The notes under the pieces: model-generated
The model's database searches: none
Seen by the model: the letters and a program-made list of their open reading frames with translations, nothing else
What the model was told of the DNA's origin: nothing
NCBI GenBank assembly: GCA_963662715.1
Contig: OY759724.1
Location: forward strand, 1,562,662-1,626,661
Direction of reading: 5' to 3'
DNA: 64,000 bases
From: Candidatus Omnitrophota bacterium
GTDB taxonomy: Bacteria > Omnitrophota > Gorgyraeia > Zapsychrales > JANLHA01
Made by a program: the position numbers and the translations under genes
Part shown: piece after piece, positions 1-64,000 of the stretch
Layout: every line of letters begins with the position of its first letter
How positions within the stretch are numbered: position 1 is the stretch's first letter

Positions 1-285
1 TTTGGCATACTTGATGTCCGTAATGCGGAGTTGAGCGCGCTTTATGTGCATCCGGGGTATGCCGGCAGAGGGATAGGTAAAGAAATTCTGTCGAGGCTGG
101 AAGCCATTGCTTTAGAAAACCGTATCGGCCGATTAAATTTATGCTCTACGATCAATGCTTTTGGATTTTATCAGCATCATGGTTATATTGAGTGCGGCAA
201 GACCTTTCATGATTTGCCTAATGGAGCGAAACTGGAATGTATAAAGATGTATAAGCCGATAAGCAAACCGCGACAACAAAAATAA
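1..285 (+). CDS. GNAT-family N-acetyltransferase, 3' part (gene starts upstream of the window)
   Basis: Reading frame is open from nt 1 with no stop. The 'LYVHPGYAGRGIGKEIL' segment matches the GNAT acetyl-CoA-binding motif A (Q/RxxGxG/A). Confidence 0.6.
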   Translation, partial: FGILDVRNAELSALYVHPGYAGRGIGKEILSRLEAIALENRIGRLNLCSTINAFGFYQHHGYIECGKTFHDLPNGAKLECIKMYKPISKPRQQK

Positions 286-308
286 AGGATTTTAAAGGAG
301 ACGAAAAA

Positions 309-653
309 ATGAACAGATTGTTATTTCTTGTTGTTGTGTTGGCCGGATGCGTCACGACAAATGACCGCCCCTCCGCGGTTCGGTCCGGTTCCTACACGGA
401 CCGGAGAATGAACGAATCGGTTCTTAAACATATCCGTTTCCTGGAAAAGGCCGACGGCCGGGGAGACTGCGCTATTGAAGTGCTCCGGATAGAGGACCGC
501 GGAAAAGAGCTGTCTACCCTTATAGAATTCTGGATTGTGAGGAGCTGCGGGGTGAAGACCGTTTATAAGGTGAGGAAAGCGCCGCTTAGCCCCGGGCGTT
601 ACAAATACATTGTGACATATCCTTCCGCCGCGGACCTGATGACGGTCGAATAG
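309..653 (+). CDS. hypothetical lipoprotein
   Basis: AAGGAG ribosome-binding site 6 nt upstream. N-terminus MNRLLFLVVVLAGC is a signal peptide with a lipobox Cys. No recognisable domain. Confidence 0.5.
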   Translation: MNRLLFLVVVLAGCVTTNDRPSAVRSGSYTDRRMNESVLKHIRFLEKADGRGDCAIEVLRIEDRGKELSTLIEFWIVRSCGVKTVYKVRKAPLSPGRYKYIVTYPSAADLMTVE

Positions 654-719
654 ATCTCAGGCGAAGAGATGAAAAGCCGCTCCGGGCTGCGCAGCGTTTT
701 CCGTCACGGCTTGTAAAAA

Positions 720-1445
720 ATGAAAATAAAATTTATTCCCCGCCTTATTTTTTTTCTAATATGTCTGCTCCCTTTTAGGGATGTTATTCAAAGAAAGGCC
801 GGTATGCTTAGCCAATATGCTGGAGGGAAGAAAACGGTTGAAGACAGGCTTAACGAGTTTTCTGAAACAGTGCATCAGAGATTGCGGCCTTATTTTGAAA
901 AGCAGGGTGTTGAATATCCGCCTGATGGCCTTATATTGGTCGGCTTAAAGAATGAAGCAAGACTGGAAATATGGGGTTTTAACGAAGACTGCAGCTTAAA
1001 GCTTATTAAAATTTATCCCGTCCTTGCCGGGAGCGGTCAAATCGGCCCTAAATCGGCTGAAGGCGACCGGCAAGTTCCGGAAGGGATTTATAAAATAGAA
1101 TCTTTAAACCCCAACAGTTCGTTTCACCTGTCTCTCAAAATTGATTATCCGAACCCCTTTGACAAGGCCGTTGCTGAAGAAGAAGGCAGAAGAAATCTCG
1201 GCGGCGATATTTTTATACACGGCGATGCCGTTTCTGTCGGCTGTTTAGCCGTAGGGGATGAGGCGGCCGAAGACCTATTCGTTTTGGCGGCGGATACCGG
1301 GCTGGAAAGGATTAAGGTTGTTTTGGCTCCGATAGATTTCAGGGAATCCGATTTATCACAGGAACAAATGGAGGAACTGCCGTCATGGTGTGGAATCCTC
1401 TACGCGCAAATAAAGAATGAATTGAACCATTTGAGGGGAATTTAG
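720..1445 (+). CDS. L,D-transpeptidase (YkuD-like) family protein
   Basis: Hydrophobic N-terminus. 'DIFIHGDAVSVGCLAVGD' resembles the HG(x)nSxGC catalytic His/Cys signature of L,D-transpeptidase domains. Confidence 0.45.
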   Translation: MKIKFIPRLIFFLICLLPFRDVIQRKAGMLSQYAGGKKTVEDRLNEFSETVHQRLRPYFEKQGVEYPPDGLILVGLKNEARLEIWGFNEDCSLKLIKIYPVLAGSGQIGPKSAEGDRQVPEGIYKIESLNPNSSFHLSLKIDYPNPFDKAVAEEEGRRNLGGDIFIHGDAVSVGCLAVGDEAAEDLFVLAADTGLERIKVVLAPIDFRESDLSQEQMEELPSWCGILYAQIKNELNHLRGI

Positions 1446-1520
1446 CAGGCCGCTTCCCGGCGGTTGGTGCGGGCAGGAGCCGCAGCCCCGCCGGGTTATC
1501 CTTGTTGCCGGAGGACAATA

Positions 1521-1901
1521 ATGGAAAAGAAAAAAATAATTATCTCCGAAATCGCCGGCTTTGTGTCGGTGATCCTTTTTGTCTGGCTCAATGAAATCAT
1601 CGATCTGCCTCACGTCATGTTGGGGGCGCCGGCCACTCCCGTTAATTATGCCGAAAGTGTCTTGGAATCTTTTGCCGTTCTTGTTGTCGCCGCTTTGACC
1701 ATATCCATAACAAATAAACTGCTGAAAAAGATAAAACATCTGGAAGGCTTTTTTCGGATATGTTGTGTGTGTAAAAAAATATATGACAGCCAGAAAAAAG
1801 AATGGATAGCCTTGGAGGGATATTTTGATGAAAATTCCAAGCTGGAGTTTTCTCACGGGCTTTGCGACGACTGCACAAAACTATACAAAAAAATGGTATA
1901 A
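1521..1901 (+). CDS. small membrane protein with C-terminal CxxC...SHGxCxxC zinc-ribbon-like motif
   Basis: GGAGGA ribosome-binding site before the ATG at 1521. One or two predicted TM helices. C-terminus CCVCKKIYDSQKKEWIALEGYFDENSKLEFSHGLCDDC. Confidence 0.5.
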   Translation: MEKKKIIISEIAGFVSVILFVWLNEIIDLPHVMLGAPATPVNYAESVLESFAVLVVAALTISITNKLLKKIKHLEGFFRICCVCKKIYDSQKKEWIALEGYFDENSKLEFSHGLCDDCTKLYKKMV

Positions 1902-2018
1902 TGATATTCCCGCACAGATATTCTCAACATGAAATGAAACGGATAAGGGTGGGGGCGGAGTTGTTAATATTTGATGAAAAGGGTGACATTTAAGGGGGCA
2001 AAACTAAGGAGCTGTATC

Positions 2019-2423
2019 ATGAACGTGAAAGAGCTGTCAGGAGCGTTTACCACCGATAAAATTCAGGAGACAAAGGCCTTTTATGAAAAATATTTTGATG
2101 CCCGGGTTATTTTTGACTGTGGTTGGTATGTTAATTTGGCCTTCGGCTCCGGGACCGCAACCCTGCAGTTTATGTCTCCCAAAGAGCCGGATTATCAGCT
2201 TTCGAATAGCGCGGGTTTAATGTATAATTTTAAGGTGGATAACGTGGATCAGGAATATGACCAGATAAGAAAGCGAGGTTTAAATTCAGTGTCGGATATC
2301 GAAGACCATCCTTGGGGGGACCGCGCTTTTTGTGCCGCGGACCCTAACGGGATAATTCTTTATATTTATTCGGAAAGAGAGCCGGCGGAAGAATTCAAAA
2401 AATATTATAAAAATCCGTGCTGA
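2019..2423 (+). CDS. VOC (glyoxalase/bleomycin-resistance-like) family protein, tentative
   Basis: AAGGAG ribosome-binding site before the ATG at 2019. About 135 aa with a hydrophobic/aromatic pattern compatible with a VOC fold. Weak assignment. Confidence 0.35.
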   Translation: MNVKELSGAFTTDKIQETKAFYEKYFDARVIFDCGWYVNLAFGSGTATLQFMSPKEPDYQLSNSAGLMYNFKVDNVDQEYDQIRKRGLNSVSDIEDHPWGDRAFCAADPNGIILYIYSEREPAEEFKKYYKNPC

Positions 2424-2435
2424 ATTTATAAAAAT

Positions 2436-2783
2436 ATGAAACCGAGAATCAAAGCAGAAATCACATTCCTGTCAAGAGATGCCGGCGGCCGCAAGAAGAT
2501 GCCGGACAAGGATTACGTGCCGCATTTGATGATCCAGGACCCGACGGTGAAGAAGCAGGCCGTTGAGAATAATAATTTCGTGACCGAAGAATATCTTGTG
2601 GTTCGAATGATAAGCTATCCCAAAGAGGGCGAACTTAACGAGAAGTATCTTTATGAACTGGAACTGTTTAATTATCCTCAAATGGATTATGCCGAATTAA
2701 AACCCAACGTGACGTTTGCTGTCCGGGAGGGTTCCCGGACGGTGGGCTTTGGAAAGGTTCTGGAATACATTAAAGCTTCTTAA
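2436..2783 (+). CDS. standalone EF-Tu domain-3-like protein
   Basis: 'IKAEITFLSRDAGGRKKMP..Y.P' aligns with EF-Tu '[27 protein letters not shown]'. C-terminal 'FAVREGSRTVGFGKV' aligns with EF-Tu 'FAIREGGRTVGAGVVAKV'. No GTPase domain or domain 2 is present. Confidence 0.5.
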   Translation: MKPRIKAEITFLSRDAGGRKKMPDKDYVPHLMIQDPTVKKQAVENNNFVTEEYLVVRMISYPKEGELNEKYLYELELFNYPQMDYAELKPNVTFAVREGSRTVGFGKVLEYIKAS

Positions 2784-3233
2784 GTTGCCATGGAGTATCC
2801 GTCCGCTTCGGCGAGTCGTGTCCCCCCTGCTGAATTTTTGCGTCAGCTGTCAAAGAGGATAGGCCATGCTGTTGATTAGTCTGTGCATAATTTCAGGTGT
2901 GTGGTTCTTTTTCAGGATTAAAGAAAAACCTCTGAATTTCTGTGAACGCTGCCTGTGGTCATTATGCGGATTTGCCGTCTTTTTTGTCCTTCAGGCATTT
3001 TTCCCTCGCATTTTTGCGGATATTTTTCACGCCTTTTGTCCCGGCGCCCCTGTTGTCGTCATTGCGGCGCTTATGTTATGTGCTCATTGTCCGTCTTCGT
3101 GGCAGGGCGATTCTTATCGGAAAGGTTTTTCTGAGCGCTTTTCCGTTCTTTAGGCTTCGGAATAAAAAGTGCCGGATATGGGTTGTCGCTTCTTTGCTGT
3201 TTTATTTTTTAACGGGATACATTAAGGAAATTT

Positions 3234-4451
3234 ATGAAGATGAAATTTATTTTATGTCTTGCCCTGATCCTCGGCGCTTTCCCCGTGGCTTCCGTGTCAG
3301 CGGAGGATGCGGATGACCTGCGGATAATGGTGAGCGGAAACGGGACTTTTGCTTTTGATCTTTATCAGGCCGTTAAGCACAGGGACGGGAATTTGTTTTT
3401 TTCTCCTTACAGTGTTTCCACCGCTCTTGCCATGACCTACGCCGGTGCGCGGGGAGAAACCGCAAAGGAGATGGCCGATGTGTTGTCTTTTTCGTTAGAG
3501 GAAGAATCTTTGCACGCATCATTTTCTCTGCTGCAGTCAAACCTCAACGCTATTCAGGATAAAGGTCATATTACGTTAAATGTCTCCAACTCTTTATGGG
3601 CGCAGGAAGGGTATTGTTTTCTGGACGACTTTATCGGTTTGAATAAAAAATATTACGGAGCAGGGTTGCGTGTCGTTGATTTTTTGAAGCACACCGAGGA
3701 GGCCCGCCAAACGATAAATGCCTGGGTGGAAGACGAAACCCGGCAGAAGATACAGGAACTGCTTAAACCCGGGATGCTTGATTCCTTCACGACATTGGTC
3801 CTCTGCAATGCCGTTTATTTTAAAGGGGATTGGCTGACGCAGTTTGACAAGCAAAAAACAAAGGATGCTGATTTTTTTGTTTCTGCTGACAATGTCATTG
3901 AAGTGCCGACGATGAATCAGGAGTTGAAATTGCCGTATAAGGATTTTGACGGTTTCAGCGCCATATCTCTTCCGTATCAAGGCCGGGATCTGTCCATGAT
4001 CATTCTCCTGCCGGAAGAGAAGGACGGCTTAGCAGGGCTGGAAAAGAATTTGATTTATAATAATGTGAAAGGCTGGATAGATGGCCTCGCGGAAGCGGAG
4101 GAGGCGGACGTGCTGGTGAGTCTTCCTAAGTTTAAAACCACATCCGAGTTTGATTTGTCCAAGGTCCTTTCTGACCTGGGTATGCCGCATGCGTTTAGGG
4201 AGGCGGATTTTTCAGGGATGACCGGAAAAAAAGACCTGTTTATCAGCCGGGTGGTTCATAAAGCTTTCGTGGATGTCAACGAGGAAGGAACGGAAGCCGC
4301 TGCCGCAACGGCTGTCGTCATGACACGGACCGCGGTCATGAGCCCGCCGCGGGTGTTCCGTGCCGACCATCCTTTCCTGTTTTTGATCCGAGATAATCAA
4401 TCCGGATCGATTTTGTTTGTCGGGAGGATTGCGGATCCGCGCCGGACATAG
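3234..4451 (+). CDS. serpin (serine protease inhibitor) with signal peptide
   Basis: Signal peptide present. 'FFSPYSVSTALAMTYAGARGETAKEM', 'NAVYFKGDW' and C-terminal 'PFLFLIRDNQSGSILFVGR' are canonical serpin signatures. Reactive-centre-loop region '...GTEAAAATAVVMTRTAVMSPP'. Confidence 0.85.
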   Translation: MKMKFILCLALILGAFPVASVSAEDADDLRIMVSGNGTFAFDLYQAVKHRDGNLFFSPYSVSTALAMTYAGARGETAKEMADVLSFSLEEESLHASFSLLQSNLNAIQDKGHITLNVSNSLWAQEGYCFLDDFIGLNKKYYGAGLRVVDFLKHTEEARQTINAWVEDETRQKIQELLKPGMLDSFTTLVLCNAVYFKGDWLTQFDKQKTKDADFFVSADNVIEVPTMNQELKLPYKDFDGFSAISLPYQGRDLSMIILLPEEKDGLAGLEKNLIYNNVKGWIDGLAEAEEADVLVSLPKFKTTSEFDLSKVLSDLGMPHAFREADFSGMTGKKDLFISRVVHKAFVDVNEEGTEAAAATAVVMTRTAVMSPPRVFRADHPFLFLIRDNQSGSILFVGRIADPRRT

Positions 4452-4634
4452 CGGAGGGGCCTATGGTTTTGTGCGCCGGATGATGCCGGATCAAGGGCTC
4501 ACGGGAAACATTCCGAAATTTTTGGGTTCAGGCGACAAGGAGTTTGTCTTCATGGCTGTATGTTTTGTGTTTTGGCCGAAAGTGAATATAATAAATAGTA
4601 ATTTTGTAGAAATGCGCCATGAATTAAAATAGTA

Positions 4635-4662
4635 GCCGGAAAAAACAGCGGCCGGCTTTTTT
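4635..4662 (+). terminator. putative intrinsic terminator (GCCGG...CCGGC hairpin followed by T6)
   Basis: gccgg(4635-4639) pairs with ccggc(4652-4656), then TTTTTT at 4657-4662, downstream of the serpin gene. Confidence 0.35.
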
Positions 4663-4793
4663 AAAAAACAATTGAAAGTCACGACAGCGTTTAAATATCA
4701 TGTTTGGGAAGAACAGGACGGCATCCTTGGGCGTGCCTCCGGGCCGTTCAACAGGGTGGGGAATTTCTTCGCGGAAATAGAAAGGACCTAAAA

Positions 4794-5165
4794 ATGGAAT
4801 CAGTGTTTGAAGCCCAGAAACGAAGTGTTTTTGTCAGAGTTTATGTCTCGCTGCTCTGGCTGCTGCCTTTTTTGATTATCACCAGGATGATTGTCGGCGG
4901 TATCGTAGGCGGAGTCACGTCATCTGAAAATGTCCCTCAACACAGGGCAGGCGCCTCTTTTGAGGAGGAAGTCGCGGCGGATTATGCCTCCGGGAAAAAT
5001 GCCAGTGTTCAGTTTTTTGAAAGAAACGGGGGGAAGGTTCTCTTGGCGCAGGTTTTCTTATGGCTGGTGTTGGCCCTGACAGGCCGCTTCCCGGGAACGG
5101 GTAAATATATCAAGGAAAAGGAGCTCAATAAAACCCGGGGCCGGAAGCTTCCGGTGAAGTCTTGA
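4794..5165 (+). CDS. hypothetical membrane protein
   Basis: Open frame with two hydrophobic segments. Start chosen at MESVFEAQ. No domain recognised. Confidence 0.3.
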   Translation: MESVFEAQKRSVFVRVYVSLLWLLPFLIITRMIVGGIVGGVTSSENVPQHRAGASFEEEVAADYASGKNASVQFFERNGGKVLLAQVFLWLVLALTGRFPGTGKYIKEKELNKTRGRKLPVKS

Positions 5166-5223
5166 TCGGAATATTGAAAGCCTTTGGGCCTTGTCGTGAC
5201 GGTGTCGCGTTTAACAGGGCGGG

Positions 5224-5940
5224 ATGTGGCAGACGGTTATTATAAGAAAGGGTTTTAATATGGACTCCAATATCCAGAATTACAGGACGATACATTTCCT
5301 GGGGATAATTTTATTTCCCTCTTTTTTCTTCTTGGATTTAATCATTTATCCGCAGGACAAATGGGCTTTATTGACGATAAGGTCCGTCCTGACCCTTTAT
5401 TCGCTCATTGCTTTCTTTGCCATTGATAAAATGAATGCGGCCAACGCCAAGAGAATGATGCATTGCTCTTTAATTCTTGCTCCCGCGACGATATCTTATA
5501 TGTGCTTTCTGACCGGGGACGGCTCCAGATCCCCTTATTATGCCGGCTTGTTTTTAATCATGTTGGCTTTCCCTTATTTTATGAATTTGGGGTTCAGGGC
5601 TCTTGTTATCCATCTGCTGCTTATTTTGGGGATTCATTTTTCCTTTCTTTTTGCCTCATATGCGGATTTTCACGGCATAATGATCAACCTTTTCTTCCTT
5701 TGTTCTTTTGCCCTGATGGCCGTGTTGTTGCACGGCCGCAACCAGAAGTTTGTGCGCGAGATAAAGACCCTGCAGGGATTTCTGCCTATATGCATGCATT
5801 GCAAAAAAATCCGGAATGATAAAGGATACTGGGATAAAATTGAAAAATATATTAGCGCGAGGACCGATGTGTCCTTCTCTCACGGGATCTGCCCCGAATG
5901 TTTGGAAACCCATTATCCGGAGGAATTGAACGGCGGGTAA
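5224..5940 (+). CDS. polytopic membrane protein with C-terminal CxxC...SHGxCxxC zinc-ribbon-like motif
   Basis: About 5-6 predicted TM helices, then C-terminus 'CMHCKKIRNDKGYWDKIEKYISARTDVSFSHGICPEC'. Start may be at 5260 (MDSNIQ). Confidence 0.55.
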   Translation: MWQTVIIRKGFNMDSNIQNYRTIHFLGIILFPSFFFLDLIIYPQDKWALLTIRSVLTLYSLIAFFAIDKMNAANAKRMMHCSLILAPATISYMCFLTGDGSRSPYYAGLFLIMLAFPYFMNLGFRALVIHLLLILGIHFSFLFASYADFHGIMINLFFLCSFALMAVLLHGRNQKFVREIKTLQGFLPICMHCKKIRNDKGYWDKIEKYISARTDVSFSHGICPECLETHYPEELNGG

Positions 5941-6007
5941 GCAGCCAGCCTGCAAAGCTTGCTTTAAAGCAAGGGACTATGGCATTAAGAATATTCAGAG
6001 ACCGCCG

Positions 6008-7489
6008 ATGTGTCAGTGTATGAATCTTTTTTCTCATTTAGAAAACACTTCCAGCAAGCAAGTGGTTTTATATGCTGTGCTTTTTTTTGTCTTGACCCGC
6101 CTGCTGTTCCTGCTGGCCGGATTCCCGTTTTATTACTGTTTTAACATGCACCTTGATGAACAATTATGCAAAGATAATTTTCTGGAATGTCTTTATTATA
6201 CGCATCATAAGCCGCCGCTTTTTTTGCTGTTTCTTGGTCTTGTTTACCTGCTCCCCGCAACGTCTTTTATCCCGATTTATCATGCGATTTATCTGCTGAT
6301 GGGGATGATTTTCACCGTCACCCTTTTCGGGGTCATGGATTTGTTTGATATCCCGAGGAAATGGAGTGTCCCGCTGACCGCTCTTTTTATGCTGGGACCG
6401 TCGGTCATTGCCTATGAACATTGGCTTTATTATACTTATCCCTGCGCATTAATGCTTTGTTTGAGCGTGCTTTTTTTACAGCTTTATTTTAAATATGATA
6501 AGCACGGATATCTTTTTGCCTATTTCCTGCTTTTAGCTGTCCTTATTTTGACAAGAAGCTTGTTTCATCTCGCCTGGTTTATGCTTTTTGTCCTGATTCT
6601 GGCGGTGTATAGAAGAAGATTCTGGAAAAAAATTCTTATGGCAGCGGCCCTGCCTTTCCTGTTGGTTTTAGCGTTTTATGTGAAGAACGCCTTGCTTTTC
6701 GGTTTGTTTACCACAAGTTCCCAGGCCGGATTCGAATTGAGCATTATGGCGATGAACCAAATGCCAAATGAGCAAAGAGAACAATTGATCCGGGAAGGAA
6801 AGCTGTCCGAATTTGTCGCCATGGGGTCTCATGAATCCGTTGAGACTTATGAAAGATTTTATCCTCTGAAGGAGGCGGGCATCCCTATCCTGGATCAAAA
6901 AGTCAAATCCAACGGCCGTGTCAATTACAGCCATCAGATTTATCTGCCTGTTAACCGTCATTTTTTGGAAGATTCCTTTTACGTTCTAAAGCACTATCCC
7001 GGGTATTATCTGGAAGCCCTCCGGTATTCCACATTCAGATATTTACTGCCCGGCCCCAGCAAGCTTGGGGGGGAAGGACGCAATGCCCGGTTGATGAAGC
7101 GGATGTCTTTGTACGAGCGTGTTTATAATATGATTTTTCTGGGGCAAATCCTGCCGCGTACCCCTTGTTGGACATTTCGTCTGAATCACAGCCTTTATGA
7201 GGTGAGGGCGTCCCTGTTTTGGCTGGTCGGATTTCCTCTGCTTATGGTATGGATAGGCATATTCCTGGCAAGAATTCTTTTTGGGGATGATAAACACAAA
7301 AAGAATTTCATCCCCTTATTGTTTATGTGGCTTACGACGGGATATATTTCGTTTATTTCCATTGCCTTAAACGGCAATAACAGGCATCGTTTCCTGGTCG
7401 AGTCCTTTGTGGTGATCTTTGTGGGACTGTTCTTAACATCTTTGGGCTGTAGGTTCGCGGAAGGAGAGGATTCGGCCCGGGGAAATTAG
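6008..7489 (+). CDS. large polytopic membrane protein, possibly GT-C-type glycosyltransferase
   Basis: 493 aa, at least 10 hydrophobic helices. The first extracytoplasmic loop has a D-E pair ('HLDEQLCKD'), as in ArnT/PMT-like GT-C enzymes. Weak. Confidence 0.4.
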   Translation: MCQCMNLFSHLENTSSKQVVLYAVLFFVLTRLLFLLAGFPFYYCFNMHLDEQLCKDNFLECLYYTHHKPPLFLLFLGLVYLLPATSFIPIYHAIYLLMGMIFTVTLFGVMDLFDIPRKWSVPLTALFMLGPSVIAYEHWLYYTYPCALMLCLSVLFLQLYFKYDKHGYLFAYFLLLAVLILTRSLFHLAWFMLFVLILAVYRRRFWKKILMAAALPFLLVLAFYVKNALLFGLFTTSSQAGFELSIMAMNQMPNEQREQLIREGKLSEFVAMGSHESVETYERFYPLKEAGIPILDQKVKSNGRVNYSHQIYLPVNRHFLEDSFYVLKHYPGYYLEALRYSTFRYLLPGPSKLGGEGRNARLMKRMSLYERVYNMIFLGQILPRTPCWTFRLNHSLYEVRASLFWLVGFPLLMVWIGIFLARILFGDDKHKKNFIPLLFMWLTTGYISFISIALNGNNRHRFLVESFVVIFVGLFLTSLGCRFAEGEDSARGN

Positions 7490-7515
7490 CTTTTTAAAAA
7501 TGAAGGTGAGGTGAT

Positions 7516-7878
7516 ATGAAATCAGGATGGATTGTATACAAAAACAGAAGAATTCTGTTGGCAGACTACTCTGAGTATATTCTGGATTCAGACGGCATCA
7601 TGGAAGAAATCGCGGAGGTGAATTCTCTGGCCTTGAAAGAGCGAACGGATTCAGTCCTTTTATTGGTTTATGTTGAAAACAGTGTGGGATCCAAAGAAAT
7701 CCTTTCCTGTTTAAAAGATTCGGCCTTTACAATTAAGAATAATGTTTACAAAACAGCCGTGGTCGGGGTGACAGGGGCTAAGAGCGTGCTGATGAAAATG
7801 ATTTCTAATTATTCCGGACTCAAGATGAAGGCTTTTGACGACACGGACGCGGCCAAAGACTGGCTTATCGCCGGCTAA
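7516..7878 (+). CDS. hypothetical cytoplasmic protein (alpha/beta, SpoIIAA/STAS-like size)
   Basis: GGTGAGGTGA ribosome-binding site. 120 aa, no motif recognised. Confidence 0.4.
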   Translation: MKSGWIVYKNRRILLADYSEYILDSDGIMEEIAEVNSLALKERTDSVLLLVYVENSVGSKEILSCLKDSAFTIKNNVYKTAVVGVTGAKSVLMKMISNYSGLKMKAFDDTDAAKDWLIAG

Positions 7879-8059
7879 GACAAAAACACCGGTCTGTTGT
7901 CTTGTGGAATGCCGGATCGCGGCATATTATGGGAAACGGATGAGGGGGTGTTGATGTAAACCCTTATTTAACAAAGACTTTTGACTCTGTCGGCCGTGCT
8001 TTTTAAAGCATTAGGCGAGTTGGGATATTAGGTGTATAATAAGGGTCGGTGGTCTGATT

Positions 8060-8896
8060 ATGAGGATAATATTCATTATAACTTTACTCCTATCCCTGTG
8101 TTTTTCCGTATCCATAAGTTACGCTGAACCGTTCGAGCTGTTTCCTTTTGATCCATCATTAAGTCAATATATTCAGTCATACCATTTTAACCCCGACCCT
8201 TCCGAAGCCCTGGACCGTTTCTTCAGCATTGATATGCGGGAATTTGAAGAAAAGGCAGAGGAAAAAGGCCTGCCCCATTCCAGAGCTGTCTTAATGGCTT
8301 TTTATATCCATATCCTTCACGACAATGATGAACAGGTCCTGCCGTTTGCGCACCGGTTGTCCTCTGTCACTCAAGAGGAGAAAGCGCAGTTCGGTCTGGA
8401 GGCCATTGCCTACGGCGCCAAAAAAAACCGGAGGGAAGCTTTGGCTGTGCTTGTTGAATCTTTCCGCCTTCCCCCGGAGAGTTTAGGGGAGTATGCGGCT
8501 TTGCGAAGTTACCCTTATCCAACCATGGAGGCAGATCATTGGCGGACTCTTGATGTCCTGTGGGTGAGTTATTTTGCGACAGGCGACTGCAGGTATATTC
8601 GGAAGATTGCGAAGTCGTTGACGGATTTTCGGGTTATGGATGAAGAATATAAAGAACAGCTGCGGCTTTTCAGTGAAATCAATCCCAAGCCGGGGTCTTA
8701 TGAATACCGCGTATTGGTCGGCGGATTAACGGCTCAGGCGTCTTTATTCAGCTTGACGGTTAATGCGGCCCAGGACCCTGTTGTCCTGGCAGAGCTCCGG
8801 GAAGTCGCCGGGAACGGCAATCGCCGCATGAATAAATTGGCTAAGCAAATAGTCCAGAGAGTAGATGAAGCAAGAGGTAGGATGGCTAATAAATAG
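8060..8896 (+). CDS. secreted hypothetical protein
   Basis: Signal peptide MRIIFIITLLLSLCFSVSISYA. No recognised domain. Confidence 0.5.
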   Translation: MRIIFIITLLLSLCFSVSISYAEPFELFPFDPSLSQYIQSYHFNPDPSEALDRFFSIDMREFEEKAEEKGLPHSRAVLMAFYIHILHDNDEQVLPFAHRLSSVTQEEKAQFGLEAIAYGAKKNRREALAVLVESFRLPPESLGEYAALRSYPYPTMEADHWRTLDVLWVSYFATGDCRYIRKIAKSLTDFRVMDEEYKEQLRLFSEINPKPGSYEYRVLVGGLTAQASLFSLTVNAAQDPVVLAELREVAGNGNRRMNKLAKQIVQRVDEARGRMANK

Positions 8897-9248
8897 GCTG
8901 TCGAATCCTTTCCTGTCCATAACCCCACCCTTGGTGAAATGGCCCGTCCGAGAACATTATCCGCAAAAATGGAAGCGGAAGATCACGCCCCGGAACCCGG
9001 GGAAAAGGGAACGTTCTGTGTTGCCCATGAAGGAGGCGGTCCACGCTTTGGGCCGGGTATCCTGTGCTTGAAACCAGGAATCGTTGTGACCGCAATTAAA
9101 ATAGCTGCGGGGGAAGGCGGTCGTTGAAAATATTAAGGTTGCGGATTGAGGAAATGCCTAATTGGTTATAAAATGTTTCCGTCAGGCTATCCGCCTCTGG
9201 TCCGCCAGAAGGTACGCATATTGTCAATAATCAGAGAAGAGGAGAAAA

Positions 9249-9671
9249 ATGAAAAAATCAAGAATGAAGATCACGGCCGTGTTTGCATGTGGAATCTTAT
9301 GTGTCACCTTGCTCTGCTCCTGCGGTAAACCGAAAGATCAGAAGATCCTCGATGAAGAAACTGTCGAACAGATACGGACGGCCAATGAAAGTCTCCCGGT
9401 GATGCTTGATGACGATACGAGGTTAGAACGCATCGAAGGCGGTCCGGGCAACCGGATGACGTATCATTGTACTCTTGTTAAATATTCTTCAGAACAGCTC
9501 CCTAAGGAGCTGTTCGATAAAGAAATAGCCCCGATTATTAAAAAGAACAATTTGTCGAATTACTCTTTATTGACTTATTTCAGAAAAGGGATAACGGTCA
9601 TCTACAGCTATAAAGGAAATGACGGCGTGCATATTTCCGACGTTGTCTTGGATCCGGGGAACAGGTATTAA
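9249..9671 (+). CDS. hypothetical lipoprotein
   Basis: GAGGAG ribosome-binding site. Signal peptide with lipobox ...LLCSCG. Confidence 0.5.
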   Translation: MKKSRMKITAVFACGILCVTLLCSCGKPKDQKILDEETVEQIRTANESLPVMLDDDTRLERIEGGPGNRMTYHCTLVKYSSEQLPKELFDKEIAPIIKKNNLSNYSLLTYFRKGITVIYSYKGNDGVHISDVVLDPGNRY

Positions 9672-9819
9672 GTTTTGCGGGGGCTTTGGCCTCCCGGGCG
9701 GGAATCTCGCCAATAATTCAGAAAGCATGAAAAGAGGCGTCCGCAGGCTCTGAGTCAAGGTGCCCTTTTGGGCGGTGGACGGTCATGACCGGCGAATATT
9801 TTTCCGGCAGGTATGCGTT

Positions 9820-10524
9820 ATGCAAAAAAAGATGAATTTGATTCATGGGGAGATTCAAAAGACAATAAAGACCCTTCAGTTGAGAATCCAGGACCGGTTT
9901 CCCAGCTCAGGTCTCGCAAGAGTCTGTCAGACTCTCGGCGACATATCCCAGGAAACGAACAATACTGTTCAATGGATCGAGAGGGCTAATTATCCTTTGC
10001 GTATTTGTATTTATTCTTTAATGGCCTTTTCCTGTATGGCCGTTTTCCGCTCTGTCATCCCGCTGAATATCAAAGTCAGTAAAATAACGATCATTGACCT
10101 TGTCCAAATAACGGTCTCGGCGCTGGATGGCCTGGTCCTCATCGGAGCCGGGGTGATATTTTTGGTGACCTATGAGAACAGGAGGAAAAGGAAAAGAGTT
10201 ATCGGGGCGATCAATCAGCTGAAGGGGCTTGCCCACATTATTGATATGCATCAACTCACGAAGGACCCTGACAGCGTATCGAGAATCAATATTCCCACGC
10301 CGCACTCTCCGTCACGCTCGTTTAATAAATATGAACTGGGCCGTTATCTGAATTATTGTACGGAGATGTTGGCTCTGATCAGCAAAACAGGGTTTCTTTA
10401 TGTCCAGGATTTTCACGATCCCATAGCCACCAACGCTGTTGACGAACTGGAGGATTTGACGACGGGTCTATCGAGAAAAATATGGCAGAAGATCATGATT
10501 ATTCAATCTAAAGATAATGGATGA
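9820..10524 (+). CDS. hypothetical membrane protein
   Basis: Start chosen at MQKKMNLIHGE. Central pair of TM helices. No recognised domain. Confidence 0.4.
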   Translation: MQKKMNLIHGEIQKTIKTLQLRIQDRFPSSGLARVCQTLGDISQETNNTVQWIERANYPLRICIYSLMAFSCMAVFRSVIPLNIKVSKITIIDLVQITVSALDGLVLIGAGVIFLVTYENRRKRKRVIGAINQLKGLAHIIDMHQLTKDPDSVSRINIPTPHSPSRSFNKYELGRYLNYCTEMLALISKTGFLYVQDFHDPIATNAVDELEDLTTGLSRKIWQKIMIIQSKDNG

Positions 10525-10632
10525 GGGGGCTTTATGCCCGCTGATGTGTGCCGGCGAATTTTTGGGGGTGCCGAGAATAAAGACACCCTGTTTTTTCCCC
10601 GGGACCTTTTTTATGTTTAAGGGGATGTTGTT

Positions 10633-11124
10633 ATGTCCGTGTCACAATTAAATATCCGGACGGAAATTGTCAGGGGGCTCCTTATCGTCATTTTTGTCTT
10701 CTCCCCGGGCTTGAGCAGGGCGGAAAGTCTGTATTTTGAGAATGATCCGGAGTCCGCAGGCGGGATATCTTTGGGGGAACACATTTCCGAATACTGTAAC
10801 CGGATTTTGCCGGATTTTAAAAATCTGAAGGAAAGTCTGCAGCGGCGGCATCCCGGATGGTCTCAATTTGAGCTGGCGCTTAACCTTATGGAGTTAGGGA
10901 GAGCCCAGACGTCCGGAATCGATGCCCCCTCCCCCAAAGACGGGGAGTTCATTTTGAGCTATGTCAGATCTCTTAATTTTGAAAATTTTAATGCTGCTTT
11001 GTTTTCTGCTTATTCGGGTGGCTGCATCATGGGGTTGGTGTTAAAGGGAGAACTGAAGGCCCAGTATTTTATAGATGCTTTGAAGCTGTCGTCGCACATA
11101 GCCCAGATGACATTTGAACCGTAA
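10633..11124 (+). CDS. secreted hypothetical protein
   Basis: Signal-peptide-like N-terminus (..LLIVIFVFSPGLSRA). Confidence 0.45.
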   Translation: MSVSQLNIRTEIVRGLLIVIFVFSPGLSRAESLYFENDPESAGGISLGEHISEYCNRILPDFKNLKESLQRRHPGWSQFELALNLMELGRAQTSGIDAPSPKDGEFILSYVRSLNFENFNAALFSAYSGGCIMGLVLKGELKAQYFIDALKLSSHIAQMTFEP

Positions 11125-11127
11125 TAT

Positions 11128-11343
11128 GTGATGCTTGTGGCGGGAGACTATACGGTAAGTCAGGGGGATGTTGTGTTCAGAATTATACATGAGAACGGGC
11201 GCCCTGAATCTGTCCGGGGAAAGATTGTCCTGAACGGAGATGAGTTGATCCTGACTTCCGGGGACGACCAGGAGAGCGAAAGATGCGCGAAAGTAAAAAC
11301 AAAATCTTTGCCGGACTCGGATGCCAGTGAATTCGATGATTGA
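11128..11343 (+). CDS. small hypothetical protein
   Basis: 71-aa ORF packed between two genes with 3-nt gaps. No signal peptide or domain. Confidence 0.25.
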   Translation: MMLVAGDYTVSQGDVVFRIIHENGRPESVRGKIVLNGDELILTSGDDQESERCAKVKTKSLPDSDASEFDD

Positions 11344-11891
11344 ACCATTTTTTCCCGGGGGGAGTAAAAGAGTCTATGAAAAAGTTTTTGCTTGTCTTTG
11401 CCGCCATACTGGTATTCTTCTTTTACAGTTTGGCCGCAGATACTTTTACTGATAATGCTGATGAATTGATCGGGTATCTTGTGAAAGAGGGCAATGCTTA
11501 TTGCACTCCGCAGGCTAAGAAAGCGCGTGTGAAACTGGAATATTTAGGCGTGGATGTTTTCCCTGAACTTGTTGACAATGTCCATGATGCCCGTCCGGCC
11601 TGGCCTTGTCTTCAGCAGGAGACCATAAATGAGACGACGGTAGGTGATGTCTGTTTTGAACTGGTCCGCTGGCAAGTGCAGAAGTCCTTTTATACGAAGA
11701 TGGGGCCGCATTTTCTGACGAAGGAAAGCCTGGAGGACTGGTGGGCAGAAAGACGAGGCCGGAGTCTGTTGGAGTTGCAAGTCGAGGCTTTAGAATGGGC
11801 TATTCAGGAAGTGAAAACGAACGCGGCCTACGGAAGGTATCCCGAGGATTGGCTGGAGCGCATGGAATCAAAGCTGAGACAATTACGGTAG
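11340..11891 (+). CDS. secreted hypothetical protein
   Basis: Signal peptide MKKFLLVFAAILVFFFYSLA. Start may be at the internal MKKF. Confidence 0.45.
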   Translation: MNHFFPGGVKESMKKFLLVFAAILVFFFYSLAADTFTDNADELIGYLVKEGNAYCTPQAKKARVKLEYLGVDVFPELVDNVHDARPAWPCLQQETINETTVGDVCFELVRWQVQKSFYTKMGPHFLTKESLEDWWAERRGRSLLELQVEALEWAIQEVKTNAAYGRYPEDWLERMESKLRQLR

Positions 11892-11989
11892 AAGCTTTAG
11901 ATATGAAACCGTATTGATACATTGTATGAGGGATATCCCGTGAAACGGGACGGGATGATTTTTCCCTGTTCTCGACCCCATGTTAGAAT

Positions 11990-12451
11990 ATGGCATACGA
12001 ACACACACAAGAAGGCATGCTGCATTATATATTGTACGGGACGAGTTTTATCCTTGTTTTCCTGGGCTTAAAGCTTGGAGCAGAACCTTTTTTTTCTGTT
12101 GTTTTTTATATCGCGGCATTGTTCCTTTTGCTGCTCAGCGTTTCCTGCCAGTCGCTCACGGTTAAAGATGAAGGGGATTTCTTGAGTATTTATTCCGGGC
12201 CGATGGCGCTGTTTAAGAAAAAGATCAGGTATTCGGGAATCCGCTCGGTTTCCCGCTCAAAATCAACCATCCTGGACGGATGGGGGTGGCATTATAGGTT
12301 AGGGAAGGGCTGGATCATTAATGTCGGGGGATTTGACTGTGTCGCCATAAAGACCGAAAAGAGTCAATGGCGTATAGGGACAGACGACCCTGAAGGATTA
12401 ATGGATTTTTTACGGGGAAAGGTCGCTCCGCCGGAAAAAGATCATATTTAG
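11990..12451 (+). CDS. membrane-anchored hypothetical protein (possible bacterial PH-like domain)
   Basis: Two N-terminal TM helices followed by a roughly 90-aa beta-rich segment. Confidence 0.4.
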   Translation: MAYEHTQEGMLHYILYGTSFILVFLGLKLGAEPFFSVVFYIAALFLLLLSVSCQSLTVKDEGDFLSIYSGPMALFKKKIRYSGIRSVSRSKSTILDGWGWHYRLGKGWIINVGGFDCVAIKTEKSQWRIGTDDPEGLMDFLRGKVAPPEKDHI

Positions 12452-12479
12452 TTCAAGGCGGGGCTTTTTTAAAAAGATT

Positions 12480-12986
12480 TTGGGGAGGTGCAGGATGAAA
12501 ATATGGTTGGCAAGAAAATGGAAGTGGAACATCTGTGTTGTTCTGTGCAGTTTTATCTGTCTGTCCGGGGCTGCCGTTATGGCTGAAGAGGAGGCTTTGA
12601 AGGCCGCTAAGATTTTTTTTGAAAGTTTTGTGGAAGGCGGCGAGAATGTGGAGCCGAACATCGTCGATTATTTCGCCGATGACGCCAAAATTATCGCCAT
12701 CCGTCAGGTGGGGGATAATGAACCCCAGCGGATTGTCACCAACGGCCGCAGGCATAAAGAATACCTCCGCCGGGCTTTCAAGCGGGCTAAGATTAAAAAA
12801 CTGACCGGAAAAAAGGGGAGCAGTTTCTCCGATGTTTTTTATGCCATGGAAGGGGAGTGTGTCAGGATTTCCGCCCTCCGCCATTCCGAGTTCAGAAGGA
12901 CGGAGACGCTATATTCCCTGCTGGTTTGTCAGGATAGCCAGGGGGAATGGCGTATTATGGAAGAAATTAATGAAATCAAAGAATAA
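12480..12986 (+). CDS. secreted hypothetical protein (NTF2-like?)
   Basis: Signal peptide ..LCSFICLSGAAVMA. No motif recognised. Confidence 0.45.
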   Translation: MGRCRMKIWLARKWKWNICVVLCSFICLSGAAVMAEEEALKAAKIFFESFVEGGENVEPNIVDYFADDAKIIAIRQVGDNEPQRIVTNGRRHKEYLRRAFKRAKIKKLTGKKGSSFSDVFYAMEGECVRISALRHSEFRRTETLYSLLVCQDSQGEWRIMEEINEIKE

Positions 12987-12989
12987 AAA

Positions 12990-13517
12990 TTGTCGGGGTT
13001 AACAGAAAGGTTGTTTGTTGTGAAAGTTATATATGAAAGAATGATTTTAAAAACAGCCGGTGTCCTGCTGCTGTGTTGGGGCCTGGCCGTATCAGCTTTT
13101 GCCGTGCCTTTCAGGGTGGGGTGGGGCGGCCCGGGATATGATGATACCGCAAATCCGCCGGACCGTTTTGTGGCCTATCTTGATCCTTCCCGTAAAGTCA
13201 TTCAAATAAGCGTTAACACCTATGAGACGTCCAAAGAAGTTTCTCTTATTCGACTTGTCCCTTTCCAGGGACAGCAGGAAATCAAGTCAGATACTTGCCG
13301 TAAGACCTCCCGGCATTTGAAATCTCCGTGGGAATGTTCGTTCCTGGTTTCTGATATTAAAAAATTATCGGATTTGGGGATGATTATCGTTGAAAATGAA
13401 ATAGGCCAGAATATCCTGACGGATGACATTGATTTTGATCAGATTAATTTAATGATTATGGGTGAAGGCCAGCAACCTGATCTTCAGGGCGAAGGCATCC
13501 CAGACGGTCATTATTAA
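12990..13517 (+). CDS. secreted hypothetical protein
   Basis: Signal peptide ..LLLCWGLAVSAFA. Confidence 0.4.
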   Translation: MSGLTERLFVVKVIYERMILKTAGVLLLCWGLAVSAFAVPFRVGWGGPGYDDTANPPDRFVAYLDPSRKVIQISVNTYETSKEVSLIRLVPFQGQQEIKSDTCRKTSRHLKSPWECSFLVSDIKKLSDLGMIIVENEIGQNILTDDIDFDQINLMIMGEGQQPDLQGEGIPDGHY

Positions 13518-13677
13518 GAATGGGGCTATAGGGATGGTTCATGTTTTGACTAGCCGTATTTTCCCCGGCATAAAAGGGTTTGTGTCTTGACGGGGAACTC
13601 ATATATGATTTATGAATATGCGGGGCAACAGCCGTGCACGTCTGCTTGTTTTTGAGGAGCCGGCTTTCATTTAAAAG

Positions 13678-14283
13678 ATGATCATCGTGATCCCAGGGAA
13701 AAGAATATTATTATTTTCGTTATTGTTTCTGCCGGCCTTCCTGCTCGGCGGTTGTTCGGCGGTGAAGACAACCGGGAAAGCGGTGGGAACTGTCGGGAAA
13801 GTCGGCTATCATACGGTAAGGGTCGCGGGGAAAGGTGCTGTTGCCGTGGGCAAGGCGACGGGCAAAGCCACGAAGACTGTTGTTCATATGGCCAGCGGCA
13901 CGCAAGTCGTTCCTTTGGAGCGGAGAGGCGGTTTGATCGCGGAAGTTCAGTTGAATCGAAAGATCACGGCTAAGTTCCTTGTTGATACCGGCGCATCCCA
14001 GATGCAGATCTCTCAATCCCTGGCCCGCCGTTTGCATATTGATTTGCGGAAAGCCGAGGCTGTTCCCGTACGGGTCGCAGGAGGGAGAGTGGTCTCCGCC
14101 CGTTCCGTTGTTTTGAAGGAAGTCAGGATCGGGCGTGCCCGGGTAAAAAATGTGCAGGCGATTGTCATCGACCGGGAAGGCGCCATGGATTATGACGGAC
14201 TTTTAGGCATGTCATTTCTTAACCATTTTAATTTTCAGGTCGATACGGAAAACGCCCGTTTAATTCTTAAAAAACGTTCTTAA
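13678..14283 (+). CDS. retropepsin-like (clan AA) aspartic protease lipoprotein
   Basis: Lipobox LLGGCSA. 'FLVDTGASQMQIS' carries the D-T/S-G-A active-site motif. C-terminal '...GLLGMSFLNHFNFQVD' is typical of the TIGR02281-type bacterial retropepsins. There is a Gly/Lys-rich GKAxG repeat linker. Confidence 0.6.
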   Translation: MIIVIPGKRILLFSLLFLPAFLLGGCSAVKTTGKAVGTVGKVGYHTVRVAGKGAVAVGKATGKATKTVVHMASGTQVVPLERRGGLIAEVQLNRKITAKFLVDTGASQMQISQSLARRLHIDLRKAEAVPVRVAGGRVVSARSVVLKEVRIGRARVKNVQAIVIDREGAMDYDGLLGMSFLNHFNFQVDTENARLILKKRS

Positions 14284-14297
14284 GGGAGACCGATATA

Positions 14298-14876
14298 TTG
14301 AATGATTTTTTGCGTCAAGAGGCTCCTGCCTCCTGGCCGTGTCCGAAATGCGGTGCGCTGCTGGATCATCGGGGGGAGTATGTCTCCTGTCCGCAATGCC
14401 GCAGTATCCCGCTGCTTTTAGATGCCCTTGATTATATAGGAGTTTTGATCATTACAAACAGGGACGTGTCTGAAGATATCCAATGGTGGAATGAAAATGG
14501 ATGTATTCAGGCGTTCATCCTCGCTAACCCTTTATTGGCCGATGTTCTCAAGAATCTTTACCTGCAGGGGCCGGATAAAGTGCGCACGGCTTACCGCAGC
14601 GGTGTTGTTGTGACAACACAGGAGATTGCCGATCCTCTGCTATGGACGGAGAAAGCCTTGGAGCTGGTTAAGGTCAAAGAGGGGGAAATCATTTTGATTC
14701 AGCACGGGATCATTTATATGACTTTGCCTGACGGACAAGACGTTAAATGCGGTTTGTTGAATGTTTTGGCTTGTTCAGATAATATTTTGCTGAATCCCAA
14801 ACAGAATGATTCGCCCCCGGTGTATATTGTGGCCATGAACAGGCAATTTGTCCCTCTTTCCGGGCGTCCCGGTTGA
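14298..14876 (+). CDS. zinc-ribbon-containing hypothetical protein
   Basis: N-terminal 'CPKCGALLDHRGEYVSCPQC' is a C4 zinc ribbon. Rest unknown. Confidence 0.45.
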   Translation: MNDFLRQEAPASWPCPKCGALLDHRGEYVSCPQCRSIPLLLDALDYIGVLIITNRDVSEDIQWWNENGCIQAFILANPLLADVLKNLYLQGPDKVRTAYRSGVVVTTQEIADPLLWTEKALELVKVKEGEIILIQHGIIYMTLPDGQDVKCGLLNVLACSDNILLNPKQNDSPPVYIVAMNRQFVPLSGRPG

Positions 14877-15141
14877 TGTGATGGCATAAGGTCTTTCCTT
14901 CTTTTCATCCTTTCCCGGAAAAATTTTTTATTAAAAACACCCTTCCTTTTTTGTCCCGTCCCCCCCCGGTGACGGATTTTGTTCCGTTTGTTGACATTTT
15001 TTTTACAGTTTTTTTGCACCCGGATGACATCCGTCAGGGTGTTTTATGTCATATTCAAGATAGATTTGTTTGTAACTTTTTTGCACAAACCACGTTTATC
15101 TTAAGAGGCCACGCCGGTGCGGGGCACGGGAGAAAAACGGC

Positions 15142-15426
15142 ATGAAATTCCGAAGACCATATAATCCAGGGAGATATAGCCATTTGTACATCCATCACAT
15201 GCTTTATTTCCCCCGGACGAATACGGTTCTCGCTGCTGCCCGGGACAGCTTAACCGGAAAGATGTACTTGTTTATGGTGAGAAGAGAGCAAAAAAACGTA
15301 TATCTGCGGAACGCGCTTCAGGATATCTGGGAAGCCGTAACGGATAAAAATGAGTATCGGAGCATTCTGCAGCTTATGAACAAGGCCTTGGCCGGCAGGA
15401 AAGCCCTCGTCATTATTTGTAATTGA
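15142..15426 (+). CDS. small hypothetical protein
   Basis: 94-aa ORF. Weak support. Confidence 0.2.
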   Translation: MKFRRPYNPGRYSHLYIHHMLYFPRTNTVLAAARDSLTGKMYLFMVRREQKNVYLRNALQDIWEAVTDKNEYRSILQLMNKALAGRKALVIICN

Positions 15427-15506
15427 CCGTTGTTTTATTCTATCAGCTTGTTGAAGCTGTTCAATTGTTTAAGTGTCGGGAAAACCTTACTCAAGGAGGC
15501 GTTATT

Positions 15507-16559
15507 ATGATACGAAGAATCATGGCAAAGATTGCTGTTTGGGGAGCTGTTATTGGCCTTTTCTTTTCTCCCGCTGTTCACGCTGAACACCCGCGGGATA
15601 TCCGGGATTACATCCAGTCGCTGGAAGTCGGGGAGCCGGTTTACCATGATAACCTGACGATCATTCCTGTTTATTCAGCTCATATCCAGGACCGCAGGGA
15701 TTACACGACGCTGGATGATGCCCTGGCCAGCAATTGGCTTAGTGTTACGGAAATAGGACAGGGAGGTCAGGTGCCGCAGGTTGAACTCAACAATTACTCG
15801 AACAGAACGATTTTTATTATGGGCGGGGAGATTATTTCCGGAGGCAAACAGGACAGGATTATCGGCCGGGAGGTCCTTTTAAGCCCGAGAGCGCGTCGTG
15901 TTGTCGTTCCGGTCTATTGCGTCGAACAAAACCGCTGGCAGTATCAATCAGAAAAATTTTATAGTAAACAGAATCTGGGAACGTGGAATTTGAGATCAAC
16001 CGCTCAATATGCTCCGGTCGGCGCCCAGTCCGCCATCTGGGGCAATATCGAAACAGCGCAGAGGGAAATGGGCGTCCGTTCCAGCACCAATGCCTACCAG
16101 GATACGTATGATCAAAAAGGCGTCCGCGATAAAATCGTGAAACATGAACGGCATTTCAGCCGTATCCCGCAGCTGCGCCGCGATACGGTCGGAGTCGTCG
16201 TCGGCGTGGGAGGCCGCATCGTTAATGCCGACCTTTTCGCAAATCCGGCGCTGTTTCAGAAATTATGGCCTAAAATACTGAAATCATCGGCTTTGGCGGC
16301 CATCGGGTCTAGAAGGAGCGGTAGCGTAAGCCAGGAAGATGCGGCCTGGTTTATCCGCAGACTTTATGACACGTCTTATCAGAGGAAATCGGCTGTTGAT
16401 CTGGGGGCGGAATTTTCCGCTTACGAAGGCAGCAATGTTAATGTCATCGTTTGCCGGAATGCCGTCATTCATCTGTCGGCATTCTTGGATGAGACCGGCA
16501 CGGAGTATGTTCCTGTCAGAAGAGATACCGAACGGAGAATCCCTGTGATGAGAAGGTAA
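15507..16559 (+). CDS. secreted hypothetical protein
   Basis: AAGGAGG ribosome-binding site before the ATG at 15507. Signal peptide ..FFSPAVHA. 350 aa, beta-rich. No family recognised. Confidence 0.5.
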   Translation: MIRRIMAKIAVWGAVIGLFFSPAVHAEHPRDIRDYIQSLEVGEPVYHDNLTIIPVYSAHIQDRRDYTTLDDALASNWLSVTEIGQGGQVPQVELNNYSNRTIFIMGGEIISGGKQDRIIGREVLLSPRARRVVVPVYCVEQNRWQYQSEKFYSKQNLGTWNLRSTAQYAPVGAQSAIWGNIETAQREMGVRSSTNAYQDTYDQKGVRDKIVKHERHFSRIPQLRRDTVGVVVGVGGRIVNADLFANPALFQKLWPKILKSSALAAIGSRRSGSVSQEDAAWFIRRLYDTSYQRKSAVDLGAEFSAYEGSNVNVIVCRNAVIHLSAFLDETGTEYVPVRRDTERRIPVMRR

Positions 16560-16607
16560 GTATATGAACCACGATAATTTTTAGGATTTTAAAGGGGAAT
16601 ATGTTTA

Positions 16608-17309
16608 TTATTCCCCTTTGCTGTTAAAACGGTAGCCGACGCCGTGCACGGTCAGAATATGGCGGGGTTGCGCGGGATTGTCCTCGATTTTCTTGCGGAG
16701 ATTCGCGATATGCTGGTCAAGGGTCCGGGTTGTTCCTGTATACTGTATGCCCCAGATTTCATCCAGGAGTGTCCAGCGGTCCAGCACCTGGCCGTCATGA
16801 TTCGAAAACAGCCTGAGAAGTTCCACCTCCCGGGGGCTGATATCAAACTCTTTCTTCCCTTTATACGCTTTGAGTTTTTTGATATCGACGGTTATGTCCC
16901 CGAATTGGATCGGGTCCTGGCTGGTGTGCGGCCTGCCCTTAAGTTGGCTGCGTCTTAAAACCGCCCGAATACGGGCCAGGAGTTCATTGACGCTGAAGGG
17001 TTTAACTATATAGTCATCGGCCCCGAGTTCAAGCCCGACGATTTTATCGACTTCCTGCCCTTTGGCTGTCAGCATCAGGATAGGCGTACGGGGATCTTTT
17101 TTCCGTATTTCTTTGCACACGTCATATCCGCTTTTCTCCGGGATCATGATATCCAGAAGGATGAGGTCAGGGCGTTCGGCCCTGTAAAGGCTCAGGGCCT
17201 TTTCTCCGTCTCTGGCGGAAAAAACCTGGTAGTTTTCATCCATAAGCAGATCATTCAGGCCGGTCAGGATATGGACGTCATCTTCAACGACGAGTATTTT
17301 CTTTTTCAT
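16608..17309 (-). CDS. OmpR/PhoB-family two-component response regulator
   Basis: Receiver domain (MKKKILVVEDD...D...LLDIMIP...K) plus a C-terminal winged-helix segment ('RTLDQHIANLRKKIE...VHGVGYRF'). Confidence 0.85.
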   Translation of the reverse strand: MKKKILVVEDDVHILTGLNDLLMDENYQVFSARDGEKALSLYRAERPDLILLDIMIPEKSGYDVCKEIRKKDPRTPILMLTAKGQEVDKIVGLELGADDYIVKPFSVNELLARIRAVLRRSQLKGRPHTSQDPIQFGDITVDIKKLKAYKGKKEFDISPREVELLRLFSNHDGQVLDRWTLLDEIWGIQYTGTTRTLDQHIANLRKKIEDNPAQPRHILTVHGVGYRFNSKGE

Positions 17310-19201
17310 GGAAGATCCTTTTGTAAGGGTAATTGTATCTGAAACATGCTTCCGTCTTCTCCGGGAATGCAGGAGATGTCCCCCTGGTGTTCCCGGATGA
17401 TTTGCCGGGCGATCGTCAGGCCCAGTCCCGTGCCCCGGGTCCTGGCCGTCAGACTGTCATCAACACGGTAAAAGGCTTCAAATATCTTTCTGGCATTGGA
17501 CGCGGATATCCCGATCCCCTTGTCTTCGACTTTAATCAGGACGGAATAATTGTCCGTTTCTATATTGATATCTATGACCTTCGTATCCGCGGAATATTTT
17601 TCCGCGTTTGATAAAAGGTTGACTAAAACCTGTTTTATGGCTTCTTCATCAGCGTGAATATAAAGGGGCTCTGTTTGCGCCCGCAACGTTACGGTAAATC
17701 CTTTATACTCCAGCCGGATCCTCTGGCCTTCGGTGACCTGCCGGCAGAGCTGGACGATGTCTATTTTTTTCATTGTGTAACGTTTTTTCTTCTGCCCGAT
17801 TTTCGTGAAATCCAGGACATTATTAATGAGCCGGTTGAGCCGTTCAGTTTCAGACAAAATAATATCGAGATACTGCCGGCGTTTTTGTTCCGTGATTTCG
17901 CGTTTCTGTCTTAACATTTCGGCAAACATGCTGATGGATGTTAGAGGGGTTTTAAGTTCATGAGAAACATTCGTGGCAAATGTTGTTTTCTGCTGGGCCA
18001 GGCGAATTTCACTGAAAAGGGAGCGCAGGATTAATATGCTGCCGAGGACAATGCTGATCAGTAGCAGAGAAATCAGCAGCCAGACCAGCATCGCGGTAGA
18101 GTTGGCCTTGGATATGATCTCCTGAGGGTTGGTCAAATAAGCGACCACCTCCCAGTGAGGGAGGACTTGGCTGATCTCTCCGGCGACAAAAGGGCTCCTC
18201 CAGTCCCGCTGACTTTCCTGGTGGGGCGTGATCAGCGGGTTGCCGTTCTCATCGAGAATGGTCAGGATCCTGACCTTGGAATACACGTCCGGGAGCAGTT
18301 TGATGATCTTTTCAACCAGCCGGTCCTGGTCAATAACGCATCCTGATATGTAGCCCTCGGTTTCTTTTTTCCAGAAAAACAATCGCAACCTTCCGTCAAG
18401 AATCCGCGGGAAAATCCCGGCATCCTCCCCGGTAATGATCTCGCTGAATTTGCGTGACTGGGAGATAAAGATCGATTCCAGCGGGGGCGGGGATGCCTTT
18501 TCTCCCTTGCCGGAAAAAGATTTCGAAAAGCTGTTCTTCCCTCCTTTTGGGGGAAGATTCACTTTCCGGTAGACAATTTTCTGCCCCTTGGATTCGGCCT
18601 GCTGATAGACTTTTTCCCGAAGAGGGGAATACTGTTCAAATTGACTCTGGGCGTACTGGTCTTCGATGTCGTTTATGATTTGATAAGAGCTGTTTTGGGT
18701 GCTGCTCTGCCACATTTGACTGTTGGCTGCCAGGGTGTTTTGGTTGAGGATTTCATCTTTATAGGCGACAGCGATGTTTTCATAGACGGGGATGGATTCC
18801 TGGTCCTTGAAAAAGGCCGTATTCCATCGCAGGAAAAAATTTTCTTTGGGACCCAGCCGGTAAGACGTGTTTGGAAAAATGATGTCTTTTTGCGGAGACA
18901 AGACAAAAGGCGTTTCAATGAACGAAGAGCGCCGTTTCCATTGAAAAGCGATTTGATTGTAATCATGGTGCGGAAGGGAGACCGTTTGGTCAAGTTCGGT
19001 GTTGAGCTGTTTTAACAGACCGTTGATCAGAGATGTGATATGCCCCACTTCGGCCCGCAAGGTGTCTTCGAGCTGTTTTTTTAGATAAGCTTCTTCCCGT
19101 TCAACGCTTCGTACAGCAAGGAAGCTCAAGGCGAAGCTTGGAATGATGACGGCAAGAAGAAAATAAACGCTGAGATGAGGTTTGAAGATGAATTTTTTCA
19201 T
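17306..19201 (-). CDS. sensor histidine kinase (periplasmic sensor, TM, HisKA, HATPase_c)
   Basis: 'FATNVSHELKTPLTSI' is the H-box. 'DKGIGI' and 'GTGLGLTIARQIIREHQG' are the G-boxes. Overlaps the downstream regulator by 4 nt. Confidence 0.85.
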   Translation of the reverse strand: MKKFIFKPHLSVYFLLAVIIPSFALSFLAVRSVEREEAYLKKQLEDTLRAEVGHITSLINGLLKQLNTELDQTVSLPHHDYNQIAFQWKRRSSFIETPFVLSPQKDIIFPNTSYRLGPKENFFLRWNTAFFKDQESIPVYENIAVAYKDEILNQNTLAANSQMWQSSTQNSSYQIINDIEDQYAQSQFEQYSPLREKVYQQAESKGQKIVYRKVNLPPKGGKNSFSKSFSGKGEKASPPPLESIFISQSRKFSEIITGEDAGIFPRILDGRLRLFFWKKETEGYISGCVIDQDRLVEKIIKLLPDVYSKVRILTILDENGNPLITPHQESQRDWRSPFVAGEISQVLPHWEVVAYLTNPQEIISKANSTAMLVWLLISLLLISIVLGSILILRSLFSEIRLAQQKTTFATNVSHELKTPLTSISMFAEMLRQKREITEQKRRQYLDIILSETERLNRLINNVLDFTKIGQKKKRYTMKKIDIVQLCRQVTEGQRIRLEYKGFTVTLRAQTEPLYIHADEEAIKQVLVNLLSNAEKYSADTKVIDINIETDNYSVLIKVEDKGIGISASNARKIFEAFYRVDDSLTARTRGTGLGLTIARQIIREHQGDISCIPGEDGSMFQIQLPLQKDLP

Positions 19202-19280
19202 GGTTTATTCTAAGAGAGCTGCGGGTTCCGCCCGCAGCTCTCTTAGAAGTAAATTCCCTTTTTGAGATTCGGAAAGGATA

Positions 19281-20750
19281 TCAGCGGCTCTGTTGTTTTT
19301 GCAGATTCTGGTCGTAAACGGACGTCTGATACCCCTGCTGTGCCGCCGCCGGGCTGTTGAGCGACGGCCCGCTGTTATATGACGCATCCAGATAATACGG
19401 TTCATACTGATTTGTTTTTTGTATCCAGCTGGAATTTTTCATCGATTTCCGCTGATACTTTGTCATGCGCTGCCTTTCATTTATTTCTTTGGCGAATTGT
19501 TTGTTGCCCTGAGCTTCGCTTAACAGTTTAGGATCATTATCACATATTTGGGCTAGCTTTTCTAGTTCGGCCCCCTGCTTTTTAAGAAGGGAACTCGCTT
19601 CCTGGTATTGCCCTTTATCGGCCAGTTCGATGGCCTGGTCCTTTATTTCCGCTGTGCGTGTTAACGCCACATCCCGGAGGATGTCCTTGTTCTGGGCCCG
19701 CAGTACCGTATGCGTGTTATTGTCGTATTGGATCGTGACGGTCCGTCTTTCCGTATATGTTTTCTTGCTGTAAGGATCAACGTAGTCGATTTGAACACGC
19801 GCGATTTCCATGGTGGCTCCCGGTCTTTGCGGCGGGACCCGCACTTCAAATAAAGCATATTTTTCGTTAAGCCCGTAAAGGTTGGGGATGCTGAGCTGCA
19901 TGGCGTTGCGGGAAACCGTTCCTTCCCGGCCGATCGTTTTTAAGGGGATGACTCCCCGCGGACAATGAACCCGGATATTGATCGCTTTAGCCGTCAGCGT
20001 CATGGCCTCGCCGACTTCCTGAGCAAAGATCTGCGGAAGTTCATCGCTGTTTTGTGCAAAATAAGAATTGCCGCCGCTCTTCTGAGCCAACGCCGTCATG
20101 AGGTCTTCATTGTAATCCAGCCCCACACCTACCGTGGAGACATTGATCCCGTCCCGGTCAAGGGACCCTCCCAGGTAGGAGAGCTCTTCTGTCGACTGGG
20201 GCCCCACATTCGCGAGACCGTCAGACAGCAAGATGATTCTGTTTATAAAATCTTCATTGAGATTCCGCTGCAGTTCCCGGGCCCCCAGAGTCAGTCCGCC
20301 GTAGAGCGCGGTTGATCCGCCGGAGCGGATTCCTGAAATGGCACGGATGAAAGTGTCTTTGTTCTTTAAGGGGCGGGCGGAAAGCAGGACATGAGGCGCT
20401 GAATCGTAAACGACGAGAGAAACGATATCTTCCCGGTTCAGCCGGTTGATGATTTCAATCGCGGCGCTTTTGGCATTCTCCATTTTGTTTTGACTTCCCA
20501 TGGATCCCGATTTATCCAGAACAATGGCTAAGTTAAAGGGCAATCTTTCCCTTTGCCGGTCCGGCTGCAGGGCCTCGAGAGCGACTTTGATAACCACCTG
20601 ATCGTCTCTTCCGGCAAGGACAAGGGGTTTGTCGGTTTCCGTTGATATCCTGATCTGTGTCGTCGGTGTGTTATGCGCTGCCAGAGGCAGGGGCTGGTAA
20701 ATCAAAGCTGTCGTAATAACAAAAAGGATGGTGAGGGGCGTTTTTTTCAT
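19281..20750 (-). CDS. secreted von Willebrand factor A (vWA) domain protein
   Basis: Start chosen at MKKTPLT, with GGAGGA 5 nt upstream. Signal peptide present. MIDAS motif 'LDKSGSMGS'. The C-terminal third is a Q/K-rich, likely coiled-coil, region. Confidence 0.75.
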   Translation of the reverse strand: MKKTPLTILFVITTALIYQPLPLAAHNTPTTQIRISTETDKPLVLAGRDDQVVIKVALEALQPDRQRERLPFNLAIVLDKSGSMGSQNKMENAKSAAIEIINRLNREDIVSLVVYDSAPHVLLSARPLKNKDTFIRAISGIRSGGSTALYGGLTLGARELQRNLNEDFINRIILLSDGLANVGPQSTEELSYLGGSLDRDGINVSTVGVGLDYNEDLMTALAQKSGGNSYFAQNSDELPQIFAQEVGEAMTLTAKAINIRVHCPRGVIPLKTIGREGTVSRNAMQLSIPNLYGLNEKYALFEVRVPPQRPGATMEIARVQIDYVDPYSKKTYTERRTVTIQYDNNTHTVLRAQNKDILRDVALTRTAEIKDQAIELADKGQYQEASSLLKKQGAELEKLAQICDNDPKLLSEAQGNKQFAKEINERQRMTKYQRKSMKNSSWIQKTNQYEPYYLDASYNSGPSLNSPAAAQQGYQTSVYDQNLQKQQSR

Positions 20751-21155
20751 CTGGTCCTCCATGGAAATGGGTTGATTTTTAGGGAACGGCCGGTCTATCC
20801 GGGCCCCTTTATCCTGAAATCAGGTCCTGTCCTGATGCCTTTTTCGCAAGAAGAGCTGCGTTCATGTTTTAATTGTGACATGTTATGGCCGTGCCGTTGT
20901 CAGTCGGGAGTAAAAATAATGTAAAAGAAATGTAAAAAGATGGGACGGCTGTTTAACGTTTTTCGGGGGGTGCTGATGTGAGAAAATTTCTTTAAGATGT
21001 CTTTTAATTGGTTTCGTAGGGTTCCTGATTTATGTTATACTACCGATATTGTAGAATAAAACATGAGGTTGTTTTTGAACATGTTATGGAAAAATAGCCG
21101 TGGAAGGCCCCCAGGGGCCTGCGGGAAGGGACTTTTTTAAGGAAAGGGAGACGTT

Positions 21156-21578
21156 ATGACAAAAGAGGAGGTTTTGGATTTTATAAATTCTAACCTGTCA
21201 TGCTATCTTGCTACGTCCGAGGAGACTCAGCCGCGTGTCAGAGGGATGATGGCTTACCGGGCTGATGACCACGGCATCCTTTTTCATACAGGCAAAAGCA
21301 AGGACCTTTATAAACAGCTCCTGGCCAATCCGCTGACAGAGGTATGCTTTTATAATGAAAATAAAAGCATGCAGGTCAGAGTGCAGGGAAGGGCTGTTAT
21401 TGAAGAGAACGATGGTTTAAAGAATGAAATTGTTGCGGCGCGTCCGTTTTTAAAACCCTGGGTTGATGAGATGGGGCTGGATATTCTGGTCGTATTCAGG
21501 ATCACGGAAGCCCGGGCGTGTGTCTGGACGTTTGGGACAAATTTCGCCCCCAAGACGTATATTCAGATCACGCAATAA
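21156..21578 (+). CDS. pyridoxamine 5'-phosphate oxidase-like FMN-binding split-barrel protein
   Basis: GGGAGA ribosome-binding site. Size and the 'SCYLATSEETQPRVRGMMAY...GILFHTGKSKDLYKQL' pattern fit the PNPOx-like family. Confidence 0.5.
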   Translation: MTKEEVLDFINSNLSCYLATSEETQPRVRGMMAYRADDHGILFHTGKSKDLYKQLLANPLTEVCFYNENKSMQVRVQGRAVIEENDGLKNEIVAARPFLKPWVDEMGLDILVVFRITEARACVWTFGTNFAPKTYIQITQ

Positions 21579-21682
21579 CGCCGGTTAAAATAGCTGTTTT
21601 GGCTTTTCCTGGAAACGCCCCGGAGTTTTAGGGCATAGCGTTTTCAGGAGGTCATAATATAAAAAAAGGAAACGAGAGTTTT

Positions 21683-22246
21683 ATGGCTGTCTTAAAAAAA
21701 ATATGCGCCTGGTGCGGGGCTGAGCTGGGAACCGTTGAGTCAACGGCGGTGAGTGAGCATCCCATAACGCATGGTATGTGCCTGATGTGTGCCAGAAAGA
21801 TTCTGGAGAGAGAAGGGGATTTTATGGATGATTTTTTAAACGAGCTGGGAGTCCCCCTTCTGCTTGTTAAAGAGGATACGTCTCTGCACGTCATGAACAA
21901 GCAGGCTGTAGACCTGATTGTCAAGAGACTCCGGAAGCCCCAAGGGCAGACTCTGCGTCCCGGGGAACTGCTTTCCTGTATTCATTCAAAGGCTCCGGGG
22001 GGATGCGGAAAAACCGTTCACTGTAAATCCTGCGCGATCAGGAACGCCGTTTTTGAAACCTATGCAACCGGAAACCCGCTGGTGAAACTTCGGTCTTATC
22101 CGGATGTCCAGGTTGATGACGAAGTCAAAACAATGTGTTTCGAAATAACGACCGAGAAACTGGGGGAATTTGTTTTGCTGCGTATTGATGACCTGAGAGA
22201 GAAGGTGAAGGACGGCGCCCCTTCCGCATCAGGAGGGGGCGAATAA
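21683..22246 (+). CDS. Cys-rich hypothetical protein (N-terminal CxxC...THGMCxxC, second C4 cluster downstream)
   Basis: 'CAWCGAELGTVESTAVSEHPITHGMCLMC' at the N-terminus. A second cluster 'CIHSKAPGGCGKTVHCKSC' lies downstream. Confidence 0.45.
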   Translation: MAVLKKICAWCGAELGTVESTAVSEHPITHGMCLMCARKILEREGDFMDDFLNELGVPLLLVKEDTSLHVMNKQAVDLIVKRLRKPQGQTLRPGELLSCIHSKAPGGCGKTVHCKSCAIRNAVFETYATGNPLVKLRSYPDVQVDDEVKTMCFEITTEKLGEFVLLRIDDLREKVKDGAPSASGGGE

Positions 22247-22270
22247 CGGACGCACTGCCGGCTGTGTTTC

Positions 22271-24154
22271 TTGTCCAGCCTGCTTTTTATGTTTTATAAC
22301 GAGTTTTTTCCCTTTGATATGACCCGATCCCTATCTGTCAGAATCTCCCGCAACCTGTTTTTGGGGGTTCTTGTTCTTCTGTTTTTATATGAAGCCAGTT
22401 ATATTTTCTGGAGAGCAGGACATGCCTATCGTAACTTTAAGGCTGCCGGCTGGAATTATGATGAGCGGCGGCACGATTTTGCCGAAGCCCTGCCGTATCT
22501 GACATTAAAAAGGTTTTTGCCCGAAACTTCTCTTATAGATGTGCCTGCCCGGGGCTGGGATATAGAAAATGTCGCTGCCAAATATTTTCTTTACCCCATA
22601 AGGTTTCAAAAAGGCGGGAATTATATTTTAACTCATAAAGACGATGCCTCTCAGCCTCCTTCAAACTGGCAGAACAGGAGCCTTCCCCGGGGCATGAACG
22701 TGTATGCGAAGCCGGGCTATGGGTTTGCCGATCAAACGCGGCGCAATAGTGTTTCTTTGCCGTTGGGTATGACATTTATTTGGGTGTGTGTTTTTGCGGT
22801 TTTTAATATCCTGATCGGGCTGTCTTTCCTGAAAACATTGGAGTTCCCCTTGAGGGAAGGGGTGCCTTTATGGATTTGGGGATGTAGCTATCTGCTGGGT
22901 TTCCTGCTTTTGAGTGTTTCCCTTTTGGTGCTGGCTGCGGCAGGGAGAGGGTTGATCGATATGAATATCATCCTTATCGTTTGGGTGGCTGTTATATGGA
23001 TGGTATACATTGTCAAGCAAACGGTATGGGCTGATGTCTTTTCCGGGGGTGGGAGGATATCGCTCCCGGACCGGATTCCCTTAGCTTGTTTCAAGGAAAA
23101 CTCTCTGCACGGGTTTTTGATTTTTGTTTTAATCGCCGTCATCATCATTTCCGTTTTTACTCCGGTTGTGGACTGGGACGGGATGGCCCACTGGATCATG
23201 AAATCCAAAATTATGGCCTGTCAGCACCGGCTGGATTTTTCCTATACGCATAATAATTATCACCCTATCCTCTGGCCTGTTTACGTGGCGGTGCAATTTA
23301 TCATAAGCGGCGGAATTCATGATCAGTTCGCAAAATGGACGTCGGCATTCTTGTTTGTCGTCTTTGCCGGGTTCCTCTGGCAGGGTTTCCGGGCCGTCTC
23401 CGGGAAGGGGAAGACGGCGACTTTGTTCACCCTGGTCTTTGTCGTTCTGAGCTTTCGTGTGCCGGTGAAAGATTTTTGGTTTTACAATTACATTCATGCG
23501 AATGCCGAGAATTTATTTTTATCCTTTCTGACAGGAGTAACCCTCGCGGTCATGCTGTGGATCCGGTCGAGAGAAAAATGTTATTTGTCTTTGGCTGTTT
23601 TCTTCGGCGCGGGGTTGTCTTTGACGAAATTAGAAGGCGCAGCCACGGTCCTGCTTTTGGCCGTGCCGTTATGGGTGTTGTTTAAGAAGCTGAAGATGTC
23701 GAAAAAAGAAATACAGCTGTTATCTGCCTTGAGCTTCAGTGTCCTGCTGTTGGTGTTGTGGGTTCTTTGGGTGAACCTGCACGGTTATGGAGAGGCCACC
23801 CTGCATGCAGGCTCCGGGGTGACTTGGGAAAAGGCCGGTATTTTGACGCACAGGCTGACAGATTATATCCTGCATAATCAGTTTATTCTTTTGAATCTTA
23901 TTTTCTTTGGCGCGGCCCTTGTTGTTCCGAGGAACAGGTTGTGGACGGTGAGCGAGAAATATCTGCTTTTCAGTTCCGTATTGTTAATACTGTTTAGCTG
24001 TCTCGCCATGGCCGGTTGGCCGGCAGAAAAACTGAAGTCTACGTCTCTGGAGGTGTTTCAGAGACTCTTTCTTCATGCGGCTCCGGTGGTGGCGTTTTTT
24101 TGTGTCAGCCGGTTTTCGGGTGACTCCAAAGAAAGCGCGGAAGACTGTTGCTGA
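22271..24154 (+). CDS. large polytopic membrane protein, possibly GT-C-type glycosyltransferase
   Basis: 627 aa with about 14 predicted TM helices and loops. No soluble catalytic domain recognised. Confidence 0.45.
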   Translation: MSSLLFMFYNEFFPFDMTRSLSVRISRNLFLGVLVLLFLYEASYIFWRAGHAYRNFKAAGWNYDERRHDFAEALPYLTLKRFLPETSLIDVPARGWDIENVAAKYFLYPIRFQKGGNYILTHKDDASQPPSNWQNRSLPRGMNVYAKPGYGFADQTRRNSVSLPLGMTFIWVCVFAVFNILIGLSFLKTLEFPLREGVPLWIWGCSYLLGFLLLSVSLLVLAAAGRGLIDMNIILIVWVAVIWMVYIVKQTVWADVFSGGGRISLPDRIPLACFKENSLHGFLIFVLIAVIIISVFTPVVDWDGMAHWIMKSKIMACQHRLDFSYTHNNYHPILWPVYVAVQFIISGGIHDQFAKWTSAFLFVVFAGFLWQGFRAVSGKGKTATLFTLVFVVLSFRVPVKDFWFYNYIHANAENLFLSFLTGVTLAVMLWIRSREKCYLSLAVFFGAGLSLTKLEGAATVLLLAVPLWVLFKKLKMSKKEIQLLSALSFSVLLLVLWVLWVNLHGYGEATLHAGSGVTWEKAGILTHRLTDYILHNQFILLNLIFFGAALVVPRNRLWTVSEKYLLFSSVLLILFSCLAMAGWPAEKLKSTSLEVFQRLFLHAAPVVAFFCVSRFSGDSKESAEDCC

Positions 24155-24219
24155 CGATCGGAAACATTGCTGTGAAATTTTAGAAAAGCATAAACCTTGT
24201 TTGTTGAAGGATCCGTTTC

Positions 24220-24945
24220 ATGAAACATCTTTCGGGCTTGCTGAAAAACAAAATATTTATGCTGTATTTTAAAGGAGTAACCCTGTGTTCCTGTATCATC
24301 GGAACACCATTATTCCTTCACCAGTTCCCTCACGTGAGGTCCGGCTTTTTTTGGTATCCGGTTTTTCTGCTGATTTTTATTGCGGCAACGAGTCTCCTGT
24401 TAACCCTTGTCAGTGGCCGGGCCTTCCAGCAGGACGACCCGCCGTTTTTCCAGCGTATCTTGCTGACTCTTGCTTGCAGCAGCGCCGGTTTCTTCCCTGT
24501 CTGGCTGGCTACCTTCGGCCCGGAAGTCCTGGGGCGTAATGCCTGGCGAGGAAATGTTGTGTCGGTAAATATCATTATGGGATTTCTCGGCTTAACAGGG
24601 GGGATATGGGCTTCGCTAGGACAACGCTGGTTTCAACAAAAACCTTTTTCTTGCAAAAGAACCGCTCTTATAACAACAGGAGCTTGGGGACTCTATTTTT
24701 TTACCGGGATTATCAGCCGGGTGCAGGGCTCTGCTTCTTTCAGCGCGATGTTCAAGGTTTTTACCCAGGGAGTTCATGATGACTATTTGTTCTATTTTTT
24801 CTGGGAAGCTCTTGTTTGGCGGATCATTTGGCCGTTCGGTTTTATCTCCGTGTTGACTTTGTATGTTTTTCAAGAAAAAATTTTTTATGAAGACCCGAAG
24901 GATAAAGGCTTTAAAGCCAAAAGGCCCTCATCCTGGTGGGATTGA
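24220..24945 (+). CDS. hypothetical polytopic membrane protein
   Basis: 6-7 hydrophobic helices. Confidence 0.4.
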   Translation: MKHLSGLLKNKIFMLYFKGVTLCSCIIGTPLFLHQFPHVRSGFFWYPVFLLIFIAATSLLLTLVSGRAFQQDDPPFFQRILLTLACSSAGFFPVWLATFGPEVLGRNAWRGNVVSVNIIMGFLGLTGGIWASLGQRWFQQKPFSCKRTALITTGAWGLYFFTGIISRVQGSASFSAMFKVFTQGVHDDYLFYFFWEALVWRIIWPFGFISVLTLYVFQEKIFYEDPKDKGFKAKRPSSWWD

Positions 24946-25541
24946 AAGGAGGTGTTTTTTTGGCGGAACTGACCCCTTTTTTAATTTTTGCCGCTGTCAT
25001 GGTCATTGTTTCTGTTGTTATGAGGTATGAGATCAAGCGGCAGGAAGCCCTTTTTGAACAGCAGGCGTTGAAACGCGGCGGGCGCGTGCAAAAAGGGCAT
25101 TTCTTGTCGTATCCCCGGCTAAGGCTGCCTGTTCATGACGCTGAAATGGAAGTGTATATGACCCCCGGTTCCCGGAACCGGCCTCCCTATACGTATATAA
25201 AAATGGATTTAGCCCACCTAAGGGATTATAATATCAGACTTTACCGGGAGATTCGATTCCTGGGCATCGGAACTGTTTTTGGCCAGGATATCTTAATCGG
25301 AAACCCGGATTTTGACGATGCCTATGTTATCCAAGGCAGTGATCCGTTGATCGTGCAGAATTTTTTGCAACACGGGATTCAGCAGGGATTGCTGAATATC
25401 AAAGATTGGCAGCCTACTTTAGAGATTCATAACGGCCGGTTCAGCCTGCACGCGACCAGGGCTTTGAGGCAGACGGAGGACATGGATGTTTTTATCGAAT
25501 TGGGACGGGAGATGATCGGTCGGCTGCGGGAGATAGGATGA
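24936..25541 (+). CDS. membrane-anchored hypothetical protein
   Basis: Overlaps the upstream gene by 10 nt. One N-terminal TM helix. Confidence 0.4.
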   Translation: MGLKGGVFLAELTPFLIFAAVMVIVSVVMRYEIKRQEALFEQQALKRGGRVQKGHFLSYPRLRLPVHDAEMEVYMTPGSRNRPPYTYIKMDLAHLRDYNIRLYREIRFLGIGTVFGQDILIGNPDFDDAYVIQGSDPLIVQNFLQHGIQQGLLNIKDWQPTLEIHNGRFSLHATRALRQTEDMDVFIELGREMIGRLREIG

Positions 25542-25587
25542 GGCTTCGGGAGCCCGGTAAAACAGGAATTTTGGAAATATCATTATC

Positions 25588-25980
25588 ATGAGAAGAGTTG
25601 CGGCGGCTATTATTAAACAGGACGGGAAGATTCTTATTGCCAAAAGGAAAAGAGGCGATGAGATGGGAGGGCAATGGGAATTCCCGGGCGGGACCGTCCA
25701 GGAAGGGGAAACCCCTGCGCAGGCTATGAAAAGGGAATTAAAGGAAGAGCTGGGGGTGAATGCCGAGGTGGGGCGTTTAATCGGACGGGAGCTTTATCCG
25801 GTCAATGATGATGTCCTTGAATTATGGTTTTTCGAGGCGTCTATTGATTCGGATTCTTTGACTTTAAGTGAACATGAGGAAACAAAATGGGTCTGTCCTG
25901 CTGTTCTGGAGGAATATGACTTTCCTCCGGCAGACAGAAAAATCGTACAGAAGTTAACGTCGTTGGAAGACGGTCATTAA
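25588..25980 (+). CDS. NUDIX hydrolase (MutT-like)
   Basis: NUDIX box 'GGQWEFPGGTVQEGETPAQAMKRELKEELGV' (Gx5Ex7REUxEExGU). Confidence 0.8.
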   Translation: MRRVAAAIIKQDGKILIAKRKRGDEMGGQWEFPGGTVQEGETPAQAMKRELKEELGVNAEVGRLIGRELYPVNDDVLELWFFEASIDSDSLTLSEHEETKWVCPAVLEEYDFPPADRKIVQKLTSLEDGH

Positions 25981-26015
25981 GGTTAGAAAGTTATTGTCTT
26001 TTATGGCCGGGAATC

Positions 26016-26492
26016 ATGCTTATGGCCCGATGCAGTGCAGGAATATTAATGTATCGTCTGCGAGGTCCGTCCCTTGAAGTTCTGCTCGGACATCCCGGAG
26101 GCCCTTATTGGGCTAAGAAGGAGGAACATGTCTGGTCGATTCCAAAAGGAGAATTTTCAAAGGAGGAAGACGCCTTGACCGCGGCCCGCAGGGAATTTGA
26201 AGAAGAAACCGGATTCCCGGTCGGCGGGAACGGTATCCCCTTGACACCGCTAAAACAGCCGAGCGGCAAAATCATTTATGCTTGGGCCGTGGAAGGAGAT
26301 CTGGATGCCGCTTCTGTTAAAAGCAATACCTGTGCCGTAGAGTGGCCTCCCCGTTCGGGCCGGCTGATTGATGTGCCGGAGATTGACAGGGCCGAATGGT
26401 TCTCTCCTGTCTGCGCAAGAGAAAAACTGGTCAAAGGACAGGTTGGGTTCGTGGATGAACTGCTGTCCCTTTTAGGGGTCGAAGACGTTTAA
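26016..26492 (+). CDS. NUDIX-domain protein (second, divergent)
   Basis: 'SIPKGEFSKEEDALTAARREFEEETGF' is a NUDIX box variant. Confidence 0.6.
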   Translation: MLMARCSAGILMYRLRGPSLEVLLGHPGGPYWAKKEEHVWSIPKGEFSKEEDALTAARREFEEETGFPVGGNGIPLTPLKQPSGKIIYAWAVEGDLDAASVKSNTCAVEWPPRSGRLIDVPEIDRAEWFSPVCAREKLVKGQVGFVDELLSLLGVEDV

Positions 26493-26785
26493 CATGAAGT
26501 TTCCGGATGCTTGCATGACGGGGATGAGCGCGTGCCAACACAGGGGAAGAATAAATATTTCCCCGGAAAACGAAAGGTGTTATTATGGGACATAGGTCTG
26601 AAGTTCTCGAATTCATAAAACTGATTGATTATCAGCCGCAGGCAGACGGCCCCGTTTGACGCCTGTGTGTTTATTGTTGAAGGGGAGGCGGAAATCATTT
26701 GAAAATGGTTTTGACGATGATCAAATCCTGACCGGAAGAATTTTGCGGGCGGCTACTGCCGCCTGAACAAAGCAAGGAGATTGTT

Positions 26786-27088
26786 ATGCCTGAAAATATC
26801 CCCGCACAGGATATTTTTAATCAATTTAAAACCCGGAAAAGAAAACAGTGGATGGCGACGGGGCCTGCTGTTCTCGCTATTGTTTTGATATTCCTGGCGG
26901 AAGAGGGCGGGGCAGAGTCGGTTGCCGGGGTTCCTATCCCCGTCTTGGGCCCGTTTTGTTTTATTGTTATCCTGGGCGTTCTTGTCTTTTCATTTATGAA
27001 TTGGCGTTGTCCTTCCTGCGGCAGCTATCTCGGCAAGAAAATCAATCCAAGATACTGCAGCCATTGCGGCGTTCAGTTATGTGAATAA
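26786..27088 (+). CDS. small membrane protein with C-terminal zinc ribbon
   Basis: Two TM helices followed by 'CPSCGSYLGKKINPRYCSHCG'. Confidence 0.4.
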   Translation: MPENIPAQDIFNQFKTRKRKQWMATGPAVLAIVLIFLAEEGGAESVAGVPIPVLGPFCFIVILGVLVFSFMNWRCPSCGSYLGKKINPRYCSHCGVQLCE

Positions 27089-27204
27089 GCAAAGACCGGA
27101 GGAAATATCATAAAAAAAGTTGGCGGTAGAGAGTCAGGTTTTGATATGCTTCTTGTGAAAGGCAGCGCTTTTAAAAAGATTCCCGGATAAAATTTTTTGC
27201 ATTA

Positions 27205-27606
27205 TTGAAATCGTATGGAAAAGTCATGAATGGGAAGAAAATTTTAATTGTAGATGATGATCCTAATATTATTAAATTATTAGGCATTGTTTTAGAAAAA
27301 GAGGGATTTATAACGGAGCACGCGCAGACCGGAGAAGAGGCGATGCAAAAAAGTCGGGACTTTGTTCCGGATCTTATTATTATGGATCTGGTTTTGCCGG
27401 ATGTGGACGGCGCAGAAGTTGTTACCCGTTTAATAGAAAGGACGTCTTTTAAAAATATGCCCAAAATTATTTTTGTTTCAGGGGTGATTTCTAATAATGA
27501 CGCCAGCTCGGAATTTATTACTGTTAAGCAGTGGCAGTTCCCGATCATTGCCAAACCTCTTGATATTAAGAGAATCAAAAGCGCAGTGAAAGAAATTCTG
27601 CAATAA
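27205..27606 (+). CDS. single-domain response regulator (CheY-like receiver)
   Basis: 'KKILIVDDDPNII...DLIIMDLVLPDVDG...FVSG' places the conserved D, D, T/S and K at canonical positions. Confidence 0.75.
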   Translation: MKSYGKVMNGKKILIVDDDPNIIKLLGIVLEKEGFITEHAQTGEEAMQKSRDFVPDLIIMDLVLPDVDGAEVVTRLIERTSFKNMPKIIFVSGVISNNDASSEFITVKQWQFPIIAKPLDIKRIKSAVKEILQ

Positions 27607-27614
27607 ATTTTATC

Positions 27615-28307
27615 ATGAAACAATTCGTTCAATACCTGGAGAATATGTTGCAGGCGCACCGCCGTCCCGCTTTGTGGAGCGCTGCTTTTTTATTTGTCTT
27701 TGGCAGTGCCGTGTACGGATTGTTGCTGGCACAAACAGAGGCCGCTTTGACACATTTTGTCGTGCTGCCCTTTTGCTTCTCGATAAGTTTGTATGCCTTC
27801 TTTTTGGGTATGGGTATGGTATCCTCTGGGCAAAAGACTGCTTGTTGTGATATCCGGAAAATTTTAACAGCTTTCGTGATTCTTGTTTTCAGCGGCAGTC
27901 TCCCGGTTATATTTTTAAAAATTTCTGCTTTCTGGGGGATCAGCCGGATTATTTTTATATGCCTATCGTACCTCTGCATCGCCGTCGCCGGTTATGTCTC
28001 GGGGAAAGGATTCTCCGCCTTTATAAATATCGTCCGGGGGCAGGACGAGAAGGATGTCCCGCGTCTGTTGGGGGTGGGGGCCTGCGGGATTCTGTCCGGG
28101 ATGTTGTGTTTTGCGTTTTTCTTTTTCCCCCGTTTAGGCTTGCTGCGGGCATCTTTGCTCGCCGCTTTTATCACGGCCGGAGCGTCCATCCTGTTAACCT
28201 CACAGTATCATCTTGTCGCTCCGGAGAAGAGGGCAGAAACGGATGGTTTTGTTTTCTTGCATTTTGGGATATTTATTCTCTCCGGGGTTTTGTTTTTCCT
28301 TATATAA
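27615..28307 (+). CDS. hypothetical polytopic membrane protein
   Basis: Six hydrophobic helices. Immediately follows the receiver gene. Confidence 0.4.
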   Translation: MKQFVQYLENMLQAHRRPALWSAAFLFVFGSAVYGLLLAQTEAALTHFVVLPFCFSISLYAFFLGMGMVSSGQKTACCDIRKILTAFVILVFSGSLPVIFLKISAFWGISRIIFICLSYLCIAVAGYVSGKGFSAFINIVRGQDEKDVPRLLGVGACGILSGMLCFAFFFFPRLGLLRASLLAAFITAGASILLTSQYHLVAPEKRAETDGFVFLHFGIFILSGVLFFLI

Positions 28308-28343
28308 GGGGAGCCGGGGCTTTGATGAAGAATCATGGCCCTT

Positions 28344-30104
28344 TCAGATGTCTTTTGGGGCTTCTGCGGCGGGCGTCTGTCCGGCCGGGATTTGCCCGGA
28401 GGCCCGGTTTAAACACTTGTTCGGAGGTTCATCGATTCTTTTGTAGATCTTGACCGCATGGTTCCATCCCCAGCCTGCCTTTGTGTTCCACGAACCGAAT
28501 AAAGCCTCGGTTTTAAAGTGATCCTGCATGTACTGATAAATGAGAGGACAATATGTCCTGCCAAATACCCCCAGATGCTCTTGCGAGGAAATCGCCCTGT
28601 TGGAAAGAATGATGTACCGGACGCGGTGTTTTTCCAAATCAGCGATAACGTTTCTTTCCTGTTCCGGCGTGATGTTTTTATGATCAAAAAAGATCAGCTG
28701 CCGGCTGGCCCCGTCGCGTCCGGTTAAAAAGTAATAAAGCGGATCAAAAGGCAGAGCAAAAATTTTTTCATCGTCCTCGGTGTGGTCCTGAATGTATCGG
28801 CTGGCCCGGGTTACGGTCTGTGTCCAGTCAACGGGGGAAGTTACGTAAACATTGCTCGCGCCGCAGACTAAGTGATTCAGGGGGTAGCTTTTCAGGAACT
28901 GCACCAGGACTCTTTCTCTGTAGATGTTTGTGAGGGACAAAATAAGAAGGGTGATAAAGATGAGGAATTTTATCCAGGGGTTGGATATCATCCGCGTTCC
29001 GGTCGAGATAATGATAAACATCAGGATCATAAAAGGGGGAATGATCCACAAGAGCCGGTAGTGGACGCCGCTGGCGATAAATTCATGAAGGGAAACGATC
29101 ATCAGAAATATAATGGCCGAAGAAGCCAGTATGATATCGGAGCGTCTGGATGGATCGATTTGCCCTTTACGGAAGGATATGATGGCCTGGATCAGGGACA
29201 GCAACAGAAGCAGCGCAATAATAACCCGTCCGAAATCTTTCGTGCAGTTTATGATAATGGTTCTCCAGAGCATGCTCAAAGAACCTCCAACTCCGGTGGT
29301 TGTGTCTGTCCGGTAGCTTTTGAAAAAGGGAAAGGTCTGGCCCAGAACATAACCGGGGAGCGGGTATAATAAATAGCCGTAAATAAGGGTGACAATAAAG
29401 ATGAGACCGAGAACAAGGCACAGGTAAATTTTGCGGTTTTTACCCCTTTGAGGATTTTTTTTGACCCCGTCTATGATCAGGAGGCTGGTGAAAAAAGCCG
29501 CAAGAGTGGAGACGCCCAGGTTGACGCGTATCAATAAAATCATCAGCACACTCAAAGATCCCAGGAGGACGAACTTCCTTTTGGGCTTACGGATATATTT
29601 CAGAATAAAATACAGGGCTGTGACCAGAAAAAGCAGGGCCCCGGCATGGTTGTACGTATAAAAGAATTCCACGCCGCGGTAAGCCCAATACCAGGTGGCG
29701 CAGACAAAGGCGAGGGAGGGGGAAATAAAGATTGTACAGCACAGGTAAAGCACAAGTCCGATGAGCAGGATAAGGATATTCTGGCCCAGGAGAACGCTCT
29801 GAATGCTGACCCCGAATAACCGGTAAAAAATAATATAATAATAAGGCATGAGCGGCCCGAAGAGCCAGGAGTAATCACGGTAAGGCAGGGCCCCTTCCAT
29901 TGTTTTTTTAAAACAGTATAAATCCCGGCCATGATCTCCGGTTGAGATCATAAACTGGAAGTCGTTGAAAGGCCATAAGGTCAGAATCCCTACAAGGAAA
30001 GAGAGGAGAAAAAATATTTTTTTTGAGCTTGGTTTCCTTTTGGTTAATATATCTCGGATTCGGGCATAGGTTTTCATGAGAGACGGTCCTTGTCTGTTGA
30101 ACAA
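28344..30104 (-). CDS. putative GT-C-fold glycosyltransferase (ArnT/PMT-like), paralog A
   Basis: N-terminal region 'GDHGRDLYCFKKTMEGALPYRDYSWLFGPLMPYYY...LFGVS' mirrors the ArnT/PMT first-loop pattern (DEGRY...EKPPLxYW...LFG). About 11 TM helices plus a roughly 170-aa C-terminal soluble domain. Start is TTG at 30104 (AAGGAG upstream) or ATG at 30077. Confidence 0.5.
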   Translation of the reverse strand: MFNRQGPSLMKTYARIRDILTKRKPSSKKIFFLLSFLVGILTLWPFNDFQFMISTGDHGRDLYCFKKTMEGALPYRDYSWLFGPLMPYYYIIFYRLFGVSIQSVLLGQNILILLIGLVLYLCCTIFISPSLAFVCATWYWAYRGVEFFYTYNHAGALLFLVTALYFILKYIRKPKRKFVLLGSLSVLMILLIRVNLGVSTLAAFFTSLLIIDGVKKNPQRGKNRKIYLCLVLGLIFIVTLIYGYLLYPLPGYVLGQTFPFFKSYRTDTTTGVGGSLSMLWRTIIINCTKDFGRVIIALLLLLSLIQAIISFRKGQIDPSRRSDIILASSAIIFLMIVSLHEFIASGVHYRLLWIIPPFMILMFIIISTGTRMISNPWIKFLIFITLLILSLTNIYRERVLVQFLKSYPLNHLVCGASNVYVTSPVDWTQTVTRASRYIQDHTEDDEKIFALPFDPLYYFLTGRDGASRQLIFFDHKNITPEQERNVIADLEKHRVRYIILSNRAISSQEHLGVFGRTYCPLIYQYMQDHFKTEALFGSWNTKAGWGWNHAVKIYKRIDEPPNKCLNRASGQIPAGQTPAAEAPKDI

Positions 30105-30330
30105 TCACTCCTTGATTGTCCGGAATGTTTTTTTGAATGTCGCATATCATAAAATATGATAAAATGAAATCTTTCTCACGCCCTGCGGCAAGTCTTCAGA
30201 CCTCTTCCGAGCGCTGAATGAGGCCCCGGCAGAATCAAAAGACCGTGAGAATGATAAACTTAACTAACGATATCACACAATCCTTCATTTATGGATAAAA
30301 ATCGTAAAAGAAAACAGTAAGGAGTAGATC

Positions 30331-30651
30331 ATGGTTCAGTTGCAGGATTTTCAGCAGATAGAATTAGTCGTGGCCCGAATTAAAGAGGTGCAGGACCATC
30401 CCAAAGCCGACCGTCTTTATGTCTTGAAGATTGATACCGGACAGCAGGAAAAACAGCTGGTGGCCGGCATCCGGTCTTCCTATTCCAAGCCGTCTTTGAT
30501 CGGCCGCCAGATCATTGTTATCAATAACCTTGAGCCGGCTGTTATCCGGGGTGAAAAGTCTGAAGGCATGCTTTTGGCCGTGGGGGATGAAAAGGGCGTG
30601 GCCTTGATAAGCCCGGACCGGGACATGCCTCCCGGTACACGCGTGCGATAA
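30331..30651 (+). CDS. tRNA-binding (Myf/EMAP-fold) domain protein, CsaA-like
   Basis: 'LVVARIKEVQDHPKADRLYVLKIDTGQ...QLVAGI' matches the MetRS C-terminal domain / CsaA tRNA-binding domain pattern. Confidence 0.7.
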   Translation: MVQLQDFQQIELVVARIKEVQDHPKADRLYVLKIDTGQQEKQLVAGIRSSYSKPSLIGRQIIVINNLEPAVIRGEKSEGMLLAVGDEKGVALISPDRDMPPGTRVR

Positions 30652-30676
30652 CTTCGAAAGTCGGCAGCCCTGCCTT

Positions 30677-32332
30677 TCAAAACTTCCGTTTAATAATGAT
30701 GGTGCCGTGATGTTCGACCCATTGCGCAGGAGTTTTCCAGTCACCGAAAGCGGCAACCTGCTCGAAATTATCAATAAAATATTGTGCCAGGAGCCGGCAA
30801 TGGGTCCTCCCGAAATAGCCGAGGCGGGACTCTCCGGTGTTTACACGGTTGGATAAGACGACGAACCGGACCCTCTGTTCCTGGAGGTCCTGAATGGTTT
30901 CGATTTCCTGTTCCACGGGAATGTGATTGTTGTAAAACAACATCAGCTGCCGTGTCGGGGCTATCCGGTCCGTTAAATAATAAAGAGGATCATACGGAAA
31001 GACAAAAAATGTTTCTTCCGGCTGAAGATGTTTCTGCAGGTAGGCGGCGGTCTGTTCGACAGTATTGATCCATTGCGGGCTGTTCTGAAAATAGATCTGC
31101 GCCCGGGGATGCGACCAAAAGCGCCCGGAGGCTTTGAGCTCTCCTACGTCCTTCCGTATGGATGTCAGGCCGAGGAAAACCGAGAAGAACAGGTACAGAA
31201 ACCATCTGAAATACCGGGAGCTGTATGTCGCCAGCAGGGAAAAGAGAGTGAACATAAATATGATGTGGAAAGGCGAGGCCCAGAAGAGCCGGTATTGAAC
31301 GCCGCTGAAAAGATATTCATGGAGATGCGTTATGGAAAACAGACCAAGGATAAGGATGGCTGTATAAACGTAGGGGGAAACTGTCTTGTTTTTTTTCTTT
31401 TGAAAAGTGTGCAGGACAGTGGATATGGCGGCGATGCTCAGCAGACTGAAAAACAGTTTTGAAAACCATGTTTTTGTGATTTCTTTTATGAGGTGTGTTT
31501 TGTAAACTTTCGCGGCCATAGATGCGGGCAGGCTGAACTGCCGGTCAGACCCCAGGAAGGGGAAGGATTGCCGGATGACATAAAAGGGAAGCCCTTTAAA
31601 GAACAGGTGGTAGAAGAAGGCTACCGCGAGAGGAAGAATGACGCCAGCCAGGAGGTAGAAAAGCTTTTTGTCAGAAAATTTTCTGCGGTGAATCAGGTCC
31701 GTTATCCCGACCGAAAGAGTGAAGCTGAAGAGCGAACATAACCCCATGTTCAGTTTTACAAAGGACAGCAGAAATATACCGAAAAGCCCTTTGTAAAGAG
31801 CAGAGGGTTTATTGTGAAAAAGGTACTGAACAAGAAAAAAGATGATCGCCGTAATTAACGTTATGCCTCCGGTATGATTATAGGTGAAAAAGAAGTAGGG
31901 GTAAAAATTCCAGAACCAGAGCGCCGCCAGCATGCCCCAGAAAGGACGGGCCAGGATGCGTAATGTGCGGTAAATGAAAAGACCGGCGGTGAGTTTCAAC
32001 ATGATTTCCCCGATAAGGATGCTCGGTATGGATAAGCCCAGGATCTTAAGGAAAAAGGCATAATAATATGGCATCAGCGGACCGTAAACCCACCAGTAAT
32101 CCTGATAAGGAACCTGTCCTTTTAACGTCGCTGCGTAACAGTAATAATCCCGGCCGTGATCCCCTTGGGCGATATTATTTTGATAGTTGTACAAAGGCCC
32201 CAGCATAATACATCCCAGTAAAATTAATACGGGAGGCAGGAATTGGGCCGTGGGGATTCTCCGGATACGGCGGAGAAAATTATGAAATTTATTTAAAATG
32301 AGGGATGTTTTCATATGAGTGTTTTCAAACAA
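30677..32332 (-). CDS. putative GT-C-fold glycosyltransferase (ArnT/PMT-like), paralog B
   Basis: Collinear with paralog A: 'GDHGRDYYCYAATLKGQVPYQDYWWVYGPLMPYYY...ILGLS'. C-terminal 'VLSNR...GYFGRTHCRLLAQY' matches A's 'ILSNR...GVFGRTYCPLIYQY'. Confidence 0.5.
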   Translation of the reverse strand: MFENTHMKTSLILNKFHNFLRRIRRIPTAQFLPPVLILLGCIMLGPLYNYQNNIAQGDHGRDYYCYAATLKGQVPYQDYWWVYGPLMPYYYAFFLKILGLSIPSILIGEIMLKLTAGLFIYRTLRILARPFWGMLAALWFWNFYPYFFFTYNHTGGITLITAIIFFLVQYLFHNKPSALYKGLFGIFLLSFVKLNMGLCSLFSFTLSVGITDLIHRRKFSDKKLFYLLAGVILPLAVAFFYHLFFKGLPFYVIRQSFPFLGSDRQFSLPASMAAKVYKTHLIKEITKTWFSKLFFSLLSIAAISTVLHTFQKKKNKTVSPYVYTAILILGLFSITHLHEYLFSGVQYRLFWASPFHIIFMFTLFSLLATYSSRYFRWFLYLFFSVFLGLTSIRKDVGELKASGRFWSHPRAQIYFQNSPQWINTVEQTAAYLQKHLQPEETFFVFPYDPLYYLTDRIAPTRQLMLFYNNHIPVEQEIETIQDLQEQRVRFVVLSNRVNTGESRLGYFGRTHCRLLAQYFIDNFEQVAAFGDWKTPAQWVEHHGTIIIKRKF

Positions 32333-32420
32333 AAGCGTAAGGACAGAATTTCAGTAATGCCGACAGGGCTACAATGTGTTACAATAGCAACGTTTTTAAA
32401 ATAACATAAGCCCGGCTTAA

Positions 32421-32894
32421 ATGGAGAATTTATATAAAAACTTTTTGAGGCCGGATGAGGCCGCGAAAGGAGGGGGCGTGACGGTTCATACAGCCTATAT
32501 TCATTTATCGACCAACGGCCATGCCGATGTTGAAGATGTGACGCAGCAGGTGCAGCAAAAAGTATCGGCTTCAGGCCTGCAGGACGGAATTGTTACGGTG
32601 AGCGTCATCGGATCAACGGCGGCTGTCACAACCTGCGAGTTTGAACCCGGCCTGGTCAGGGATATTAAAGATATCCTGGATGCCCTGATCCCTCGAGGCT
32701 CTTATCATCATGATCAGACCTGGGGCGATGGGAACGGCCATTCTCATTTAAGGGCTTCGCTGATCGGCCCGTCTTTGACCATCCCTTTTGCGGCAGGAAA
32801 GCTTATTTTAGGGACATGGCAGCAGATTATTCTTGTTGATTGCGACAACAGGAGCAGAAAACGGCAGATTGTCGTGCAGATTTTGGGGGAATAA
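32421..32894 (+). CDS. YjbQ/UPF0047-family protein (secondary thiamine-phosphate synthase-like), paralog 1
   Basis: 'GIVTVSVIGSTAAVT...HSHLRASLIGPSLTIPF..G.L.LGTWQQIILVD' is a YjbQ family signature. Confidence 0.65.
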   Translation: MENLYKNFLRPDEAAKGGGVTVHTAYIHLSTNGHADVEDVTQQVQQKVSASGLQDGIVTVSVIGSTAAVTTCEFEPGLVRDIKDILDALIPRGSYHHDQTWGDGNGHSHLRASLIGPSLTIPFAAGKLILGTWQQIILVDCDNRSRKRQIVVQILGE

Positions 32895-32897
32895 GGC

Positions 32898-33440
32898 GTG
32901 GAATTCAAACAATTCGTCCCTTCTTTGGTTTGTTTGTCCTGTGACGGCTGCTGCCGTTTTCATGACCCTGCGAGCGGCTGGCGGCCCAAACTGGGAGCCG
33001 GGGAGCAGAACTCGGCAGGGCCTTTGGCAGGCTGTCTGGATCTGGCCGCTGACAGCCGAGGGCTTGATGAAGAGGGCTTTATCCGTACGGAAGCAGACCA
33101 GGGCCAGCATCGTTGCCGTTTTCTTCAATTCAAGGACAATACCTGCCAGGTTTATTGTTTTCGGCCGTTTGAGTGTCAGCTTTATCCTTTTCTCCTGATA
33201 AAGGAAGGAAAAGATTTCTTGGTCGGCCTGCATTTGAGTTGCCCGTTTGTTCAGAAATTTTTTGGAAAAGAGGAACTGGAAGCGTATAAGCTGTACCTGA
33301 ATGATTTTTTGCGGCATCCGGAAATGATTCATTTTCTGCGGGATAATATTTCTTTGTTTGGCGATTATCAGGCATGGGCCCGGGAATGGGTCCCTGTCTT
33401 TTCCCTGACGGAATTGCTGTCATCAACATGTGATGGATAG
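32898..33440 (+). CDS. YkgJ-family Cys-cluster protein (putative Zn/Fe-chelating domain, UPF0153)
   Basis: 'VCLSCDGCCRFHDP...CRFLQFKDNTCQVYCFRPFECQLYPF' follows the CxxCxxCC...C...C..YPF pattern of the family. Confidence 0.65.
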   Translation: MEFKQFVPSLVCLSCDGCCRFHDPASGWRPKLGAGEQNSAGPLAGCLDLAADSRGLDEEGFIRTEADQGQHRCRFLQFKDNTCQVYCFRPFECQLYPFLLIKEGKDFLVGLHLSCPFVQKFFGKEELEAYKLYLNDFLRHPEMIHFLRDNISLFGDYQAWAREWVPVFSLTELLSSTCDG

Positions 33441-34326
33441 AGAACTTGAGCATTATAAGGATTTGGTTGATAAATATTTGCGTTTAAACCGCTATGCGCT
33501 TTGCGCGTATTCATTTGTTTCCGTTTTTCTCTGGAAAGATTTTTTTCAGTTTCATTTCGAGATTATTGACGGCCAGCTTTGTATCTTCGCTGAGAATGAT
33601 TCGGGGATTTTTCTTTATCTGCCTCCTTTAGGAAGGGAATTCAACCCGGAAACAGTGCGGGATTGTTTCGCTTTGATGGGGCGGAGGAATTCCGGGCAGG
33701 GGGTGACGAGGATAGAAAATGTTGACTGGCGTCAGATATCGTTTTTCTCCGGGGACAGCCTTTGTTATTTAAAGGGGTACGAATTTCTTTATTACAAAAA
33801 AGATATCATTCAGTTGAAAGGAAAATCGTATAAATCGAAACGTTCGGATTATAATCATTTTATCAAAACACATAAATACCTCTTTGCCCCTTTTTGTGAG
33901 ACCATGAAGGATGAATGTTTGAACCTTTACGACCAGTGGCAGGAGGACCGGGCCAGGAAGCACCCGGATGACATTTACCGTCATATGCTCTCGGAGAACC
34001 GTCAGGTTCATGCCCTGGGCATGCAGAACGCACGGTTATTGGATCTGGTCGGACGGGTCGTTATCGTGGACGGAGAGATTAAAGCGTATACGTTCGGGTA
34101 TTGGGTTCAGGATGCTGTTTTCTGTGTTCTTTTTGAAGTCGCGGACTGTACGTGTAAGGGGTTGCCGGTGTTTGTTTTTCATGAACTCTGTGCCGATGAG
34201 GAATTAGGGAGAGCCCGTTTTATCAATACGATGGACGATTTCGCCATGCCGCAGCTTGAGAGAACGAAGGAGTCCTTCCGGCCGATTATGAAGCTTCCGT
34301 CTTACACCGTTTCTCCGGCGTCGTAG
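33430..34326 (+). CDS. DUF2156-domain protein (homolog of the MprF/aaPGS aminoacyl-tRNA-dependent transferase domain)
   Basis: 'CAYSFVSVFLWKD', 'LKGKSYKSKRSDYNHF' and 'EIKAYTFGY' match the conserved blocks I recall for standalone DUF2156 / LPG-synthase C-terminal domains. Confidence 0.5.
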   Translation: MMDRELEHYKDLVDKYLRLNRYALCAYSFVSVFLWKDFFQFHFEIIDGQLCIFAENDSGIFLYLPPLGREFNPETVRDCFALMGRRNSGQGVTRIENVDWRQISFFSGDSLCYLKGYEFLYYKKDIIQLKGKSYKSKRSDYNHFIKTHKYLFAPFCETMKDECLNLYDQWQEDRARKHPDDIYRHMLSENRQVHALGMQNARLLDLVGRVVIVDGEIKAYTFGYWVQDAVFCVLFEVADCTCKGLPVFVFHELCADEELGRARFINTMDDFAMPQLERTKESFRPIMKLPSYTVSPAS

Positions 34327-34374
34327 GGACCTGTGCATATGGAATAAAAAAACAGCAATGTCGGGACAGGAATT

Positions 34375-35208
34375 ATGGAGCATATTCAGGACACTTGTTT
34401 TGTCATTCTCGATGTCGAGACGACAGGGCTGTCCACCCGTAACGGGGATAAAATCATTGAAGTGGCCGGACTGAAACTGCAGGGACTGAATATCGTCGAC
34501 CGTTTCGAAAGCCTGATTAATCCTCTACGGCCTCTTTCCTATGAAGCTTTCTTAGTCAACTGGATCACCCCTGAGATGGTGGAAGGGGCTCCGGCGGCCG
34601 CAGAAATTTTACCGCAGTTTTATGCTTTTTTGCAGGACAGTTGTCTGGTGGGGCACAATATCAAATTTGATTTGTCTTTCCTGTCGTATGAGTTTTCTTC
34701 GCTGGGGTTGGACCTGGATAAAAAGATCCCTGCGCTGGATACGTGTAAAATGGCCCGCGGTCTTATGCCGGAATTAGGACGGTATGCCTTAAAAGCCGTT
34801 GCGTATGCTTTGGGTGTTGTTGAGCCCCAACGGCACCGTGCCATGGCGGACGTTGAAATGACATACGAGGTTTTTCGTTCCCTGATGGATATGGCCGAAC
34901 GTCGGGACATTTATGCCCTTCCCATTTTGTTGCGCCTTTTTGGCCGGCCCGGCAGTTGTCCCGCAACAGAGCGACAGGGATTTGTGGAAATGATCCGGGA
35001 AGCGATGAACACATCCCGGTCTTTAGAACTGATTTATTCCGGCCGCTGCGGCAGAGATATCACATTCCGAACGGTCACTCCTAAACAGATCGTCGGGAAC
35101 GGGCCCCGGGCTTTTCTGGTCGGTCATTGCCATCTGCGGCAGGAGGAACGGATGTTCCGGTTGGACCGGATCGTGTGGCTGGCCAAGAATCGGGAGGCAG
35201 ATTCATGA
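34375..35208 (+). CDS. DnaQ-like DEDDh 3'-5' exonuclease fused to a C-terminal WYL-like domain
   Basis: Exo I 'FVILDVETTGL', Exo II 'GHNIKFDLSFL', Exo III 'HRAMADVEMT'. C-terminus 'RTVTPKQIVGNGPRAFLVGHCHLRQEERMFRLDRI' fits the WYL-domain core (R.V.P...WYL.A.C....R.FRLDRI). Confidence 0.65.
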   Translation: MEHIQDTCFVILDVETTGLSTRNGDKIIEVAGLKLQGLNIVDRFESLINPLRPLSYEAFLVNWITPEMVEGAPAAAEILPQFYAFLQDSCLVGHNIKFDLSFLSYEFSSLGLDLDKKIPALDTCKMARGLMPELGRYALKAVAYALGVVEPQRHRAMADVEMTYEVFRSLMDMAERRDIYALPILLRLFGRPGSCPATERQGFVEMIREAMNTSRSLELIYSGRCGRDITFRTVTPKQIVGNGPRAFLVGHCHLRQEERMFRLDRIVWLAKNREADS

Positions 35209-35259
35209 AGGAAAGCCGCCGCAACGCATGTCAGGGTATGTTGAGGGCAGGGAGTCAAT

Positions 35260-36657
35260 ATGGAGTATAAAAGTTTTGTTTGCAAAAACAATGCGTGGCA
35301 GGTCTTTAGGGCTTTTTCAAAACAGCCGCATGCTTTTCTTCTGGAAAGCAGTTTGCGGGAACCGCATTTAGGCCGGTATTCCATGATGGGGTGCCAGCCG
35401 TTTGAATTCTTTTCATCCTCAAGCAGGAATGCCTTACAGGACTTGAAAGACCGTTATAACATCTATGCCCGGGATTCTCGTCAGCCCGGAACATTACCCT
35501 TCACTGCCGGGATAACAGGATATATCAGTTATGACTACGGCCGGACATTGGAAAAGATCTCTTCTCAGTGGCCGGGGACCGGCATCCCGGACGTCTGTTT
35601 CGGTTTTTATGATTGCGTGGTCCTCTTGGATCATTTAGCCGGCAGACTTTATGTGGTATCCAGCGGTTTTCCGGAGAGAGTGCCGTCTCTGAGGGCCAAA
35701 CGGGCCCGGGAGCGTTTAAAAGCCATGACCGCGTTATTGCGGCAAACAGAAATTTCCCCGGGCCGGGAAAGACAGCCGCCGGGACAGTTTTTCCCCTCTC
35801 CCTCCGGGGTGAAACTGGAGAGGGAAATGACGTCGTGCCAGTACCAGAAAAGCGTCAAGCGGGCTCTGGATTATATCCGTAAAGGCGATATTTATCAGGT
35901 GAACCTGTCGCAGCGGTTTTTTGTTAACGGGAAAATGCGCCGTGCCTTGCCGGAAGCCCTGCCGTTATACGAAAAGCTGCGTGTTTTGTCCCCTTCCTGT
36001 TTTAGTGCCTATTTTGACGGGGGGGCTTTTCAGATTGTCAGCAGTTCTCCGGAGCGTTTCCTGCGGTTAAGGAAGCGGCAGGTTGTCACCCGCCCGATGA
36101 AGGGGACACGCGCCCGGGGAAGAACGCGTCAGCAGGACAGGCAGAACCGGCGGAAACTTCTGGACAGCAAAAAAGAGAAGGCGGAGCTGCTGATGATCAC
36201 CGATCTTGAGCGGAATGACCTGGGGCGGGTGTGTGAATATGGCTCTGTGCGGGTTGATGCCTTAAGAACTCTGGAATCCTATGCGACGGTTTTTCAGGCG
36301 ACTTCGACGATCAGCGGACGGCTTAAAGATTCCCTGGACGGGTTTGACCTTTTACAGGCATGTTTACCGGGGGGCTCCATTACCGGTTGCCCCAAAATAC
36401 GGGCCATGCAGATTATTGATGAACTTGAAGTTTCCCGCCGGTCCATTTACACCGGGGTTTTAGGCTACATGGATTTTAACGGGGATTTGGATTTTAATAT
36501 TCTCATCCGGACGCTTTTAGTCCGGCCCCGGACGATCTCCTTTCATGTCGGGGCCGGAATTGTTTCAGACTCGAAACCGGAAGCGGAATATGAGGAAACG
36601 ATCATTAAAGCACAAGCGATGTCCCAGTGTTTGCAGACGAAAGGATGGCGCCGGTGA
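35260..36657 (+). CDS. pabB: aminodeoxychorismate synthase component I (chorismate-binding enzyme)
   Basis: Chorismate-binding C-terminal signature 'GAGIVSDSKPEAEYEETIIKA' and 'PGGSITGCPKIRAMQII'. Assigned as PabB rather than TrpE because a class-IV aminotransferase (PabC-like) gene follows immediately. Confidence 0.7.
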   Translation: MEYKSFVCKNNAWQVFRAFSKQPHAFLLESSLREPHLGRYSMMGCQPFEFFSSSSRNALQDLKDRYNIYARDSRQPGTLPFTAGITGYISYDYGRTLEKISSQWPGTGIPDVCFGFYDCVVLLDHLAGRLYVVSSGFPERVPSLRAKRARERLKAMTALLRQTEISPGRERQPPGQFFPSPSGVKLEREMTSCQYQKSVKRALDYIRKGDIYQVNLSQRFFVNGKMRRALPEALPLYEKLRVLSPSCFSAYFDGGAFQIVSSSPERFLRLRKRQVVTRPMKGTRARGRTRQQDRQNRRKLLDSKKEKAELLMITDLERNDLGRVCEYGSVRVDALRTLESYATVFQATSTISGRLKDSLDGFDLLQACLPGGSITGCPKIRAMQIIDELEVSRRSIYTGVLGYMDFNGDLDFNILIRTLLVRPRTISFHVGAGIVSDSKPEAEYEETIIKAQAMSQCLQTKGWRR

Positions 36658-36671
36658 ACCGGAGAAAGACT

Positions 36672-37487
36672 ATGTATATGGTCCTGGATGATGTTGTCCT
36701 GAACGTTGATGAGGATGCCCTTCGGGAATTCACTCCGGGCTTAATGAAGGCCAGGGGCGTTTTTGAAACGCTCCGCGTCACGCAGGGGAAGGCCCTTTTC
36801 TGGAAGGAGCATATTCTCCGTCTTAAAAAAAGTTTGCGCGCTTTGCAAATGCCTTTCCCGGCTGTGGAGAACATCCTGTCCCGGAGGACGGCCCAGCTGA
36901 TCGATTTGAATCATATCGATGAAGGGCGGCTGCGGTTGTCCGTGTGGACAAAACACCGCAAGATTCATTGGGCCGTTTGTACCGCTCCATGGAAAGGGAT
37001 GTCCCCTCGGAAATGCCTCCGGGGTTTAAAAATGATTATTGCTCCTCAAAGGATCGATGAATCCGATCCGGGCGTGTCGCTTAAAATGATGGCTTACCGC
37101 CCTTATTATCAGTCTTTTCTGTATGCGCAAACCAACGGTTATGACGAGGCGCTTCTTCTTAACAGCAAAAAGGAAATCGTCGAGGGAAGCCGGACAAATA
37201 TTTTTTGGGTTTCGGACGGGCTCCTTTTCACTCCGGCTTTGAAGACAGGGTGTCTTCCGGGGATCGTCCGGTCGCAGGTTTTGAAAATTGCCCGGCGGAA
37301 ACACATTCCCTGCCGGACGGTTTGTGCTCAGCGTGAAATATTTTCTAAAGCGGAAGAAGCGTTTTTAACCAATTCATTGTTGGGGATTGTCCCTTTGGCG
37401 GAAGTCGGAGGGGTGAGAATCGGCCGGAACAAGAAAAAGGGAATCACGGGAATCCTGGAAAACGCTTACCGGAAACTTGGGGGTTGA
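36672..37487 (+). CDS. pabC: aminodeoxychorismate lyase / class IV aminotransferase
   Basis: Start at MYMVLDD, with GGAGAAAG upstream. 'GVFETLRV', 'TNIFWV' and 'TGCLPGIVRSQVL' are fold-type IV PLP enzyme motifs. Follows pabB. Confidence 0.6.
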   Translation: MYMVLDDVVLNVDEDALREFTPGLMKARGVFETLRVTQGKALFWKEHILRLKKSLRALQMPFPAVENILSRRTAQLIDLNHIDEGRLRLSVWTKHRKIHWAVCTAPWKGMSPRKCLRGLKMIIAPQRIDESDPGVSLKMMAYRPYYQSFLYAQTNGYDEALLLNSKKEIVEGSRTNIFWVSDGLLFTPALKTGCLPGIVRSQVLKIARRKHIPCRTVCAQREIFSKAEEAFLTNSLLGIVPLAEVGGVRIGRNKKKGITGILENAYRKLGG

Positions 37488-37681
37488 AACTTTTTTCGTC
37501 AGGCCGTGAAAGACCGTTTTTTTTTTCTGCGCAGACCAGCCGGGAAGAATGTCTCCGGTCATCCCCCATGCCTTTGTTTATTCGCCGCAAGATGGGAGGC
37601 GGGAAGCTTTATGAAACTATCCTTAAGAAAATGATAAGTTTATGATTGCTCTCATAATGCGAACTCAGTATAATTAAAATC

Positions 37682-38707
37682 ATGAAAAAATATATCTGGA
37701 TGATATGTCTTTTGATCTTGGGAGTTCCTTTGCGGCCGGCATTTTGTCAGGAGGAGGACACGTCATATGCCGCCGATGACGGTGGCGGGGGGGCGAAAGT
37801 CTGGCAGGAATCTGTGGGATCATTAAGAAGACAAACCGAAGCCTTGCTGGACCGTAACAGGGAATTAAACGGAGAATATACATCCTTGCAGGAAAAAATC
37901 ACGAATATTCAGATTAACATGAAGCAGATGAAAATCGATATTGAGAATTACCGTCAGGAAAATAAACAGTTGCAGGAGGCCCAGGAAAAGAATGCCCGGG
38001 AACAGAGAGAACTGGAAAAAAAGTTTTTGCAGGATCAGAAAGTTATTGAGCCCTTGGAGACACAAAATTCCGATTTAAAAAAGGAATGGATGGACGTCAA
38101 AAAGGAGACGGAGAAATGGCGGGAACGCGTTGCGGACCTTGAGCAGGAAAAACAGGAGTTGATCAGACAATTAAAAATGCGGGAAGAGTCTAAGGACGAT
38201 ATGTCGGGGGCCTTGGATGATGAGATAAAAAAATTGGACAGTATTTTAGCAGGCTATGAAGACGAAGAAGCGCTTTTGGATCTGGAGAAGCAGTCGTATG
38301 ACAAAGAAGAGGAAGAAATCGCCCGCATTAATGCCATGTTGGAAGGAGATATTGAAGATCTTGAATCTGAAGGGGATCAGCTGAAAGCTGAGATATCCGG
38401 GCAGAAAGAAGAGATCGCTCAAATCAAGCAGCCTAAAAAAGATGTCCGGATTTCTCCGGAAATGATTAAAGAGAAGAAAAGGCTTGAGGCTCATCTCGGT
38501 CAGTTGGAAAGTCAGCTGGAATCGATCAAAAAATCCGTAGAGGAAACGTCTTTGATTTTGGAAAAGAAACGCGCCTTGATGGATAAAATTATGGCCATAG
38601 ATTCTGAGAACCGTGAATTAAGGGCGCAGGTCTCGGATTTAATGGATCAATTAAAAGACCTGAAACAGGAATCCCCTTCTGCGGATGCTGATCCTGACGT
38701 GAAGTGA
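37682..38707 (+). CDS. secreted coiled-coil protein
   Basis: Signal peptide, then about 300 aa of E/K/Q/L-rich heptad-like sequence. Confidence 0.5.
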   Translation: MKKYIWMICLLILGVPLRPAFCQEEDTSYAADDGGGGAKVWQESVGSLRRQTEALLDRNRELNGEYTSLQEKITNIQINMKQMKIDIENYRQENKQLQEAQEKNAREQRELEKKFLQDQKVIEPLETQNSDLKKEWMDVKKETEKWRERVADLEQEKQELIRQLKMREESKDDMSGALDDEIKKLDSILAGYEDEEALLDLEKQSYDKEEEEIARINAMLEGDIEDLESEGDQLKAEISGQKEEIAQIKQPKKDVRISPEMIKEKKRLEAHLGQLESQLESIKKSVEETSLILEKKRALMDKIMAIDSENRELRAQVSDLMDQLKDLKQESPSADADPDVK

Positions 38708-38869
38708 AGGCCCGATAATCTTTCCTGATTCACTCCCTTCCCGGATTAAGGTGTTCGTCGTCAAAACTGCCTGCGGGGCTTTCCGCAATAAATCATTAGA
38801 ACAATTATTAATATTGATATATAATTTTAACCATATTCTTTGTTAGAAATATTACAGAAGGGATTTTTT

Positions 38870-39355
38870 ATGGACGAGATATTGGAAATATTATCAAATG
38901 ATGCCAGGGTTACGCCGGAAGAAATCGCTAAAATGACAGGGCAGGACCTCGCAGCCGTAAAGAAAAAAATCAAGAAATACGAGAAAGACGGGACCATCGT
39001 CAGGTATAAGGCGATCATTAACCAGGAGCTGGCCTGCGATGCCAATACTTTTGTCCGGGCTTTGATAGAAGTGAGCATCGATCCTCAAAGGGACGTCGGC
39101 TTTGATAACGTTGCGGAACGTATTTACAATTTTTCGGAAGTGAGCAGCTGTTATCTGGTTTCCGGGACATATGATCTTTTGGTTATCGTTGAAGGGAAGA
39201 ATTTGCAGGCGGTTTCAAATTTTATCGCTTCAAAACTGGCTCCTTTGGCGCATGTCAGAAGCACCACAACGCATTTTCTGTTAAAGAAATACAAAGAGGA
39301 CGGGCATATATTTAAGAAAGCCAAAGCACAAAAGAGGTTGAATATTTCCTATTGA
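38870..39355 (+). CDS. Lrp/AsnC-family transcriptional regulator
   Basis: N-terminal HTH ('LSNDARVTPEEIAKMTG') plus a C-terminal RAM/ACT-like domain ('YLVSGTYDLLVIVEG'). Confidence 0.8.
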   Translation: MDEILEILSNDARVTPEEIAKMTGQDLAAVKKKIKKYEKDGTIVRYKAIINQELACDANTFVRALIEVSIDPQRDVGFDNVAERIYNFSEVSSCYLVSGTYDLLVIVEGKNLQAVSNFIASKLAPLAHVRSTTTHFLLKKYKEDGHIFKKAKAQKRLNISY

Positions 39356-39395
39356 TAATTTTATTGTTTATCTTCGAAACAGCAGAGAGAAAAAA

Positions 39396-40556
39396 ATGAA
39401 TGCAAGAATTTCTAAGACAGTCGAACATTTGGCCCCTTCCGGGATCAGAGCCTTTTTTGACCTGGTCCTGAATATGAAGGATGTTATCTCCTTAGGGGTC
39501 GGTGAACCGGATTTTGTTACGCCCTGGCGTATCAGGGAGAAAGCTATCTCTTCCCTGGAAGAAGGGTTTACGTCATACACGTCCAACAAGGGGATGATCG
39601 GGCTCCGGCGGGAAATTGCCCGGTTTTTATCAGCCCGTTACGGAATTCATTATGACCCGGAGGACGAGATTCTCATTACAGTCGGCGTGTCAGAAGGCGT
39701 TGACCTGGCTGTCCGTGCCATTTTGAACCCCGGTGAGAAAGTTCTGGTTCCGGAACCCGCTTATGTCTCCTACGGCCCTGTTGTTGAACTGGCGGGGGGG
39801 AAGCCGGTGTATCTGAAAACCAGTCTTGAGCACGGCTTTAAATTGTCGGCACAGCTTATTGAGCAGGCTTGTGCGAACGGCCGGGTGAAAGCCCTGCTGA
39901 TCAATTATCCGGCCAACCCGACCGGAGCTTCTTATACCCGCCGGGAATTATCGGCCATCGCTGCTGTTGTTAAAAAACATGATCTGCTTGTGATCAGCGA
40001 TGAAGTTTATGATGAGCTGACGTATGATTTTGATCATACGCCCCTGTCCTCTTTGCCGGGGATGAAGGGGCGGGTCATCTACTTGAACGGCTTTTCCAAG
40101 GCTTACGCTATGACGGGGTTCCGTCTGGGCTGGGCAAGCGGCCCCGCGGATTTGGTCGGGGCGATGACGAAAATCCATCAATACACGATGTTATGCGCTT
40201 CTATCACAGCGCAGATGGCGGGAGGAGAGGCCCTAAAACACGGCATGCGATCCGTTCAGGAGATGAAACGGGAGTATGACCGTCGCCGGCGTTTTATCGT
40301 TGATGCTTTGAACGATATCGGCTTAAGCTGTCACTTGCCTCAGGGGGCATTTTATGTTTTTCCTTCCATAGAAAAAACCCGGCAGTCTTCCTTGGATTTT
40401 GCCCAGGGGCTTTTGAAAAAGAAAAAAGTTGCGCTTGTCCCGGGGACGGCTTTCGGTCCTTCGTGCGACAATTTTGTGCGTATTTCCTATGCTTCGAGTT
40501 ATGACAATCTTAAAGAAGCTGTACGCCGGATAAACGAATACGTTCAGACACTGTAA
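39396..40556 (+). CDS. PLP-dependent class I/II aminotransferase (aspartate/aromatic type)
   Basis: 'NGFSKAYAMTGFRLGW' is the class I aminotransferase Lys motif. Typical 'INYPANPTG' block. Confidence 0.8.
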   Translation: MNARISKTVEHLAPSGIRAFFDLVLNMKDVISLGVGEPDFVTPWRIREKAISSLEEGFTSYTSNKGMIGLRREIARFLSARYGIHYDPEDEILITVGVSEGVDLAVRAILNPGEKVLVPEPAYVSYGPVVELAGGKPVYLKTSLEHGFKLSAQLIEQACANGRVKALLINYPANPTGASYTRRELSAIAAVVKKHDLLVISDEVYDELTYDFDHTPLSSLPGMKGRVIYLNGFSKAYAMTGFRLGWASGPADLVGAMTKIHQYTMLCASITAQMAGGEALKHGMRSVQEMKREYDRRRRFIVDALNDIGLSCHLPQGAFYVFPSIEKTRQSSLDFAQGLLKKKKVALVPGTAFGPSCDNFVRISYASSYDNLKEAVRRINEYVQTL

Positions 40557-40561
40557 ATTTT

Positions 40562-40972
40562 TTGTGGGAGATAGCTGTTATGGCGCAAAGTCAGAACGAT
40601 GATTTGGATTTTCAGATCGCTTTTTATGAAGGGATCCTGGAAAAAAGTCAGGATTTCCTGCAGGCCCTTATGGCGCTGGGAGACCTTTATACGAAAAAAG
40701 GATTGTACGAAAAAGGCTTGAACGTCGACCAGAAATTAGCCGAGATCCGGCCCAAGGACCCGTTAGTGCTTTATAACCTCGCTTGCAGTTACTCATTGCT
40801 GGGACAGGTGGATTTGGCTTATCAAGCCATGAAGCGCGCGCTGGCCTGCGGTTATAATGATTTTGAATATTTGCTTCAGGATAAAGACCTTGCCAATCTT
40901 CTCGCTGATAAGCGTTTTCAGCAGGTGCTTGCCCGGGCCAGAGGGCAGTCCATGTCTCACGATAAAAAATAA
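40562..40972 (+). CDS. TPR-repeat protein
   Basis: About three TPR-like repeats ('ALMALGDLYTKKGLYEKG', 'LYNLACSYSLLGQVDLA'). Confidence 0.5.
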   Translation: MWEIAVMAQSQNDDLDFQIAFYEGILEKSQDFLQALMALGDLYTKKGLYEKGLNVDQKLAEIRPKDPLVLYNLACSYSLLGQVDLAYQAMKRALACGYNDFEYLLQDKDLANLLADKRFQQVLARARGQSMSHDKK

Positions 40973-40973
40973 T

Positions 40974-42098
40974 ATGACACATTCGGAAGATCAGGGACAA
41001 CGATACCATCAGGTTAAGAATCAGCTGTTGTATTTGACCATAGGGATGGATGTCGTGCTGTTGGTCCTTTGGGTGACGACAGGTCTTTCTGTCTGGCTGG
41101 CTCAAATGGCGCAGAGATTCTTTCCCTCGGTATGGATGATAAATGCTGTTTATCTGGCAGGGTTTCAGCTGGCTTTTTCCGCTGTCCATTTCCCTTTTGA
41201 TTTTTTTCTTGATTATTACTGGGAGCATCGATTCGGTTTGTCCCGTCAGTCATTATCGCAGTGGCTGAAAGATGTGGCGAAGAAATTTTTGTTGAGTTTC
41301 GTGTTCATCCTGGTCTTTGTTGAAGCCGTTTATTTCTTCCTGAGGCATTTTGCCCCTGTCTGGTGGGTGCTGGCCGCGGGGTTTTGGCTCTTGGCCTCTT
41401 TATTCCTGGCGCGTATACTGCCGCAGGTCATCATCCCTTTGTTTTATAAATATATTGAAATCGAAAACCCGTCACTTAAGGAACGGCTGATGTCTCTTTT
41501 CCGGAAGTGTGCGGTTCCCCTGCAGGATATTTACGCGATCAATATGTCGGAGAAAACCAAGAAAGCCAATGCTTTTATCTGCGGGATCGGCCGTAGCCGG
41601 CGGGTTGTCCTGAGCGATACATTGATAAATAATTTTTCTGAAGAACAGATCGAAACAGTCGTGGCCCATGAATTAGGACACCATAAGAAGAAACATCTTC
41701 TTAAACTCATCGCCGTTAATGCCCTCCTTACCTTTGTGGCCTTCTTTGTCGTTCATCATGTCCTTTCCTGGGGGCTGGGCCGCTGGGGGAATATTCCCCT
41801 TGCTGATATTGCCGGGTTCCCTCTTCTGGTTTTGACGCTTCTTTTGTTCGGTTTTGTGACGACGCCTTTGAGTAACGCCATAAGCCGCGCTTTTGAAATA
41901 GAGGCTGATCGTTTCAGCATGCAGCTAACTCAGGAAAAAGAGCATTTTATCTCCATGCTGCAGAAAATCGGCGAGTTAAACCTTGCCGAGGTCGCCCCCC
42001 ACTGGTTTAACGAAATGATGTTTCATGACCATCCTCCTTTGGAGAAAAGAATCAAACTTGCACAAGGGTATGATTATTCCCATGACAGGAACAGATAG
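40974..42098 (+). CDS. M48-family (Ste24/HtpX-like) zinc metalloprotease, membrane
   Basis: Start at MTHSEDQ, 1 nt after the TPR gene stop. Four or more TM helices. 'VVAHELGHHKKKH' is the HExxH site. Downstream 'EIEADRFS' matches the third zinc-ligand region. Confidence 0.75.
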   Translation: MTHSEDQGQRYHQVKNQLLYLTIGMDVVLLVLWVTTGLSVWLAQMAQRFFPSVWMINAVYLAGFQLAFSAVHFPFDFFLDYYWEHRFGLSRQSLSQWLKDVAKKFLLSFVFILVFVEAVYFFLRHFAPVWWVLAAGFWLLASLFLARILPQVIIPLFYKYIEIENPSLKERLMSLFRKCAVPLQDIYAINMSEKTKKANAFICGIGRSRRVVLSDTLINNFSEEQIETVVAHELGHHKKKHLLKLIAVNALLTFVAFFVVHHVLSWGLGRWGNIPLADIAGFPLLVLTLLLFGFVTTPLSNAISRAFEIEADRFSMQLTQEKEHFISMLQKIGELNLAEVAPHWFNEMMFHDHPPLEKRIKLAQGYDYSHDRNR

Positions 42099-44919
42099 TC
42101 TTCAATCAGGGGTAAGACTGCTCCTCATCTTTGCCTGGATGTTTTTGTCCGGAAGCCCGGCATCCGCCGGGCAGGCCCCCTCCTACAGGATCAGCGCGGA
42201 ACTGGACACGCAACAAAAGACACTTGCGGCAACAGAAGTGCTGTCTTGGCGGAATCCGGGGCCGTCTCCCGTTGATCATATGGTTCTGCATATTTACCCG
42301 AACCGCCGGTATTCACAGGAAGAACAGGATTTCATGTTCCGTTACGGAGGCTATTTTAAAATCAATCCCTATCCCGAGGGGTTCCCGGAGAAAACGATGG
42401 ATGTCATCAGTGTCCGTCAGCAGGGCCGGGGGCTTGATTATGAAATTTCAGGAGAAGAAGCAACTCTGCTGACGGTCAAATTGCCGCATCCCCTGAAGAA
42501 GGGCGAGACGGCGGAGGTTGAGATCAGGTTTAAATTATTCCTGCCGCATGCTTACGGCCGTTATGGCTGGCATGAGAATATCATTAAATTATCCCGGTGG
42601 TACCCTATTCTTGCGGTTTATGAAAAGGAAGGCTGGAACGAAAATCCCTTTTTCCCCTTTCACCGGCCTTTTTTCAGCGAAAGCTCTCTGTATGACGTTG
42701 AATTGACCGCTCCAGCGGACCAGGTGGTGATTCATACGGGGCGGAAAACCGGAGAAGAAAGGCTCGGGGCCGTAAAAAAATACCGCTTAAAGACAGACCT
42801 GCCTGTCCGGGAATTTACCCTGGCCTTAAGCGAAGATTATCTGCTTAAGGAAGACCGGTTCGGCGACGTGAGGATTAAATCCTATTATCTGCCCGGCGAT
42901 GAAGATGCGGCCCTTTTGGCTATCTCTGATGTGAAAGATTTGATGGGGTTTTATTCGGAGCTGTTCGGCCCGTCCCCTTATAAAGAGTTCAGCCTTGCTC
43001 CTGTTCATCTGGGCTACGGGGGAGAGCAGATGGGGCAGATGGCTTTTATAGATACGCGGGTTTACCGACTGCCGAAATTTCTCGACAAGTATTTTGATTT
43101 TCTGATATCGCATGAAACAGGGCATTTGTGGTTTTATAACTTGGTCGGCATGAACGAGTATACGCAGATGTGGTTGGAGGAAGGGACGAACGCTTATTTT
43201 AACAATGAATATCTTTATTCTAAATACGGGGAAGACGCCGATATCCTGACTTATCCGGACTGGTTTAACGGGGGCTCGGTGTTGCTGCCCAGGTTTACCT
43301 TCAAACAGACGAGGATGTTCCGTTACCTGATGCTCGAACGCAGCGGCTGGGACCATCCGGTCGTTGACAAATTGTCCAGTTTCCAAGAGCCCACGAGTAT
43401 TTTTTCCATTACCTACGGGAAAGGGTCCAGGATCGTGGGGATGCTGGAAGCCGTGATCGGCCCGGAGACCTTCCGTAAAGTTTTTCAGCGTATTTTTAAA
43501 GAGTACTGTTTTAAGAATTTAGAGCTGCAGGACTTTATCCGCATTTGTGAAGAAGAGAGCGGGCAGGACCTTTCCATGTTTTTCGAACAATGGCTTTATA
43601 AGGCCGGCCGGTATGATTATGCCGTTGCCGGGGTGTCAGGGCAAAACATTATTTTGAAGAATTTGGGGGATATTGAAATGCCGGCTCCTGTCAAAGTGAC
43701 TTTTGCGGACCAAAGCACCCGGACATTTATCTGGGACGGACAGCAGAAAGAACAGAGCATTCCTATGGAAGGCCCGGCCCCGATAGAACGCGTCAGCATC
43801 GATCCCGAAGAGACTTTACTGGATGTTGACAGGGTCGATAATCAATGGCCCAGAGCTTTCCACGTCAATGCTGTCCCGATTTATTGGGGACTTTACGATA
43901 TCCCGCTGTTTCTCCCGGAAGACGGCTATAATATTGTCATCGGGCCGGAATCGGCTAATTCCGGCCTGGGGCTCAAGGCATCCCTGCACCGTCCTTATGA
44001 CTGGGTTCTATATTCCGGAACAGATTATGAATTCGGCGAACAGCTTCTTCATTCCCGGCTGGGCTATCAATTAAAGAATGTCTTCCGTTCCCAAACGTCG
44101 GCCGGTTTTGAGTTGGCCAATACCCATGACTTTGATGACGGAGACGATGACCTGGCCAGCGGCAAGGTTTATCTGCGCCAGGAACTTTGGCCGGCGGCGT
44201 ATGGCGTGTTTAAGGATAATGATCACTGGACGCTTTATTTGATCCGGAACCAGCGGCTGGGGGATCGTCATGATGCCATCGTTAAGCAGGAAGAGGATCA
44301 GTATTTGGAATATTCCCGCCGTGAAGAAGCCATTGTGGGAGCCGTGCTGCATCTGGACCGCACCGGGCCTTATCCTGACCCGAGACAAGGCTGGGGTGCG
44401 CATGCTTTCCTGGAAAGTGCGGGGCATTTCCTGGGCGCGACCCAGTATTTTTACCGTTCCGGTTTTGACGTGCGGATCATCGAACCTGTCAGCCCGCAGA
44501 CCCGGCTGGCCCTGCGGGTCAAGTACGGCTGGGGTTATCCCCGGCATAAGGAACTTTTTCATTTGGGCGGGATGGACGGCCTGCGGGGATATCAACGAAA
44601 AGATGTGCGGGGCGCGAACATAATTCTGGGGAGCGCTGAATACCGGTTTCCTCTGCTTCCGTCTCTGGATATCTCGGTCGCCGACCATCTTTTCGGAATC
44701 GAGTCGTTAGGCGGCGTGATATTTTTTGACGCCGGTCAAAGCTGGATGGAGAATTTTTCAGACGCTGATTTCAAAAAAGATGTCGGGGCCGGCTTGAGGG
44801 TTCAGGTGAATATCGGATCCTTTCTGGAAAAGATCACCGTGCGTTTGGATGTGGCGCAGGCTTTGGGGGAACCCCAAGAGGACACAAGGTTCTGGTTCGG
44901 CCTGAATCATGCCTTCTGA
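42070..44919 (+). CDS. fusion of M1-family-like zincin domain and C-terminal Omp85/Bac_surface_Ag beta-barrel
   Basis: Signal peptide. 'HETGHLWFYNLVGMNEYTQMWLEEGTNAY' is HExxH-x18-E as in M1 aminopeptidases. C-terminal 300 aa 'LFHLGGMDGLRGYQ...SAEYRFPL...GGVIFFDAG...GAGLRVQ...FWFGLNHAF' carries the Omp85 barrel signatures and a terminal Phe. Overlaps the M48 gene by 16-29 nt. Confidence 0.65.
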   Translation: MIIPMTGTDSLQSGVRLLLIFAWMFLSGSPASAGQAPSYRISAELDTQQKTLAATEVLSWRNPGPSPVDHMVLHIYPNRRYSQEEQDFMFRYGGYFKINPYPEGFPEKTMDVISVRQQGRGLDYEISGEEATLLTVKLPHPLKKGETAEVEIRFKLFLPHAYGRYGWHENIIKLSRWYPILAVYEKEGWNENPFFPFHRPFFSESSLYDVELTAPADQVVIHTGRKTGEERLGAVKKYRLKTDLPVREFTLALSEDYLLKEDRFGDVRIKSYYLPGDEDAALLAISDVKDLMGFYSELFGPSPYKEFSLAPVHLGYGGEQMGQMAFIDTRVYRLPKFLDKYFDFLISHETGHLWFYNLVGMNEYTQMWLEEGTNAYFNNEYLYSKYGEDADILTYPDWFNGGSVLLPRFTFKQTRMFRYLMLERSGWDHPVVDKLSSFQEPTSIFSITYGKGSRIVGMLEAVIGPETFRKVFQRIFKEYCFKNLELQDFIRICEEESGQDLSMFFEQWLYKAGRYDYAVAGVSGQNIILKNLGDIEMPAPVKVTFADQSTRTFIWDGQQKEQSIPMEGPAPIERVSIDPEETLLDVDRVDNQWPRAFHVNAVPIYWGLYDIPLFLPEDGYNIVIGPESANSGLGLKASLHRPYDWVLYSGTDYEFGEQLLHSRLGYQLKNVFRSQTSAGFELANTHDFDDGDDDLASGKVYLRQELWPAAYGVFKDNDHWTLYLIRNQRLGDRHDAIVKQEEDQYLEYSRREEAIVGAVLHLDRTGPYPDPRQGWGAHAFLESAGHFLGATQYFYRSGFDVRIIEPVSPQTRLALRVKYGWGYPRHKELFHLGGMDGLRGYQRKDVRGANIILGSAEYRFPLLPSLDISVADHLFGIESLGGVIFFDAGQSWMENFSDADFKKDVGAGLRVQVNIGSFLEKITVRLDVAQALGEPQEDTRFWFGLNHAF

Positions 44920-45017
44920 TTTAGAAGAAAACCCGAATCTGTCACGGGAAAACAGGCCTCAGAAGGTCCGTCCCGTGCGAAAGACCAGTTCATTTAAAAT
45001 TTTTAGGGAGGCGTGTT

Positions 45018-45437
45018 ATGAAAAGTTATCGAGAAGAACTCTGGTTTAATACCAGTTCCCGCAGGAATTACCTCAATATTACGGATAAGGTGCAGGAGGC
45101 TATCCAGAAGAGCGGGATAAAAGAAGGACTGTGCCTCGTCAACGCTATGCATATCACGGCCAGTGTCTATATCAATGACGATGAGTCGGGCTTGATCCAG
45201 GATTATGATGACTGGCTGGAGAAGCTGGCGCCCCATGCCCCGGTGTCTCATTACCGGCACAACCGGACCGGGGAAGACAACGGGGATGCGCATCTTAAGC
45301 GTCAGATTATGGGGCGGGAGGTGGTTGTGGCCGTTACTCAGGGGCGTCTGGATTTTGGCCCGTGGGAACAGATTTTCTACGGGGAGTTCGACGGCCGCCG
45401 CAAAAAACGTGTTTTAGTGAAGATCATCGGAGAGTAA
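45018..45437 (+). CDS. YjbQ/UPF0047-family protein, paralog 2 (canonical)
   Basis: GGGAGG ribosome-binding site. '[20 protein letters not shown]...[30 protein letters not shown]' is the YjbQ family signature. Confidence 0.8.
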
Positions 45438-45686
45438 TCTGTTTTTAAGGGATCTGCCTTTCTCTGAATTTGTGTTTTATGCCGTCTTGCCGGCGTTATA
45501 GCGTGAGTTTTTCTGGGCGGTGGGGCCGGGCCGCGTGGCTCCGAAAGAATTCAGGAACGTCTGCCGCTGAATGAAAATTTGCTAAATCTTATTTCTTCTA
45601 GAGATAATATACGTTAGAATACTTTTTGAAAAGTCAGGCGTTTTTGCATATCTTTTTTTAATATCCTGAAGATTAACGGGGGACAT

Positions 45687-46820
45687 ATGTTTCATCGCCG
45701 GATCCTTATTATTGAAGATGACGTAAACCTGGGGAATTTAGTCGGGGAGTTGTTTAAAGAACGCAACTTTGATGTTGACTTGGCTCATAGCGGTCAGGAG
45801 GCCATTGAAAAAGTAAAATTGCATCCGGATATTATTTTGCTTGATCGAAACCTTCCGGATATGGAAGGCCTTGATTTTTGCCGTATGGTTCGGGAAGACA
45901 AGCGGTTCCGGGGTGTTCCGATTATTATTATCAGCGGACGGGACACGACGGAAGATAAGATTCAGGGACTGTATATCGGGGCGGATGATTATATTACAAA
46001 ACCGTTTTTGCCCGCTGAGCTTATGGCTCGTGTTGATGTTATATTACGCCGGGTGCATTTTGCCAATCAATTGCAGGAAGAAAGAGAGGAGTTCCTGGCT
46101 GAGTTGGACAGGATTATGAAAGAGGATCTTATTACGATCTTTTATCAGCCTATCTTTCATTTTCAGACTAACCAGCCGTTGGGATTTGAAGTGTTAAGCC
46201 GCCCGCCTCAGGACAGCGTTTTAAGCAATCCGGAATTTCTTTTCAAGGTTGCTCTTTCCTGCGGAAAATATTATGAATTGGAAATGTATTGCTGGAAGAA
46301 AGCTTTTTCCCAATGGAAGAAAGCTGCAAGATTTGAGAACCTTTTCCTGAATTGCAGCCCTTATCTGGTGGAATGCGGAGAGTTTGATAAGAGCATCTTG
46401 GAAAAAGCCGGGCTGGATCCCCAGCAAATCGTTATGGAACTTACCGAACGCATTGCGATCAACGATTATGGATATTTTTACAGCAAGCTGCATGAGTTCA
46501 GGAAAATGGATATCAAAATAGCGGTGGATGACGTGGGATGCGGATACGCCAGTCTGAACATGGTGGCAGAAATAAAACCGCTGTTTTTGAAAATAGACGC
46601 TCCTTTAGTCCGGTCTATAGAAAAAGATAAATTAAAGCAGGATATCGTTGATGCCATTATCGGGTTTTCCCGGAAAAACGGTATGATCACCATCGCAGAA
46701 GGCATTGAAACCGAGTCGGAACTTCAACAAGTCCGGTCCTTAGGTGTGGATGCCGGGCAGGGGTTTTTCCTGGCCAGGCCGAACCCCTCTTTAACCGCTA
46801 CCTATCAACTGAAGTCTTAA
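45687..46820 (+). CDS. response regulator receiver + EAL-domain c-di-GMP phosphodiesterase
   Basis: Receiver domain (ILIIEDD...DRNLPDMEG). EAL domain blocks 'FEVLSRP', 'KIAVDDVGCGYASL', 'LKIDAPLVRSI', 'ITIAEGIETESELQQVRSLGVDAGQGFF'. Confidence 0.85.
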   Translation: MFHRRILIIEDDVNLGNLVGELFKERNFDVDLAHSGQEAIEKVKLHPDIILLDRNLPDMEGLDFCRMVREDKRFRGVPIIIISGRDTTEDKIQGLYIGADDYITKPFLPAELMARVDVILRRVHFANQLQEEREEFLAELDRIMKEDLITIFYQPIFHFQTNQPLGFEVLSRPPQDSVLSNPEFLFKVALSCGKYYELEMYCWKKAFSQWKKAARFENLFLNCSPYLVECGEFDKSILEKAGLDPQQIVMELTERIAINDYGYFYSKLHEFRKMDIKIAVDDVGCGYASLNMVAEIKPLFLKIDAPLVRSIEKDKLKQDIVDAIIGFSRKNGMITIAEGIETESELQQVRSLGVDAGQGFFLARPNPSLTATYQLKS

Positions 46821-47168
46821 AAAATTTTTGTTTATTTGTTTTTTTGGGAATCTGAGTTCTTCTGTCGGTTTTGTATGCTTAACCTGCTTAGTTGCAAATA
46901 TTTTCCTTCCTGTTATAATATTCCATCTTTAAATTTTGTATCAATATTCAGAGCCGGGACAGAAGCCGATAAAAAAGTTGGCCTCACACGGACGGGAAAT
47001 AAAATCTTTTGTTCTCTGCCGGGCGCTTGGTTATGAAAAACGCTCATGATGAGGTCGTGCACTCTGTCGGAAAGCCGCGCACGCCGGGGGCCGAAAAAAT
47101 AAAGCAGCCTCTCCGGCCGCCGCTCGGCAGCGTAAAGGCTTGGAGCTCGATTACCCTAAGGAGCAGGT

Positions 47169-48077
47169 ATGAGTCTTTTGGTTTTAGGAACAGTGGCATT
47201 AGATAATATTAAAACGCCCTCGGGATTCAAAAAAGATCTCTTGGGCGGCTCCGCAGCCCATTTTTCTATGAGCGCGCGCCTTTTTACCGATGTCCACCTT
47301 GTTGCTGTTATCGGGAAGGACTTTCCCAAAAAGCATGCGCAGTTTCTGAAGCGTAAAGGCGTCAACTTGACGTCCCTGCAGGTGGGTGAAGGAAAAAGTT
47401 TTCGCTGGGAAGGAGAATATAAGAAAGAAGATTTGAATTCCGCGTTGACGCTGGCTACGGAGTTAGGGGTTCTTGTCGGCTTCCGTCCCCAGGTGGCGCA
47501 GGAACAGAGGGGCATCCCGCATGTTTTTCTGGCCAACATTGATCCGGATATTCAGATGGAATTATTAGAGGGGATGAAGAATCCCCGGCTTGTTGGTCTG
47601 GACAGCATGAATTTATGGATTACCCATAAGTTGAAATCCCTGAAAGCTTTGATGCGGCAGGTCGACCTGTTTGTGGCGAATGATGGAGAAGCCCGGGCCA
47701 TCAGCGGGGAGGATAACCTGATACGGGCGGCGCGCGCACTGCGCCAGTTAGGCCCTAGACTCATTGTTATCAAAAAAGGCGAGCATGGCGTTTTATTTTA
47801 TTGCGACAAGTTCATGTTTTCTTTTCCTGCTTACCCGGTCGATCAGGTCATTGACCCTACAGGAGCGGGCGACACCTTTGCCGGCGGTTTAATGGGGTAT
47901 CTTTCCCAGGCGGGGAAAATTAATGAAAAGACTCTGAAGAAGGCGGTCATTTATGCCACGACTTTGGCGTCTTTTAATGTCGAAGGATTCGGAATGTCCC
48001 GGACAGCCCCTTTAACGATGACTGAGGTTCACCGCCGGATGAAGACGCTTATGCGGTTTATGCATCCGGGGGAATAA
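47169..48077 (+). CDS. PfkB-family carbohydrate/nucleoside kinase
   Basis: 'DPTGAGDTFAGGLMGYL' is the PfkB signature 2. N-terminal 'LGGSAAH' matches the GG motif. Confidence 0.8.
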   Translation: MSLLVLGTVALDNIKTPSGFKKDLLGGSAAHFSMSARLFTDVHLVAVIGKDFPKKHAQFLKRKGVNLTSLQVGEGKSFRWEGEYKKEDLNSALTLATELGVLVGFRPQVAQEQRGIPHVFLANIDPDIQMELLEGMKNPRLVGLDSMNLWITHKLKSLKALMRQVDLFVANDGEARAISGEDNLIRAARALRQLGPRLIVIKKGEHGVLFYCDKFMFSFPAYPVDQVIDPTGAGDTFAGGLMGYLSQAGKINEKTLKKAVIYATTLASFNVEGFGMSRTAPLTMTEVHRRMKTLMRFMHPGE

Positions 48078-48097
48078 GGAAACGGACAGGTTAGAAG

Positions 48098-48367
48098 ATG
48101 GTGTTGGATTGGATCGACAGAATAGGGTTGCTGGCCTCGATTATTCTTCCTTTATGGAATATCCCCCTTATCGTGAAGATCATCCGCCGGAAGTCCTCCC
48201 GGGACATCAGCTTGGCCTGGGCTTTAGGGGTCTGGTTCTGTATCATCTTAATGGCGCCGTCCGGATTTCGGTCGGCGGACATTGTCTGGCGGACCTTTAA
48301 TATCATTAACTTAATTTTTTTTAGCGGAGTCGTTTTTGTAACATTGAAATTCAGAAATGGAACATGA
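48098..48367 (+). CDS. small hypothetical membrane protein
   Basis: 89 aa with three hydrophobic segments. Fills the gap between the PfkB gene and era. Confidence 0.3.
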   Translation: MVLDWIDRIGLLASIILPLWNIPLIVKIIRRKSSRDISLAWALGVWFCIILMAPSGFRSADIVWRTFNIINLIFFSGVVFVTLKFRNGT

Positions 48368-49328
48368 TACCCCCGAAAAACCTTATGAATCTGATCCCGG
48401 CGTTTTCCCGGAGGCCGGCCCGGATTATCGTTGCGGCACTGTCTCGATCGTCGGGCGTCCGAATGTGGGAAAATCAACGCTGTTGAACCGCATCGTTGGG
48501 GAAAAGATCGCCATTGTCTCTCACGTCCCGCAGACCACCCGGAATCAGGTCCGCGGGATATACACCGAGGAACGGGGGCAGATCATTTTTGTTGATACCC
48601 CGGGACTGCACAAGAACAGCGATAAGCTGGACCGCTTTATGAACAAAGCTGCTTTGGGGACAACCGCGGATACGGATTGTATTATTCATCTTGTCGACTG
48701 TCAGGACCCTGTTGGGGCGGAAGAAGAGGTGATCGTGCAGAAACTGGCCCCTTTAGCCGTTCCGGTCATCCTGGGGCTCAATAAGGTCGATATCACAGAT
48801 AAATATATCCCGGATTATATCTCTCTCTGGGAGAAAGGCCGCGGAAGACCGGTGACCGAGATGGACTGTTTTGTCCTGATTCCTTTATCCGGACAGGACG
48901 GAATACATTGTGATAAACTGCTGGATATCCTGTTTGATATTCTGCCGCCGGGTCCGCCTTTATATCCGGAAGATATTGTCTGCGACGTGCCCCAGCGCAT
49001 GGCGATCGCAGACATTATCAGAGAGAAATTTTTTCAGATTATGCGCCATGAAGTTCCGCATGCTTTGGCTGTCCTGATTGAAGATATGCAGACAGCCAAA
49101 AGGAAAGTGCTTCATATCCGGGCGCTGGTTTTGGTGGAAAGGGCTTCTCAGAAAAATATTGTTGTGGGCAAGAACGGGCATGTTCTCAAAGAAGTCGGGA
49201 CATTGGCCCGCAGTGAGCTGGAAGACCTTCTGGGCTGCAAGGTGTTCCTGGAGCTATTCGTTAAAAGCAAGCGGAACTGGCGGGAGGATAATTCTTTGTT
49301 GATCGAAATGGGGTATCACGACACTTAA
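48357..49328 (+). CDS. era: GTPase Era
   Basis: G1 'GRPNVGKST', G3 'DTPG', G4 'NKVD'. C-terminal KH domain ('VLVERASQKNIVVGKNGHVLKEVG'). Confidence 0.85.
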   Translation: MEHDTPEKPYESDPGVFPEAGPDYRCGTVSIVGRPNVGKSTLLNRIVGEKIAIVSHVPQTTRNQVRGIYTEERGQIIFVDTPGLHKNSDKLDRFMNKAALGTTADTDCIIHLVDCQDPVGAEEEVIVQKLAPLAVPVILGLNKVDITDKYIPDYISLWEKGRGRPVTEMDCFVLIPLSGQDGIHCDKLLDILFDILPPGPPLYPEDIVCDVPQRMAIADIIREKFFQIMRHEVPHALAVLIEDMQTAKRKVLHIRALVLVERASQKNIVVGKNGHVLKEVGTLARSELEDLLGCKVFLELFVKSKRNWREDNSLLIEMGYHDT

Positions 49329-49490
49329 AACAGACGTGCTGTCCCGGGGTCTGATTTCTCTTCTTCTTTTTCGGAGACGGGCTTGTTTCTAGACGGATAA
49401 TTGCTGATTTTTCTTTTAATTTATCTGTCTTTAGCTTATACTATTTTTAATCTGCAAAAATTTTCAGGCGGCATATTTTATTTTCGGAAC

Positions 49491-50177
49491 ATGAAAAGGC
49501 TTCATCAGAATCAGCGGGCCGTGACGGTTGCAGCCATACAAAAGCTTGACACAATGGCTATTGGAAAATACCATGTCCCGTCTATTGTCTTGATGGAGAA
49601 TGCCGGGAAGGCCGTTGCTGTCGAAGCGGTGCGATTGCTGAAGAAAATTCCCCGGCCGCACTGCACCGTTGTCTGCGGTTTAGGGAATAACGCCGGGGAC
49701 GGTTTGGTGGCCGCCCGGCATCTGTTCAATGCCGGCGTGCAGGTTAATGTTTTTCTGGCCGGCTCACCGGAAAAGCTTAAGAACGATGCGGCGGCCAATT
49801 ATCGGATATTGGTCAACTGTGGATACCGCATAAAACCCGTTCAGAAAATAACAGCGGCTTTTAAGAATGAACTTAAACGCACAGATTTGATCGTCGATGC
49901 CATTTTCGGGGTGGGGTTGAACAGAACTGTTGATAACCCTTTCGCTTGTGTTATCGAAGCGTTGAACGGCTCCGGCCAGAAGATATTGTCGGTAGATATC
50001 CCTTCCGGGCTGGATGGAACAGACGGTTTTATTTATGGAACATGTGTTAAAGCTTATAAAACAATAACTTTCAGCTGTCTTAAAAAAGGCCTTGTGAAGA
50101 AAGACGGCCCTAAATATGCCGGGTGGATTGAGGTCGCGGATATCGGTATCCCGCGAAGGCTGTTCTCGAAAATATGA
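49491..50177 (+). CDS. NAD(P)H-hydrate epimerase (YjeF N-terminal domain)
   Basis: Start chosen at MKRLHQNQ. 'VVCGLGNNAGDGLVAARHL' is the YjeF-N signature. Confidence 0.65.
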   Translation: MKRLHQNQRAVTVAAIQKLDTMAIGKYHVPSIVLMENAGKAVAVEAVRLLKKIPRPHCTVVCGLGNNAGDGLVAARHLFNAGVQVNVFLAGSPEKLKNDAAANYRILVNCGYRIKPVQKITAAFKNELKRTDLIVDAIFGVGLNRTVDNPFACVIEALNGSGQKILSVDIPSGLDGTDGFIYGTCVKAYKTITFSCLKKGLVKKDGPKYAGWIEVADIGIPRRLFSKI

Positions 50178-50180
50178 GTC

Positions 50181-50843
50181 ATGGCGGTTACGAATAAAAA
50201 TATCCATCGCGTTATTGATTTGATTCGAAAAGCCCTGAAAGATCATCCCGACCCATCCGTCACTTTGGTCGGGAAAAAATGGCAGGACCCTTTTTTGGTT
50301 CTCATCTCCTGTCTGCTGAGCTTGCGGACCAAGGATGAAACCACCCTGCCGGCGGCCGAACGCCTGTTTCGCCTGGCGCGTACCCCGGAAGAGTTGAGCC
50401 GGCTGGATATTAAGACGATTGAGAAAAATATTTATCCGGTGGGTTTTTACCGGACAAAAGCCCGGACGGTTCAAAGAATAAGCCGGGATATCCTAGGAAA
50501 GCATGGCGGTATCGTTCCGGACAGTTTGGATGAGTTGTTGGCTTTGAAGGGGGTCGGACGGAAGACGGCCAACCTCGTGTTAACGGAAGGGTTCCAGATT
50601 CCGGCCATGTGCGTCGATACGCATGTGCACAGGATTTCTAACCGTTTCGGTTATGTCTGTACGGACAACCCGCATCAGACGGAATGGGCCTTACGAAAGA
50701 AGTTGCCAAAAAAGTATTGGAAGGATTATAATGCTCTGCTTGTCACCTGGGGGCAGAATATTTGTAAACCGGTATCGCCGTATTGTTCAATGTGCCCGAT
50801 TGCCAAATTTTGTGACCGGCACGGCGTTCATAAAAGCCGTTAA
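50181..50843 (+). CDS. nth: endonuclease III (DNA glycosylase/AP lyase)
   Basis: HhH-GPD 'LLALKGVGRKTANLVL'. Catalytic Lys/Asp region. [4Fe-4S] cluster 'CKPVSPYCSMCPIAKFC'. Confidence 0.85.
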   Translation: MAVTNKNIHRVIDLIRKALKDHPDPSVTLVGKKWQDPFLVLISCLLSLRTKDETTLPAAERLFRLARTPEELSRLDIKTIEKNIYPVGFYRTKARTVQRISRDILGKHGGIVPDSLDELLALKGVGRKTANLVLTEGFQIPAMCVDTHVHRISNRFGYVCTDNPHQTEWALRKKLPKKYWKDYNALLVTWGQNICKPVSPYCSMCPIAKFCDRHGVHKSR

Positions 50844-50846
50844 GGA

Positions 50847-52208
50847 ATGATTATCATGGAGAAAACACACGGTTCCCTCATATCTCCGCAGATTCAGGAA
50901 ATATTGAAACAGCCTGATAGAGAGCCCAAGTTGCGGCAATTTTTTGCGGACATGCATCCTTATGATATTTTTGTCCTTTGTGAAGACTTGACGAACTATG
51001 AAACGGCAGAATGCATCAAGGCTTTGGGCCTGCCTAACGGCATCGAAGTTTTTGAATATTTCGAAGACGACCAGAAAAAAGAGATTTTTGAATGTTTTTC
51101 TTTGGCCTGGATGGCGGATATTTTAGAAGAGATGGCCCCTGATGAGCGGGCGGATTTTGTGAAGTATCTTCCCGAGGCCAAGCGGGAAGAGATCCTTCCC
51201 CTGGTGGCCCGGGCGGAGCGGCTTGATATTAAGAAGCTGATCGAGTATACCGAAGGCACAGCCGGGTCCATCCTGACGACGGATTATGCGTCGCTCCCCC
51301 CGGATATCACGGTGCGGGAGGCGATTGAAAAGATTAAGCTCCAGGCTTTTGACCGCGAGACGATTTACTATATTTATGTGATTGATGCCGAAAGGAAATT
51401 GCTGGGTTTTGTTACGCTCAAAGATGTGATTGTCGCGCCGTCACATAAAAAGATCGCCGACATCATGCATAAACATGTGATCAGCGCCAACGTCAATGAA
51501 GACAAAGAGGAGGTTGCGAAAAAATTAAACGATTATGACTTTTTGGCCATTCCCATTGTGAATGATAGCGGTCAACTCAACGGCATCGTCACGGTTGATG
51601 ACGTCGTTGATGTTGTCATCGAGGAAACCACAGAAGATATCTATAAATACGGCGCCGCCGGGGAATATATCGACTACATGAAAGCGGATTCTTTTCATGT
51701 GGCCCAGCAGAGGGCCTTATGGCTGCTGCTGCTTATTTTTGTGGGATTTATTTCGGCCTGGGTTTTGGAAAAGAATTCTTCTTTGATAGAAACGATCGTT
51801 GCTTTAAGTTTTTTTACCCCGTTGCTTCTGGGGGCCGGGGGGAACGCCGGGACACAATCTTCCACCGTTGTTATCCGGGGGCTGGCCACGGGTAATATCA
51901 ATATTGAAGATTTGTTCGCCGTTATGAAGAAAGAGCTGTTCGTCGGCATTATCGTCGGGACTTTTATGGCGGTTCTTGTTTCTCTGCGGGCCTGGCTGCT
52001 TTTAAACGGGGATATGCGCCTGGGCATAACCGTAGGACTTGCCATGGTGGCCAATGTTTCTTTGGCGACAACGCTGGGGGCCGTTCTGCCGATGCTGTTT
52101 AAAAAGTTGAACCTGGACCCCGCGCTTATGTCAGGCCCTTTCATTACGAGCATCGTTGATATTTTTTCTCTGCTTATTTATTTTAAAATTGCCACATGGG
52201 TTTTCTAG
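50847..52208 (+). CDS. mgtE: magnesium transporter MgtE
   Basis: MgtE N-domain, tandem CBS domains, and a C-terminal 5-TM channel with 'GAGGNAGTQSSTVVIRGLATG'. Confidence 0.85.
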   Translation: MIIMEKTHGSLISPQIQEILKQPDREPKLRQFFADMHPYDIFVLCEDLTNYETAECIKALGLPNGIEVFEYFEDDQKKEIFECFSLAWMADILEEMAPDERADFVKYLPEAKREEILPLVARAERLDIKKLIEYTEGTAGSILTTDYASLPPDITVREAIEKIKLQAFDRETIYYIYVIDAERKLLGFVTLKDVIVAPSHKKIADIMHKHVISANVNEDKEEVAKKLNDYDFLAIPIVNDSGQLNGIVTVDDVVDVVIEETTEDIYKYGAAGEYIDYMKADSFHVAQQRALWLLLLIFVGFISAWVLEKNSSLIETIVALSFFTPLLLGAGGNAGTQSSTVVIRGLATGNINIEDLFAVMKKELFVGIIVGTFMAVLVSLRAWLLLNGDMRLGITVGLAMVANVSLATTLGAVLPMLFKKLNLDPALMSGPFITSIVDIFSLLIYFKIATWVF

Positions 52209-52480
52209 GATAACCCGGCAGAAGGCGCAGGGGGTGTCCGCCTGAAAGGAAAAATGTGCCCAGAATCCTTGACAGGCTTTCGAGGCTATGGTAAGACCTA
52301 ATTAGTTGAGCCCGGTGAAACACCGGGAAGAAGGTTCAGGGAATGTAATAAAATCGTTATGGATTTATCTTGAGAATATATGAAGGAAAAATCAAACATT
52401 ATCGTTTGGGCTTTTTATTAGGGATTTTCCCCGGGGGATGAATCTGTTGAATGTCAGGTATCAATGAATGTTATAGAAAG

Positions 52481-52507
52481 GAACCTTAAAAACAAAGGTT
52501 CTTTTTT
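52481..52507 (+). terminator. terminator/attenuator-like hairpin (GAACCTT-loop-AAGGTTC followed by T6), 30 nt upstream of the ATP-grasp gene
   Basis: 7-bp stem at 52481-52487 and 52495-52501, 7-nt loop, TTTTTT at 52502-52507. Confidence 0.5.
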
Positions 52508-52536
52508 GTTTAAGGAAGGAAAGAATTTTACGCCGG

Positions 52537-53565
52537 ATGAAAATAGGTTTTACATATGATTTGAGATCAGACTGGATCTCGGCAGAACGAGATCCTTCTG
52601 ATGCCAACGCAGAATTTGATAAGCCGGAGACCATTGAAACGATTAGTCAGGCTCTCGCGTCCTGGGGGCATGAAGTCTGCCATATCGGGAACCTGGCGGG
52701 TCTCTTAGATCAACTGGATACGTTGGATGTGGACATCGTTTTTAATATTTGCGAAGGGCTGAGCGGGCGTAACCGGGAGTCTCAGGTCCCGGTTCTTCTT
52801 GAGGCAAGGAACATCCCTTATATAGGTTCCGACGGTTTGACGATGGCCTTGACGTTAGACAAGATAATGGCCAAAAAATGTTTTAGAGCCGATGGCATCC
52901 CCACGCCGCGTTTTTTTGTCGCCCGGGATTCTTCTTCCCTGAAATCCCGATGCCCCTTGGATTTTCCTTTGATCGTTAAGGCCTCTGCCGAAGGGACGTC
53001 TAAAGGCTTAACAGAAGCCTCCCGTGTGGAGGATATGCCGGCTTTAATACGGCAGGTTGATCATATAACCCGGACCTACCGGCAGCCGGCACTGATTGAG
53101 GAATTTATTGCGGGTCAGGAATTCACGGTGGCTGTGATCGGGAATGATCCCCCGCAGGCCATGCCGGTCGTGCAGATCAGTATTGATCAGCGGGAAGATC
53201 TGGGAGATAGATTTTTCACCTATGAAATGGTCGTTAATGAAGATATCGTGACATATGTTTGTCCTGCCCGTATTTCAACCGAACTGAAACAGACCCTTCA
53301 GGAATGGGCCGTGCGGACCTATACCTCGGTCGGGTGTTTGGATTTCGGCCGCGTCGATTTTCGGGTGGATCGGGAAGGACAGCCTTATGTGCTGGAAATT
53401 AATCCCCTGCCGGCGTTGGGGAAGAATGATATTTTTAACATTTTCCCGTTTACCATGGGGCTCACATATCAGGATATTATACAATGTATTCTTGAACATG
53501 GTCTTAAACGTTACGGCATGATCGATCAGCTGGCGGATAAGTTTCAGGCTGCTTTAATTCCCTGA
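52537..53565 (+). CDS. ATP-grasp ligase of the D-alanine--D-alanine ligase family
   Basis: 'MKIGFTYDLR' N-terminus, 'NICEGLSGRNRESQVP', 'FPLIVKASAEGTSKGL', 'EEFIAGQEFTVAVIG', 'YVLEINPLPALG' are Ddl-family ATP-grasp blocks. Confidence 0.7.
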   Translation: MKIGFTYDLRSDWISAERDPSDANAEFDKPETIETISQALASWGHEVCHIGNLAGLLDQLDTLDVDIVFNICEGLSGRNRESQVPVLLEARNIPYIGSDGLTMALTLDKIMAKKCFRADGIPTPRFFVARDSSSLKSRCPLDFPLIVKASAEGTSKGLTEASRVEDMPALIRQVDHITRTYRQPALIEEFIAGQEFTVAVIGNDPPQAMPVVQISIDQREDLGDRFFTYEMVVNEDIVTYVCPARISTELKQTLQEWAVRTYTSVGCLDFGRVDFRVDREGQPYVLEINPLPALGKNDIFNIFPFTMGLTYQDIIQCILEHGLKRYGMIDQLADKFQAALIP

Positions 53566-53651
53566 TGTCCCCGAAAGCGTGTGTCCTGCCTTTGAAAGAC
53601 AGGGGGAGAGGGGAATCCCTTGTGGATCACGGATAGTAAATCAGAAAAATT

Positions 53652-54839
53652 ATGACGACAAGCCCGGTTATCAAAAATATCAGCGAAAAGAAATTCTCCC
53701 CTTCTCAGGGAGAAGACTCTTCCTATGAATATGAATTATGGATTAAAGAAGCTTTCCCGGAGATCACGGAGCAGGAATGGGAAGACTGGGGCTGGCAAAT
53801 GCAGCATCGTTTTCGGACCCGGGAGGCCTTGTCGGAATTCATTCCTTTAACCCAGGAAGAAAAAGACGGTATAGAGCATTGCGGGCAGAAGCTCACAATG
53901 GCGATACCTCCGTATTTTGCCAGTTTGATAGACCCTCAGGATCCGCAGTGTCCGATACGCCGCCAGTGTGTCCCGACGAGCCGGGAGCTTGTCACGGCCC
54001 CGGAGGAAATGAGGGATCCCTGCGGGGAGGAGAAACATTCTCCCGCAAGAGGGCTGGTGCACCGCTATCCTGACCGGGTCTTGTTCCTCGTGAGCGATCA
54101 TTGCCCGATGTACTGCCGCCACTGTACCCGTTCCCGTATTTTAGGAGAAACAAAACAGCTCTTCAACTCTTCGACCTATGAAGAAGCTCTGCATTATATC
54201 CGGGAACATGAAGAGGTGCGTGACGTTCTGATTTCCGGGGGCGATCCTTTGTTGCTCAGCGACCACCTGCTGGAATACCTGCTCCAGAGTCTCAGGGCGA
54301 TTCCTCATGTCGAGTTTTTAAGGGTTGGGACCAGGGTCCCCGTGACCTTGCCTCAGAGAATCACGCCGGCTTTTGTCGATATGTTGAAGAAATATCACCC
54401 GCTGTGGCTGAGTATTCATTGCAATCATCCCAAAGAAATAACTCCCCGGGTGAAAGAGGCCTGTTGTTTGCTGGCGGACAGCGGCATCCCGGTCGGAAGT
54501 CAAACCGTGCTTTTAAAAGGCATCAATGATGATGCGGGCATTATCAAGTCATTAATGCATGAACTTCTTAAAATCCGGGTACGGCCTTATTATATTTACC
54601 AATGCGATCCCATAACCGGCTCCCGGCACTTTCGCGCTTCCATTGAAACAGGACTGCGTATTATGAATCAATTGCGCGGATACACGAGCGGGTATGCTGT
54701 CCCGACTTATGTCCTTGACGCCCCGGGCGGAGGAGGAAAGATACCTTTAAATCCGGATTATATATTGAAAAAAGAGAACGGAAAATATATTTTCAGAAAT
54801 TACGCCGGAGAAATTTATTTTTACCAGGATAACCCCTGA
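53652..54839 (+). CDS. KamA-family radical-SAM aminomutase (lysine-2,3-aminomutase-like)
   Basis: 'DHCPMYCRHCTRS' is the CxxxCxxC motif. Conserved KamA N-terminal region ('QMQHRFRT...LTQEEK') and C-terminal 'PYYIYQCDPITGSRHFR'. Confidence 0.8.
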   Translation: MTTSPVIKNISEKKFSPSQGEDSSYEYELWIKEAFPEITEQEWEDWGWQMQHRFRTREALSEFIPLTQEEKDGIEHCGQKLTMAIPPYFASLIDPQDPQCPIRRQCVPTSRELVTAPEEMRDPCGEEKHSPARGLVHRYPDRVLFLVSDHCPMYCRHCTRSRILGETKQLFNSSTYEEALHYIREHEEVRDVLISGGDPLLLSDHLLEYLLQSLRAIPHVEFLRVGTRVPVTLPQRITPAFVDMLKKYHPLWLSIHCNHPKEITPRVKEACCLLADSGIPVGSQTVLLKGINDDAGIIKSLMHELLKIRVRPYYIYQCDPITGSRHFRASIETGLRIMNQLRGYTSGYAVPTYVLDAPGGGGKIPLNPDYILKKENGKYIFRNYAGEIYFYQDNP

Positions 54840-54888
54840 TGTGTCCCCCCGCAGCCTAATCTTTTGTCCCGGGCCAGAGAAGTTCCGC

Positions 54889-54916
54889 TTTACAAATTTG
54901 GAATGTGTAATATAAT
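54889..54916 (+). promoter_or_regulatory. sigma70-like promoter for rpsU (TTTACA-16 nt-TATAAT)
   Basis: -35 TTTACA at 54889-54894, 16-nt spacer, -10 TATAAT at 54911-54916. GAAGGTGG ribosome-binding site precedes the rpsU ATG. Confidence 0.45.
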
Positions 54917-54980
54917 ACTCCTACTTATAAATAAGAACGGACAATTTATAAAGAAAATTGGAAGGTGGTGAATACTTTTT

Positions 54981-55133
54981 ATGGTTGAAGTTAAAATCAA
55001 TGATAAGAATGGCTTCGAAAAAGCTATGCGGTTATTTAAAAAACAATGCCAGAAAGAAGGCTTTTTAGTTGAACTGAAAGAAAGACGTTATTATTCCAAA
55101 CCTTCGGAGAAAAAGAGACGCAAAAAAAGCTGA
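54981..55133 (+). CDS. rpsU: 30S ribosomal protein S21 (short, 50 aa)
   Basis: 'MVEVKINDKNGFEKAMRLFKKQCQKEGFLVELKERRYYSKPSEKKRRKK' matches the S21 consensus (MP.IKVREN..FE.ALRRFKR.CEK.G.L.E.RRR..YEKP...RKR). Not in the ORF track because it is under 60 aa. Confidence 0.75.
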   Translation: MVEVKINDKNGFEKAMRLFKKQCQKEGFLVELKERRYYSKPSEKKRRKKS

Positions 55134-55140
55134 TTTTTCA

Positions 55141-55172
55141 GGCCCGGCAGAACTGCCGGGCCATGATTTTTT
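55141..55172 (+). terminator. intrinsic terminator after rpsU
   Basis: Perfect 10-bp stem GGCCCGGCAG/CTGCCGGGCC at 55141-55162, followed by ATGATTTTTT. Confidence 0.6.
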
Positions 55173-55360
55173 CTGCCCCAAACAGGTTCCTGCTAAAGGG
55201 GTGTTCTTGTGACAGCGAAATAAATATTCCTTGATAGTCTTAATCCAGTCATAGGAATTTATCCCCTTGCATGTAAGCCTTTGATGACGTTAATGTGAAT
55301 CAGGAGTTATTGCTGCAGGTCCCTTCCTTAAGTGTTACATTCAATGAGCGGGAGAAAATT

Positions 55361-56917
55361 ATGATTAAAGTCAAAAGGGCTTTAATGAGTGTTTCAGACA
55401 AGACGGGCCTTGTCGAATTTGCCAGAGGACTTCAGGCTCTGGGCGTGGAGATTGTGTCGACCGGAGGGACGGCCAGAAGCTTAAGACAGGCGCACATTCC
55501 GGTCGTCGAAGTTTCCGACTATACAGGTTATCCGGAAATCCTGGACGGAAGGGTGAAAACCCTGAACCCCGTTATTCATGGAGGACTTCTTGCTGTCCGG
55601 GACAATCAGGAGCATATGCGGCAGCTCGAACAGCAGCATATCGGCTTGATTGACCTGGTCGTCGTCAACCTTTATCCGTTTGAAAAAGTCATTCAGAAAA
55701 GTCATGTGCCGCTGGAAGAAGCTTTGGAAAATATTGATATCGGAGGGCCGACTCTCTTGCGGGCTGCGGCAAAAAATTTTAAAAGCGTCGCTGTGCTCTG
55801 CAATCCTGCCCGTTATAAAAATATTCTGGGGGAACTGCAGCGTAATCAGGGGATTTTGCCGGACACGGTTTTAAAAAGTCTGGCGCTCGATGTTTTTCAG
55901 CACACGTCACAATATGATGAAGTGATCTTTAACTTTCTCGATCAAAGGATGCGCAGCGGGGAGCTGACGGGATTGGCACGAAGCATGACGGTGCGTTTGA
56001 ATAAAGTCCAGGATTTGCGTTACGGCGAGAATCCCCACCAGGAAGCCGCGTTTTATAAATATACGCGGGAAGCTGCCGGCCTGGCCCGTTTGAAACAGCT
56101 GCACGGGAAAGAACTGTCATTCAATAATTACCTGGATCTGCATGCTGCCGTTCAGGTCGTTAAAGACTTCTCCTCTCCGGCCGCGGTCGTCATCAAGCAT
56201 AACAACCCGACGGGGGTGGCGGAGGACGGCGTTTTAGCGAAAGCCTACGAAAAGGCCTGGCGGTGCGACACGCTTTCGGCTTTCGGCGGCATTATCGGAT
56301 TGAATAAGAAAGTGGATGAGGATACCGCCAAGCTTATCAGCAAGAGCGGGTTTATGGAATGCATTATTGCCCCGGGCTATTATCGGGATGCCTTAAAAAT
56401 TTTGACGCAAAAGAAGAATGTCCGTATTATTCAGCTGAAAGGGAATGAGCTGGAAGCAAACCCTTTTGATTTTCGGCAAGTTGACGGCGGCATGCTTGTG
56501 CAGGCGAAAGACCGCAAGACGATTACGGCTCCTCAGTTAAAAGTTGTCACGGCGCGAAAACCCACCAAGGCTCAGGTTGAGGCTATGCTGTTCGGATGGA
56601 AGGTCATCAAACATATCCGGTCCAATGCGATTATCCTTGTGAAAGGAAAACGGACCGTCGGGATCGGCTGCGGCCAGACATCCCGGGTTGAGAGCGTTTC
56701 TCTGGCCATTCGTAAAGCCGGGCGGCAGGCCGCTCAATCCTGTCTGGTTTCCGATGCGTTTATCCCGAAGACAGATAATATTAAGCTCGCCGCTCAAGCC
56801 GGGATTAAGGCGATTATTCAAACAGGCGGCTCTGTCGCGGATGAAGATGTGATTCGCGCTGCCGATAAACATAAAATAGCCATGGTCATGACCGGCCTAA
56901 GGCATTTTAAACACTAA
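55361..56917 (+). CDS. purH: bifunctional AICAR transformylase / IMP cyclohydrolase
   Basis: Start at MIKVKRAL, with GGAGAAAA upstream. MGS-like N-terminal 'ALMSVSDKTGLVEFARGL...VSTGGTA'. AICARFT domain blocks. Confidence 0.85.
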   Translation: MIKVKRALMSVSDKTGLVEFARGLQALGVEIVSTGGTARSLRQAHIPVVEVSDYTGYPEILDGRVKTLNPVIHGGLLAVRDNQEHMRQLEQQHIGLIDLVVVNLYPFEKVIQKSHVPLEEALENIDIGGPTLLRAAAKNFKSVAVLCNPARYKNILGELQRNQGILPDTVLKSLALDVFQHTSQYDEVIFNFLDQRMRSGELTGLARSMTVRLNKVQDLRYGENPHQEAAFYKYTREAAGLARLKQLHGKELSFNNYLDLHAAVQVVKDFSSPAAVVIKHNNPTGVAEDGVLAKAYEKAWRCDTLSAFGGIIGLNKKVDEDTAKLISKSGFMECIIAPGYYRDALKILTQKKNVRIIQLKGNELEANPFDFRQVDGGMLVQAKDRKTITAPQLKVVTARKPTKAQVEAMLFGWKVIKHIRSNAIILVKGKRTVGIGCGQTSRVESVSLAIRKAGRQAAQSCLVSDAFIPKTDNIKLAAQAGIKAIIQTGGSVADEDVIRAADKHKIAMVMTGLRHFKH

Positions 56918-56924
56918 TCCCTCC

Positions 56925-58307
56925 ATGAATCCTCAAGAAGCCATACGGTATCTTGATTCATTTATTAACCTGGAAAAAATTAAAGCACCTTCAGCTCATC
57001 CTGTCTTTAAATTGCAGCGGGTGGCGGCCGTCCTTGATCTTTTGCATCGTCCTCACGATAACATCCCTTGCATTCATGTCGCCGGAACAAAAGGCAAGGG
57101 AAGCACGTGCGCTTATGTCGCGCATATATTGCGGTGCGCAGGCTGTTCGGTGGGGTTATACACATCCCCTCATTTATGGGATTTCCGGGAAAGGATCCGC
57201 ATCCTTCGCCCTGATTCCCCGCCTGTCCCCGAAGGGGAGCTTTTCGGGGGCTGTATCAGCGAGGAGGATTTTTGTTCTGCCCTGCAGGAGATGCAGCCTG
57301 CTCTGAAGGACGTGCAGGCCCGGGAAGAGGAGTCCGGAGGTCCTTTGACGTATTTTGAGGTTTTGACGGTGCTGGCGTTGTACTATTTCCGGCAAAAGAA
57401 GGTTCATTGTCTTGTGCTGGAAACGGGCCTGGGGGGGCGTTTAGACGCAACGAACGTGGTTGACGCGGACATCTGCGGATTAACTCCGGTTAGCCTGGAT
57501 CACACGGCGATTTTAGGCCCGTCCCTTAAGGAGATCGCCAAAGAAAAGGCGGGCATTGTTAAATCCCGGAGTCAGGCGGTGCTGGTGGCTGACCAGCCGG
57601 AGGAGGTCAGGGCTGTTTTGGCAGAACATGTCCGTCGTGCCGGCTGTCAGGCTTATTTTATGGGCCGGGACATTCAACTCAAGGACGATGAACAACAGAC
57701 GCGCGCAGGGTTTCAGCATTTTAGCGTGCAAGGGCTTAAGCGGGATTATAAGCTGTGTACAGGACTGCTGGGACGGCATCAGTCCCAAAATGCGGCTATG
57801 GCCGTGGGGTTGGCGGAAATGTTCATGAATAAAACGCAGACCCCTGTCTCACGACAGGCTGTTCAGGAGGGCATCGGGGAAACATTCTGGCCTGGCCGGT
57901 TTGAGAAAATGGGCTCGGAACCGGATGTCGTTCTGGACGTCGCCCATAACCCCGATTCCATGCTCGTGCTGGCACGAACGATACGGCAATATTATCCCCG
58001 GAAACGGATCGTTCTTCTCGTGGGCATTTCCCGGGACAAGGATCAGCGGGAGATCTGCCGGACGTTGGCGACAATGGCCGAAGAGGTTGTTATAACCCAG
58101 GCGGATCATCCCCGGGCAGCTGACCTGGATGTCCCGGAAATCCGCAACCTGTTTTCCGGCCGGCATTTTTATGTCTCCCAAAACGTAAAAGAGGGAGTCT
58201 CTTTGGCTTTAGCGCGGGCGCAGCGGGATGATTTGATTTTGGTGACCGGTTCCATTTTTGTGGTCGGAGAAGCCAGGAAGATTTTTTTAAAAATGACTCA
58301 AAGATAA
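56925..58307 (+). CDS. folC: folylpolyglutamate synthase / dihydrofolate synthase
   Basis: Mur-ligase P-loop 'HVAGTKGKGSTCAY'. 'LETGLGGRLDATN' and 'VLDVAHNPDS' are characteristic. Confidence 0.8.
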   Translation: MNPQEAIRYLDSFINLEKIKAPSAHPVFKLQRVAAVLDLLHRPHDNIPCIHVAGTKGKGSTCAYVAHILRCAGCSVGLYTSPHLWDFRERIRILRPDSPPVPEGELFGGCISEEDFCSALQEMQPALKDVQAREEESGGPLTYFEVLTVLALYYFRQKKVHCLVLETGLGGRLDATNVVDADICGLTPVSLDHTAILGPSLKEIAKEKAGIVKSRSQAVLVADQPEEVRAVLAEHVRRAGCQAYFMGRDIQLKDDEQQTRAGFQHFSVQGLKRDYKLCTGLLGRHQSQNAAMAVGLAEMFMNKTQTPVSRQAVQEGIGETFWPGRFEKMGSEPDVVLDVAHNPDSMLVLARTIRQYYPRKRIVLLVGISRDKDQREICRTLATMAEEVVITQADHPRAADLDVPEIRNLFSGRHFYVSQNVKEGVSLALARAQRDDLILVTGSIFVVGEARKIFLKMTQR

Positions 58308-58406
58308 TGGTTTAATCTTTATGAAAGATTTTGTTTCAGGAAGAGTATGACAAGAACTCCTTTCGGGATGCCCGGAGGGGAGATGCGTCTGAAAGAAGGG
58401 AAGACT

Positions 58407-59891
58407 ATGGATGAATGGCATAAGTTAGACGATACGATTGTGGCCATATCCACGCCGTTGGGGCAGGGGGGGATTGGGATCGTGCGTTTAAGCGGACCGG
58501 AAGCATTGTCTATCGCTGATCAAATATTTTTGATAAAAAAAGGCGTCCCGGTGTCCCGTTGTCCGTCACATACTGTCCATTACGGACATGTTGTAGAAAG
58601 GCCGGCAACGGCCCGCTGCCCGGGGCCGGAAGAAGAGGAACCGGAGATCATCGACGAGGCATTGGCCGTCATTCTGAGGGCCCCCCGGACGTATACCGGA
58701 GAAGATGTTGTCGAGATAAACTGTCACGGAGGGATTGTCGTCCTGAAAGCGGTTGTTCGGCTCGCTATTGAACGGGGCGCCCGGCTGGCGGACCCCGGGG
58801 AATTTACCAAGAGGGCTTTTTTGCACGGCCGGATCGATCTGACGCAGGCAGAAGCTGTTTTGGATATTATTCAATCCAAAACAGAGGCTTTTTTAAAAGT
58901 CAGCACCCATCAATTAAAAGGGGAACTGACCTTGCAACTGGAACAGATCAGAGAAGTTCTTATGGCGGTTTACGCTGAACTGGAAGCCCTGGTGAACTTC
59001 CCTGAAGAGGACATTGAAGGCCAGATGACAGAGTCCTGCCAGCAGAAACACTCTCCGCCCGGAGAGGAAAGGCCTTTGCACAGGCAAGGGTTCAGCCGAA
59101 CTATCCGGCAGGTTTCTTCCAAAGTGCAGACATTGATCCGTTCTGCTGATCAGGGCCGCGTTTTAAAAGAAGGGATAAAGGTTGTGATTTGCGGAAGGCC
59201 TAATGTGGGCAAGTCTTCGTTATTGAACCGTCTGTTAAGATCACCCCGGGCTATCGTAAGTCCCATTGAAGGCACGACCCGGGATACGATTGAAGAAACC
59301 GTGCAGATTCAGGGGCTTCCTTTTCAGATCGTTGACACGGCCGGGATTCTCCACCCCAGAGGGCTGATTGAGGAAGAAGCTGTCAAACGCAGCCGTCTTT
59401 TTATCGAAAGTTCGGACCTCGTTTTGGTCCTGCTGGACGGATCTCAACCGTTAACGCCCGAGGATAAAAATATTCTGGAGAGTTTGCAGGGAAAAAACAT
59501 TCTCGTTGTCATTAATAAATGCGATTTACCTTTAAAGCTGGAAGAAGTTTCTCTGCGGGACACGTGTCCGGGGCAGGAAGCCTTCCGTATTTCCGCTTTG
59601 ACCGACAAGGGGATCTCTCAGCTTGAGACAGGCATGCTGCAGAAAGCCTTGCCGGAGGAGTCCCATTATGTCTCAAATGTTCTGATCAGCAACCTCAGGC
59701 ATCTTGAGGCCCTACAAAATGCCGGGCAAGCTCTTCAGCAGGCGTCCCAGCACCTGGAGAAAGGCTTGTCGTGGGAGTTTGTTTCTGAGGAGCTGAAGAC
59801 GGCGGTACATTTTTTAGATCAAATAACCGGACGGGATATCGACGCGGATCTGCTGGACAGAATTTTTGCGGAGTTTTGTATCGGGAAATAA
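58407..59891 (+). CDS. mnmE: tRNA modification GTPase MnmE
   Basis: Start chosen at MDEWHK. 'DTIVAISTPLGQGGIGIVRLSG' N-domain. G-domain 'GRPNVGKSSLLN', 'DTAG', 'NKCD'. C-terminal 'CIGK' motif. Confidence 0.8.
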   Translation: MDEWHKLDDTIVAISTPLGQGGIGIVRLSGPEALSIADQIFLIKKGVPVSRCPSHTVHYGHVVERPATARCPGPEEEEPEIIDEALAVILRAPRTYTGEDVVEINCHGGIVVLKAVVRLAIERGARLADPGEFTKRAFLHGRIDLTQAEAVLDIIQSKTEAFLKVSTHQLKGELTLQLEQIREVLMAVYAELEALVNFPEEDIEGQMTESCQQKHSPPGEERPLHRQGFSRTIRQVSSKVQTLIRSADQGRVLKEGIKVVICGRPNVGKSSLLNRLLRSPRAIVSPIEGTTRDTIEETVQIQGLPFQIVDTAGILHPRGLIEEEAVKRSRLFIESSDLVLVLLDGSQPLTPEDKNILESLQGKNILVVINKCDLPLKLEEVSLRDTCPGQEAFRISALTDKGISQLETGMLQKALPEESHYVSNVLISNLRHLEALQNAGQALQQASQHLEKGLSWEFVSEELKTAVHFLDQITGRDIDADLLDRIFAEFCIGK

Positions 59892-59969
59892 TGCTTGAAC
59901 GATATGCCCTGGCGGCCGTTTCTTGTCTCCGGCGTGAATGTTTTTTCGGAGAAATGTTTTATGCGGCGG

Positions 59970-60689
59970 TTACTTCATGTTTTCAGCAACAATGCTATCA
60001 CTGAGTTTCGTAAACTTGGACATGAGTTCATCGTCCTGAATGATGGCTTTGACTTTCGGATGAGTCAGTAGCTTGGCATAATTTTGCGTGTCAACCAGTT
60101 CTTTGATCTCGGCATCATTCATCAAGTCCTTGACCTTGGAATCCGACGAGAGCTCCTTATACTCTTGGCTTGTGACCAAGCGCTCCATCCTTGCCGGATT
60201 TTCAAACACTTTAAAGACCTGTGTCATCTTTTTCGCTGCAGGAATCCGGCTGATGACCAATTGGTTGACAGCACTGTAGGAGAAGGAGTGCTTTATATCC
60301 GTCTTGATGACATCCAGGTTGAGGATGTTGAAAGGAATGAGCGTGATCAGAAAAAGGACTCCCATCAGCATAGCGCCTTTCCAGCTCAGGTTGAGCAGCC
60401 CTCCCAATAAGCGGCTGATGAGCAAAGTCTTTTCCTGGCCTGTTTTTCCAATAGCCGACTTGCTGAGCATAAGAACCAGACGCAGGACGATCGACAGGAT
60501 AACGGCCCCTCCCAAGGCGATCATAATCGATTTGATAAGGTTGTGGGTCAAATCATAATGAATGAGGGCGATAAAAGAGCAGACCAGCAGAGATATCGGC
60601 CCCAGAATCGTCCGGAACAGGCCTTTCCTCCACCCGGTGAAGAAAAAAAGAAGCCCCAGAAGGCTTACGCTGTAATCGGTATACGTCAT
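59970..60689 (-). CDS. CvpA-family membrane protein (colicin V production protein-like)
   Basis: Four TM helices with a CvpA-like N-terminal pattern ('DYSVSLLGLLFFFTGWRKGLFRTILGPISLL'). C-terminal K/E-rich tail. Confidence 0.45.
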   Translation of the reverse strand: MTYTDYSVSLLGLLFFFTGWRKGLFRTILGPISLLVCSFIALIHYDLTHNLIKSIMIALGGAVILSIVLRLVLMLSKSAIGKTGQEKTLLISRLLGGLLNLSWKGAMLMGVLFLITLIPFNILNLDVIKTDIKHSFSYSAVNQLVISRIPAAKKMTQVFKVFENPARMERLVTSQEYKELSSDSKVKDLMNDAEIKELVDTQNYAKLLTHPKVKAIIQDDELMSKFTKLSDSIVAENMK

Positions 60690-60821
60690 GATGTTTGTTT
60701 TGTCCTCCTTGATTTTGCAACTTCAAATACGCCATAAGTCGCCGGAGTTTTTCAGGAAACATGATTTTAAACATGAGTCGGCTGATAAAGGCATTTTTTA
60801 AAAAAGCGTATAGATTTTTGC

Positions 60822-61196
60822 TTAACGCTCGCTATCTTTTTTGCTTGTGCGGTCCTTCTCCTCATTGACGACCTGCCTTTCCTTTTTGCTTTCAGAAGAT
60901 TTTTCGGGAGGAGAGAACCAAACGACATAGAGCATCCAGGGGATGAAAAAAACACCGTATCCGAACAGAATCAGAAAAGGGGTTCCTAAAATGAATTTGA
61001 CATGCAGGGGCAGAGACAGACCTTTCCGGTTCTTTTTCTTCTCCTTCAAAGCCATGTATTCTTTGTAGGAGAGAGTCTGCGCCCCTTTTTTCCGGTATGC
61101 TTCTTCAATGTGCGCGCGTTCTTCCGAGGAGATTTCCGGTGTGTCATTTTTTGAGTTTTTTTCTTCTGCCGCCACGATGCCCCCTTTGGTTCGCAA
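60822..61196 (-). CDS. hypothetical membrane protein
   Basis: 124 aa, K/E-rich termini flanking two TM helices. Confidence 0.3.
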   Translation of the reverse strand: MRTKGGIVAAEEKNSKNDTPEISSEERAHIEEAYRKKGAQTLSYKEYMALKEKKKNRKGLSLPLHVKFILGTPFLILFGYGVFFIPWMLYVVWFSPPEKSSESKKERQVVNEEKDRTSKKDSER

Positions 61197-61466
61197 TATA
61201 ACATGTTAGGAATCGCTGTTCAATATTTAATCAATTTATTGTTTTTGGTGCTTAGAGGCTTTTTATGGCCAAGCGAGCGGGCAAAATTTTACCCGCTCGC
61301 TTGAAGGCAGTGAAAAATTTTCCGTGGAGAGATGAACAAAGGGAAAGAATCCGGGAGAGTATTTCCCGGGAAAAATTATCTAATAATTCTGTTGATTATT
61401 CGAGGTGTAAAGCATAAAATTAAATTGAAGATTAAACACTAATTTATTCGGCCAAAGGAAAGACTT

Positions 61467-61805
61467 ATGAAAAAGAAGGCTGAACAGAGAAGAATGCCAA
61501 GACGATTGTGCGGGGTTCCTGTCGAAGGGAAAGAAGGAAGTTTTTTCGAGGGAATCCAGACTGTTGATATTTGCCAAGGTGGGGTTGGGCTCATTTCCGC
61601 AAAATCCATTCCCGTGAATGAGCAGATTGTCGTGCAGCTCGATCTGGATCCTGACGAAGAACCTGTGTTGGTTTTAGGAGAAGTGAAGTGGATTGTCAAG
61701 ATGAAGGATTCCGAGTATTTCCGGGTCGGGATGTCCTTTTGCGAGGAGGTCTGTTCCGGCTCCCGTTCACGCCTAAAACATTTTTTCAAAAAAGAATCCT
61801 CTTAA
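61467..61805 (+). CDS. PilZ-domain protein (variant DxCxxG motif)
   Basis: 'RRMPRR' is RxxxR. 'DICQGGVGL' fits the D/NxSxxG position but with Cys in place of Ser. Confidence 0.55.
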   Translation: MKKKAEQRRMPRRLCGVPVEGKEGSFFEGIQTVDICQGGVGLISAKSIPVNEQIVVQLDLDPDEEPVLVLGEVKWIVKMKDSEYFRVGMSFCEEVCSGSRSRLKHFFKKESS

Positions 61806-61828
61806 TTTCCATAGTTGAATAGCATGTC

Positions 61829-62191
61829 ATGGAAAGATTTTTTATGCTCCCCATAAAAGACGATAATCGTTTGTTTGAGCGCTTCCCTGCGCGGTTTCCT
61901 GTCAAATACCAGCATGCCCGCAAGGATTATGGAACAAATGTTTTCCTGCGAAACGCTTCAGCGCAGGGAATCAAGGTCGCGACTTCGGAACGGGTCTATA
62001 TTAAAGATAATATTTCATTGCTTGTAAAGCTCCCGGATGGAGGAGACCCTATGTTGTTGAACGGGAGTGTTGTTTGGGTCCAGGAAAAAAATCCTCGTCT
62101 TTGGGATGTCGGGCTTAGATTCCACAAGACAAACTTAATGCAAATGCAACGCATGTATAGACTTGTTCGAAAACCTTCCTTTATCTTTTAA
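61829..62191 (+). CDS. PilZ-domain protein (canonical motifs)
   Basis: 'ERFPAR' is RxxxR. 'NASAQGIKV' is NxSxxG. Confidence 0.55.
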   Translation: MERFFMLPIKDDNRLFERFPARFPVKYQHARKDYGTNVFLRNASAQGIKVATSERVYIKDNISLLVKLPDGGDPMLLNGSVVWVQEKNPRLWDVGLRFHKTNLMQMQRMYRLVRKPSFIF

Positions 62192-62246
62192 TAATATTAA
62201 TATTAATATATATATATTAAAAGTTGGTTTTTTATTATAAAATCAA

Positions 62247-62275
62247 TTGACCAATAAACCATAATTTGGTATATT
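62247..62275 (+). promoter_or_regulatory. sigma70-like promoter for purB (TTGACC-17 nt-TATATT)
   Basis: -35 TTGACC at 62247-62252, 17-nt spacer, -10 TATATT at 62270-62275. AAGGAG ribosome-binding site before the purB ATG. Sits at the downstream edge of a very AT-rich tract. Confidence 0.45.
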
Positions 62276-62310
62276 ACATGCGTTTATAATCCAAAAAAAA
62301 GGAGTCTTTC

Positions 62311-63606
62311 ATGATAGATCGTTATACTTTATCCAAAATGGGTAATATCTGGACCGATGAACACAAATTTTCTATCATGCTTCAAATAGAGGTTCTGGCC
62401 TGTGAAGCACTTACAAAGTTAGGAGTCATTCCTAAGAAATCGATGGAAAAAATCAAAAAAAATGCCAAGTTTGATATAGATGAGGTTCAGAGATTGGAAG
62501 AGAGAACCAAGCATGATATTGTCGCTTTCATTAATAATGTGGGACAGTATATCGGACCCGAAGCCAGATATTTACACATGGGATTAACTTCTTCGGATTT
62601 GCTGGACACATCGTTGTCCGTGCAATGTGTCGAAGCCAGCGATATCCTCATCAATGATTTGAAAAAACTTTTGGCCGCTTTGAAAATTAAAGCGAAGAAG
62701 TATAAAGACACTTTCTGTATTGCCAGAACGCATGGTGTCCACGCTGAACCGATTACGTTCGGGTTAAAACTTGCTGTGTGGTTTGATGAAACCAAAAGAA
62801 ACATCGAACGTTTAGAACAGGCTCGCGAAATGATGCGTATAGGAAAGTTGTCCGGCGCTGTCGGAACCTTTGCGAATATTGACCCGTTTGTTGAAGAATA
62901 CGTTTGTGAAAAGTTAGGGCTTAAGCCGGCTAATATCGCTACCCAGATTATTCAGCGGGATGTCCACTGCCAGTTCGTAACCACCCTGGCCCTGATCGGG
63001 TCTTCTCTTAATAAATTTGCCACGGAAATCCGTCTTCTGCAGAAAACAGAAGTCCTGGAAGTGGAAGAGCCCTTCTTCAAAGGGCAGATCGGCTCATCGG
63101 CCATGCCGCATAAACGCAATCCCGTAACGTGTGAACGTATTTCGGGGTTGTCCCGCATTCTCCGGGCTAACGCTCAGGCGGCCTTTGAAAATATCTGTCT
63201 CTGGCACGAGAGAGATATCAGCCATTCGTCCGTGGAGCGTATTATTTTGCCGGACAGCACGATTGCTTTGCATTACATGCTGCATAAGCTGATCCCCATT
63301 ATTGATGGCTTGCTGGTTTATCCGAAACATATGATTGCCAGCCTTTCAAAAACGAAAGGGCTCATTTATTCTCAACGCGTATTATTGGAGCTTATGAAGA
63401 AAGGGCTGACCCGGGAAGACGCTTATGAAATTATTCAGCACTGCGCGATGCAGGTCTGGAAGGAAACCTCTGATTTTAAGGATGTGTTATACCGGGACAG
63501 GAAAGTCAGAAAACATTTAAACACGGCGGAAATTGATGCTTGTTTTGATATTAAATACTACGCCCGGCACCGCGATATGATTTATAAACGAGTGGGATTA
63601 AAATAA
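62311..63606 (+). CDS. purB: adenylosuccinate lyase
   Basis: '[14 protein letters not shown]' N-terminus. Fumarate-lyase signature '[11 protein letters not shown]'. Confidence 0.85.
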
Positions 63607-63638
63607 AGAGGCTGTTAACCTTTATTGGGGGCTGCGCT

Positions 63639-64000
63639 ATGGAAAAAGGCAATAAGATTTACGAAGGCAAAGCAAAAATTCTTTATGAAACAGATTCCCC
63701 TGATTATGTTATCCAGTATTTTAAGGATGATGCCACGGCTTTTAACGCCGCCAAGAAAGGAATCATCCAGGAGAAAGGGATTGTCAATAATAAAATTTCC
63801 TCCAAGATTTTTGAGCTCCTGAAATCGGAAGGCATTCCCACTCATTTTGAAAAGATGCTGAGTGACCGGGAAATGCTCGTTAAAAAAGTGGCTATTGTTC
63901 CGCTGGAAGTTATTGTGCGCAATGTTGCGGCCGGCAGCCTGTGCCGGTTGCTGGGATTGCAGGAGGGGACGGCCTTGCGGTATCCCACGCTTGAGTTCTG
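63639..64000 (+). CDS. purC: phosphoribosylaminoimidazole-succinocarboxamide synthase (SAICAR synthetase), 5' part; continues past the window end
   Basis: '[14 protein letters not shown]...[13 protein letters not shown]' is the typical PurC N-terminus. Confidence 0.8.

Follow-up and report, generated by a model that had tools for sequence, protein, structure and literature searches.

Positions 28344-37487 of the window, the whole 64-kb stretch of a Candidatus Omnitrophota chromosome that was analysed, carry a locus conserved throughout this uncultured phylum and made of two units. The first consists of one or two paralogous GT-C glycosyltransferases of ArnT/PMT/STT3-like build; almost always, it lies on the opposite strand to the second unit and is directly divergent from it. 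The second is an operon that opens with the gene for a tRNA-binding protein, continues with a translationally coupled YkgJ and DUF2156 pair and usually ends with a DnaQ-like exonuclease gene and pabB-pabC. The locus is real, Omnitrophota-specific and uncharacterised, and the adjacency of its genes goes beyond chance. Its strongest signal, overlooked in the initial annotation, is the fusion of YkgJ to DUF2156.

All ORFs named in that annotation, lettered A to G here, were found in place, and profile searches upheld the GT-C, tRNA_bind, DUF2156, YkgJ, YjbQ and exonuclease-WYL assignments. A (28344-30104, 586 aa) and C (30677-32332, 551 aa), both on the minus strand, encode GT-C fold membrane glycosyltransferases. 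On the plus strand, B (30331-30651) encodes a free-standing tRNA-binding domain protein of 106 aa (Pfam tRNA_bind, E 7e-29), D (32421-32894) a YjbQ/UPF0047 protein (Pfam UPF0047, E 2e-35), E (32898-33440) a YkgJ-type Cys-cluster metal-binding protein (Pfam CxxCxxCC, 24 bits vs a cut-off of 23), F (33430-34326) a free-standing dual-GNAT transferase that matches Pfam DUF2156/LPG_synthase_C over its full length (E 1.6e-18), and G (34375-35208) a DEDDh 3'-5' exonuclease of the DnaQ family that carries a WYL domain at its C-terminus (Pfam RNase_T, E 4e-34; WYL, E 1e-12). The conserved array runs beyond the end of the cluster first annotated, to pabB-pabC (35260-37487), also on the plus strand: a PabB-like chorismate-binding enzyme, resembling aminodeoxychorismate synthase component I (35260..36657; Pfam Chorismate_bind, E 9e-89), and a PabC/aminodeoxychorismate lyase-like protein of class IV aminotransferase fold (36627..37487; Pfam Aminotran_4, E 2e-47). 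D and E are separated by 3 nt, E and F overlap by 11 nt, F and G are 48 nt apart, G and pabB 51 nt, and pabB and pabC overlap by 31 nt. The tRNA-binding gene had been described as divergently transcribed between two flanking GT-C paralogs; it is indeed divergent from A, but convergent with C.

Gene order across the Omnitrophota

The neighbourhood was counted in 80 species-level Omnitrophota genomes, with denominators that vary by gene. The F orthologs at these 80 loci are 37-66% identical. Immediately 5' of F lies a YkgJ-like gene in 75/78 genomes, and a tRNA-binding gene is found 5' of the DUF2156 gene in 67/75; on the 3' side come the exonuclease (47/73) and pabB (53/63), and pabC is present in 47/57. 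E and F mostly overlap by 4-11 nt or stand less than 50 nt apart, and B and E are separated by at most 200 nt in 40/68 genomes. The initial annotation had itself set co-location in other genomes against chance adjacency. That unrelated genes merely came together in one genome has nothing in its favour except that the predicted functions are mixed, and it is refuted by the recurrence of the same order in 80 genomes and by the widespread YkgJ::DUF2156 fusions.

Other members are less constant. YjbQ (TIGR00149, 96 bits vs a cut-off of 67.75) adjoins in only 16/70 genomes and is an accessory member of the operon. The exonuclease (TIGR00573, 104 bits vs 71.5) is about 206 aa long in most genomes, and its WYL part, carried by 12/47 of the exonuclease genes, is clade-specific and likewise accessory. 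Therefore, the "WYL-sensed component" once proposed for the module falls outside the conserved unit. The PabB-like protein, which is co-operonic, scores 320 bits with TIGR00553 pabB (cut-off 328), and the top NCBIfam match of the PabC-like protein is ADC lyase, under its cut-off. Upstream in the window, the response regulator and NUDIX genes stay together solely in its three closest relatives; response-regulator matches beyond these are weak.

The conserved block also spans AsnC plus an aminotransferase, an M48 protease, M1-Omp85, a YjbQ paralog, PfkB, Era and Nth. Since these include unrelated housekeeping genes, the conservation is partly backbone synteny and is no proof of a single pathway; for the same reason, the link between the GT-C genes and the transferase operon is suggestive and unproven. 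One could go further and suppose that functional coupling is limited to YkgJ and DUF2156, the remainder being conserved backbone: the tRNA-binding protein would be a housekeeping MetRS-beta/Trbp111-like factor, pabBC would serve folate synthesis, the exonuclease would act in replication or repair as an enzyme of the DnaQ type, and the GT-C genes, along with the GT2, YfhO and epimerase genes of other loci, would be a variable island for envelope glycosylation that always sits at the same point of the chromosome. This is consistent with the order of unrelated genes being kept over more than 20 kb in distant genomes, with B falling just under the MetRS-beta equivalog cut-off, with G passing the DnaQ-family model, with the position of the GT-C genes on the opposite strand and with the content between GT-C and operon, which varies as in polysaccharide loci. 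We consider it nearly as probable as the tRNA-dependent model below. Against it, B, E and F are packed like a single transcription unit in most genomes and the A/C family is not variable: in 29/39 genomes (74% of loci) a GT-C paralog is found no more than 10 kb away. It stands directly beside B, with a gap of 78-344 nt, in 32/40 of the standard-arrangement loci that have both, and in a reciprocal look-up 3/3 GT-C homologs on long contigs adjoined tRNA_bind-CxxCxxCC-DUF2156. GT-C-like or GT2 genes are, moreover, co-directional with B-E-F at two loci (L087 and L089) and embedded within it at another (L078). Finally, the flank 5' of GT-C varies by genome (pyrD/pyrF, V-ATPase genes or response regulators) and is not conserved; GT-C is thus the border of the block, not a piece of random backbone.

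The YkgJ-DUF2156 pair and its tRNA-binding neighbour

The E protein has eight invariant or near-invariant cysteines in 78 orthologs (C12, C15, C18, C19, C73, C83, C93 and C115), that is, the CxxCxxCC motif of the YkgJ/UPF0153 family (PF03692) plus four more conserved cysteines. This Cys-cluster family also takes in the flagellin lysine methylase FliB. E differs from its usual members by a marginal Pfam score and by being fused or coupled to DUF2156. The fusion occurs in 6/80 Omnitrophota genomes; among the best 150 family representatives at least 47 have it, about a third of the family clusters. YkgJ and DUF2156 are therefore one enzyme, with YkgJ as the partner subunit or domain of the transferase. 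No mention of this domain architecture was found in the literature searched.

F is closest to BT_3689 of Bacteroides thetaiotaomicron (PDB 2HQY) and belongs to the BT_3689 subfamily of DUF2156/LPG_synthase_C; like F, BT_3689 and HPB8_1270 of H. pylori are free-standing bacterial DUF2156 proteins. The 2HQY structure is reported to have acetyl-CoA in its active site, and deletion of the H. pylori DUF2156 gene to result in less lysine acetylation of RNase J (PMC10700544). Therefore, the aminoacyl-tRNA dependence of F cannot be assumed. The YkgJ-DUF2156 enzyme might instead be an N-acetyltransferase using acetyl-CoA (or another acyl-CoA) on a protein or on an RNA/tRNA-linked amine, with the tRNA-binding protein as an RNA-binding adaptor or unrelated, and with GT-C outside its pathway. 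An RNA-related target would fit the RNase_T-family exonuclease and the tRNA-binding gene nearby, and the Bacteroides BT_3689 ortholog is followed by another GNAT, close to pta-ackA. We give such an activity nearly the same probability as the tRNA-dependent model below. Against it, the effect seen in H. pylori is a partial one, observed in vivo and not in an enzyme assay (PMC10700544), and the recurrent glycosylation genes within the operon would be left unexplained. In addition, the basic helix between the GNAT domains, a mark of aminoacyl-tRNA transferases, is invariant across the F family (it is present in BT_3689 too). BT_3689 is only about 25% identical to Omnitrophota F and lacks the GNAT I motifs GxFLYLPPLG and RIEN, which argues that the acceptor differs. 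It is also without a YkgJ partner, and the neighbours of its Bacteroides ortholog include LrgAB and an Eis-like GNAT but no gene of the tRNA_bind, YkgJ or GT-C kind.

The aminoacyl-tRNA-dependent lipid aminoacyl transferases, namely the MprF/aaPGS synthase domain, LysX and fungal ErdS/ErgS, are of the dGNAT-alpha(+) type. Unlike the MprF/LysX/ErdS group, F has neither a flippase domain nor a fused aaRS, and the Cys-cluster partner is absent from MprF/aaPGS, LysX and ErdS/ErgS. There is no sequence-level match between F and the solved MprF/ErdS chains; a PDB search with the F profile, relaxed to E<=10, picked up none of the MprF, FemX or ErdS sequences.

Alignment with the three closest relatives shows, in the region between A and B (30105..30330), a conserved A/T-rich stretch that resembles a promoter, together with a ribosome-binding site, GGAG; a consensus promoter scan did not rise above background. 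B had been called a CsaA-like tRNA-binding gene. The tRNA binding stands, but CsaA was rejected as a far weaker match (63 bits with the CsaA model vs a cut-off of 119.65; E 1e-10 to 1e-6) than MetRS C-terminal domains, YgjH and Trbp111 (E 3.5e-28 to 7e-18). The best PDB matches are MetRS C-domains (3.5e-28), and the score with TIGR00399 metG_C_term is 115.5 bits vs a cut-off of 116.65. By its sequence, B is thus a tRNA-binding protein of the MetRS C-terminal/Trbp111/YgjH type. Its orthologs are 106-108 aa long in 54/70 cases, and it shares the single tRNA_bind OB-fold of about 106-111 aa with Aquifex Trbp111, E. coli YgjH and the MetRS C-terminal domain or beta subunit. Unlike these, it heads an operon with a dual-GNAT transferase and is divergent from a GT-C gene, a context of which no description was found in the literature searched.

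The GT-C glycosyltransferases

A and C are diverged paralogs, as first annotated (34% identity over 534 aa, E 3e-95), and carry the same GDHGRD motif; an invariant Asp directly follows TM1 throughout their family. The suggested PMT_2 assignment was borne out for A (29.8 bits vs a Pfam cut-off of 26.1) and not for C, for which the Pfam scan gave no family. A, whose public gene call begins 9 codons downstream (577 aa), is predicted to have about 10-12 TM helices and, at the C-terminus, an alpha/beta domain on the outside of the cell. The family has no PDB sequence match, is only 9-13% identical to ArnT, PMT and PglB/STT3 (GT-C_A), lacks the OST-type WWD motif and is confined to Omnitrophota among the best 120 matches. 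C, between the tRNA-binding gene and the remaining operon, is an insertion in this clade; both A and C orthologs are present in three loci (L005-L007), and tandem GT-C pairs lie 5' of tRNA_bind in L001 and others. Loci without the A/C family carry substitutes (PMT_2/PMT, YfhO, GT2, sugar epimerase/SDR or polytopic proteins of 670-880 aa).

A candidate tRNA-dependent envelope modification

The model that we favour, with a probability of about one in three, assumes that YkgJ-DUF2156 aminoacylates an envelope acceptor from tRNA, in the same route as GT-C. The pair would be a cytoplasmic acyl transferase whose substrate is carried by tRNA. The body of that tRNA would be clamped in trans by the small tRNA-binding protein, in the manner of the aaRS fused to, or the N-terminal helix found in, LysX and ErdS, while the basic helix of DUF2156 would guide the acceptor stem. 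The aminoacyl group would pass from aminoacyl-tRNA to an acceptor associated with the membrane (a lipid or else a polyprenyl-linked sugar), in an envelope-modification route shared with the neighbouring GT-C enzymes. These, in turn, would draw on polyprenyl-phosphate sugars at the outer face. Neither YjbQ nor the WYL domain nor pabBC would be required.

Several observations speak against this model. The characterised proteins closest to F speak for acetyl-CoA and not for aminoacyl-tRNA (PMC10700544), the F profile misses the MprF, FemX and ErdS proteins, and the neighbourhood of the Bacteroides ortholog differs. B could be a plain housekeeping MetRS beta-like subunit and, as the conserved block spans clearly unrelated genes, the GT-C adjacency may be positional. 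GT-C acts outside the membrane, whereas E and F are soluble and have no TM segment; a Pfam scan of the ORFs of at least 150 aa in the window turned up neither a flippase nor a GT2 gene. No confident inter-domain interface is seen in the AF2 model of the YkgJ-DUF2156 fusion. The tRNA-dependent model is supported, on the other hand, by the GT-C fold and motifs, the 80-genome neighbourhood, the reciprocal look-ups, the tightness of the operon and the fusion. Structurally, F falls in the fold group of the aminoacyl-tRNA transferases and keeps the basic helix, a common element for binding the tRNA acceptor stem in these enzymes (PMC6103681, PMC13219428), and ErgS provides a precedent for a free-standing DUF2156 enzyme that uses aminoacyl-tRNA (PMC8913301). 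Glycosylation genes, finally, recur next to or within the operon, sometimes co-directionally.

A conserved locus of the Omnitrophota

The seven ORFs that the initial annotation grouped at 28344-35208 were all found at their coordinates. Two membrane proteins, A (28344-30104, minus strand; Pfam PMT_2, 29.8 bits for a cut-off of 26.1) and C (30677-32332, minus strand; no Pfam family match), lie on either side of B (30331-30651, plus strand), a tRNA_bind protein (PF01588, E = 7e-29). The others are D, a UPF0047/YjbQ protein (Pfam/NCBIfam); E, a CxxCxxCC protein of the YkgJ type (PF03692, 24 bits for a Pfam cut-off of 23); F, which matches LPG_synthase_C/DUF2156 (PF09924) across the whole model (E = 1.6e-18); and G, with RNase_T and WYL domains (Pfam). 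The array extends past 35208, into a PabB-like gene (35260-36657) that follows G at operon spacing and a gene for a PabC-like class IV aminotransferase (36627-37487) that overlaps it, again at operon spacing. GC skew is positive over the whole window and the plus strand carries nearly all its genes, so that A and C are among the few encoded on the minus strand. Going by the source names of homologs, the window belongs to Candidatus Omnitrophota. Neither tRNA genes nor Rfam families were found in the window, and thus no T-box or riboswitch precedes the operon; scans for promoter and terminator consensus sequences did not rise above the shuffled background.

A pattern scan restricted to one genome per species yielded 80 loci, labelled Omnitrophota or bearing generic uncultured labels (e.g. 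Planctomycetales), whose F orthologs are 37-66% identical to F of the window. The window proteins were compared with these loci by tblastn, only loci with sufficient flank being counted in the denominators. A YkgJ-like gene lies directly upstream of F in 75 of 78 loci and tRNA_bind upstream of F in 67 of 75, while a GT-C gene of the A/C family occurs within 10 kb upstream in 29 of 39 (two copies in 11). The GT-C gene is nearly always on the minus strand, and 78-344 nt separate it from tRNA_bind in 32 of the 40 standard-arrangement loci that have both genes; unlike these, the window and its three closest relatives (comparison loci L005-L007) have tRNA_bind placed between two GT-C paralogs. Reciprocally, three GT-C homologs were taken from long contigs, and all three adjoin tRNA_bind-CxxCxxCC-DUF2156. 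As a control, the genes upstream of the cluster in the window (response regulator, NUDIX and others) stay together in L005-L007 alone, and two further loci match the response regulator weakly; what precedes the GT-C gene varies by lineage (pyrD/pyrF, V-ATPase genes or response regulators). The recurrence of the cluster in 80 species-level loci excludes chance adjacency. The locus is phylum-wide: GT-C paralogs adjoin an operon that encodes a Trbp111-like protein and an enzyme in two parts, YkgJ and DUF2156. The observation made in the initial annotation therefore stands; its interpretation, a tRNA-dependent aminoacylation and glycosylation module, is borne out in part only.

Downstream of F, an exonuclease gene is found in 47 of 73 loci, and pabB-pabC come after the transferase in more than 80% of the genomes (PabB in 53/63 loci, PabC in 47/57); an AsnC regulator with an aminotransferase is present in 33 of 48. 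G passes the DnaQ-family model, and in most genomes the exonuclease is a protein of about 206 aa devoid of WYL. The WYL part occurs in only 12 of the 47 exonuclease genes, which leaves no place in the conserved module for the "WYL-sensed nucleic-acid-processing component" once suggested. YjbQ adjoins F and its partner in only 23% of genomes (16/70), and low recurrence across the loci led us to reject both YjbQ and WYL as core parts. A second YjbQ paralog (about 30% identity) lies some 6-9 kb downstream of F in many genomes that have no in-operon YjbQ (comparison loci L010, L013, L017, L020, L026, L033, L035 and others); in L089 it comes after aminotransferase/TPR genes. PADLOC returned generic DEDDh and WYL domain matches for G only and none for the other six proteins scanned, so the locus is not a recognised defence system.

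The YkgJ-DUF2156 pair and its donor

E and F overlap by 11 nt in the window. Across the 80 genomes the two genes mostly overlap by 4-11 nt or are less than 50 nt apart, and in six they form a single ORF. An exhaustive profile search was carried out, and the best 150 representatives (50%-identity clusters) were inspected for fusion: 55 of these 150 are proteins of 400 aa or more that end in the DUF2156 part, and 47 of the 55 have CxxCxxCC within the first 30 residues or so. The cluster records of the fusion proteins carried almost no taxonomy. On account of this fusion, a Rosetta-stone argument, and of the tight pairing, YkgJ and DUF2156 are, as judged from sequence, one enzyme, and this is the strongest signal of the locus. 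The individual assignments of E and F made earlier hold, but the fusion had been overlooked; literature searches found no mention of a YkgJ::DUF2156 architecture. E is predicted to bind metal. Besides its CxxCxxCC motif it has further cysteines, eight in all (C12, C15, C18, C19, C73, C83, C93 and C115), which are kept in 77-78 of 78 sequences. An AF2 model of a natural YkgJ::DUF2156 fusion (pTM 0.63) gives a pLDDT of about 95 for the DUF2156 half and is poor for the YkgJ half (below 50 over much of residues 1-90), so that the interface between the domains cannot be read from it.

The reading that we favour, with a confidence of about one in three, is that YkgJ-DUF2156 would take an aminoacyl group from a tRNA held by B, and that the acceptor would be a precursor of the envelope with a link to the route of the GT-C enzymes. 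The assignment of F to DUF2156 is confirmed by the full-length family-model match and by a tandem GNAT fold. F is a protein of 298 aa, essentially soluble and with no N-terminal polytopic domain, and for this reason it is not MprF proper, the bifunctional synthase and flippase: there, an N-terminal polytopic flippase is fused to the synthase, whereas the longer members of the F family have a YkgJ domain in place of a transmembrane domain. F is close in sequence and structure to BT_3689 of Bacteroides thetaiotaomicron. Indeed, this protein (2HQY) was the sole match of the F-family profile among PDB sequences (E = 7e-39), and no MprF domain appeared among the PDB matches even at E ≤ 10.

Reviews and the 2026 structure of ErdS describe a positively charged helix, placed between the GNAT domains, as an acceptor-stem binding element that aminoacyl-tRNA-dependent aminoacyl transferases have in common (PMC6103681, PMC13219428), and ErgS, a free-standing DUF2156 protein of fungi, uses aminoacyl-tRNA (PMC8913301). 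F has kept a basic helix at this place (residues 128-150, with 7 K/R and 1 D/E), and 29 sequences all share its G131, K135, R138 and N142. BT_3689 carries it too, and the helix therefore does not settle the donor. Nearly as likely as the favoured reading is that F is an acetyl-CoA-dependent acetyltransferase of the BT_3689 type. The active site of 2HQY is stated to hold acetyl-CoA, and deletion of the H. pylori DUF2156 gene leads to less lysine acetylation of RNase J (PMC10700544). The acetyl-CoA in 2HQY speaks against an aminoacyl-tRNA donor, for which the conserved tRNA_bind neighbour of F is the only, and indirect, support. The context of the Bacteroides ortholog is unrelated (LrgA-LrgB-DUF2156-Eis-like GNAT); among the 120 matches listed in a search for 2HQY homologs, all were from Bacteroides, at 89-96% identity and in one unrelated context. 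For these reasons, that is, the acetyl-CoA of 2HQY, the H. pylori effect, the shared helix and the unrelated Bacteroides context, the aminoacyl-tRNA dependence ascribed to DUF2156 is, for the BT_3689-type subfamily, a lead and not a fact. In one Bacteroides locus (L085, 6809-9948) the order is LrgA-LrgB-DUF2156-Acetyltransf_9, beside pta-ackA, and in a single database entry (P0326, 478 aa) DUF2156 is read through into the following GNAT.

Bacteria have many free-standing DUF2156 proteins, for which the profile search gave 5,452 representative clusters (E ≤ 0.001). They are essentially uncharacterised, and the published hints, aminoacyl-tRNA or acetyl-CoA, disagree. The locus brings two new handles on the donor question: an obligatory Cys-cluster partner, which about a third of the family carries as a fusion, and a dedicated tRNA-binding neighbour. 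Thousands of proteins are misleadingly annotated by the Pfam name "phosphatidylglycerol lysyltransferase C-terminal" if F proves to be an acetyltransferase. A true link to tRNA would bring tRNA-dependent non-ribosomal chemistry to a new enzyme architecture, and would point to an envelope modification common to the Omnitrophota, a phylum of mostly uncultured, possibly host-dependent nanobacteria. In sum, the locus is a new variation on enzymes of known kinds, a useful and testable lead and not a system of a new category.

The tRNA-binding protein

B is a free-standing tRNA_bind OB-fold domain, of 106-108 aa in 54 of 70 genomes. It had been called CsaA-like, a label that must be given up: B scores 63 bits with TIGR02222 for a cut-off of 119.65, and it matches MetRS C-terminal domains, its best PDB hits (3.5e-28), far better than CsaA structures (E = 1e-10 to 1e-6). 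YgjH and Trbp111 come next after MetRS. The gap between B and E is at most 200 nt in 40 of 68 genomes, and in most of the others YjbQ alone intervenes. One lineage (comparison locus L090, 5581-6900) has a GAF and HD-domain protein, possibly a cyclic-nucleotide or signalling phosphohydrolase, inserted between tRNA_bind and YjbQ-YkgJ-DUF2156.

By analogy with known systems, B may serve E-F as a dedicated partner that holds the tRNA. LysX and ErdS have a fused aminoacyl-tRNA synthetase and ErdS has a tRNA-elbow clamp (PMC13219428); B is likened to both as a tRNA holder acting in trans. B may instead be a housekeeping MetRS accessory that merely heads the operon. Its score with the MetRS-beta equivalog, 115.5 bits, is just under the cut-off of 116.65, and this near-match lends weight to another reading almost as probable as ours, according to which only E and F are coupled and the remainder is conserved backbone.

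The GT-C paralogs and the surrounding chromosome

A and C share 34% identity over 534 residues (E = 3e-95). NCBIfam gives no match for either, and the precomputed Pfam domain is absent from most of their homologs. Searched against PDB sequences, the family profile found no match even at E ≤ 10, and a fold search was thus needed. As the sequence evidence for GT-C was thin by itself, A was modelled from an alignment of 45 family members (mean pLDDT 91.5, pTM 0.90). In the model A adopts a GT-C fold: its TM helices form a bundle, and the first outside loop contains juxtamembrane helices. The Foldseek matches agree with this fold (E = 4e-8 to 5e-6). Two aspartates of that loop, D48 (GDHGRD, directly after TM1) and D68, are invariant in the 45 members, paralog C included. 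The fold and these acidic residues of the first extracytoplasmic loop support the GT-C nature originally proposed for the pair. The C-terminal 150 residues of the family form a strongly conserved alpha/beta domain, whose resemblance to the globular domain of AglB-S2 is only weak (E = 0.04). Neither protein has the WWD (WWDXG) motif, and hence they are not oligosaccharyltransferases of the STT3/PglB/AglB type. The organism-named homologs among the matches listed are from Omnitrophota, apart from one from an unclassified vent metagenome. A 627-aa polytopic protein (22271-24154, plus strand), with no Pfam or NCBIfam match, is not detectably related to A and C (hhalign probability 7%); it has a counterpart in L005, the closest relative of the window (45%), and L061 gives a weak match of 23%.

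Whether the GT-C proteins belong to the pathway of the operon can be argued both ways. In favour is the divergent GT-C/tRNA_bind pair, which is tight and reciprocal. In favour also, loci that have no A/C-family gene carry other glycosylation genes at the same position: PMT_2/PMT (L061), YfhO (L011, L012, L070), GT2 (about ten loci), sugar epimerase/SDR, B12-radical-SAM, or proteins of 670-880 aa with 9-12 TM segments. GT2 and SDR genes lie between tRNA_bind and YkgJ in L078; in L089, GT2, epimerase, radical SAM, a 503-aa protein, tRNA_bind, YkgJ::DUF2156 and exonuclease are all co-directional; and in L087 a GT-C gene, tRNA_bind, a YkgJ::DUF2156 fusion and a second PMT_2-like gene share one strand. 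GT2 genes are possible polyprenyl-phosphate sugar synthases. The B12-binding radical SAM genes adjoin GT-C/tRNA_bind in L072 (4296-5810), L087 (5384-6931) and L089 (4667-6139), and are sometimes co-directional with GT2 and sugar epimerase genes.

Against a shared pathway, E and F are soluble, whereas GT-C chemistry takes place on the external side of the membrane. A Pfam scan of the ORFs of at least 150 aa across the 64-kb window showed neither a GT2 gene nor a flippase. Moreover, the conserved order extends over more than 20 kb of genes that are plainly unrelated (AsnC and aminotransferase, M48 protease, M1-Omp85, PfkB, Era, Nth), which again favours the coupling of E and F only. This stretch is chromosome order simply kept by the Omnitrophota, and the glycosylation genes, which vary between loci, resemble an island of the polysaccharide type lodged at one constant position. 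The backbone (pyrD/pyrF, the cluster, AsnC regulator, class I/II aminotransferase, M48 protease, M1-Omp85, PfkB kinase, Era, Nth) has an order common to 38840-50843 of the window and the distant loci L001, L089 and L090, a synteny so unusually strong that inference from neighbourhood is limited in this phylum.

The most extensive form of the favoured reading seems unlikely to us. It would make of the locus an undescribed three-part tRNA-dependent transferase of the Omnitrophota, composed of a Trbp111-like in-trans holder, an Fe-S or Zn YkgJ protein and a dual-GNAT DUF2156 protein. The transferase would aminoacylate a lipid or polyprenyl-linked sugar, then installed on the envelope by an ArnT-like GT-C enzyme, in a combined aminoacylation and glycosylation route that would modify the cell surface and be conserved throughout an uncultured phylum.

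Several other genes of the window deserve mention. At a distance of about 18 kb from the cluster, a lysine-2,3-aminomutase-like radical SAM gene (LAM_C) comes after an ATP-grasp gene of the D-Ala-D-Ala ligase-like type (52537-54839, plus strand for the two), a pairing reminiscent of genes for beta-lysine or EF-P-type modification. The M1-Omp85 gene (42025-44919, plus strand) encodes a 964-aa protein with Peptidase_M1 at residues 360-523 and a C-terminal Omp85 beta-barrel at 759-964, an architecture also annotated in the distant Omnitrophota locus L001 (18820-20900). To our knowledge, the fusion of an outer-membrane barrel to an aminopeptidase domain is unusual. An ARPP-1 domain protein (15423-16559, plus strand; E = 1e-69) and a protein with a retroviral-type aspartyl protease domain (13678-14283, plus strand) are encoded amid several ORFs that have no family match (11990-14876). 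Finally, a full-length serpin (PF00079, E = 4e-125) is encoded at 3234-4451 (plus strand) of this bacterial chromosome.

Follow-up and report, generated by a model that had tools for sequence, protein, structure and literature searches.

The window, a 64,000-nucleotide stretch of contig OY759724.1 from a Candidatus Omnitrophota bacterium, carries three consecutive plus-strand genes that belong to a long run of unrelated housekeeping genes, all on this strand. The first (positions 40562–40972) encodes a small protein of 136 aa, which matches several Pfam TPR families and has no signal peptide, and its stop codon lies 1 nt ahead of the start of a gene for a 374-aa Ste24-like M48 membrane zinc protease (40974–42098; HELGH at nt 41667–41681). 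The M48 protein scores above the Pfam cut-offs for both Peptidase_M48_N (PF16491, 78.3 bits) and Peptidase_M48 (PF01435, 120.9 bits) and displays several hydrophobic segments in a hydropathy scan; the scores of the NCBIfam HtpX and BepA models all fell far under their cut-offs (for BepA, 11.6 bits vs 570). The third gene, M1-Omp85, lies in a maximal ORF of 964 aa (42025–44919), and both this frame and that of the M48 gene are as delineated in the initial annotation. The database copy of the protein (P0001) starts at TTG 42058, yielding 953 aa, and ATG codons at 42070 and 42082 provide further possible starts; here, we describe the gene from ATG 42070 (42070–44919, 949 aa). Every candidate start (42025, 42058, 42070, or 42082) overlaps the M48 gene, which ends with TAG at 42096–42098, by 17 to 74 nt depending on the start codon, the overlap for ATG 42070 being 42070–42098.

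The approximately 950-aa M1-Omp85 protein is composed of a signal peptide, M1 domains I to III, a 42-residue linker, and a 16-strand Omp85 barrel, in this order. Searches of the large ORF against Pfam yielded Peptidase_M1 (PF01433, 81 bits, cut-off 27.7) and Omp85 (PF01103, 58 bits, cut-off 24). The full-length AlphaFold model (pLDDT 91.4, pTM 0.90) is predicted, on the strength of its pTM, to be rigid across domains. The Sec signal peptide (42070–42168), read from the sequence, comprises a charged n-region extending to R16, the hydrophobic stretch LLLIFAWMFLSG, and a cleavage site between SPASA and GQ, and is modelled as a helix (residues 13–26) with low pLDDT.

Domain I, the N-terminal beta domain (residues 38–273, 42181–42888), was delineated from AlphaFold secondary structure, and ERAP1, IRAP, F3, and PSA, matched by Foldseek and by profile search, align across it. 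The catalytic thermolysin-like domain II (residues 278–509, 42901–43596), to which the PF01433 match corresponds, contains GG-EQ, a variant of the GAMEN motif (nt 43018–43029), the HETGH-x18-E zinc site (nt 43111–43182), and the catalytic Tyr in TYGKG (nt 43411–43425). Among 82 homologous sequences with 48–65% identity, no variation occurs at H348, E349, H352, E371, Y449, K451, G452, G318, and Q320, and E319 is kept in at least 90%; in the HMMER alignment, GG-EQ falls opposite GAMEN of glutamyl aminopeptidase and PSA. Since the catalytic residues are invariant in Omnitrophota, catalysis is under selection, and the module of domains I to III is, as judged from its sequence, catalytically intact. 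The equivalent of domain III is a small six-strand beta-sandwich (residues 517–577, 43618–43800) recognized in the secondary structure of two models; at a mean top-residue frequency of 0.48, no other domain is less conserved. In M1 enzymes, the active site is normally capped, and the substrate chamber closed, by a helical domain IV; M1-Omp85 lacks this domain and has the barrel after domain III instead. The zincin assignment made in the initial annotation was borne out by HMM searches (Pfam, NCBIfam, and PDB profiles), with M1 aminopeptidases as the only matches in the PDB profile search, and by Foldseek, which aligned ERAP1, IRAP, and F3 over about 580–600 columns.

The linker (residues 578–619, 43801–43926, DPEETLLDVDRVDNQWPR...VPIYWGLYDIPLFLPEDG) was recognized by its conservation, which equals that of the catalytic domain (0.71 vs 0.70), and in the AlphaFold model, where it has a pLDDT of 91–96 and only one 5-residue strand and one 4-residue helix. 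The barrel (residues 620–949, 43927–44916), with 16 strands in two models, includes loop L6 with LRGY (nt 44581–44592), located between beta11 and beta12 in the AlphaFold model, the FxDxG lid-lock motif FFDAG in beta13 (nt 44722–44736), and the C-terminal NHAF (nt 44905–44916). Across the 82 homologues, F885, G889, and the terminal F949 never vary, and R839, G840, and D887 hardly do. The top Foldseek match of the C-terminal model was the TamA barrel 4n74 (E = 1.4e-10), followed by other TamA structures and BamA. Conservation is only slightly higher in the periplasmic turns than in the extracellular loops (0.65 vs 0.59). Most of the latter are short (L1–L3, L5, L7, and L8 span 2–9 residues), which would leave the barrel with a smaller dome than BamA has. 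No POTRA family matched the large ORF in Pfam at E ≤ 0.1, and in the AlphaFold secondary structure nothing from the M1 module to the barrel has the order beta-alpha-alpha-beta-beta, the region ahead of the barrel being the domain III beta-sandwich and the linker. Thus, the signal peptide, the M1 zincin with HExxH-x18-E, the Phe-terminated Omp85 barrel, and the lack of POTRA repeats, all originally proposed from the sequence, hold, and an M1 zinc aminopeptidase occupies the usual place of POTRA domains ahead of a BamA/TamA-type barrel.

The same architecture occurs in other genomes. We found it in at least 288 proteins, with PF01433 and PF01103 both present in all 120 homologues listed, and relatives are encoded by at least 104 species-level genomes, of which the named ones are nearly all Omnitrophota. 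Planctomycetota have related active forms, which carry the same linker motif, and the forms in Nitrospirota are catalytically dead; other superfamily members have, at the N-terminal position, either a dead M1 module or a TolB-like PD40 propeller. The M1-Omp85 family is therefore real and vertically kept. A literature search returned no paper on this architecture, and M1-Omp85 is a genuine, conserved, previously unstudied outer-membrane protein of Omnitrophota.

The gene neighborhood was compared across 80 fetched loci, 71 of which had enough upstream sequence for the M48 gene to be sought. It lies directly upstream of M1-Omp85 in 10 of the 71; in 12 further loci, it is 2–4.5 kb away, with an unrelated PilZ-domain gene and in some cases an equally unrelated endonuclease III-like (Nth-like) gene in between, and it was not found in the fetched flank of the remaining ones, nor beside the Planctomycetota and Nitrospirota relatives. 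The distance between the two genes in the ten adjacent loci ranges from −46 to +87 nt, indicating that the overlap is not conserved. A TPR gene is present upstream of M1-Omp85 in 50 of the 80 related loci, adjoining it in 24 of them, and immediately precedes M48 in 21 of 22 M48-bearing loci; in P0034 and L030, TPR and the M1-Omp85 precursor form a single in-frame fusion. Although the three genes are probably co-transcribed at the present locus, the overlap with M48 owes most to how the genes happen to be ordered locally. The adjacency is incidental in the present lineage, and M48 is no obligatory partner. Accordingly, of the translational coupling of two proteases suggested earlier, the overlap itself stands, whereas their functional coupling does not. 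A dedicated two-protease operon is likewise unsupported by the compared loci.

As for function, we give about even odds to M1-Omp85 being an outer-membrane-anchored zinc aminopeptidase on an Omp85 scaffold, docked at the periplasmic face of its own barrel. The precursor would cross the inner membrane via Sec, the cell's BAM machinery would insert the barrel, and the barrel rim together with the linker may take up the space left by domain IV. Peptides or unfolded polypeptides reaching the inner face of the outer membrane would lose N-terminal residues to the enzyme, the candidate substrates being nutrient peptides and outer-membrane or secretory proteins that have stalled. In every solved Omp85 structure known to us, beta1 begins at the periplasmic face and L6 is located between beta11 and beta12; given the same position of L6 in M1-Omp85, the M1 module most likely sits at the periplasmic mouth of its own barrel. 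Canonical Omp85 topology thus favours a periplasmic peptidase, a placement read from topology rules only, and the relatives with a PD40 or dead M1 module fit a periplasmic substrate-handling role of the N-terminal module. We note that a 16-strand barrel with intact lid-lock motifs would be a costly device for anchoring alone. The intact lid-lock barrel hints at a dynamic role. It has also been observed that the N-terminal enzyme on the Omp85-type barrel of PlpD and FplA can be surface-exposed (PMC6555100).

Such a location would be reached if the barrel moved its own M1 module to the surface in a type V-like manner, for display or release. This POTRA-less analogue of PlpD and FplA, the self-exported surface protease suggested earlier, would supply a small Omnitrophota cell that scavenges nutrients or depends on a host by breaking down peptides outside it, a possibility to which we assign roughly half the weight of the periplasmic enzyme. 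The retained functional Omp85 motifs suggest more than a passive anchor, and the 42-residue linker could by its length span the barrel lumen, although it is predicted to lack a pore-spanning helix. However, M1-Omp85 has no POTRA, unlike all described type Vd proteins, and type V export of a passenger like its own, a zinc enzyme with three domains and about 545 residues, has no precedent known to us; moreover, the catalytically dead relatives sit poorly with a nutritional surface peptidase. The order of enzyme, linker, and 16-strand Omp85-type barrel is that of type Vd proteins, yet the characterised type Vd passengers are all lipases (PMC6555100). Both topologies are weighed for enzyme-Omp85 fusions by Heinz and Lithgow (PMC4104836).

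We regard as unlikely a peptidase-coupled peptide channel, the protease-gated transporter of the initial annotation, in which oligopeptides emerging from an open or gated barrel pore would be trimmed by the docked M1 module, uptake being coupled to hydrolysis. The rigidity of the model across domains (pTM 0.90), the barrel following directly on domain III in place of domain IV, and the short extracellular loops with a smaller dome than in BamA would suit this arrangement. Nevertheless, an open pore is without support, the lid-lock motifs holding L6 in the lumen are conserved, dead-peptidase relatives exist, and the barrels in the solved structures of BamA and TamA are shut towards the outside, according to Heinz and Lithgow (PMC4104836). 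Still more doubtful is that M1-Omp85 is the general or a specialised outer-membrane protein insertase of the phylum, with the M1-like module performing the substrate binding of POTRA domains and peptidase activity being secondary and lost in the Nitrospirota forms. The barrel is nearest to TamA and BamA, the lid-lock motifs are conserved, and the pseudo-peptidase members keep the module without catalysis; on the other hand, the BamA model TIGR03303 reaches only 32 bits vs a cut-off of 297, and the catalytic residues are invariant in Omnitrophota. BamA is near-universal in two-membrane bacteria, and a canonical BamA is therefore expected in the M1-Omp85 genomes. Sam50 does function without its POTRA domain, as cited in PMC4104836. 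Finally, that a sequencing or assembly error joined two genes, one for a secreted M1 peptidase and the other for an Omp85 lacking POTRA, is hardly conceivable and was rejected, because the architecture is uninterrupted in at least 288 proteins of independent assemblies and in the 80 fetched loci, and the junction is conserved across phyla and modelled with high confidence.

Several known systems resemble M1-Omp85 in part. The type Vd proteins PlpD of Pseudomonas aeruginosa and FplA of Fusobacterium nucleatum likewise combine Sec export, an N-terminal hydrolase, and a C-terminal 16-strand Omp85-type barrel. Their passenger, however, is a patatin-like lipase rather than an M1 zinc peptidase, one POTRA separates it from the barrel, whereas M1-Omp85 has none, and their surface exposure has been shown, whereas M1-Omp85 is known here from sequence and model. 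With BamA and TamA, M1-Omp85 shares 16 strands, the (V/I)RG(Y/F) motif of L6, FxDxG in beta13, and the C-terminal aromatic residue, but it has an enzyme in place of POTRA domains and much shorter extracellular loops, and no TamB-like neighbour was seen beside it. The M1 aminopeptidases ERAP1, IRAP, tricorn factor F3, PSA, and PepN have in common with it domains I to III, HExxH-x18-E, the catalytic Tyr, and the exopeptidase-motif Glu; GAMEN is changed to GG-EQ by a one-residue deletion and an N-to-Q replacement, and a membrane barrel stands where they have the helical domain IV. Presumably, about 17 extra residues separate the third zinc ligand from the catalytic Tyr relative to E. coli PepN.

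The concept of a non-POTRA N-terminal region on an Omp85 barrel is shared with the subfamilies 'Metallo' (PF00149-Omp85), 'WD40-Omp85', and 'noNterm' described in the main text of Heinz and Lithgow 2014, where periplasmic quality control and an exported enzyme are posed as alternatives, and in which the words 'peptidase' and 'aminopeptidase' are absent (PMC4104836). As described there, the 'Metallo' domain is PF00149 rather than an M1 zincin, and 'noNterm' proteins have no N-terminal extension, in contrast to the about 585 residues ahead of the M1-Omp85 barrel. [quoted passage not shown] BepA unites M48 and TPR domains, and the M1-Omp85 locus has M48 and TPR genes alongside; however, the M48 protein encoded alongside is Ste24-like and spans the membrane as a polytopic protein, and the TPR protein lacks a signal peptide. 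Whereas BepA is an M48 endoprotease that exists as a separate, soluble periplasmic protein, M1-Omp85 is an M1 aminopeptidase covalently fused to its barrel. If the periplasmic placement is correct, M1-Omp85 would be the covalent equivalent of BepA in its position under BamA.

In the window, M1-Omp85, the protein in which an M1 aminopeptidase module is fused to an Omp85 barrel, is encoded by a large ORF of 964 aa (42025-44919, + strand), the third of three tightly packed genes on the same strand. It follows the genes for a small TPR protein (40562-40972, +) and a 374-aa M48 protease (40974-42098, +), the latter starting 1 nt past the TPR stop codon. Four candidate starts are available for M1-Omp85 (ATG 42025, TTG 42058, ATG 42070, and ATG 42082), of which TTG 42058 is used in the database copy, P0001, and from all four the gene overlaps the M48 stop codon (42096-42098). 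Residues are numbered here from ATG 42070; adding 15 gives the numbering of the 964-aa ORF. Scans for promoters and terminators returned counts near those expected from shuffled sequence.

An AlphaFold2 prediction built on an alignment of 82 homologues with 48-65% identity (mean pLDDT 91.4, pTM 0.90) divides M1-Omp85 into an N-terminal signal-peptide helix with the cleavage motif SPASA/GQ (cut between A and G), an M1 domain I (residues 38-273), a catalytic domain of the thermolysin-like type (278-509), a beta-sandwich of six strands (517-577), a linker of 42 residues (578-619) whose sole secondary structure is a strand of 5 residues and a helix of 4, and a 16-strand barrel (620-945). Pfam recognizes Peptidase_M1 (PF01433, 81 bits versus a cut-off of 27.7) and Omp85 (PF01103, 58.1 bits versus a cut-off of 24) and, at E <= 0.1, nothing besides these two.

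A profile search of the PDB with M1-Omp85 matched M1 aminopeptidases alone (best E 1.3e-24), and Foldseek against the PDB returned ERAP1, IRAP, ERAP2, and tricorn factor F3 (E ~1e-26, 575-610 columns). Because these alignments take in the first ~580-600 residues of M1-Omp85, the beta-sandwich corresponds to M1 domain III; the helical domain IV of these enzymes is missing. The zinc motif HETGH-x18-E lies at nt 43111-43182, and none of the 82 homologues departs from the zinc ligands H348, H352, and E371, the catalytic E349, or Y449-x-K451-G452, which includes the catalytic Tyr within TYGKG. In HMMER alignments, Y449 falls on the Y-x-KG of glutamyl aminopeptidase and puromycin-sensitive aminopeptidase (PSA), and a GG-EQ motif falls on the GAMEN of the same two enzymes, with the Met deleted, the amine-binding Glu retained, and the Asn replaced by Gln; G318 and Q320 never vary among the 82 homologues, at least 90% of which retain E319. 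By sequence and predicted fold, M1-Omp85 belongs to the M1 family, with GG-EQ as a variant form of the exopeptidase motif.

Omp85 proteins form the core of outer-membrane biogenesis and type V secretion, and their N-terminal POTRA domains are thought to handle substrate. The barrel of M1-Omp85 carries an Omp85 signature composed of LRGY in L6 (strands 11-12), FFDAG on strand 13, and a C-terminal NHAF, with F885, G889, and F949 invariant and R839, G840, and D887 nearly invariant among the 82 homologues. The L6 and strand-13 sequences represent the Omp85 lid-lock motifs, defined, in part after PMC4490367, as (V/I)RG(Y/F) in L6 and (F/G)xDxG on beta13. In a second AlphaFold model, covering residues 500-949 (pLDDT 88), the best Foldseek matches were TamA structures, led by the 4n74 barrel (E 1.4e-10), and BamA, and both models have 16 strands with L6 between beta11 and beta12. 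The initial annotation had remarked on the lack of recognizable POTRA repeats, an observation borne out by Pfam, in which no POTRA family matched M1-Omp85 at E <= 0.1. Residues 517-619 form, in both models, six beta strands followed by a short strand and a helix, and not the beta-alpha-alpha-beta-beta fold; since such a unit occurs nowhere in either model, the structure prediction suggested as a check for cryptic POTRA domains is negative. POTRA domains aside, M1-Omp85 passes as a member of the Omp85 superfamily. Conservation of the linker matches that of the catalytic domain (mean top-residue frequency 0.71 versus 0.70), and domain III is the least conserved part (0.48). Both the M1 module and the barrel look functional from their conserved residues.

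The family is large. A word-indexed protein search returned at least 288 homologues of M1-Omp85, and PF01433 and PF01103 occur together in 120 out of 120 homologues among the matches listed. Named homologues belong to Candidatus Omnitrophota/Omnitrophica and appear under the name 'M1 family aminopeptidase' or under 'BamA/TamA family outer membrane protein', labels that each cover half of the protein. Across GTDB, with one genome scanned for each species, 104 genomes encode a relative, and of the 80 loci that we fetched, those named to phylum are all from Omnitrophota, bar one labelled Deltaproteobacteria. Many ENA bins titled 'uncultured Planctomycetales' or 'Planctomycetia' (L002, L008-L013, and ~25 other loci) display the Omnitrophota gene order and 45-62% identity to the window protein, and their taxon labels therefore look like placeholders.

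With the C-terminal 420 residues as query, an exhaustive HMMER search yielded 603 matches, and checking those of at least 600 aa with local HMMs and Pfam resolved four superfamily groups. The Omnitrophota type (914-961 aa; named members from Omnitrophota) and a set of longer forms (980-1060 aa; named members from Gemmataceae/Planctomycetota) both have an intact active site. They also have in common the linker motif DP...D...NN.W...LY..., which argues that the peptidase-barrel junction is old and arose once. The additional length of the Planctomycetota relatives resides in domain III and the barrel loops; with the linker-to-barrel junction unchanged and no POTRA-sized insert between linker and barrel, a cryptic POTRA in these proteins was rejected. 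The third group (820-915 aa; named members from Nitrospirota) is a sister group of dead forms, in which the M1-like module has lost both zinc-binding His and the catalytic Tyr, and domain III, the linker, and the barrel are the same as in the active forms; these pseudo-peptidases include P0161, P0172, P0179, P0182, P0188, P0189, P0193, P0229, and P0244. Members of the fourth group (908-1035 aa), which no source names, combine, in this order, Peptidase_MA_2, a PD40 propeller, and Omp85, and represent another zincin-Omp85 architecture (P0194, P0197, P0199, and P0235). This group probably equates to the 'WD40-Omp85' subfamily of Heinz and Lithgow 2014, whose section on that subfamily describes the WD40 propeller alone (PMC4104836). 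No extra domains that would show localization were found in the relatives.

The product of the gene upstream of M1-Omp85 contains Peptidase_M48_N (PF16491, 78.3 bits) and Peptidase_M48 (PF01435, 120.9 bits), both above the Pfam cut-offs, HELGH at residue 232, and several hydrophobic segments, and is a Ste24-like polytopic membrane zinc protease. It is neither HtpX nor BepA, because the corresponding NCBIfam models all score far under their cut-offs (60.7 bits for the best HtpX model versus 341, and 11.6 bits for BepA versus 570). To place this gene in context, proteins neighboring M1-Omp85 in the window were compared with the 80 loci by tblastn and all locus ORFs were clustered; the counts for M48 cover the 71 loci with an upstream flank of 1.5 kb or more. 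M48 stands directly upstream of M1-Omp85 in 10 of these, at a distance of -46 to +87 nt, and 2-4.5 kb upstream in another 12, with a PilZ-domain gene (~650 aa) and sometimes also an endonuclease-III-like gene in between. The remaining loci have no M48 within the fetched flank, and none is found near the Planctomycetota and Nitrospirota homologues, whose genes stand alone. A dedicated operon of M48 and M1-Omp85 is rejected on these counts. Rather, the neighborhood is a conserved syntenic one-strand array and not a protease operon: its commonest order in the phylum starts with a transglutaminase-like gene, continues with the optional TPR and M48 genes, and ends with PilZ, Nth, and M1-Omp85, and housekeeping genes (AsnC, aminotransferase, UPF0047, PfkB, and Era) flank the block.

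The most persistent upstream neighbor of M1-Omp85 is the small TPR protein, which has no signal peptide and occurs in 50 of the 80 loci. TPR and M48 are adjacent in 21 of the 22 M48-bearing loci and TPR directly adjoins M1-Omp85 in 24 loci, so that TPR-M48 and TPR-M1-Omp85 are tighter pairs than M48-M1-Omp85. In two independent assemblies (P0034 and L030, 3086-3560), TPR and the M1-Omp85 precursor form a single reading frame, in which TPR precedes the signal peptide with no intervening stop codon. The TPR protein may act in the cytoplasm as a partner or chaperone, either of the M1-Omp85 precursor or of M48. In the window genome, the three genes probably share a transcript, and their translation may be coupled through the overlap. 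The initial annotation had read the overlap as translational coupling of two proteases; a functional partnership between them is unsupported, given the scarcity of adjacent M48 genes.

The PilZ-domain protein (~650-680 aa) and the endonuclease-III-like gene lie between M48 and M1-Omp85 in many Omnitrophota (e.g., L017 3909-5915; L048 2873-4864; L079 3359-5392 and 5352-6008); the large protein has no confident Pfam match beyond PilZ, which is itself undetected in L079. In more distant Omnitrophota loci, M1-Omp85 is directly followed by genes for an M20/M25/M40 peptidase and a PAC2-family protein (L035 8778-9902 and 9938-10909, and 21 other loci). A secreted, coiled-coil-like Glu/Lys-rich protein with a signal peptide (37682-38707, +) is encoded upstream of the AsnC and aminotransferase genes, a position conserved in ~26 related loci. 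Elsewhere, the window encodes a full-length bacterial serpin (3234-4451, +; PF00079, E 4e-125), an ARPP-1 domain protein (15423-16559, +; PF20208, E 1e-69), and, near the latter and on the opposite strand, a VWA-domain protein beside a histidine kinase (19281-20762, -).

L6 of M1-Omp85 has the same position as in BamA, between strands 11 and 12, and strand 1 would therefore begin at the periplasmic face. With this topology, the N-terminal M1 module would most simply be periplasmic and docked on the mouth of its own barrel, which would lie where domain IV normally caps the active site. The barrel would be inserted by the BAM machinery of the cell, and the M1 module would work at the inner face of the outer membrane, shortening peptides or unfolded polypeptides from their N-termini. 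The linker is predicted to be rigid. Mean conservation is 0.65 for the periplasmic turns versus 0.59 for the extracellular loops, a difference too small to point to a docking face. The main rival to this arrangement, less likely but still plausible, is self-export, whereby the barrel would display the M1 module on the surface of the cell in the manner of the type Vd proteins PlpD and FplA (PMC6555100). The barrel and the domain order match between type Vd proteins and M1-Omp85, but nothing else does: PlpD and FplA possess a POTRA domain and lipase passengers, M1-Omp85 has neither, and no pore-spanning helix is apparent in its modeled linker.

We consider it unlikely that the M1 module functionally replaces POTRA, be it in the POTRA-less self-export of a 60-kDa peptidase or in a threading-and-trimming device. 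In the latter case, polypeptides at the barrel lumen or lateral gate would be fed N-terminus-first into the aminopeptidase; the same reading would embrace the superfamily in Omnitrophota, Planctomycetota, and Nitrospirota, with the dead-enzyme forms keeping a binding role. Should its self-export version be true, it would constitute a new subclass of type V secretion, in which a zinc peptidase is exported without POTRA. A large family kept across a whole phylum, with an intact aminopeptidase in place of POTRA, is a natural experiment on POTRA-less barrels, and the dead-enzyme relatives of Nitrospirota offer a built-in comparison separating catalysis from binding. The family may also show how the very small, uncultured Omnitrophota process peptides or police their outer membrane.

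POTRA-less fusions of enzymes to Omp85 are already known; in the literature that we searched, no account of an M1 aminopeptidase fused to an Omp85 barrel was found, and the word 'peptidase' is absent from the main text of Heinz and Lithgow 2014 (PMC4104836). Where that paper deals with the 'Metallo' proteins, PF00149-Omp85 fusions, it poses the same either-or question of a periplasmic versus an exported domain (PMC4104836). M1-Omp85 fits none of the known types compared. The BamA model TIGR03303 gives it 32.4 bits versus a cut-off of 297.15, and the five POTRA of BamA are missing. TamA has three POTRA and a TamB partner, whereas M1-Omp85 has no POTRA, and no TamB-like gene is present among the annotated neighbors in the window and the 80 loci, where most flanking ORFs were only clustered. 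A barrel HMM detected no second Omp85 in the 80 loci. 'Metallo' proteins have a PF00149 N-terminal domain, for which M1-Omp85 gives no match, and 'noNterm' proteins have zero N-terminal extension, in contrast to the ~585 residues of M1 module and linker here. Type Vd proteins couple a patatin-like lipase passenger to a single POTRA in front of a 16-strand barrel, unlike M1-Omp85 with its M1 peptidase. In mechanistic terms, the nearest precedent for M1-Omp85 is BepA.

What the first reader, a model, noticed from the sequence alone, without database searches (positions are those of the whole stretch)
52537..54839. Ddl-family ATP-grasp ligase paired with a KamA-family aminomutase
Established knowledge: KamA/EpmB-type radical-SAM enzymes make beta-amino acids (beta-lysine, beta-glutamate, beta-arginine), and ATP-grasp Ddl-like enzymes ligate amino acids into dipeptides. 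Seen in sequence: the two genes are adjacent, same strand, 86 nt apart, behind a long structured leader. Inference: the pair probably synthesises a beta-amino-acid-containing dipeptide, for example an osmolyte or peptidoglycan/secondary-metabolite precursor, rather than acting in lysine fermentation or EF-P modification. There is no EpmA-like partner and no lysine degradation genes nearby.
Basis: partly seen in the sequence, partly recalled or inferred. Interest (0 to 1): 0.6.

Follow-up and report, generated by a model that had tools for sequence, protein, structure and literature searches.

The report
Beta-lysine synthase paired with peptide ligase
An Omnitrophota bacterium carries a conserved two-gene operon, an enzyme that very probably makes beta-lysine and an uncharacterised relative of the cell-wall D-Ala-D-Ala ligase, which most likely builds a small beta-lysine-containing peptide of unknown role.

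Summary
A 342-aa Ddl-like ATP-grasp gene (52537-53565) and a 395-aa KamA-family radical-SAM gene (53652-54839) lie on the same strand, 86 nt apart, in an Omnitrophota genome.

- **Aminomutase:** it is lysine-type. All CsLAM catalytic and lysine-binding residues are kept, and it scores closest to AblA, far from EpmB. It lacks the Zn site and the C-terminal domain.
- **ATP-grasp:** it has a Ddl fold but is not a Ddl. It falls below every Ddl cutoff, and H63, K215, Y216 and S281 are replaced.
- **Linkage:** the pairing is not chance. Every Omnitrophota locus with enough flank has it. A fuller module (KamA, two paralogous ATP-grasps, small GNAT) recurs in Chloroflexota, Desulfuromonadales, Syntrophales, Bacteroidota and other groups.
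- **Myxococcota:** the ATP-grasp pair is instead followed by an S58 (beta-aminopeptidase family) peptidase, and the pair is often fused.
- **Leader:** it is not notably structured. It carries a conserved promoter, sequence boxes and a terminator, so it is probably an attenuator.

Best reading: synthesis of a beta-lysyl small peptide. The product and its role are unproven. No description was found in the literature library searched. I rate it a new variant of a known kind.

The parts
52270..52298 (+). Promoter-like element: TTGACA (52270-52275), a 17-nt spacer, then TAAGAC (52293-52298) with an upstream TG (52290-52291).
   Evidence: The same TTGACA-N17-TA[AG]A[AC]A element with an upstream TG is conserved upstream of the ATP-grasp gene in more than 20 Omnitrophota loci. 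It fails the generic sigma-70 scan because the last -10 base is not T, so it is inferred from conservation only.
52380..52421 (+). Candidate leader mini-ORF (MKEKSNIIVWAFY*) overlapping the conserved core TTTGGGCTTTTTATTAG.
   Evidence: L001 and L004 have leader ORFs ending ...IVWAFY* and ...CRAFY*, with a synonymous GCT>GCC change and a TAG>TAA stop swap. The core sequence is conserved in the alignment. Support is weak because there are only 3-4 sequences.
52476..52507 (+). Terminator-like hairpin (GAAAGGAACCTT / AAGGTTCTTT) running into a T6 run, 30 nt before the ATP-grasp start codon.
   Evidence: It forms a 15-bp stem in the MFE and centroid folds. A hairpin plus T-run at the same position is present in nearly all Omnitrophota loci. 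The GGAACC..GGTTCC form occurs 6 times upstream of the gene against once elsewhere.
52537..53565 (+). ATPg1: a Ddl-fold ATP-grasp ligase of an uncharacterised subfamily. Predicted to be a beta-lysine-utilising amide ligase.
   Evidence: Pfam Dala_Dala_lig_C E 5e-35. The best Ddl model scores 181 bits against a cutoff of 243. AF2 model pLDDT 89, with Foldseek top hits all Ddl at 21-27 % identity. The family signature TDEDTNEGRNREQ... is invariant.
53566..53651 (+). 86-nt intergenic spacer within the presumed operon.
   Evidence: No promoter-like or + strand terminator-like site was found in it. The two genes abut directly in L001.
53652..54839 (+). KamA-family radical-SAM/PLP enzyme, predicted lysine 2,3-aminomutase. 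It is a short form without the Zn site and C-terminal domain.
   Evidence: TIGR00238 scores 357 bits (cutoff 199) and AblA TIGR03820 scores 496.8 bits (cutoff 525.4, model positions 2-360 of 417). The alignment to CsLAM 2A5H is gap-free, E 2e-138, with C125/C129/C132, R134, D293, D330 and K337 kept and C268 changed to D.

Best explanation
The two genes form an operon for a beta-lysine-containing small peptide.

1. **KamA makes beta-lysine.** KamA (53652-54839) is a lysine 2,3-aminomutase. It uses a [4Fe-4S] cluster, SAM and PLP to convert L-lysine to beta-lysine. This step is strongly supported by residue conservation, but no activity has been shown.
2. **ATPg1 ligates it.** ATPg1 (52537-53565) is a Ddl-fold ATP-grasp ligase with an altered substrate pocket. 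By inference it activates a carboxylate as an acyl-phosphate and forms an amide bond that incorporates beta-lysine. Most likely beta-lysine is the carboxyl donor, that is, the N-terminal residue. It would be held by the invariant acidic cluster (D22, E26, D28, E73, E81) that replaces the Ddl D-Ala1 site. The product would be a beta-lysyl-X dipeptide.
3. **The window has the reduced form.** Related genomes carry a second paralogous ATP-grasp, often fused to the first, and a small GNAT. The ancestral product may therefore be a tripeptide or an N-acetylated peptide. This window's clade has the two-gene form.
4. **Expression is probably attenuated.** The operon probably has its own promoter and a leader terminator just upstream of the start codon. 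The signal is unknown.

The physiological role is not established. Candidates are a cytoplasmic solute or buffer in the manner of N-epsilon-acetyl-beta-lysine, NAGGN or carnosine, or an envelope precursor.
For: **Aminomutase**
- KamA family membership and a gap-free alignment to CsLAM, with the CxxxCxxC motif, Arg134, Asp293, Asp330 and Lys337 all conserved.
- The same residues are kept in 45 of 45 complete cluster-linked KamAs.
- The model ranking is AblA 497 > Glu-2,3 466 > Arg-2,3 428 >> EpmB 243 bits. The orthologue in L009 passes the AblA equivalog cutoff (536 against 525).

**Linkage**
- The pair is present in all Omnitrophota loci with sufficient flank. KamA + ATPg1 + ATPg2 + GNAT occurs in Dehalococcoidia, Anaerolineae, Syntrophales, Desulfuromonadales, Bacteroidota and Thermokryptus. 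Kiloniellaceae has it with the GNAT about 2 kb away, and Gemmatales has it with no GNAT found. KamA lies upstream in some lineages and downstream in others.
- The two genes abut in L001.

**Ligase is not Ddl**
- Scores are below cutoff.
- H63>E73, E68>R78, K215/Y216>V/V and S281>D298, while the ATP/Mg residues R255, D257, E270 and N272 are kept.
- The fold is confirmed as Ddl-like.

**Small-peptide chemistry**
- At least 16 Myxococcota-type loci have ATPg-ATPg followed by a Peptidase S58. That family comprises beta-aminopeptidases (PMC9570944).
- 49 of the 149 listed representatives other than P0172 are fused double ATP-grasps of at least 500 aa.

**Regulation**
- Conserved promoter, sequence boxes and terminator lie specifically upstream of ATPg1.
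Against: - No product, substrate or activity is known for any member of this ATP-grasp subfamily, and no paper describing the module was found.
- Myxococcota ATPg1 orthologues share 25 of 26 signature residues with the Omnitrophota enzyme but have no KamA within 6 kb. ATPg1's own substrate may therefore not be beta-lysine, or KamA is encoded elsewhere in those genomes.
- The roles of Asp293 and Asp330, and of the Lys/Asn replacements in glutamate 2,3-aminomutase, rest on my recollection of Lepore et al. 2005 and Ruzicka & Frey 2007. I could not retrieve either paper.
- In Omnitrophota the pair is embedded among translation and housekeeping genes (era, rpsU, EF-G paralogue, mnmE). That is equally compatible with a protein-modification role.
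- The window's KamA is just under the AblA cutoff and lacks the Zn site and C-terminal domain.
Confidence: 0.5

Rival explanations
1. Protein beta-lysylation. KamA supplies beta-lysine, and the ATP-grasp plays the role that the LysRS paralogue EpmA plays in E. coli, attaching it to a lysine of EF-P or to another translation protein. The mechanism would resemble RimK- or LysX-type ATP-grasp protein ligases.
For: In Omnitrophota the pair lies in a block of translation-related genes. rpsU is immediately downstream in the window. An EF-G paralogue and a YchF-like gene follow KamA in about 10 three-gene loci. The GNATs in other phyla are weakly RimI-like. The module's sporadic phyletic distribution resembles that of the EF-P modification systems (my own knowledge).
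Against: KamA scores far below the EpmB model (243 against a cutoff of 369) and far higher on AblA. No efp gene was found in the window or in any of 85 related loci. The ATP-grasp is closest in sequence and fold to small-molecule Ddl enzymes, not to RimK or LysX. The association with an S58 aminopeptidase and the fusion of two ligase domains fit small-peptide synthesis better. Flanking housekeeping genes differ between Omnitrophota clades.
Confidence: 0.15
2. Cell-wall role. The ATP-grasp is a divergent Ddl paralogue that makes a D-Ala-X or beta-Lys-containing building block for peptidoglycan, for example a stem peptide or cross-bridge.
For: The nearest sequence and structural relatives are all D-Ala-D-Ala or D-Ala-D-Lac ligases. 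Public annotation calls close relatives 'D-alanine--D-alanine ligase'. The pair is near-universal and vertically conserved in Omnitrophota.
Against: It is below every Ddl cutoff (181 against 243). It lacks the omega-loop Lys215/Tyr216 and has Asp where Ddl Ser281 binds the D-Ala2 carboxylate. No mur, dcw or ddl context appears in the window or in the related loci. The same module occurs in Dehalococcoidaceae and Dehalococcoidales MAGs (L038, L053), a group known to lack peptidoglycan (my own knowledge). Beta-lysine has not been reported in peptidoglycan, to my knowledge.
Confidence: 0.1
3. Iterative ligase. The ATP-grasp polymerises beta-lysine into a cationic oligo- or poly-(beta-lysine), or decorates a polymer, by analogy with cyanophycin synthetase or RimK.
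For: The invariant acidic residues in the substrate-binding domain, and the Omnitrophota-specific Asp298 at the position that binds the acceptor carboxylate in Ddl, would suit an acceptor whose nearby group is an amine rather than a carboxylate. The reduced two-gene form would need no second substrate pathway.
Against: No Ddl-type ATP-grasp is known to act iteratively (my own knowledge). Two distinct, often fused paralogues in most lineages suggest two different, defined ligations. No export or anchoring genes are linked.
Confidence: 0.1
4. The two genes are functionally unrelated neighbours kept together only by local synteny.
For: In the window's clade the whole era-nth-mgtE-ATPg1-KamA-rpsU-purH-folC-mnmE block is syntenic, so adjacency within that clade alone proves little.
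Against: The linkage persists in different flanking contexts within Omnitrophota and in unrelated phyla, with rearranged order and added partners.
Confidence: 0.03

Closest known systems
AblA/AblB (methanogens) and KamA/YodP (Bacillus): lysine 2,3-aminomutase plus beta-lysine N-acetyltransferase, making the compatible solute N-epsilon-acetyl-beta-lysine
   Same: A KamA/AblA-type lysine 2,3-aminomutase encoded next to the enzyme that derivatises beta-lysine by amide-bond formation. The window's KamA scores best on the AblA model, and the L009 orthologue passes it. In other phyla the module also contains a GNAT.
   Different: The partner here is an ATP-dependent Ddl-fold ligase, not an acetyl-CoA-dependent GNAT. 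The GNATs found in other phyla are about 160-aa RimI-like proteins that did not match an AblB model at E<=1e-5. The KamA lacks the Zn site and C-terminal domain. No link to salt is known.
D-alanine--D-alanine ligase (Ddl, VanA/B/C) family
   Same: Same three-domain ATP-grasp fold (TM 0.7-0.85), Pfam Dala_Dala_lig_C, and conserved ATP/Mg residues R255, D257, E270 and N272.
   Different: Only 21-27 % identity. Below all NCBIfam Ddl cutoffs. The N-terminal GG.S.E.EVS motif is replaced by TYDL...DANAEFD.P.T. H63>E, E68>R, K215/Y216 are lost, and S281>D. There is no cell-wall gene context.
EpmB/EpmA (YjeK/PoxA): EF-P beta-lysylation
   Same: A KamA-family aminomutase supplies beta-lysine to an ATP-dependent ligase.
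   Different: The aminomutase is not EpmB-like (243 bits against a cutoff of 369). The ligase is an ATP-grasp (acyl-phosphate chemistry), not a class II aaRS paralogue (acyl-adenylate chemistry). No efp is nearby.
PylB/PylC (pyrrolysine biosynthesis)
   Same: A radical-SAM enzyme rearranges lysine, and a Ddl-like ATP-grasp then ligates the product to another amine (my own knowledge, used as an analogy).
   Different: PylB is not a KamA-family, PLP-dependent aminomutase. No PylD or pylT context is present. No PylC structure appeared among the sequence matches to solved structures.
Carnosine synthase (ATP-grasp beta-Ala-His ligase), with beta-aminopeptidases DmpA/BapA acting on such peptides; Ngg (GNAT plus ATP-grasp) of the NAGGN osmolyte pathway
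   Same: ATP-grasp synthesis of a small peptide with an N-terminal beta-amino acid. The S58 beta-aminopeptidase family is linked to the same ATP-grasp family in Myxococcota. GNAT plus ATP-grasp pairing occurs for an N-acetylated dipeptide solute (my own knowledge).
   Different: No sequence relationship beyond the ATP-grasp superfamily was tested or shown. These are analogies of logic only.

Membership tests
KamA family radical SAM/PLP aminomutases (TIGR00238) | Whole-protein score above the curated cutoff | tested here: met
   357 bits against a cutoff of 199.2.
KamA family radical SAM/PLP aminomutases (TIGR00238) | CxxxCxxC [4Fe-4S]/SAM motif and the PLP-binding lysine (CsLAM Cys125/129/132, Lys337) | tested here: met
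   All are conserved in the gap-free alignment to 2A5H and in 45-47 cluster-linked homologues.
Lysine 2,3-aminomutase sensu stricto (AblA / clostridial KamA) | Equivalog model TIGR03820 above cutoff | tested here: not met
   496.8 against 525.4. Only model positions 2-360 of 417 match because the protein ends early. The orthologue in L009 passes at 536.5.
Lysine 2,3-aminomutase sensu stricto (AblA / clostridial KamA) | Asp293 and Asp330 (binders of the lysine epsilon-ammonium) and Arg134 (carboxylate binder) | tested here: met
   D319, D356 and R160 in the query, kept in 45 of 45 homologues. The residue roles are from memory of the CsLAM structure paper and could not be retrieved.
Lysine 2,3-aminomutase sensu stricto (AblA / clostridial KamA) | Inter-subunit Zn site (Cys268 plus C-terminal Cys375/377/380) and the C-terminal domain | tested here: not met
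   Cys268 is Asp, and the protein ends at the CsLAM-equivalent residue of about 369. Cys268 is absent in 44 of 45 homologues.
Lysine 2,3-aminomutase sensu stricto (AblA / clostridial KamA) | Conversion of L-lysine to beta-lysine | not testable with these tools
   Needs an anaerobic enzyme assay.
EpmB (EF-P beta-lysylation aminomutase) | Equivalog model TIGR03821 above cutoff | tested here: not met
   243.5 against 369.3.
EpmB (EF-P beta-lysylation aminomutase) | Genomic association with efp and/or epmA | tested here: not met
   No efp hit in the window or in 85 loci. No aaRS-like ORF was found among the window ORFs of at least 277 aa that were scanned. A genome-wide test was not possible.
Glutamate 2,3-aminomutase | Equivalog model TIGR04368 above cutoff, with Lys/Asn in place of Asp293/Asp330 | tested here: not met
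   466 against 650. Asp is retained at both positions.
Arginine 2,3-aminomutase | Equivalog model TIGR04468 above cutoff | tested here: not met
   428 against 600.
D-alanine--D-alanine ligase (Ddl) | ATP-grasp Ddl fold and C-terminal domain; ATP/Mg ligands (DdlB R255, D257, E270, N272) | tested here: met
   PF07478 E 5e-35. Foldseek top 50 are all Ddl or Van ligases. R272, D274, E287 and N289 are invariant.
D-alanine--D-alanine ligase (Ddl) | Score above the curated Ddl subfamily or equivalog cutoffs | tested here: not met
   Best are NF002378 at 181.4 against 243 and TIGR01205 at 152.4 against 245.65. All equivalogs are far below cutoff.
D-alanine--D-alanine ligase (Ddl) | Substrate and catalytic residues: His63, omega-loop Lys215/Tyr216, Ser281 (D-Ala2 carboxylate), N-terminal Glu15 motif | tested here: not met
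   H63>E73, K215/Y216>V/V in a variable loop, S281>D298, and the N-terminal motif is replaced. The residue roles are from my own knowledge of DdlB.
D-alanine--D-alanine ligase (Ddl) | Cell-wall (mur/dcw) genomic context, or being the sole ddl of the genome | tested here: inconclusive
   There is no mur or dcw context in the window or the loci. Whether a canonical ddl exists elsewhere in the genome could not be checked.
AblA/AblB-type N-acetyl-beta-lysine system | Adjacent beta-lysine N-acetyltransferase (GNAT) | tested here: not met
   No GNAT of the cluster type is in the window (tblastn). Omnitrophota loci lack it, while the other phyla have a small RimI-like GNAT.

The most novel reading that the evidence does not exclude
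Omnitrophota, and several other phyla through the fuller module, use a previously unrecognised pathway. In it a Ddl-derived ATP-grasp ligase attaches radical-SAM-made beta-lysine to a macromolecular target, such as EF-P, a ribosomal protein or an envelope component. That would be an ATP-grasp counterpart of EpmA-type beta-lysylation, expressed under a novel leader attenuator. A weaker version is also open: the product is a new class of beta-lysyl peptide metabolite that is a core, phylum-wide trait of these ultra-small bacteria.
Probability: 0.15. Interest if true: 0.8.

Novelty: new variant of a known kind. Interest (0 to 1): 0.55.

Why it matters
Both enzyme families are well known, but this combination was not described in any paper the searches could reach. 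It is widespread: 987 clusters at 50 % identity are closer to the query than any solved Ddl. It is present in every Omnitrophota locus that could be checked, a phylum with no cultured model and poorly understood physiology. Public databases label these ligases 'D-alanine--D-alanine ligase', which is probably wrong and misleads cell-wall inference in candidate phyla. Identifying the product would add a beta-lysine-based metabolite or modification to bacterial biochemistry. It would also assign a function to a large orphan branch of the Ddl family, including the Myxococcota ATP-grasp/ATP-grasp/S58 unit. Finally, it would supply a new ligase for beta-amino-acid peptides. The operon-specific leader, with its promoter, conserved boxes and sequence-conserved terminator, is a candidate new attenuator.

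Tried and rejected
- **Riboswitch in the leader.** Rfam gave nothing at gathering threshold on the window and three sister loci, and only sub-threshold noise in the permissive scan. The fold z-score is -1.7. RNAalifold on 16 leaders supports only the terminator stem. A complex structured riboswitch is therefore not supported.
- **Covariance model of the three-gene-clade leaders.** It finds four non-training leaders weakly (E 0.02-0.19), all upstream of ATPg1, but not the window's leader at E<=1. Homology of the window's leader to that element is unproven.
- **Leader-peptide idea for the GGAGG/AAATTGGAAAAA box.** The mini-ORFs (MEK*, MKK*, MEKIG* and others) vary in length, and the spacing from GGAGG is 11-14 nt. 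I rejected it as a conserved peptide. The separate ...AFY* ORF in the window's clade remains open.
- **Glutamate or arginine aminomutase.** Rejected on scores and on Asp293/Asp330.
- **Bona fide Ddl.** Rejected on cutoffs and residues.
- **efp linkage.** No hit.
- **Literature.** Nine searches were counted, of which seven looked for the module or the LAM residue roles and found neither; two further attempts were rejected on syntax. The CsLAM structure paper, the glutamate 2,3-aminomutase paper and a radical-SAM review could not be retrieved.
- **Naive ORF clustering in high-GC loci.** It produced spurious long antisense ORFs (cluster 2), which I ignored.
Full report
**Observation.** The window has two + strand ORFs exactly as reported: 52537..53565 (342 aa) and 53652..54839 (395 aa), separated by 86 nt. 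The first matches Pfam Dala_Dala_lig_C (E 5e-35). The second matches Radical_SAM plus LAM_C and passes the curated KamA-family model TIGR00238 (357 bits, cutoff 199). Identical proteins exist on a 3.36-Mb contig, and the nearest relatives are all Candidatus Omnitrophota. The flanking genes are era, a YjeF_N protein, nth and mgtE upstream, and rpsU, purH, folC and an mnmE-like gene downstream. rpsU has its own strong promoter-like site at 54889-54916 and a terminator at 55141-55162. No promoter-like or terminator-like site lies in the 86-nt spacer, and in the sister genome L001 the two genes abut. They are therefore very probably co-transcribed.

**The aminomutase.** Against NCBIfam the protein ranks AblA lysine 2,3-aminomutase (496.8 bits), then glutamate 2,3-aminomutase (466), arginine 2,3-aminomutase (428), AblA_like_2 (342) and EpmB (243.5). 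All of these are below their equivalog cutoffs. The AblA shortfall (cutoff 525.4) arises partly because only model positions 2-360 of 417 are matched. The orthologue in the three-gene Omnitrophota locus L009 passes (536.5).

The alignment to the only solved relative, Clostridium subterminale LAM (2A5H), is gap-free over 360 residues (E 2e-138). It maps Cys125/129/132, Arg134, Asp293, Asp330 and the PLP lysine Lys337 onto identical residues. The Zn ligand Cys268 is Asp, and the protein stops before the C-terminal Cys cluster. Across 45 complete KamA genes linked to this ATP-grasp family in any phylum, Asp293, Asp330, Lys337 and Arg134 are invariant, and Cys268 is kept only once.

From my recollection of the CsLAM structure paper and the glutamate 2,3-aminomutase paper, the two aspartates bind the lysine epsilon-ammonium and are replaced by Lys/Asn in glutamate aminomutases. 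I could not retrieve either paper to confirm this. I conclude that this is a lysine-type 2,3-aminomutase of a short, Zn-less form. It is clearly not EpmB-like.

**The ATP-grasp.**
- The best Ddl models score 181 and 152 bits against cutoffs of 243 and 246, and every equivalog is far below threshold.
- An AlphaFold model (pLDDT 89, pTM 0.90) finds only Ddl and Van ligases as top structural neighbours (TM 0.7-0.85) at 21-27 % identity. The fold is therefore Ddl.
- In the HMMER alignment to Yersinia Ddl (DdlB numbering), the ATP/Mg residues Arg255, Asp257, Glu270 and Asn272 are kept. His63 is Glu73, Glu68 is Arg78, the omega-loop Lys215/Tyr216 are Val/Val in a variable segment, and Ser281 is Asp298.
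- The family has its own invariant N-terminal motifs, TYDL..DW...DP.DANAEFD.P.T and FNICEG..GRNRESQVP.
- A 26-position signature is shared almost perfectly by all orthologues. Asp298 is specific to Omnitrophota ATPg1, and the paralogue ATPg2 and the Myxococcota copies keep Ser there.
- An exhaustive search of 1.84 billion representatives gives 987 clusters at E<=1e-30, which is closer than any solved Ddl. Of the 149 listed representatives other than P0172, 49 are at least 500 aa with two ATP-grasp units.

This is an uncharacterised branch of the Ddl family, not a D-Ala-D-Ala ligase.

**Linkage and the fuller module.** A scan of one genome per species returned 80 loci. tblastn tabulation shows four patterns:
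1. **ATPg1-KamA**, as in the window, inside the same housekeeping synteny (window, L001-L006, L023, L024, L026, L028, L031).
2. **ATPg1-ATPg2-KamA** in most other Omnitrophota. ATPg2 is a 37 %-identical paralogue, and the trio is often followed by an EF-G paralogue and a YchF-like gene.
3. **KamA + ATPg1 + ATPg2 + a roughly 160-aa RimI-like GNAT** in Dehalococcoidia, Anaerolineae, Syntrophales, Desulfuromonadales, Bacteroidota and Thermokryptus, with KamA either first or last. Kiloniellaceae (L065) has the GNAT about 2 kb away, and Gemmatales (L080) has no GNAT within reach.
4. **A tandem ATP-grasp pair without KamA** in Myxococcota and allies. In at least 16 of these loci it is directly followed by a Peptidase S58 gene.

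Every Omnitrophota locus that extends far enough has KamA. The two exceptions, L008 and L032, end at a contig edge. Clustering of all neighbouring ORFs found no further conserved partner, and no efp. The window contains no second ATP-grasp of this family and no such GNAT.

**Interpretation.** Conserved adjacency through gene-order changes and across phyla shows a functional unit. KamA should supply beta-lysine. The Ddl-fold ligase should use ATP to make an acyl-phosphate and an amide bond. The cluster of invariant acidic residues in the domain that binds the D-Ala1 amino group in Ddl (D22, E26, D28, E73, E81) suits a diamino acid as carboxyl donor. I therefore favour beta-lysine as the N-terminal residue of a beta-lysyl-X peptide. 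This assignment is inference.

Two independent observations favour a small peptide over a protein target. First, the two paralogous ligases are frequently fused. Second, in the lineages without the KamA link, the pair is coupled to an S58 peptidase, a family whose characterised members (DmpA, BapA) are beta-aminopeptidases acting on peptides such as carnosine (PMC9570944).

The logic resembles several known systems: AblA/AblB (an amide derivative of beta-lysine as a solute; PMC3543383), carnosine synthase, the GNAT/ATP-grasp enzyme of the NAGGN pathway, and PylB/PylC. The last three comparisons come from my own knowledge. The role is open. The phylum-wide, vertically inherited presence in Omnitrophota argues for core physiology rather than an accessory secondary metabolite.

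**Rivals.**
- **Protein beta-lysylation.** An ATP-grasp in place of EpmA is attractive because of the translation-gene neighbourhood (rpsU, EF-G paralogue, era, mnmE) and the RimI-like GNAT. Against it, KamA is far from EpmB, no efp is linked, and the ligase resembles small-molecule enzymes.
- **Peptidoglycan role.** This is disfavoured by the missing Ddl residues, the lack of mur or dcw context, and the presence of the module in Dehalococcoidales MAGs, a group known to lack murein (my own knowledge).
- **Iterative poly-beta-lysine synthesis.** This cannot be excluded.
- **Chance adjacency.** This is effectively excluded.

A genome-wide check for a canonical ddl, EpmA or the EF-P loop residue could not be done with the capped scans.

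**The leader.** The 328-nt gap is not significantly structured (z = -1.7) and matches no Rfam family. It is, however, a conserved regulatory region. It has a TTGACA-N17-TAAGAC promoter with an upstream TG (52270-52298), a conserved core (TTTGGGCTTTTTATTAGGG, 52406-52424) and a 15-bp hairpin plus T-run (about 52476-52507), followed by a purine-rich SD-like stretch and the ATG.

In the three-gene clade the equivalent leader is about 110 nt long. It consists of a near-identical promoter, an A/U-rich stretch, GGAGG, a spacer of 11-14 nt, AARTTGGRAAAAAT, and a terminator whose stem sequence (GGGCTC...GRGCCC) is itself conserved. Consensus folding supports only that stem. The boxes and the sequence-specific terminators occur almost exclusively upstream of ATPg1: 12 against 4, 16 against 1 and 6 against 1 in 0.9 Mb.

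A covariance model built from 16 such leaders detects four other leaders weakly, all upstream of ATPg1 (L027 about 460 nt upstream). It gives no hits elsewhere in 515 kb and does not detect the window's leader at E<=1. In the window's clade the conserved core coincides with the end of a mini-ORF: MKEKSNIIVWAFY* at 52380-52421...IVWAFY* in L001 and ...CRAFY* in L004. I regard transcription attenuation, protein- or ribosome-mediated, as likely, with the effector unknown.

**Verdict.** The pair is the reduced form of a widespread, undescribed module made of a lysine 2,3-aminomutase and Ddl-derived ligases. Novelty: a new variant of a known kind. Interest is moderate (0.55). The chemistry is plausible and the enzyme families are familiar. 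However, a large, mis-annotated orphan ligase family, a phylum-wide trait of Omnitrophota and an operon-specific attenuator are all directly testable.

Noticed in passing
window 52270-52536; L007-L022 upstream of ATPg1 (e.g. L009:5733-5850, L021:5831-5947): An operon-specific conserved leader. It has a near-identical TG-extended promoter, a GGAGG box, an AARTTGGRAAAAAT box and a terminator whose stem sequence (GGGCTC..GRGCCC, or GGAACC..GGTTCC in the window's clade) is conserved rather than covarying. It often sits 10-20 nt before an ATG that has no SD. There is no Rfam match, so it is a candidate novel attenuator.
   Followed up: partly
window 52380-52421; L001 and L004 leaders: A mini-ORF ending ...VWAFY* (window, L001) or ...CRAFY* (L004) overlaps the most conserved leader core. 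L004 differs by a synonymous change and a stop-codon swap. It could be a regulatory leader peptide, but the sample is too small to tell.
   Followed up: partly
L009:9211-11172 and equivalents in L012, L013, L015, L016, L020-L022, L041: A 650-aa EF-G paralogue passes an EF-G subfamily model and is below the EF-G2 equivalog. It lies downstream of KamA in about ten three-gene Omnitrophota loci, directly after it in most, and is often followed by a YchF-like gene. This could be a translation link or mere synteny.
   Followed up: partly
L048:4966-8752 (Myxococcus eversor) and at least 15 other Myxococcota/Bdellovibrionota-type loci: A conserved three-gene unit of two tandem Ddl-like ATP-grasps (an apparently continuous 746-aa ORF in L048) followed by a Peptidase S58 (DmpA/BapA beta-aminopeptidase family) gene. 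No KamA lies within 6 kb.
   Followed up: partly
representative proteins P0248-P0347: About a third of the closest family representatives are proteins of 500-790 aa with two ATP-grasp units, that is, natural fusions of the two paralogues. The ATPg1-like half can be at either end.
   Followed up: no
L001:12469-12771: In the closest sister genome a P-II (GlnB-type) nitrogen-regulatory gene is inserted between KamA and rpsU. It is absent from the window at the same place.
   Followed up: no
window 33430-34326: A 298-aa ORF matches the C-terminal domain of phosphatidylglycerol lysyltransferase (LPG_synthase_C, the MprF-C-like domain). This is another lysine-transfer-type enzyme, 19 kb upstream.
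   Followed up: no
window 3234-4451: A full-length bacterial serpin (Pfam Serpin, E 4e-125) in an Omnitrophota genome.
   Followed up: no
window 6008-7489, 22271-24154, 30677-32332, 37682-38707: Four large ORFs (341-627 aa) have no Pfam family at E<=1e-5.
   Followed up: no
window 15423-16559: An ORF with an ARPP-1 domain (ARG and Rhodanese-Phosphatase-superfamily-associated protein), next to a histidine kinase and a VWA protein on the opposite strand.
   Followed up: no
window 54889-55162: rpsU (54981-55136) has its own near-consensus promoter (TTTACA-16-TATAAT) and a strong GC-rich terminator. It is therefore a separate transcription unit from the ATP-grasp/KamA operon, although no terminator separates KamA from it.
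   Followed up: yes
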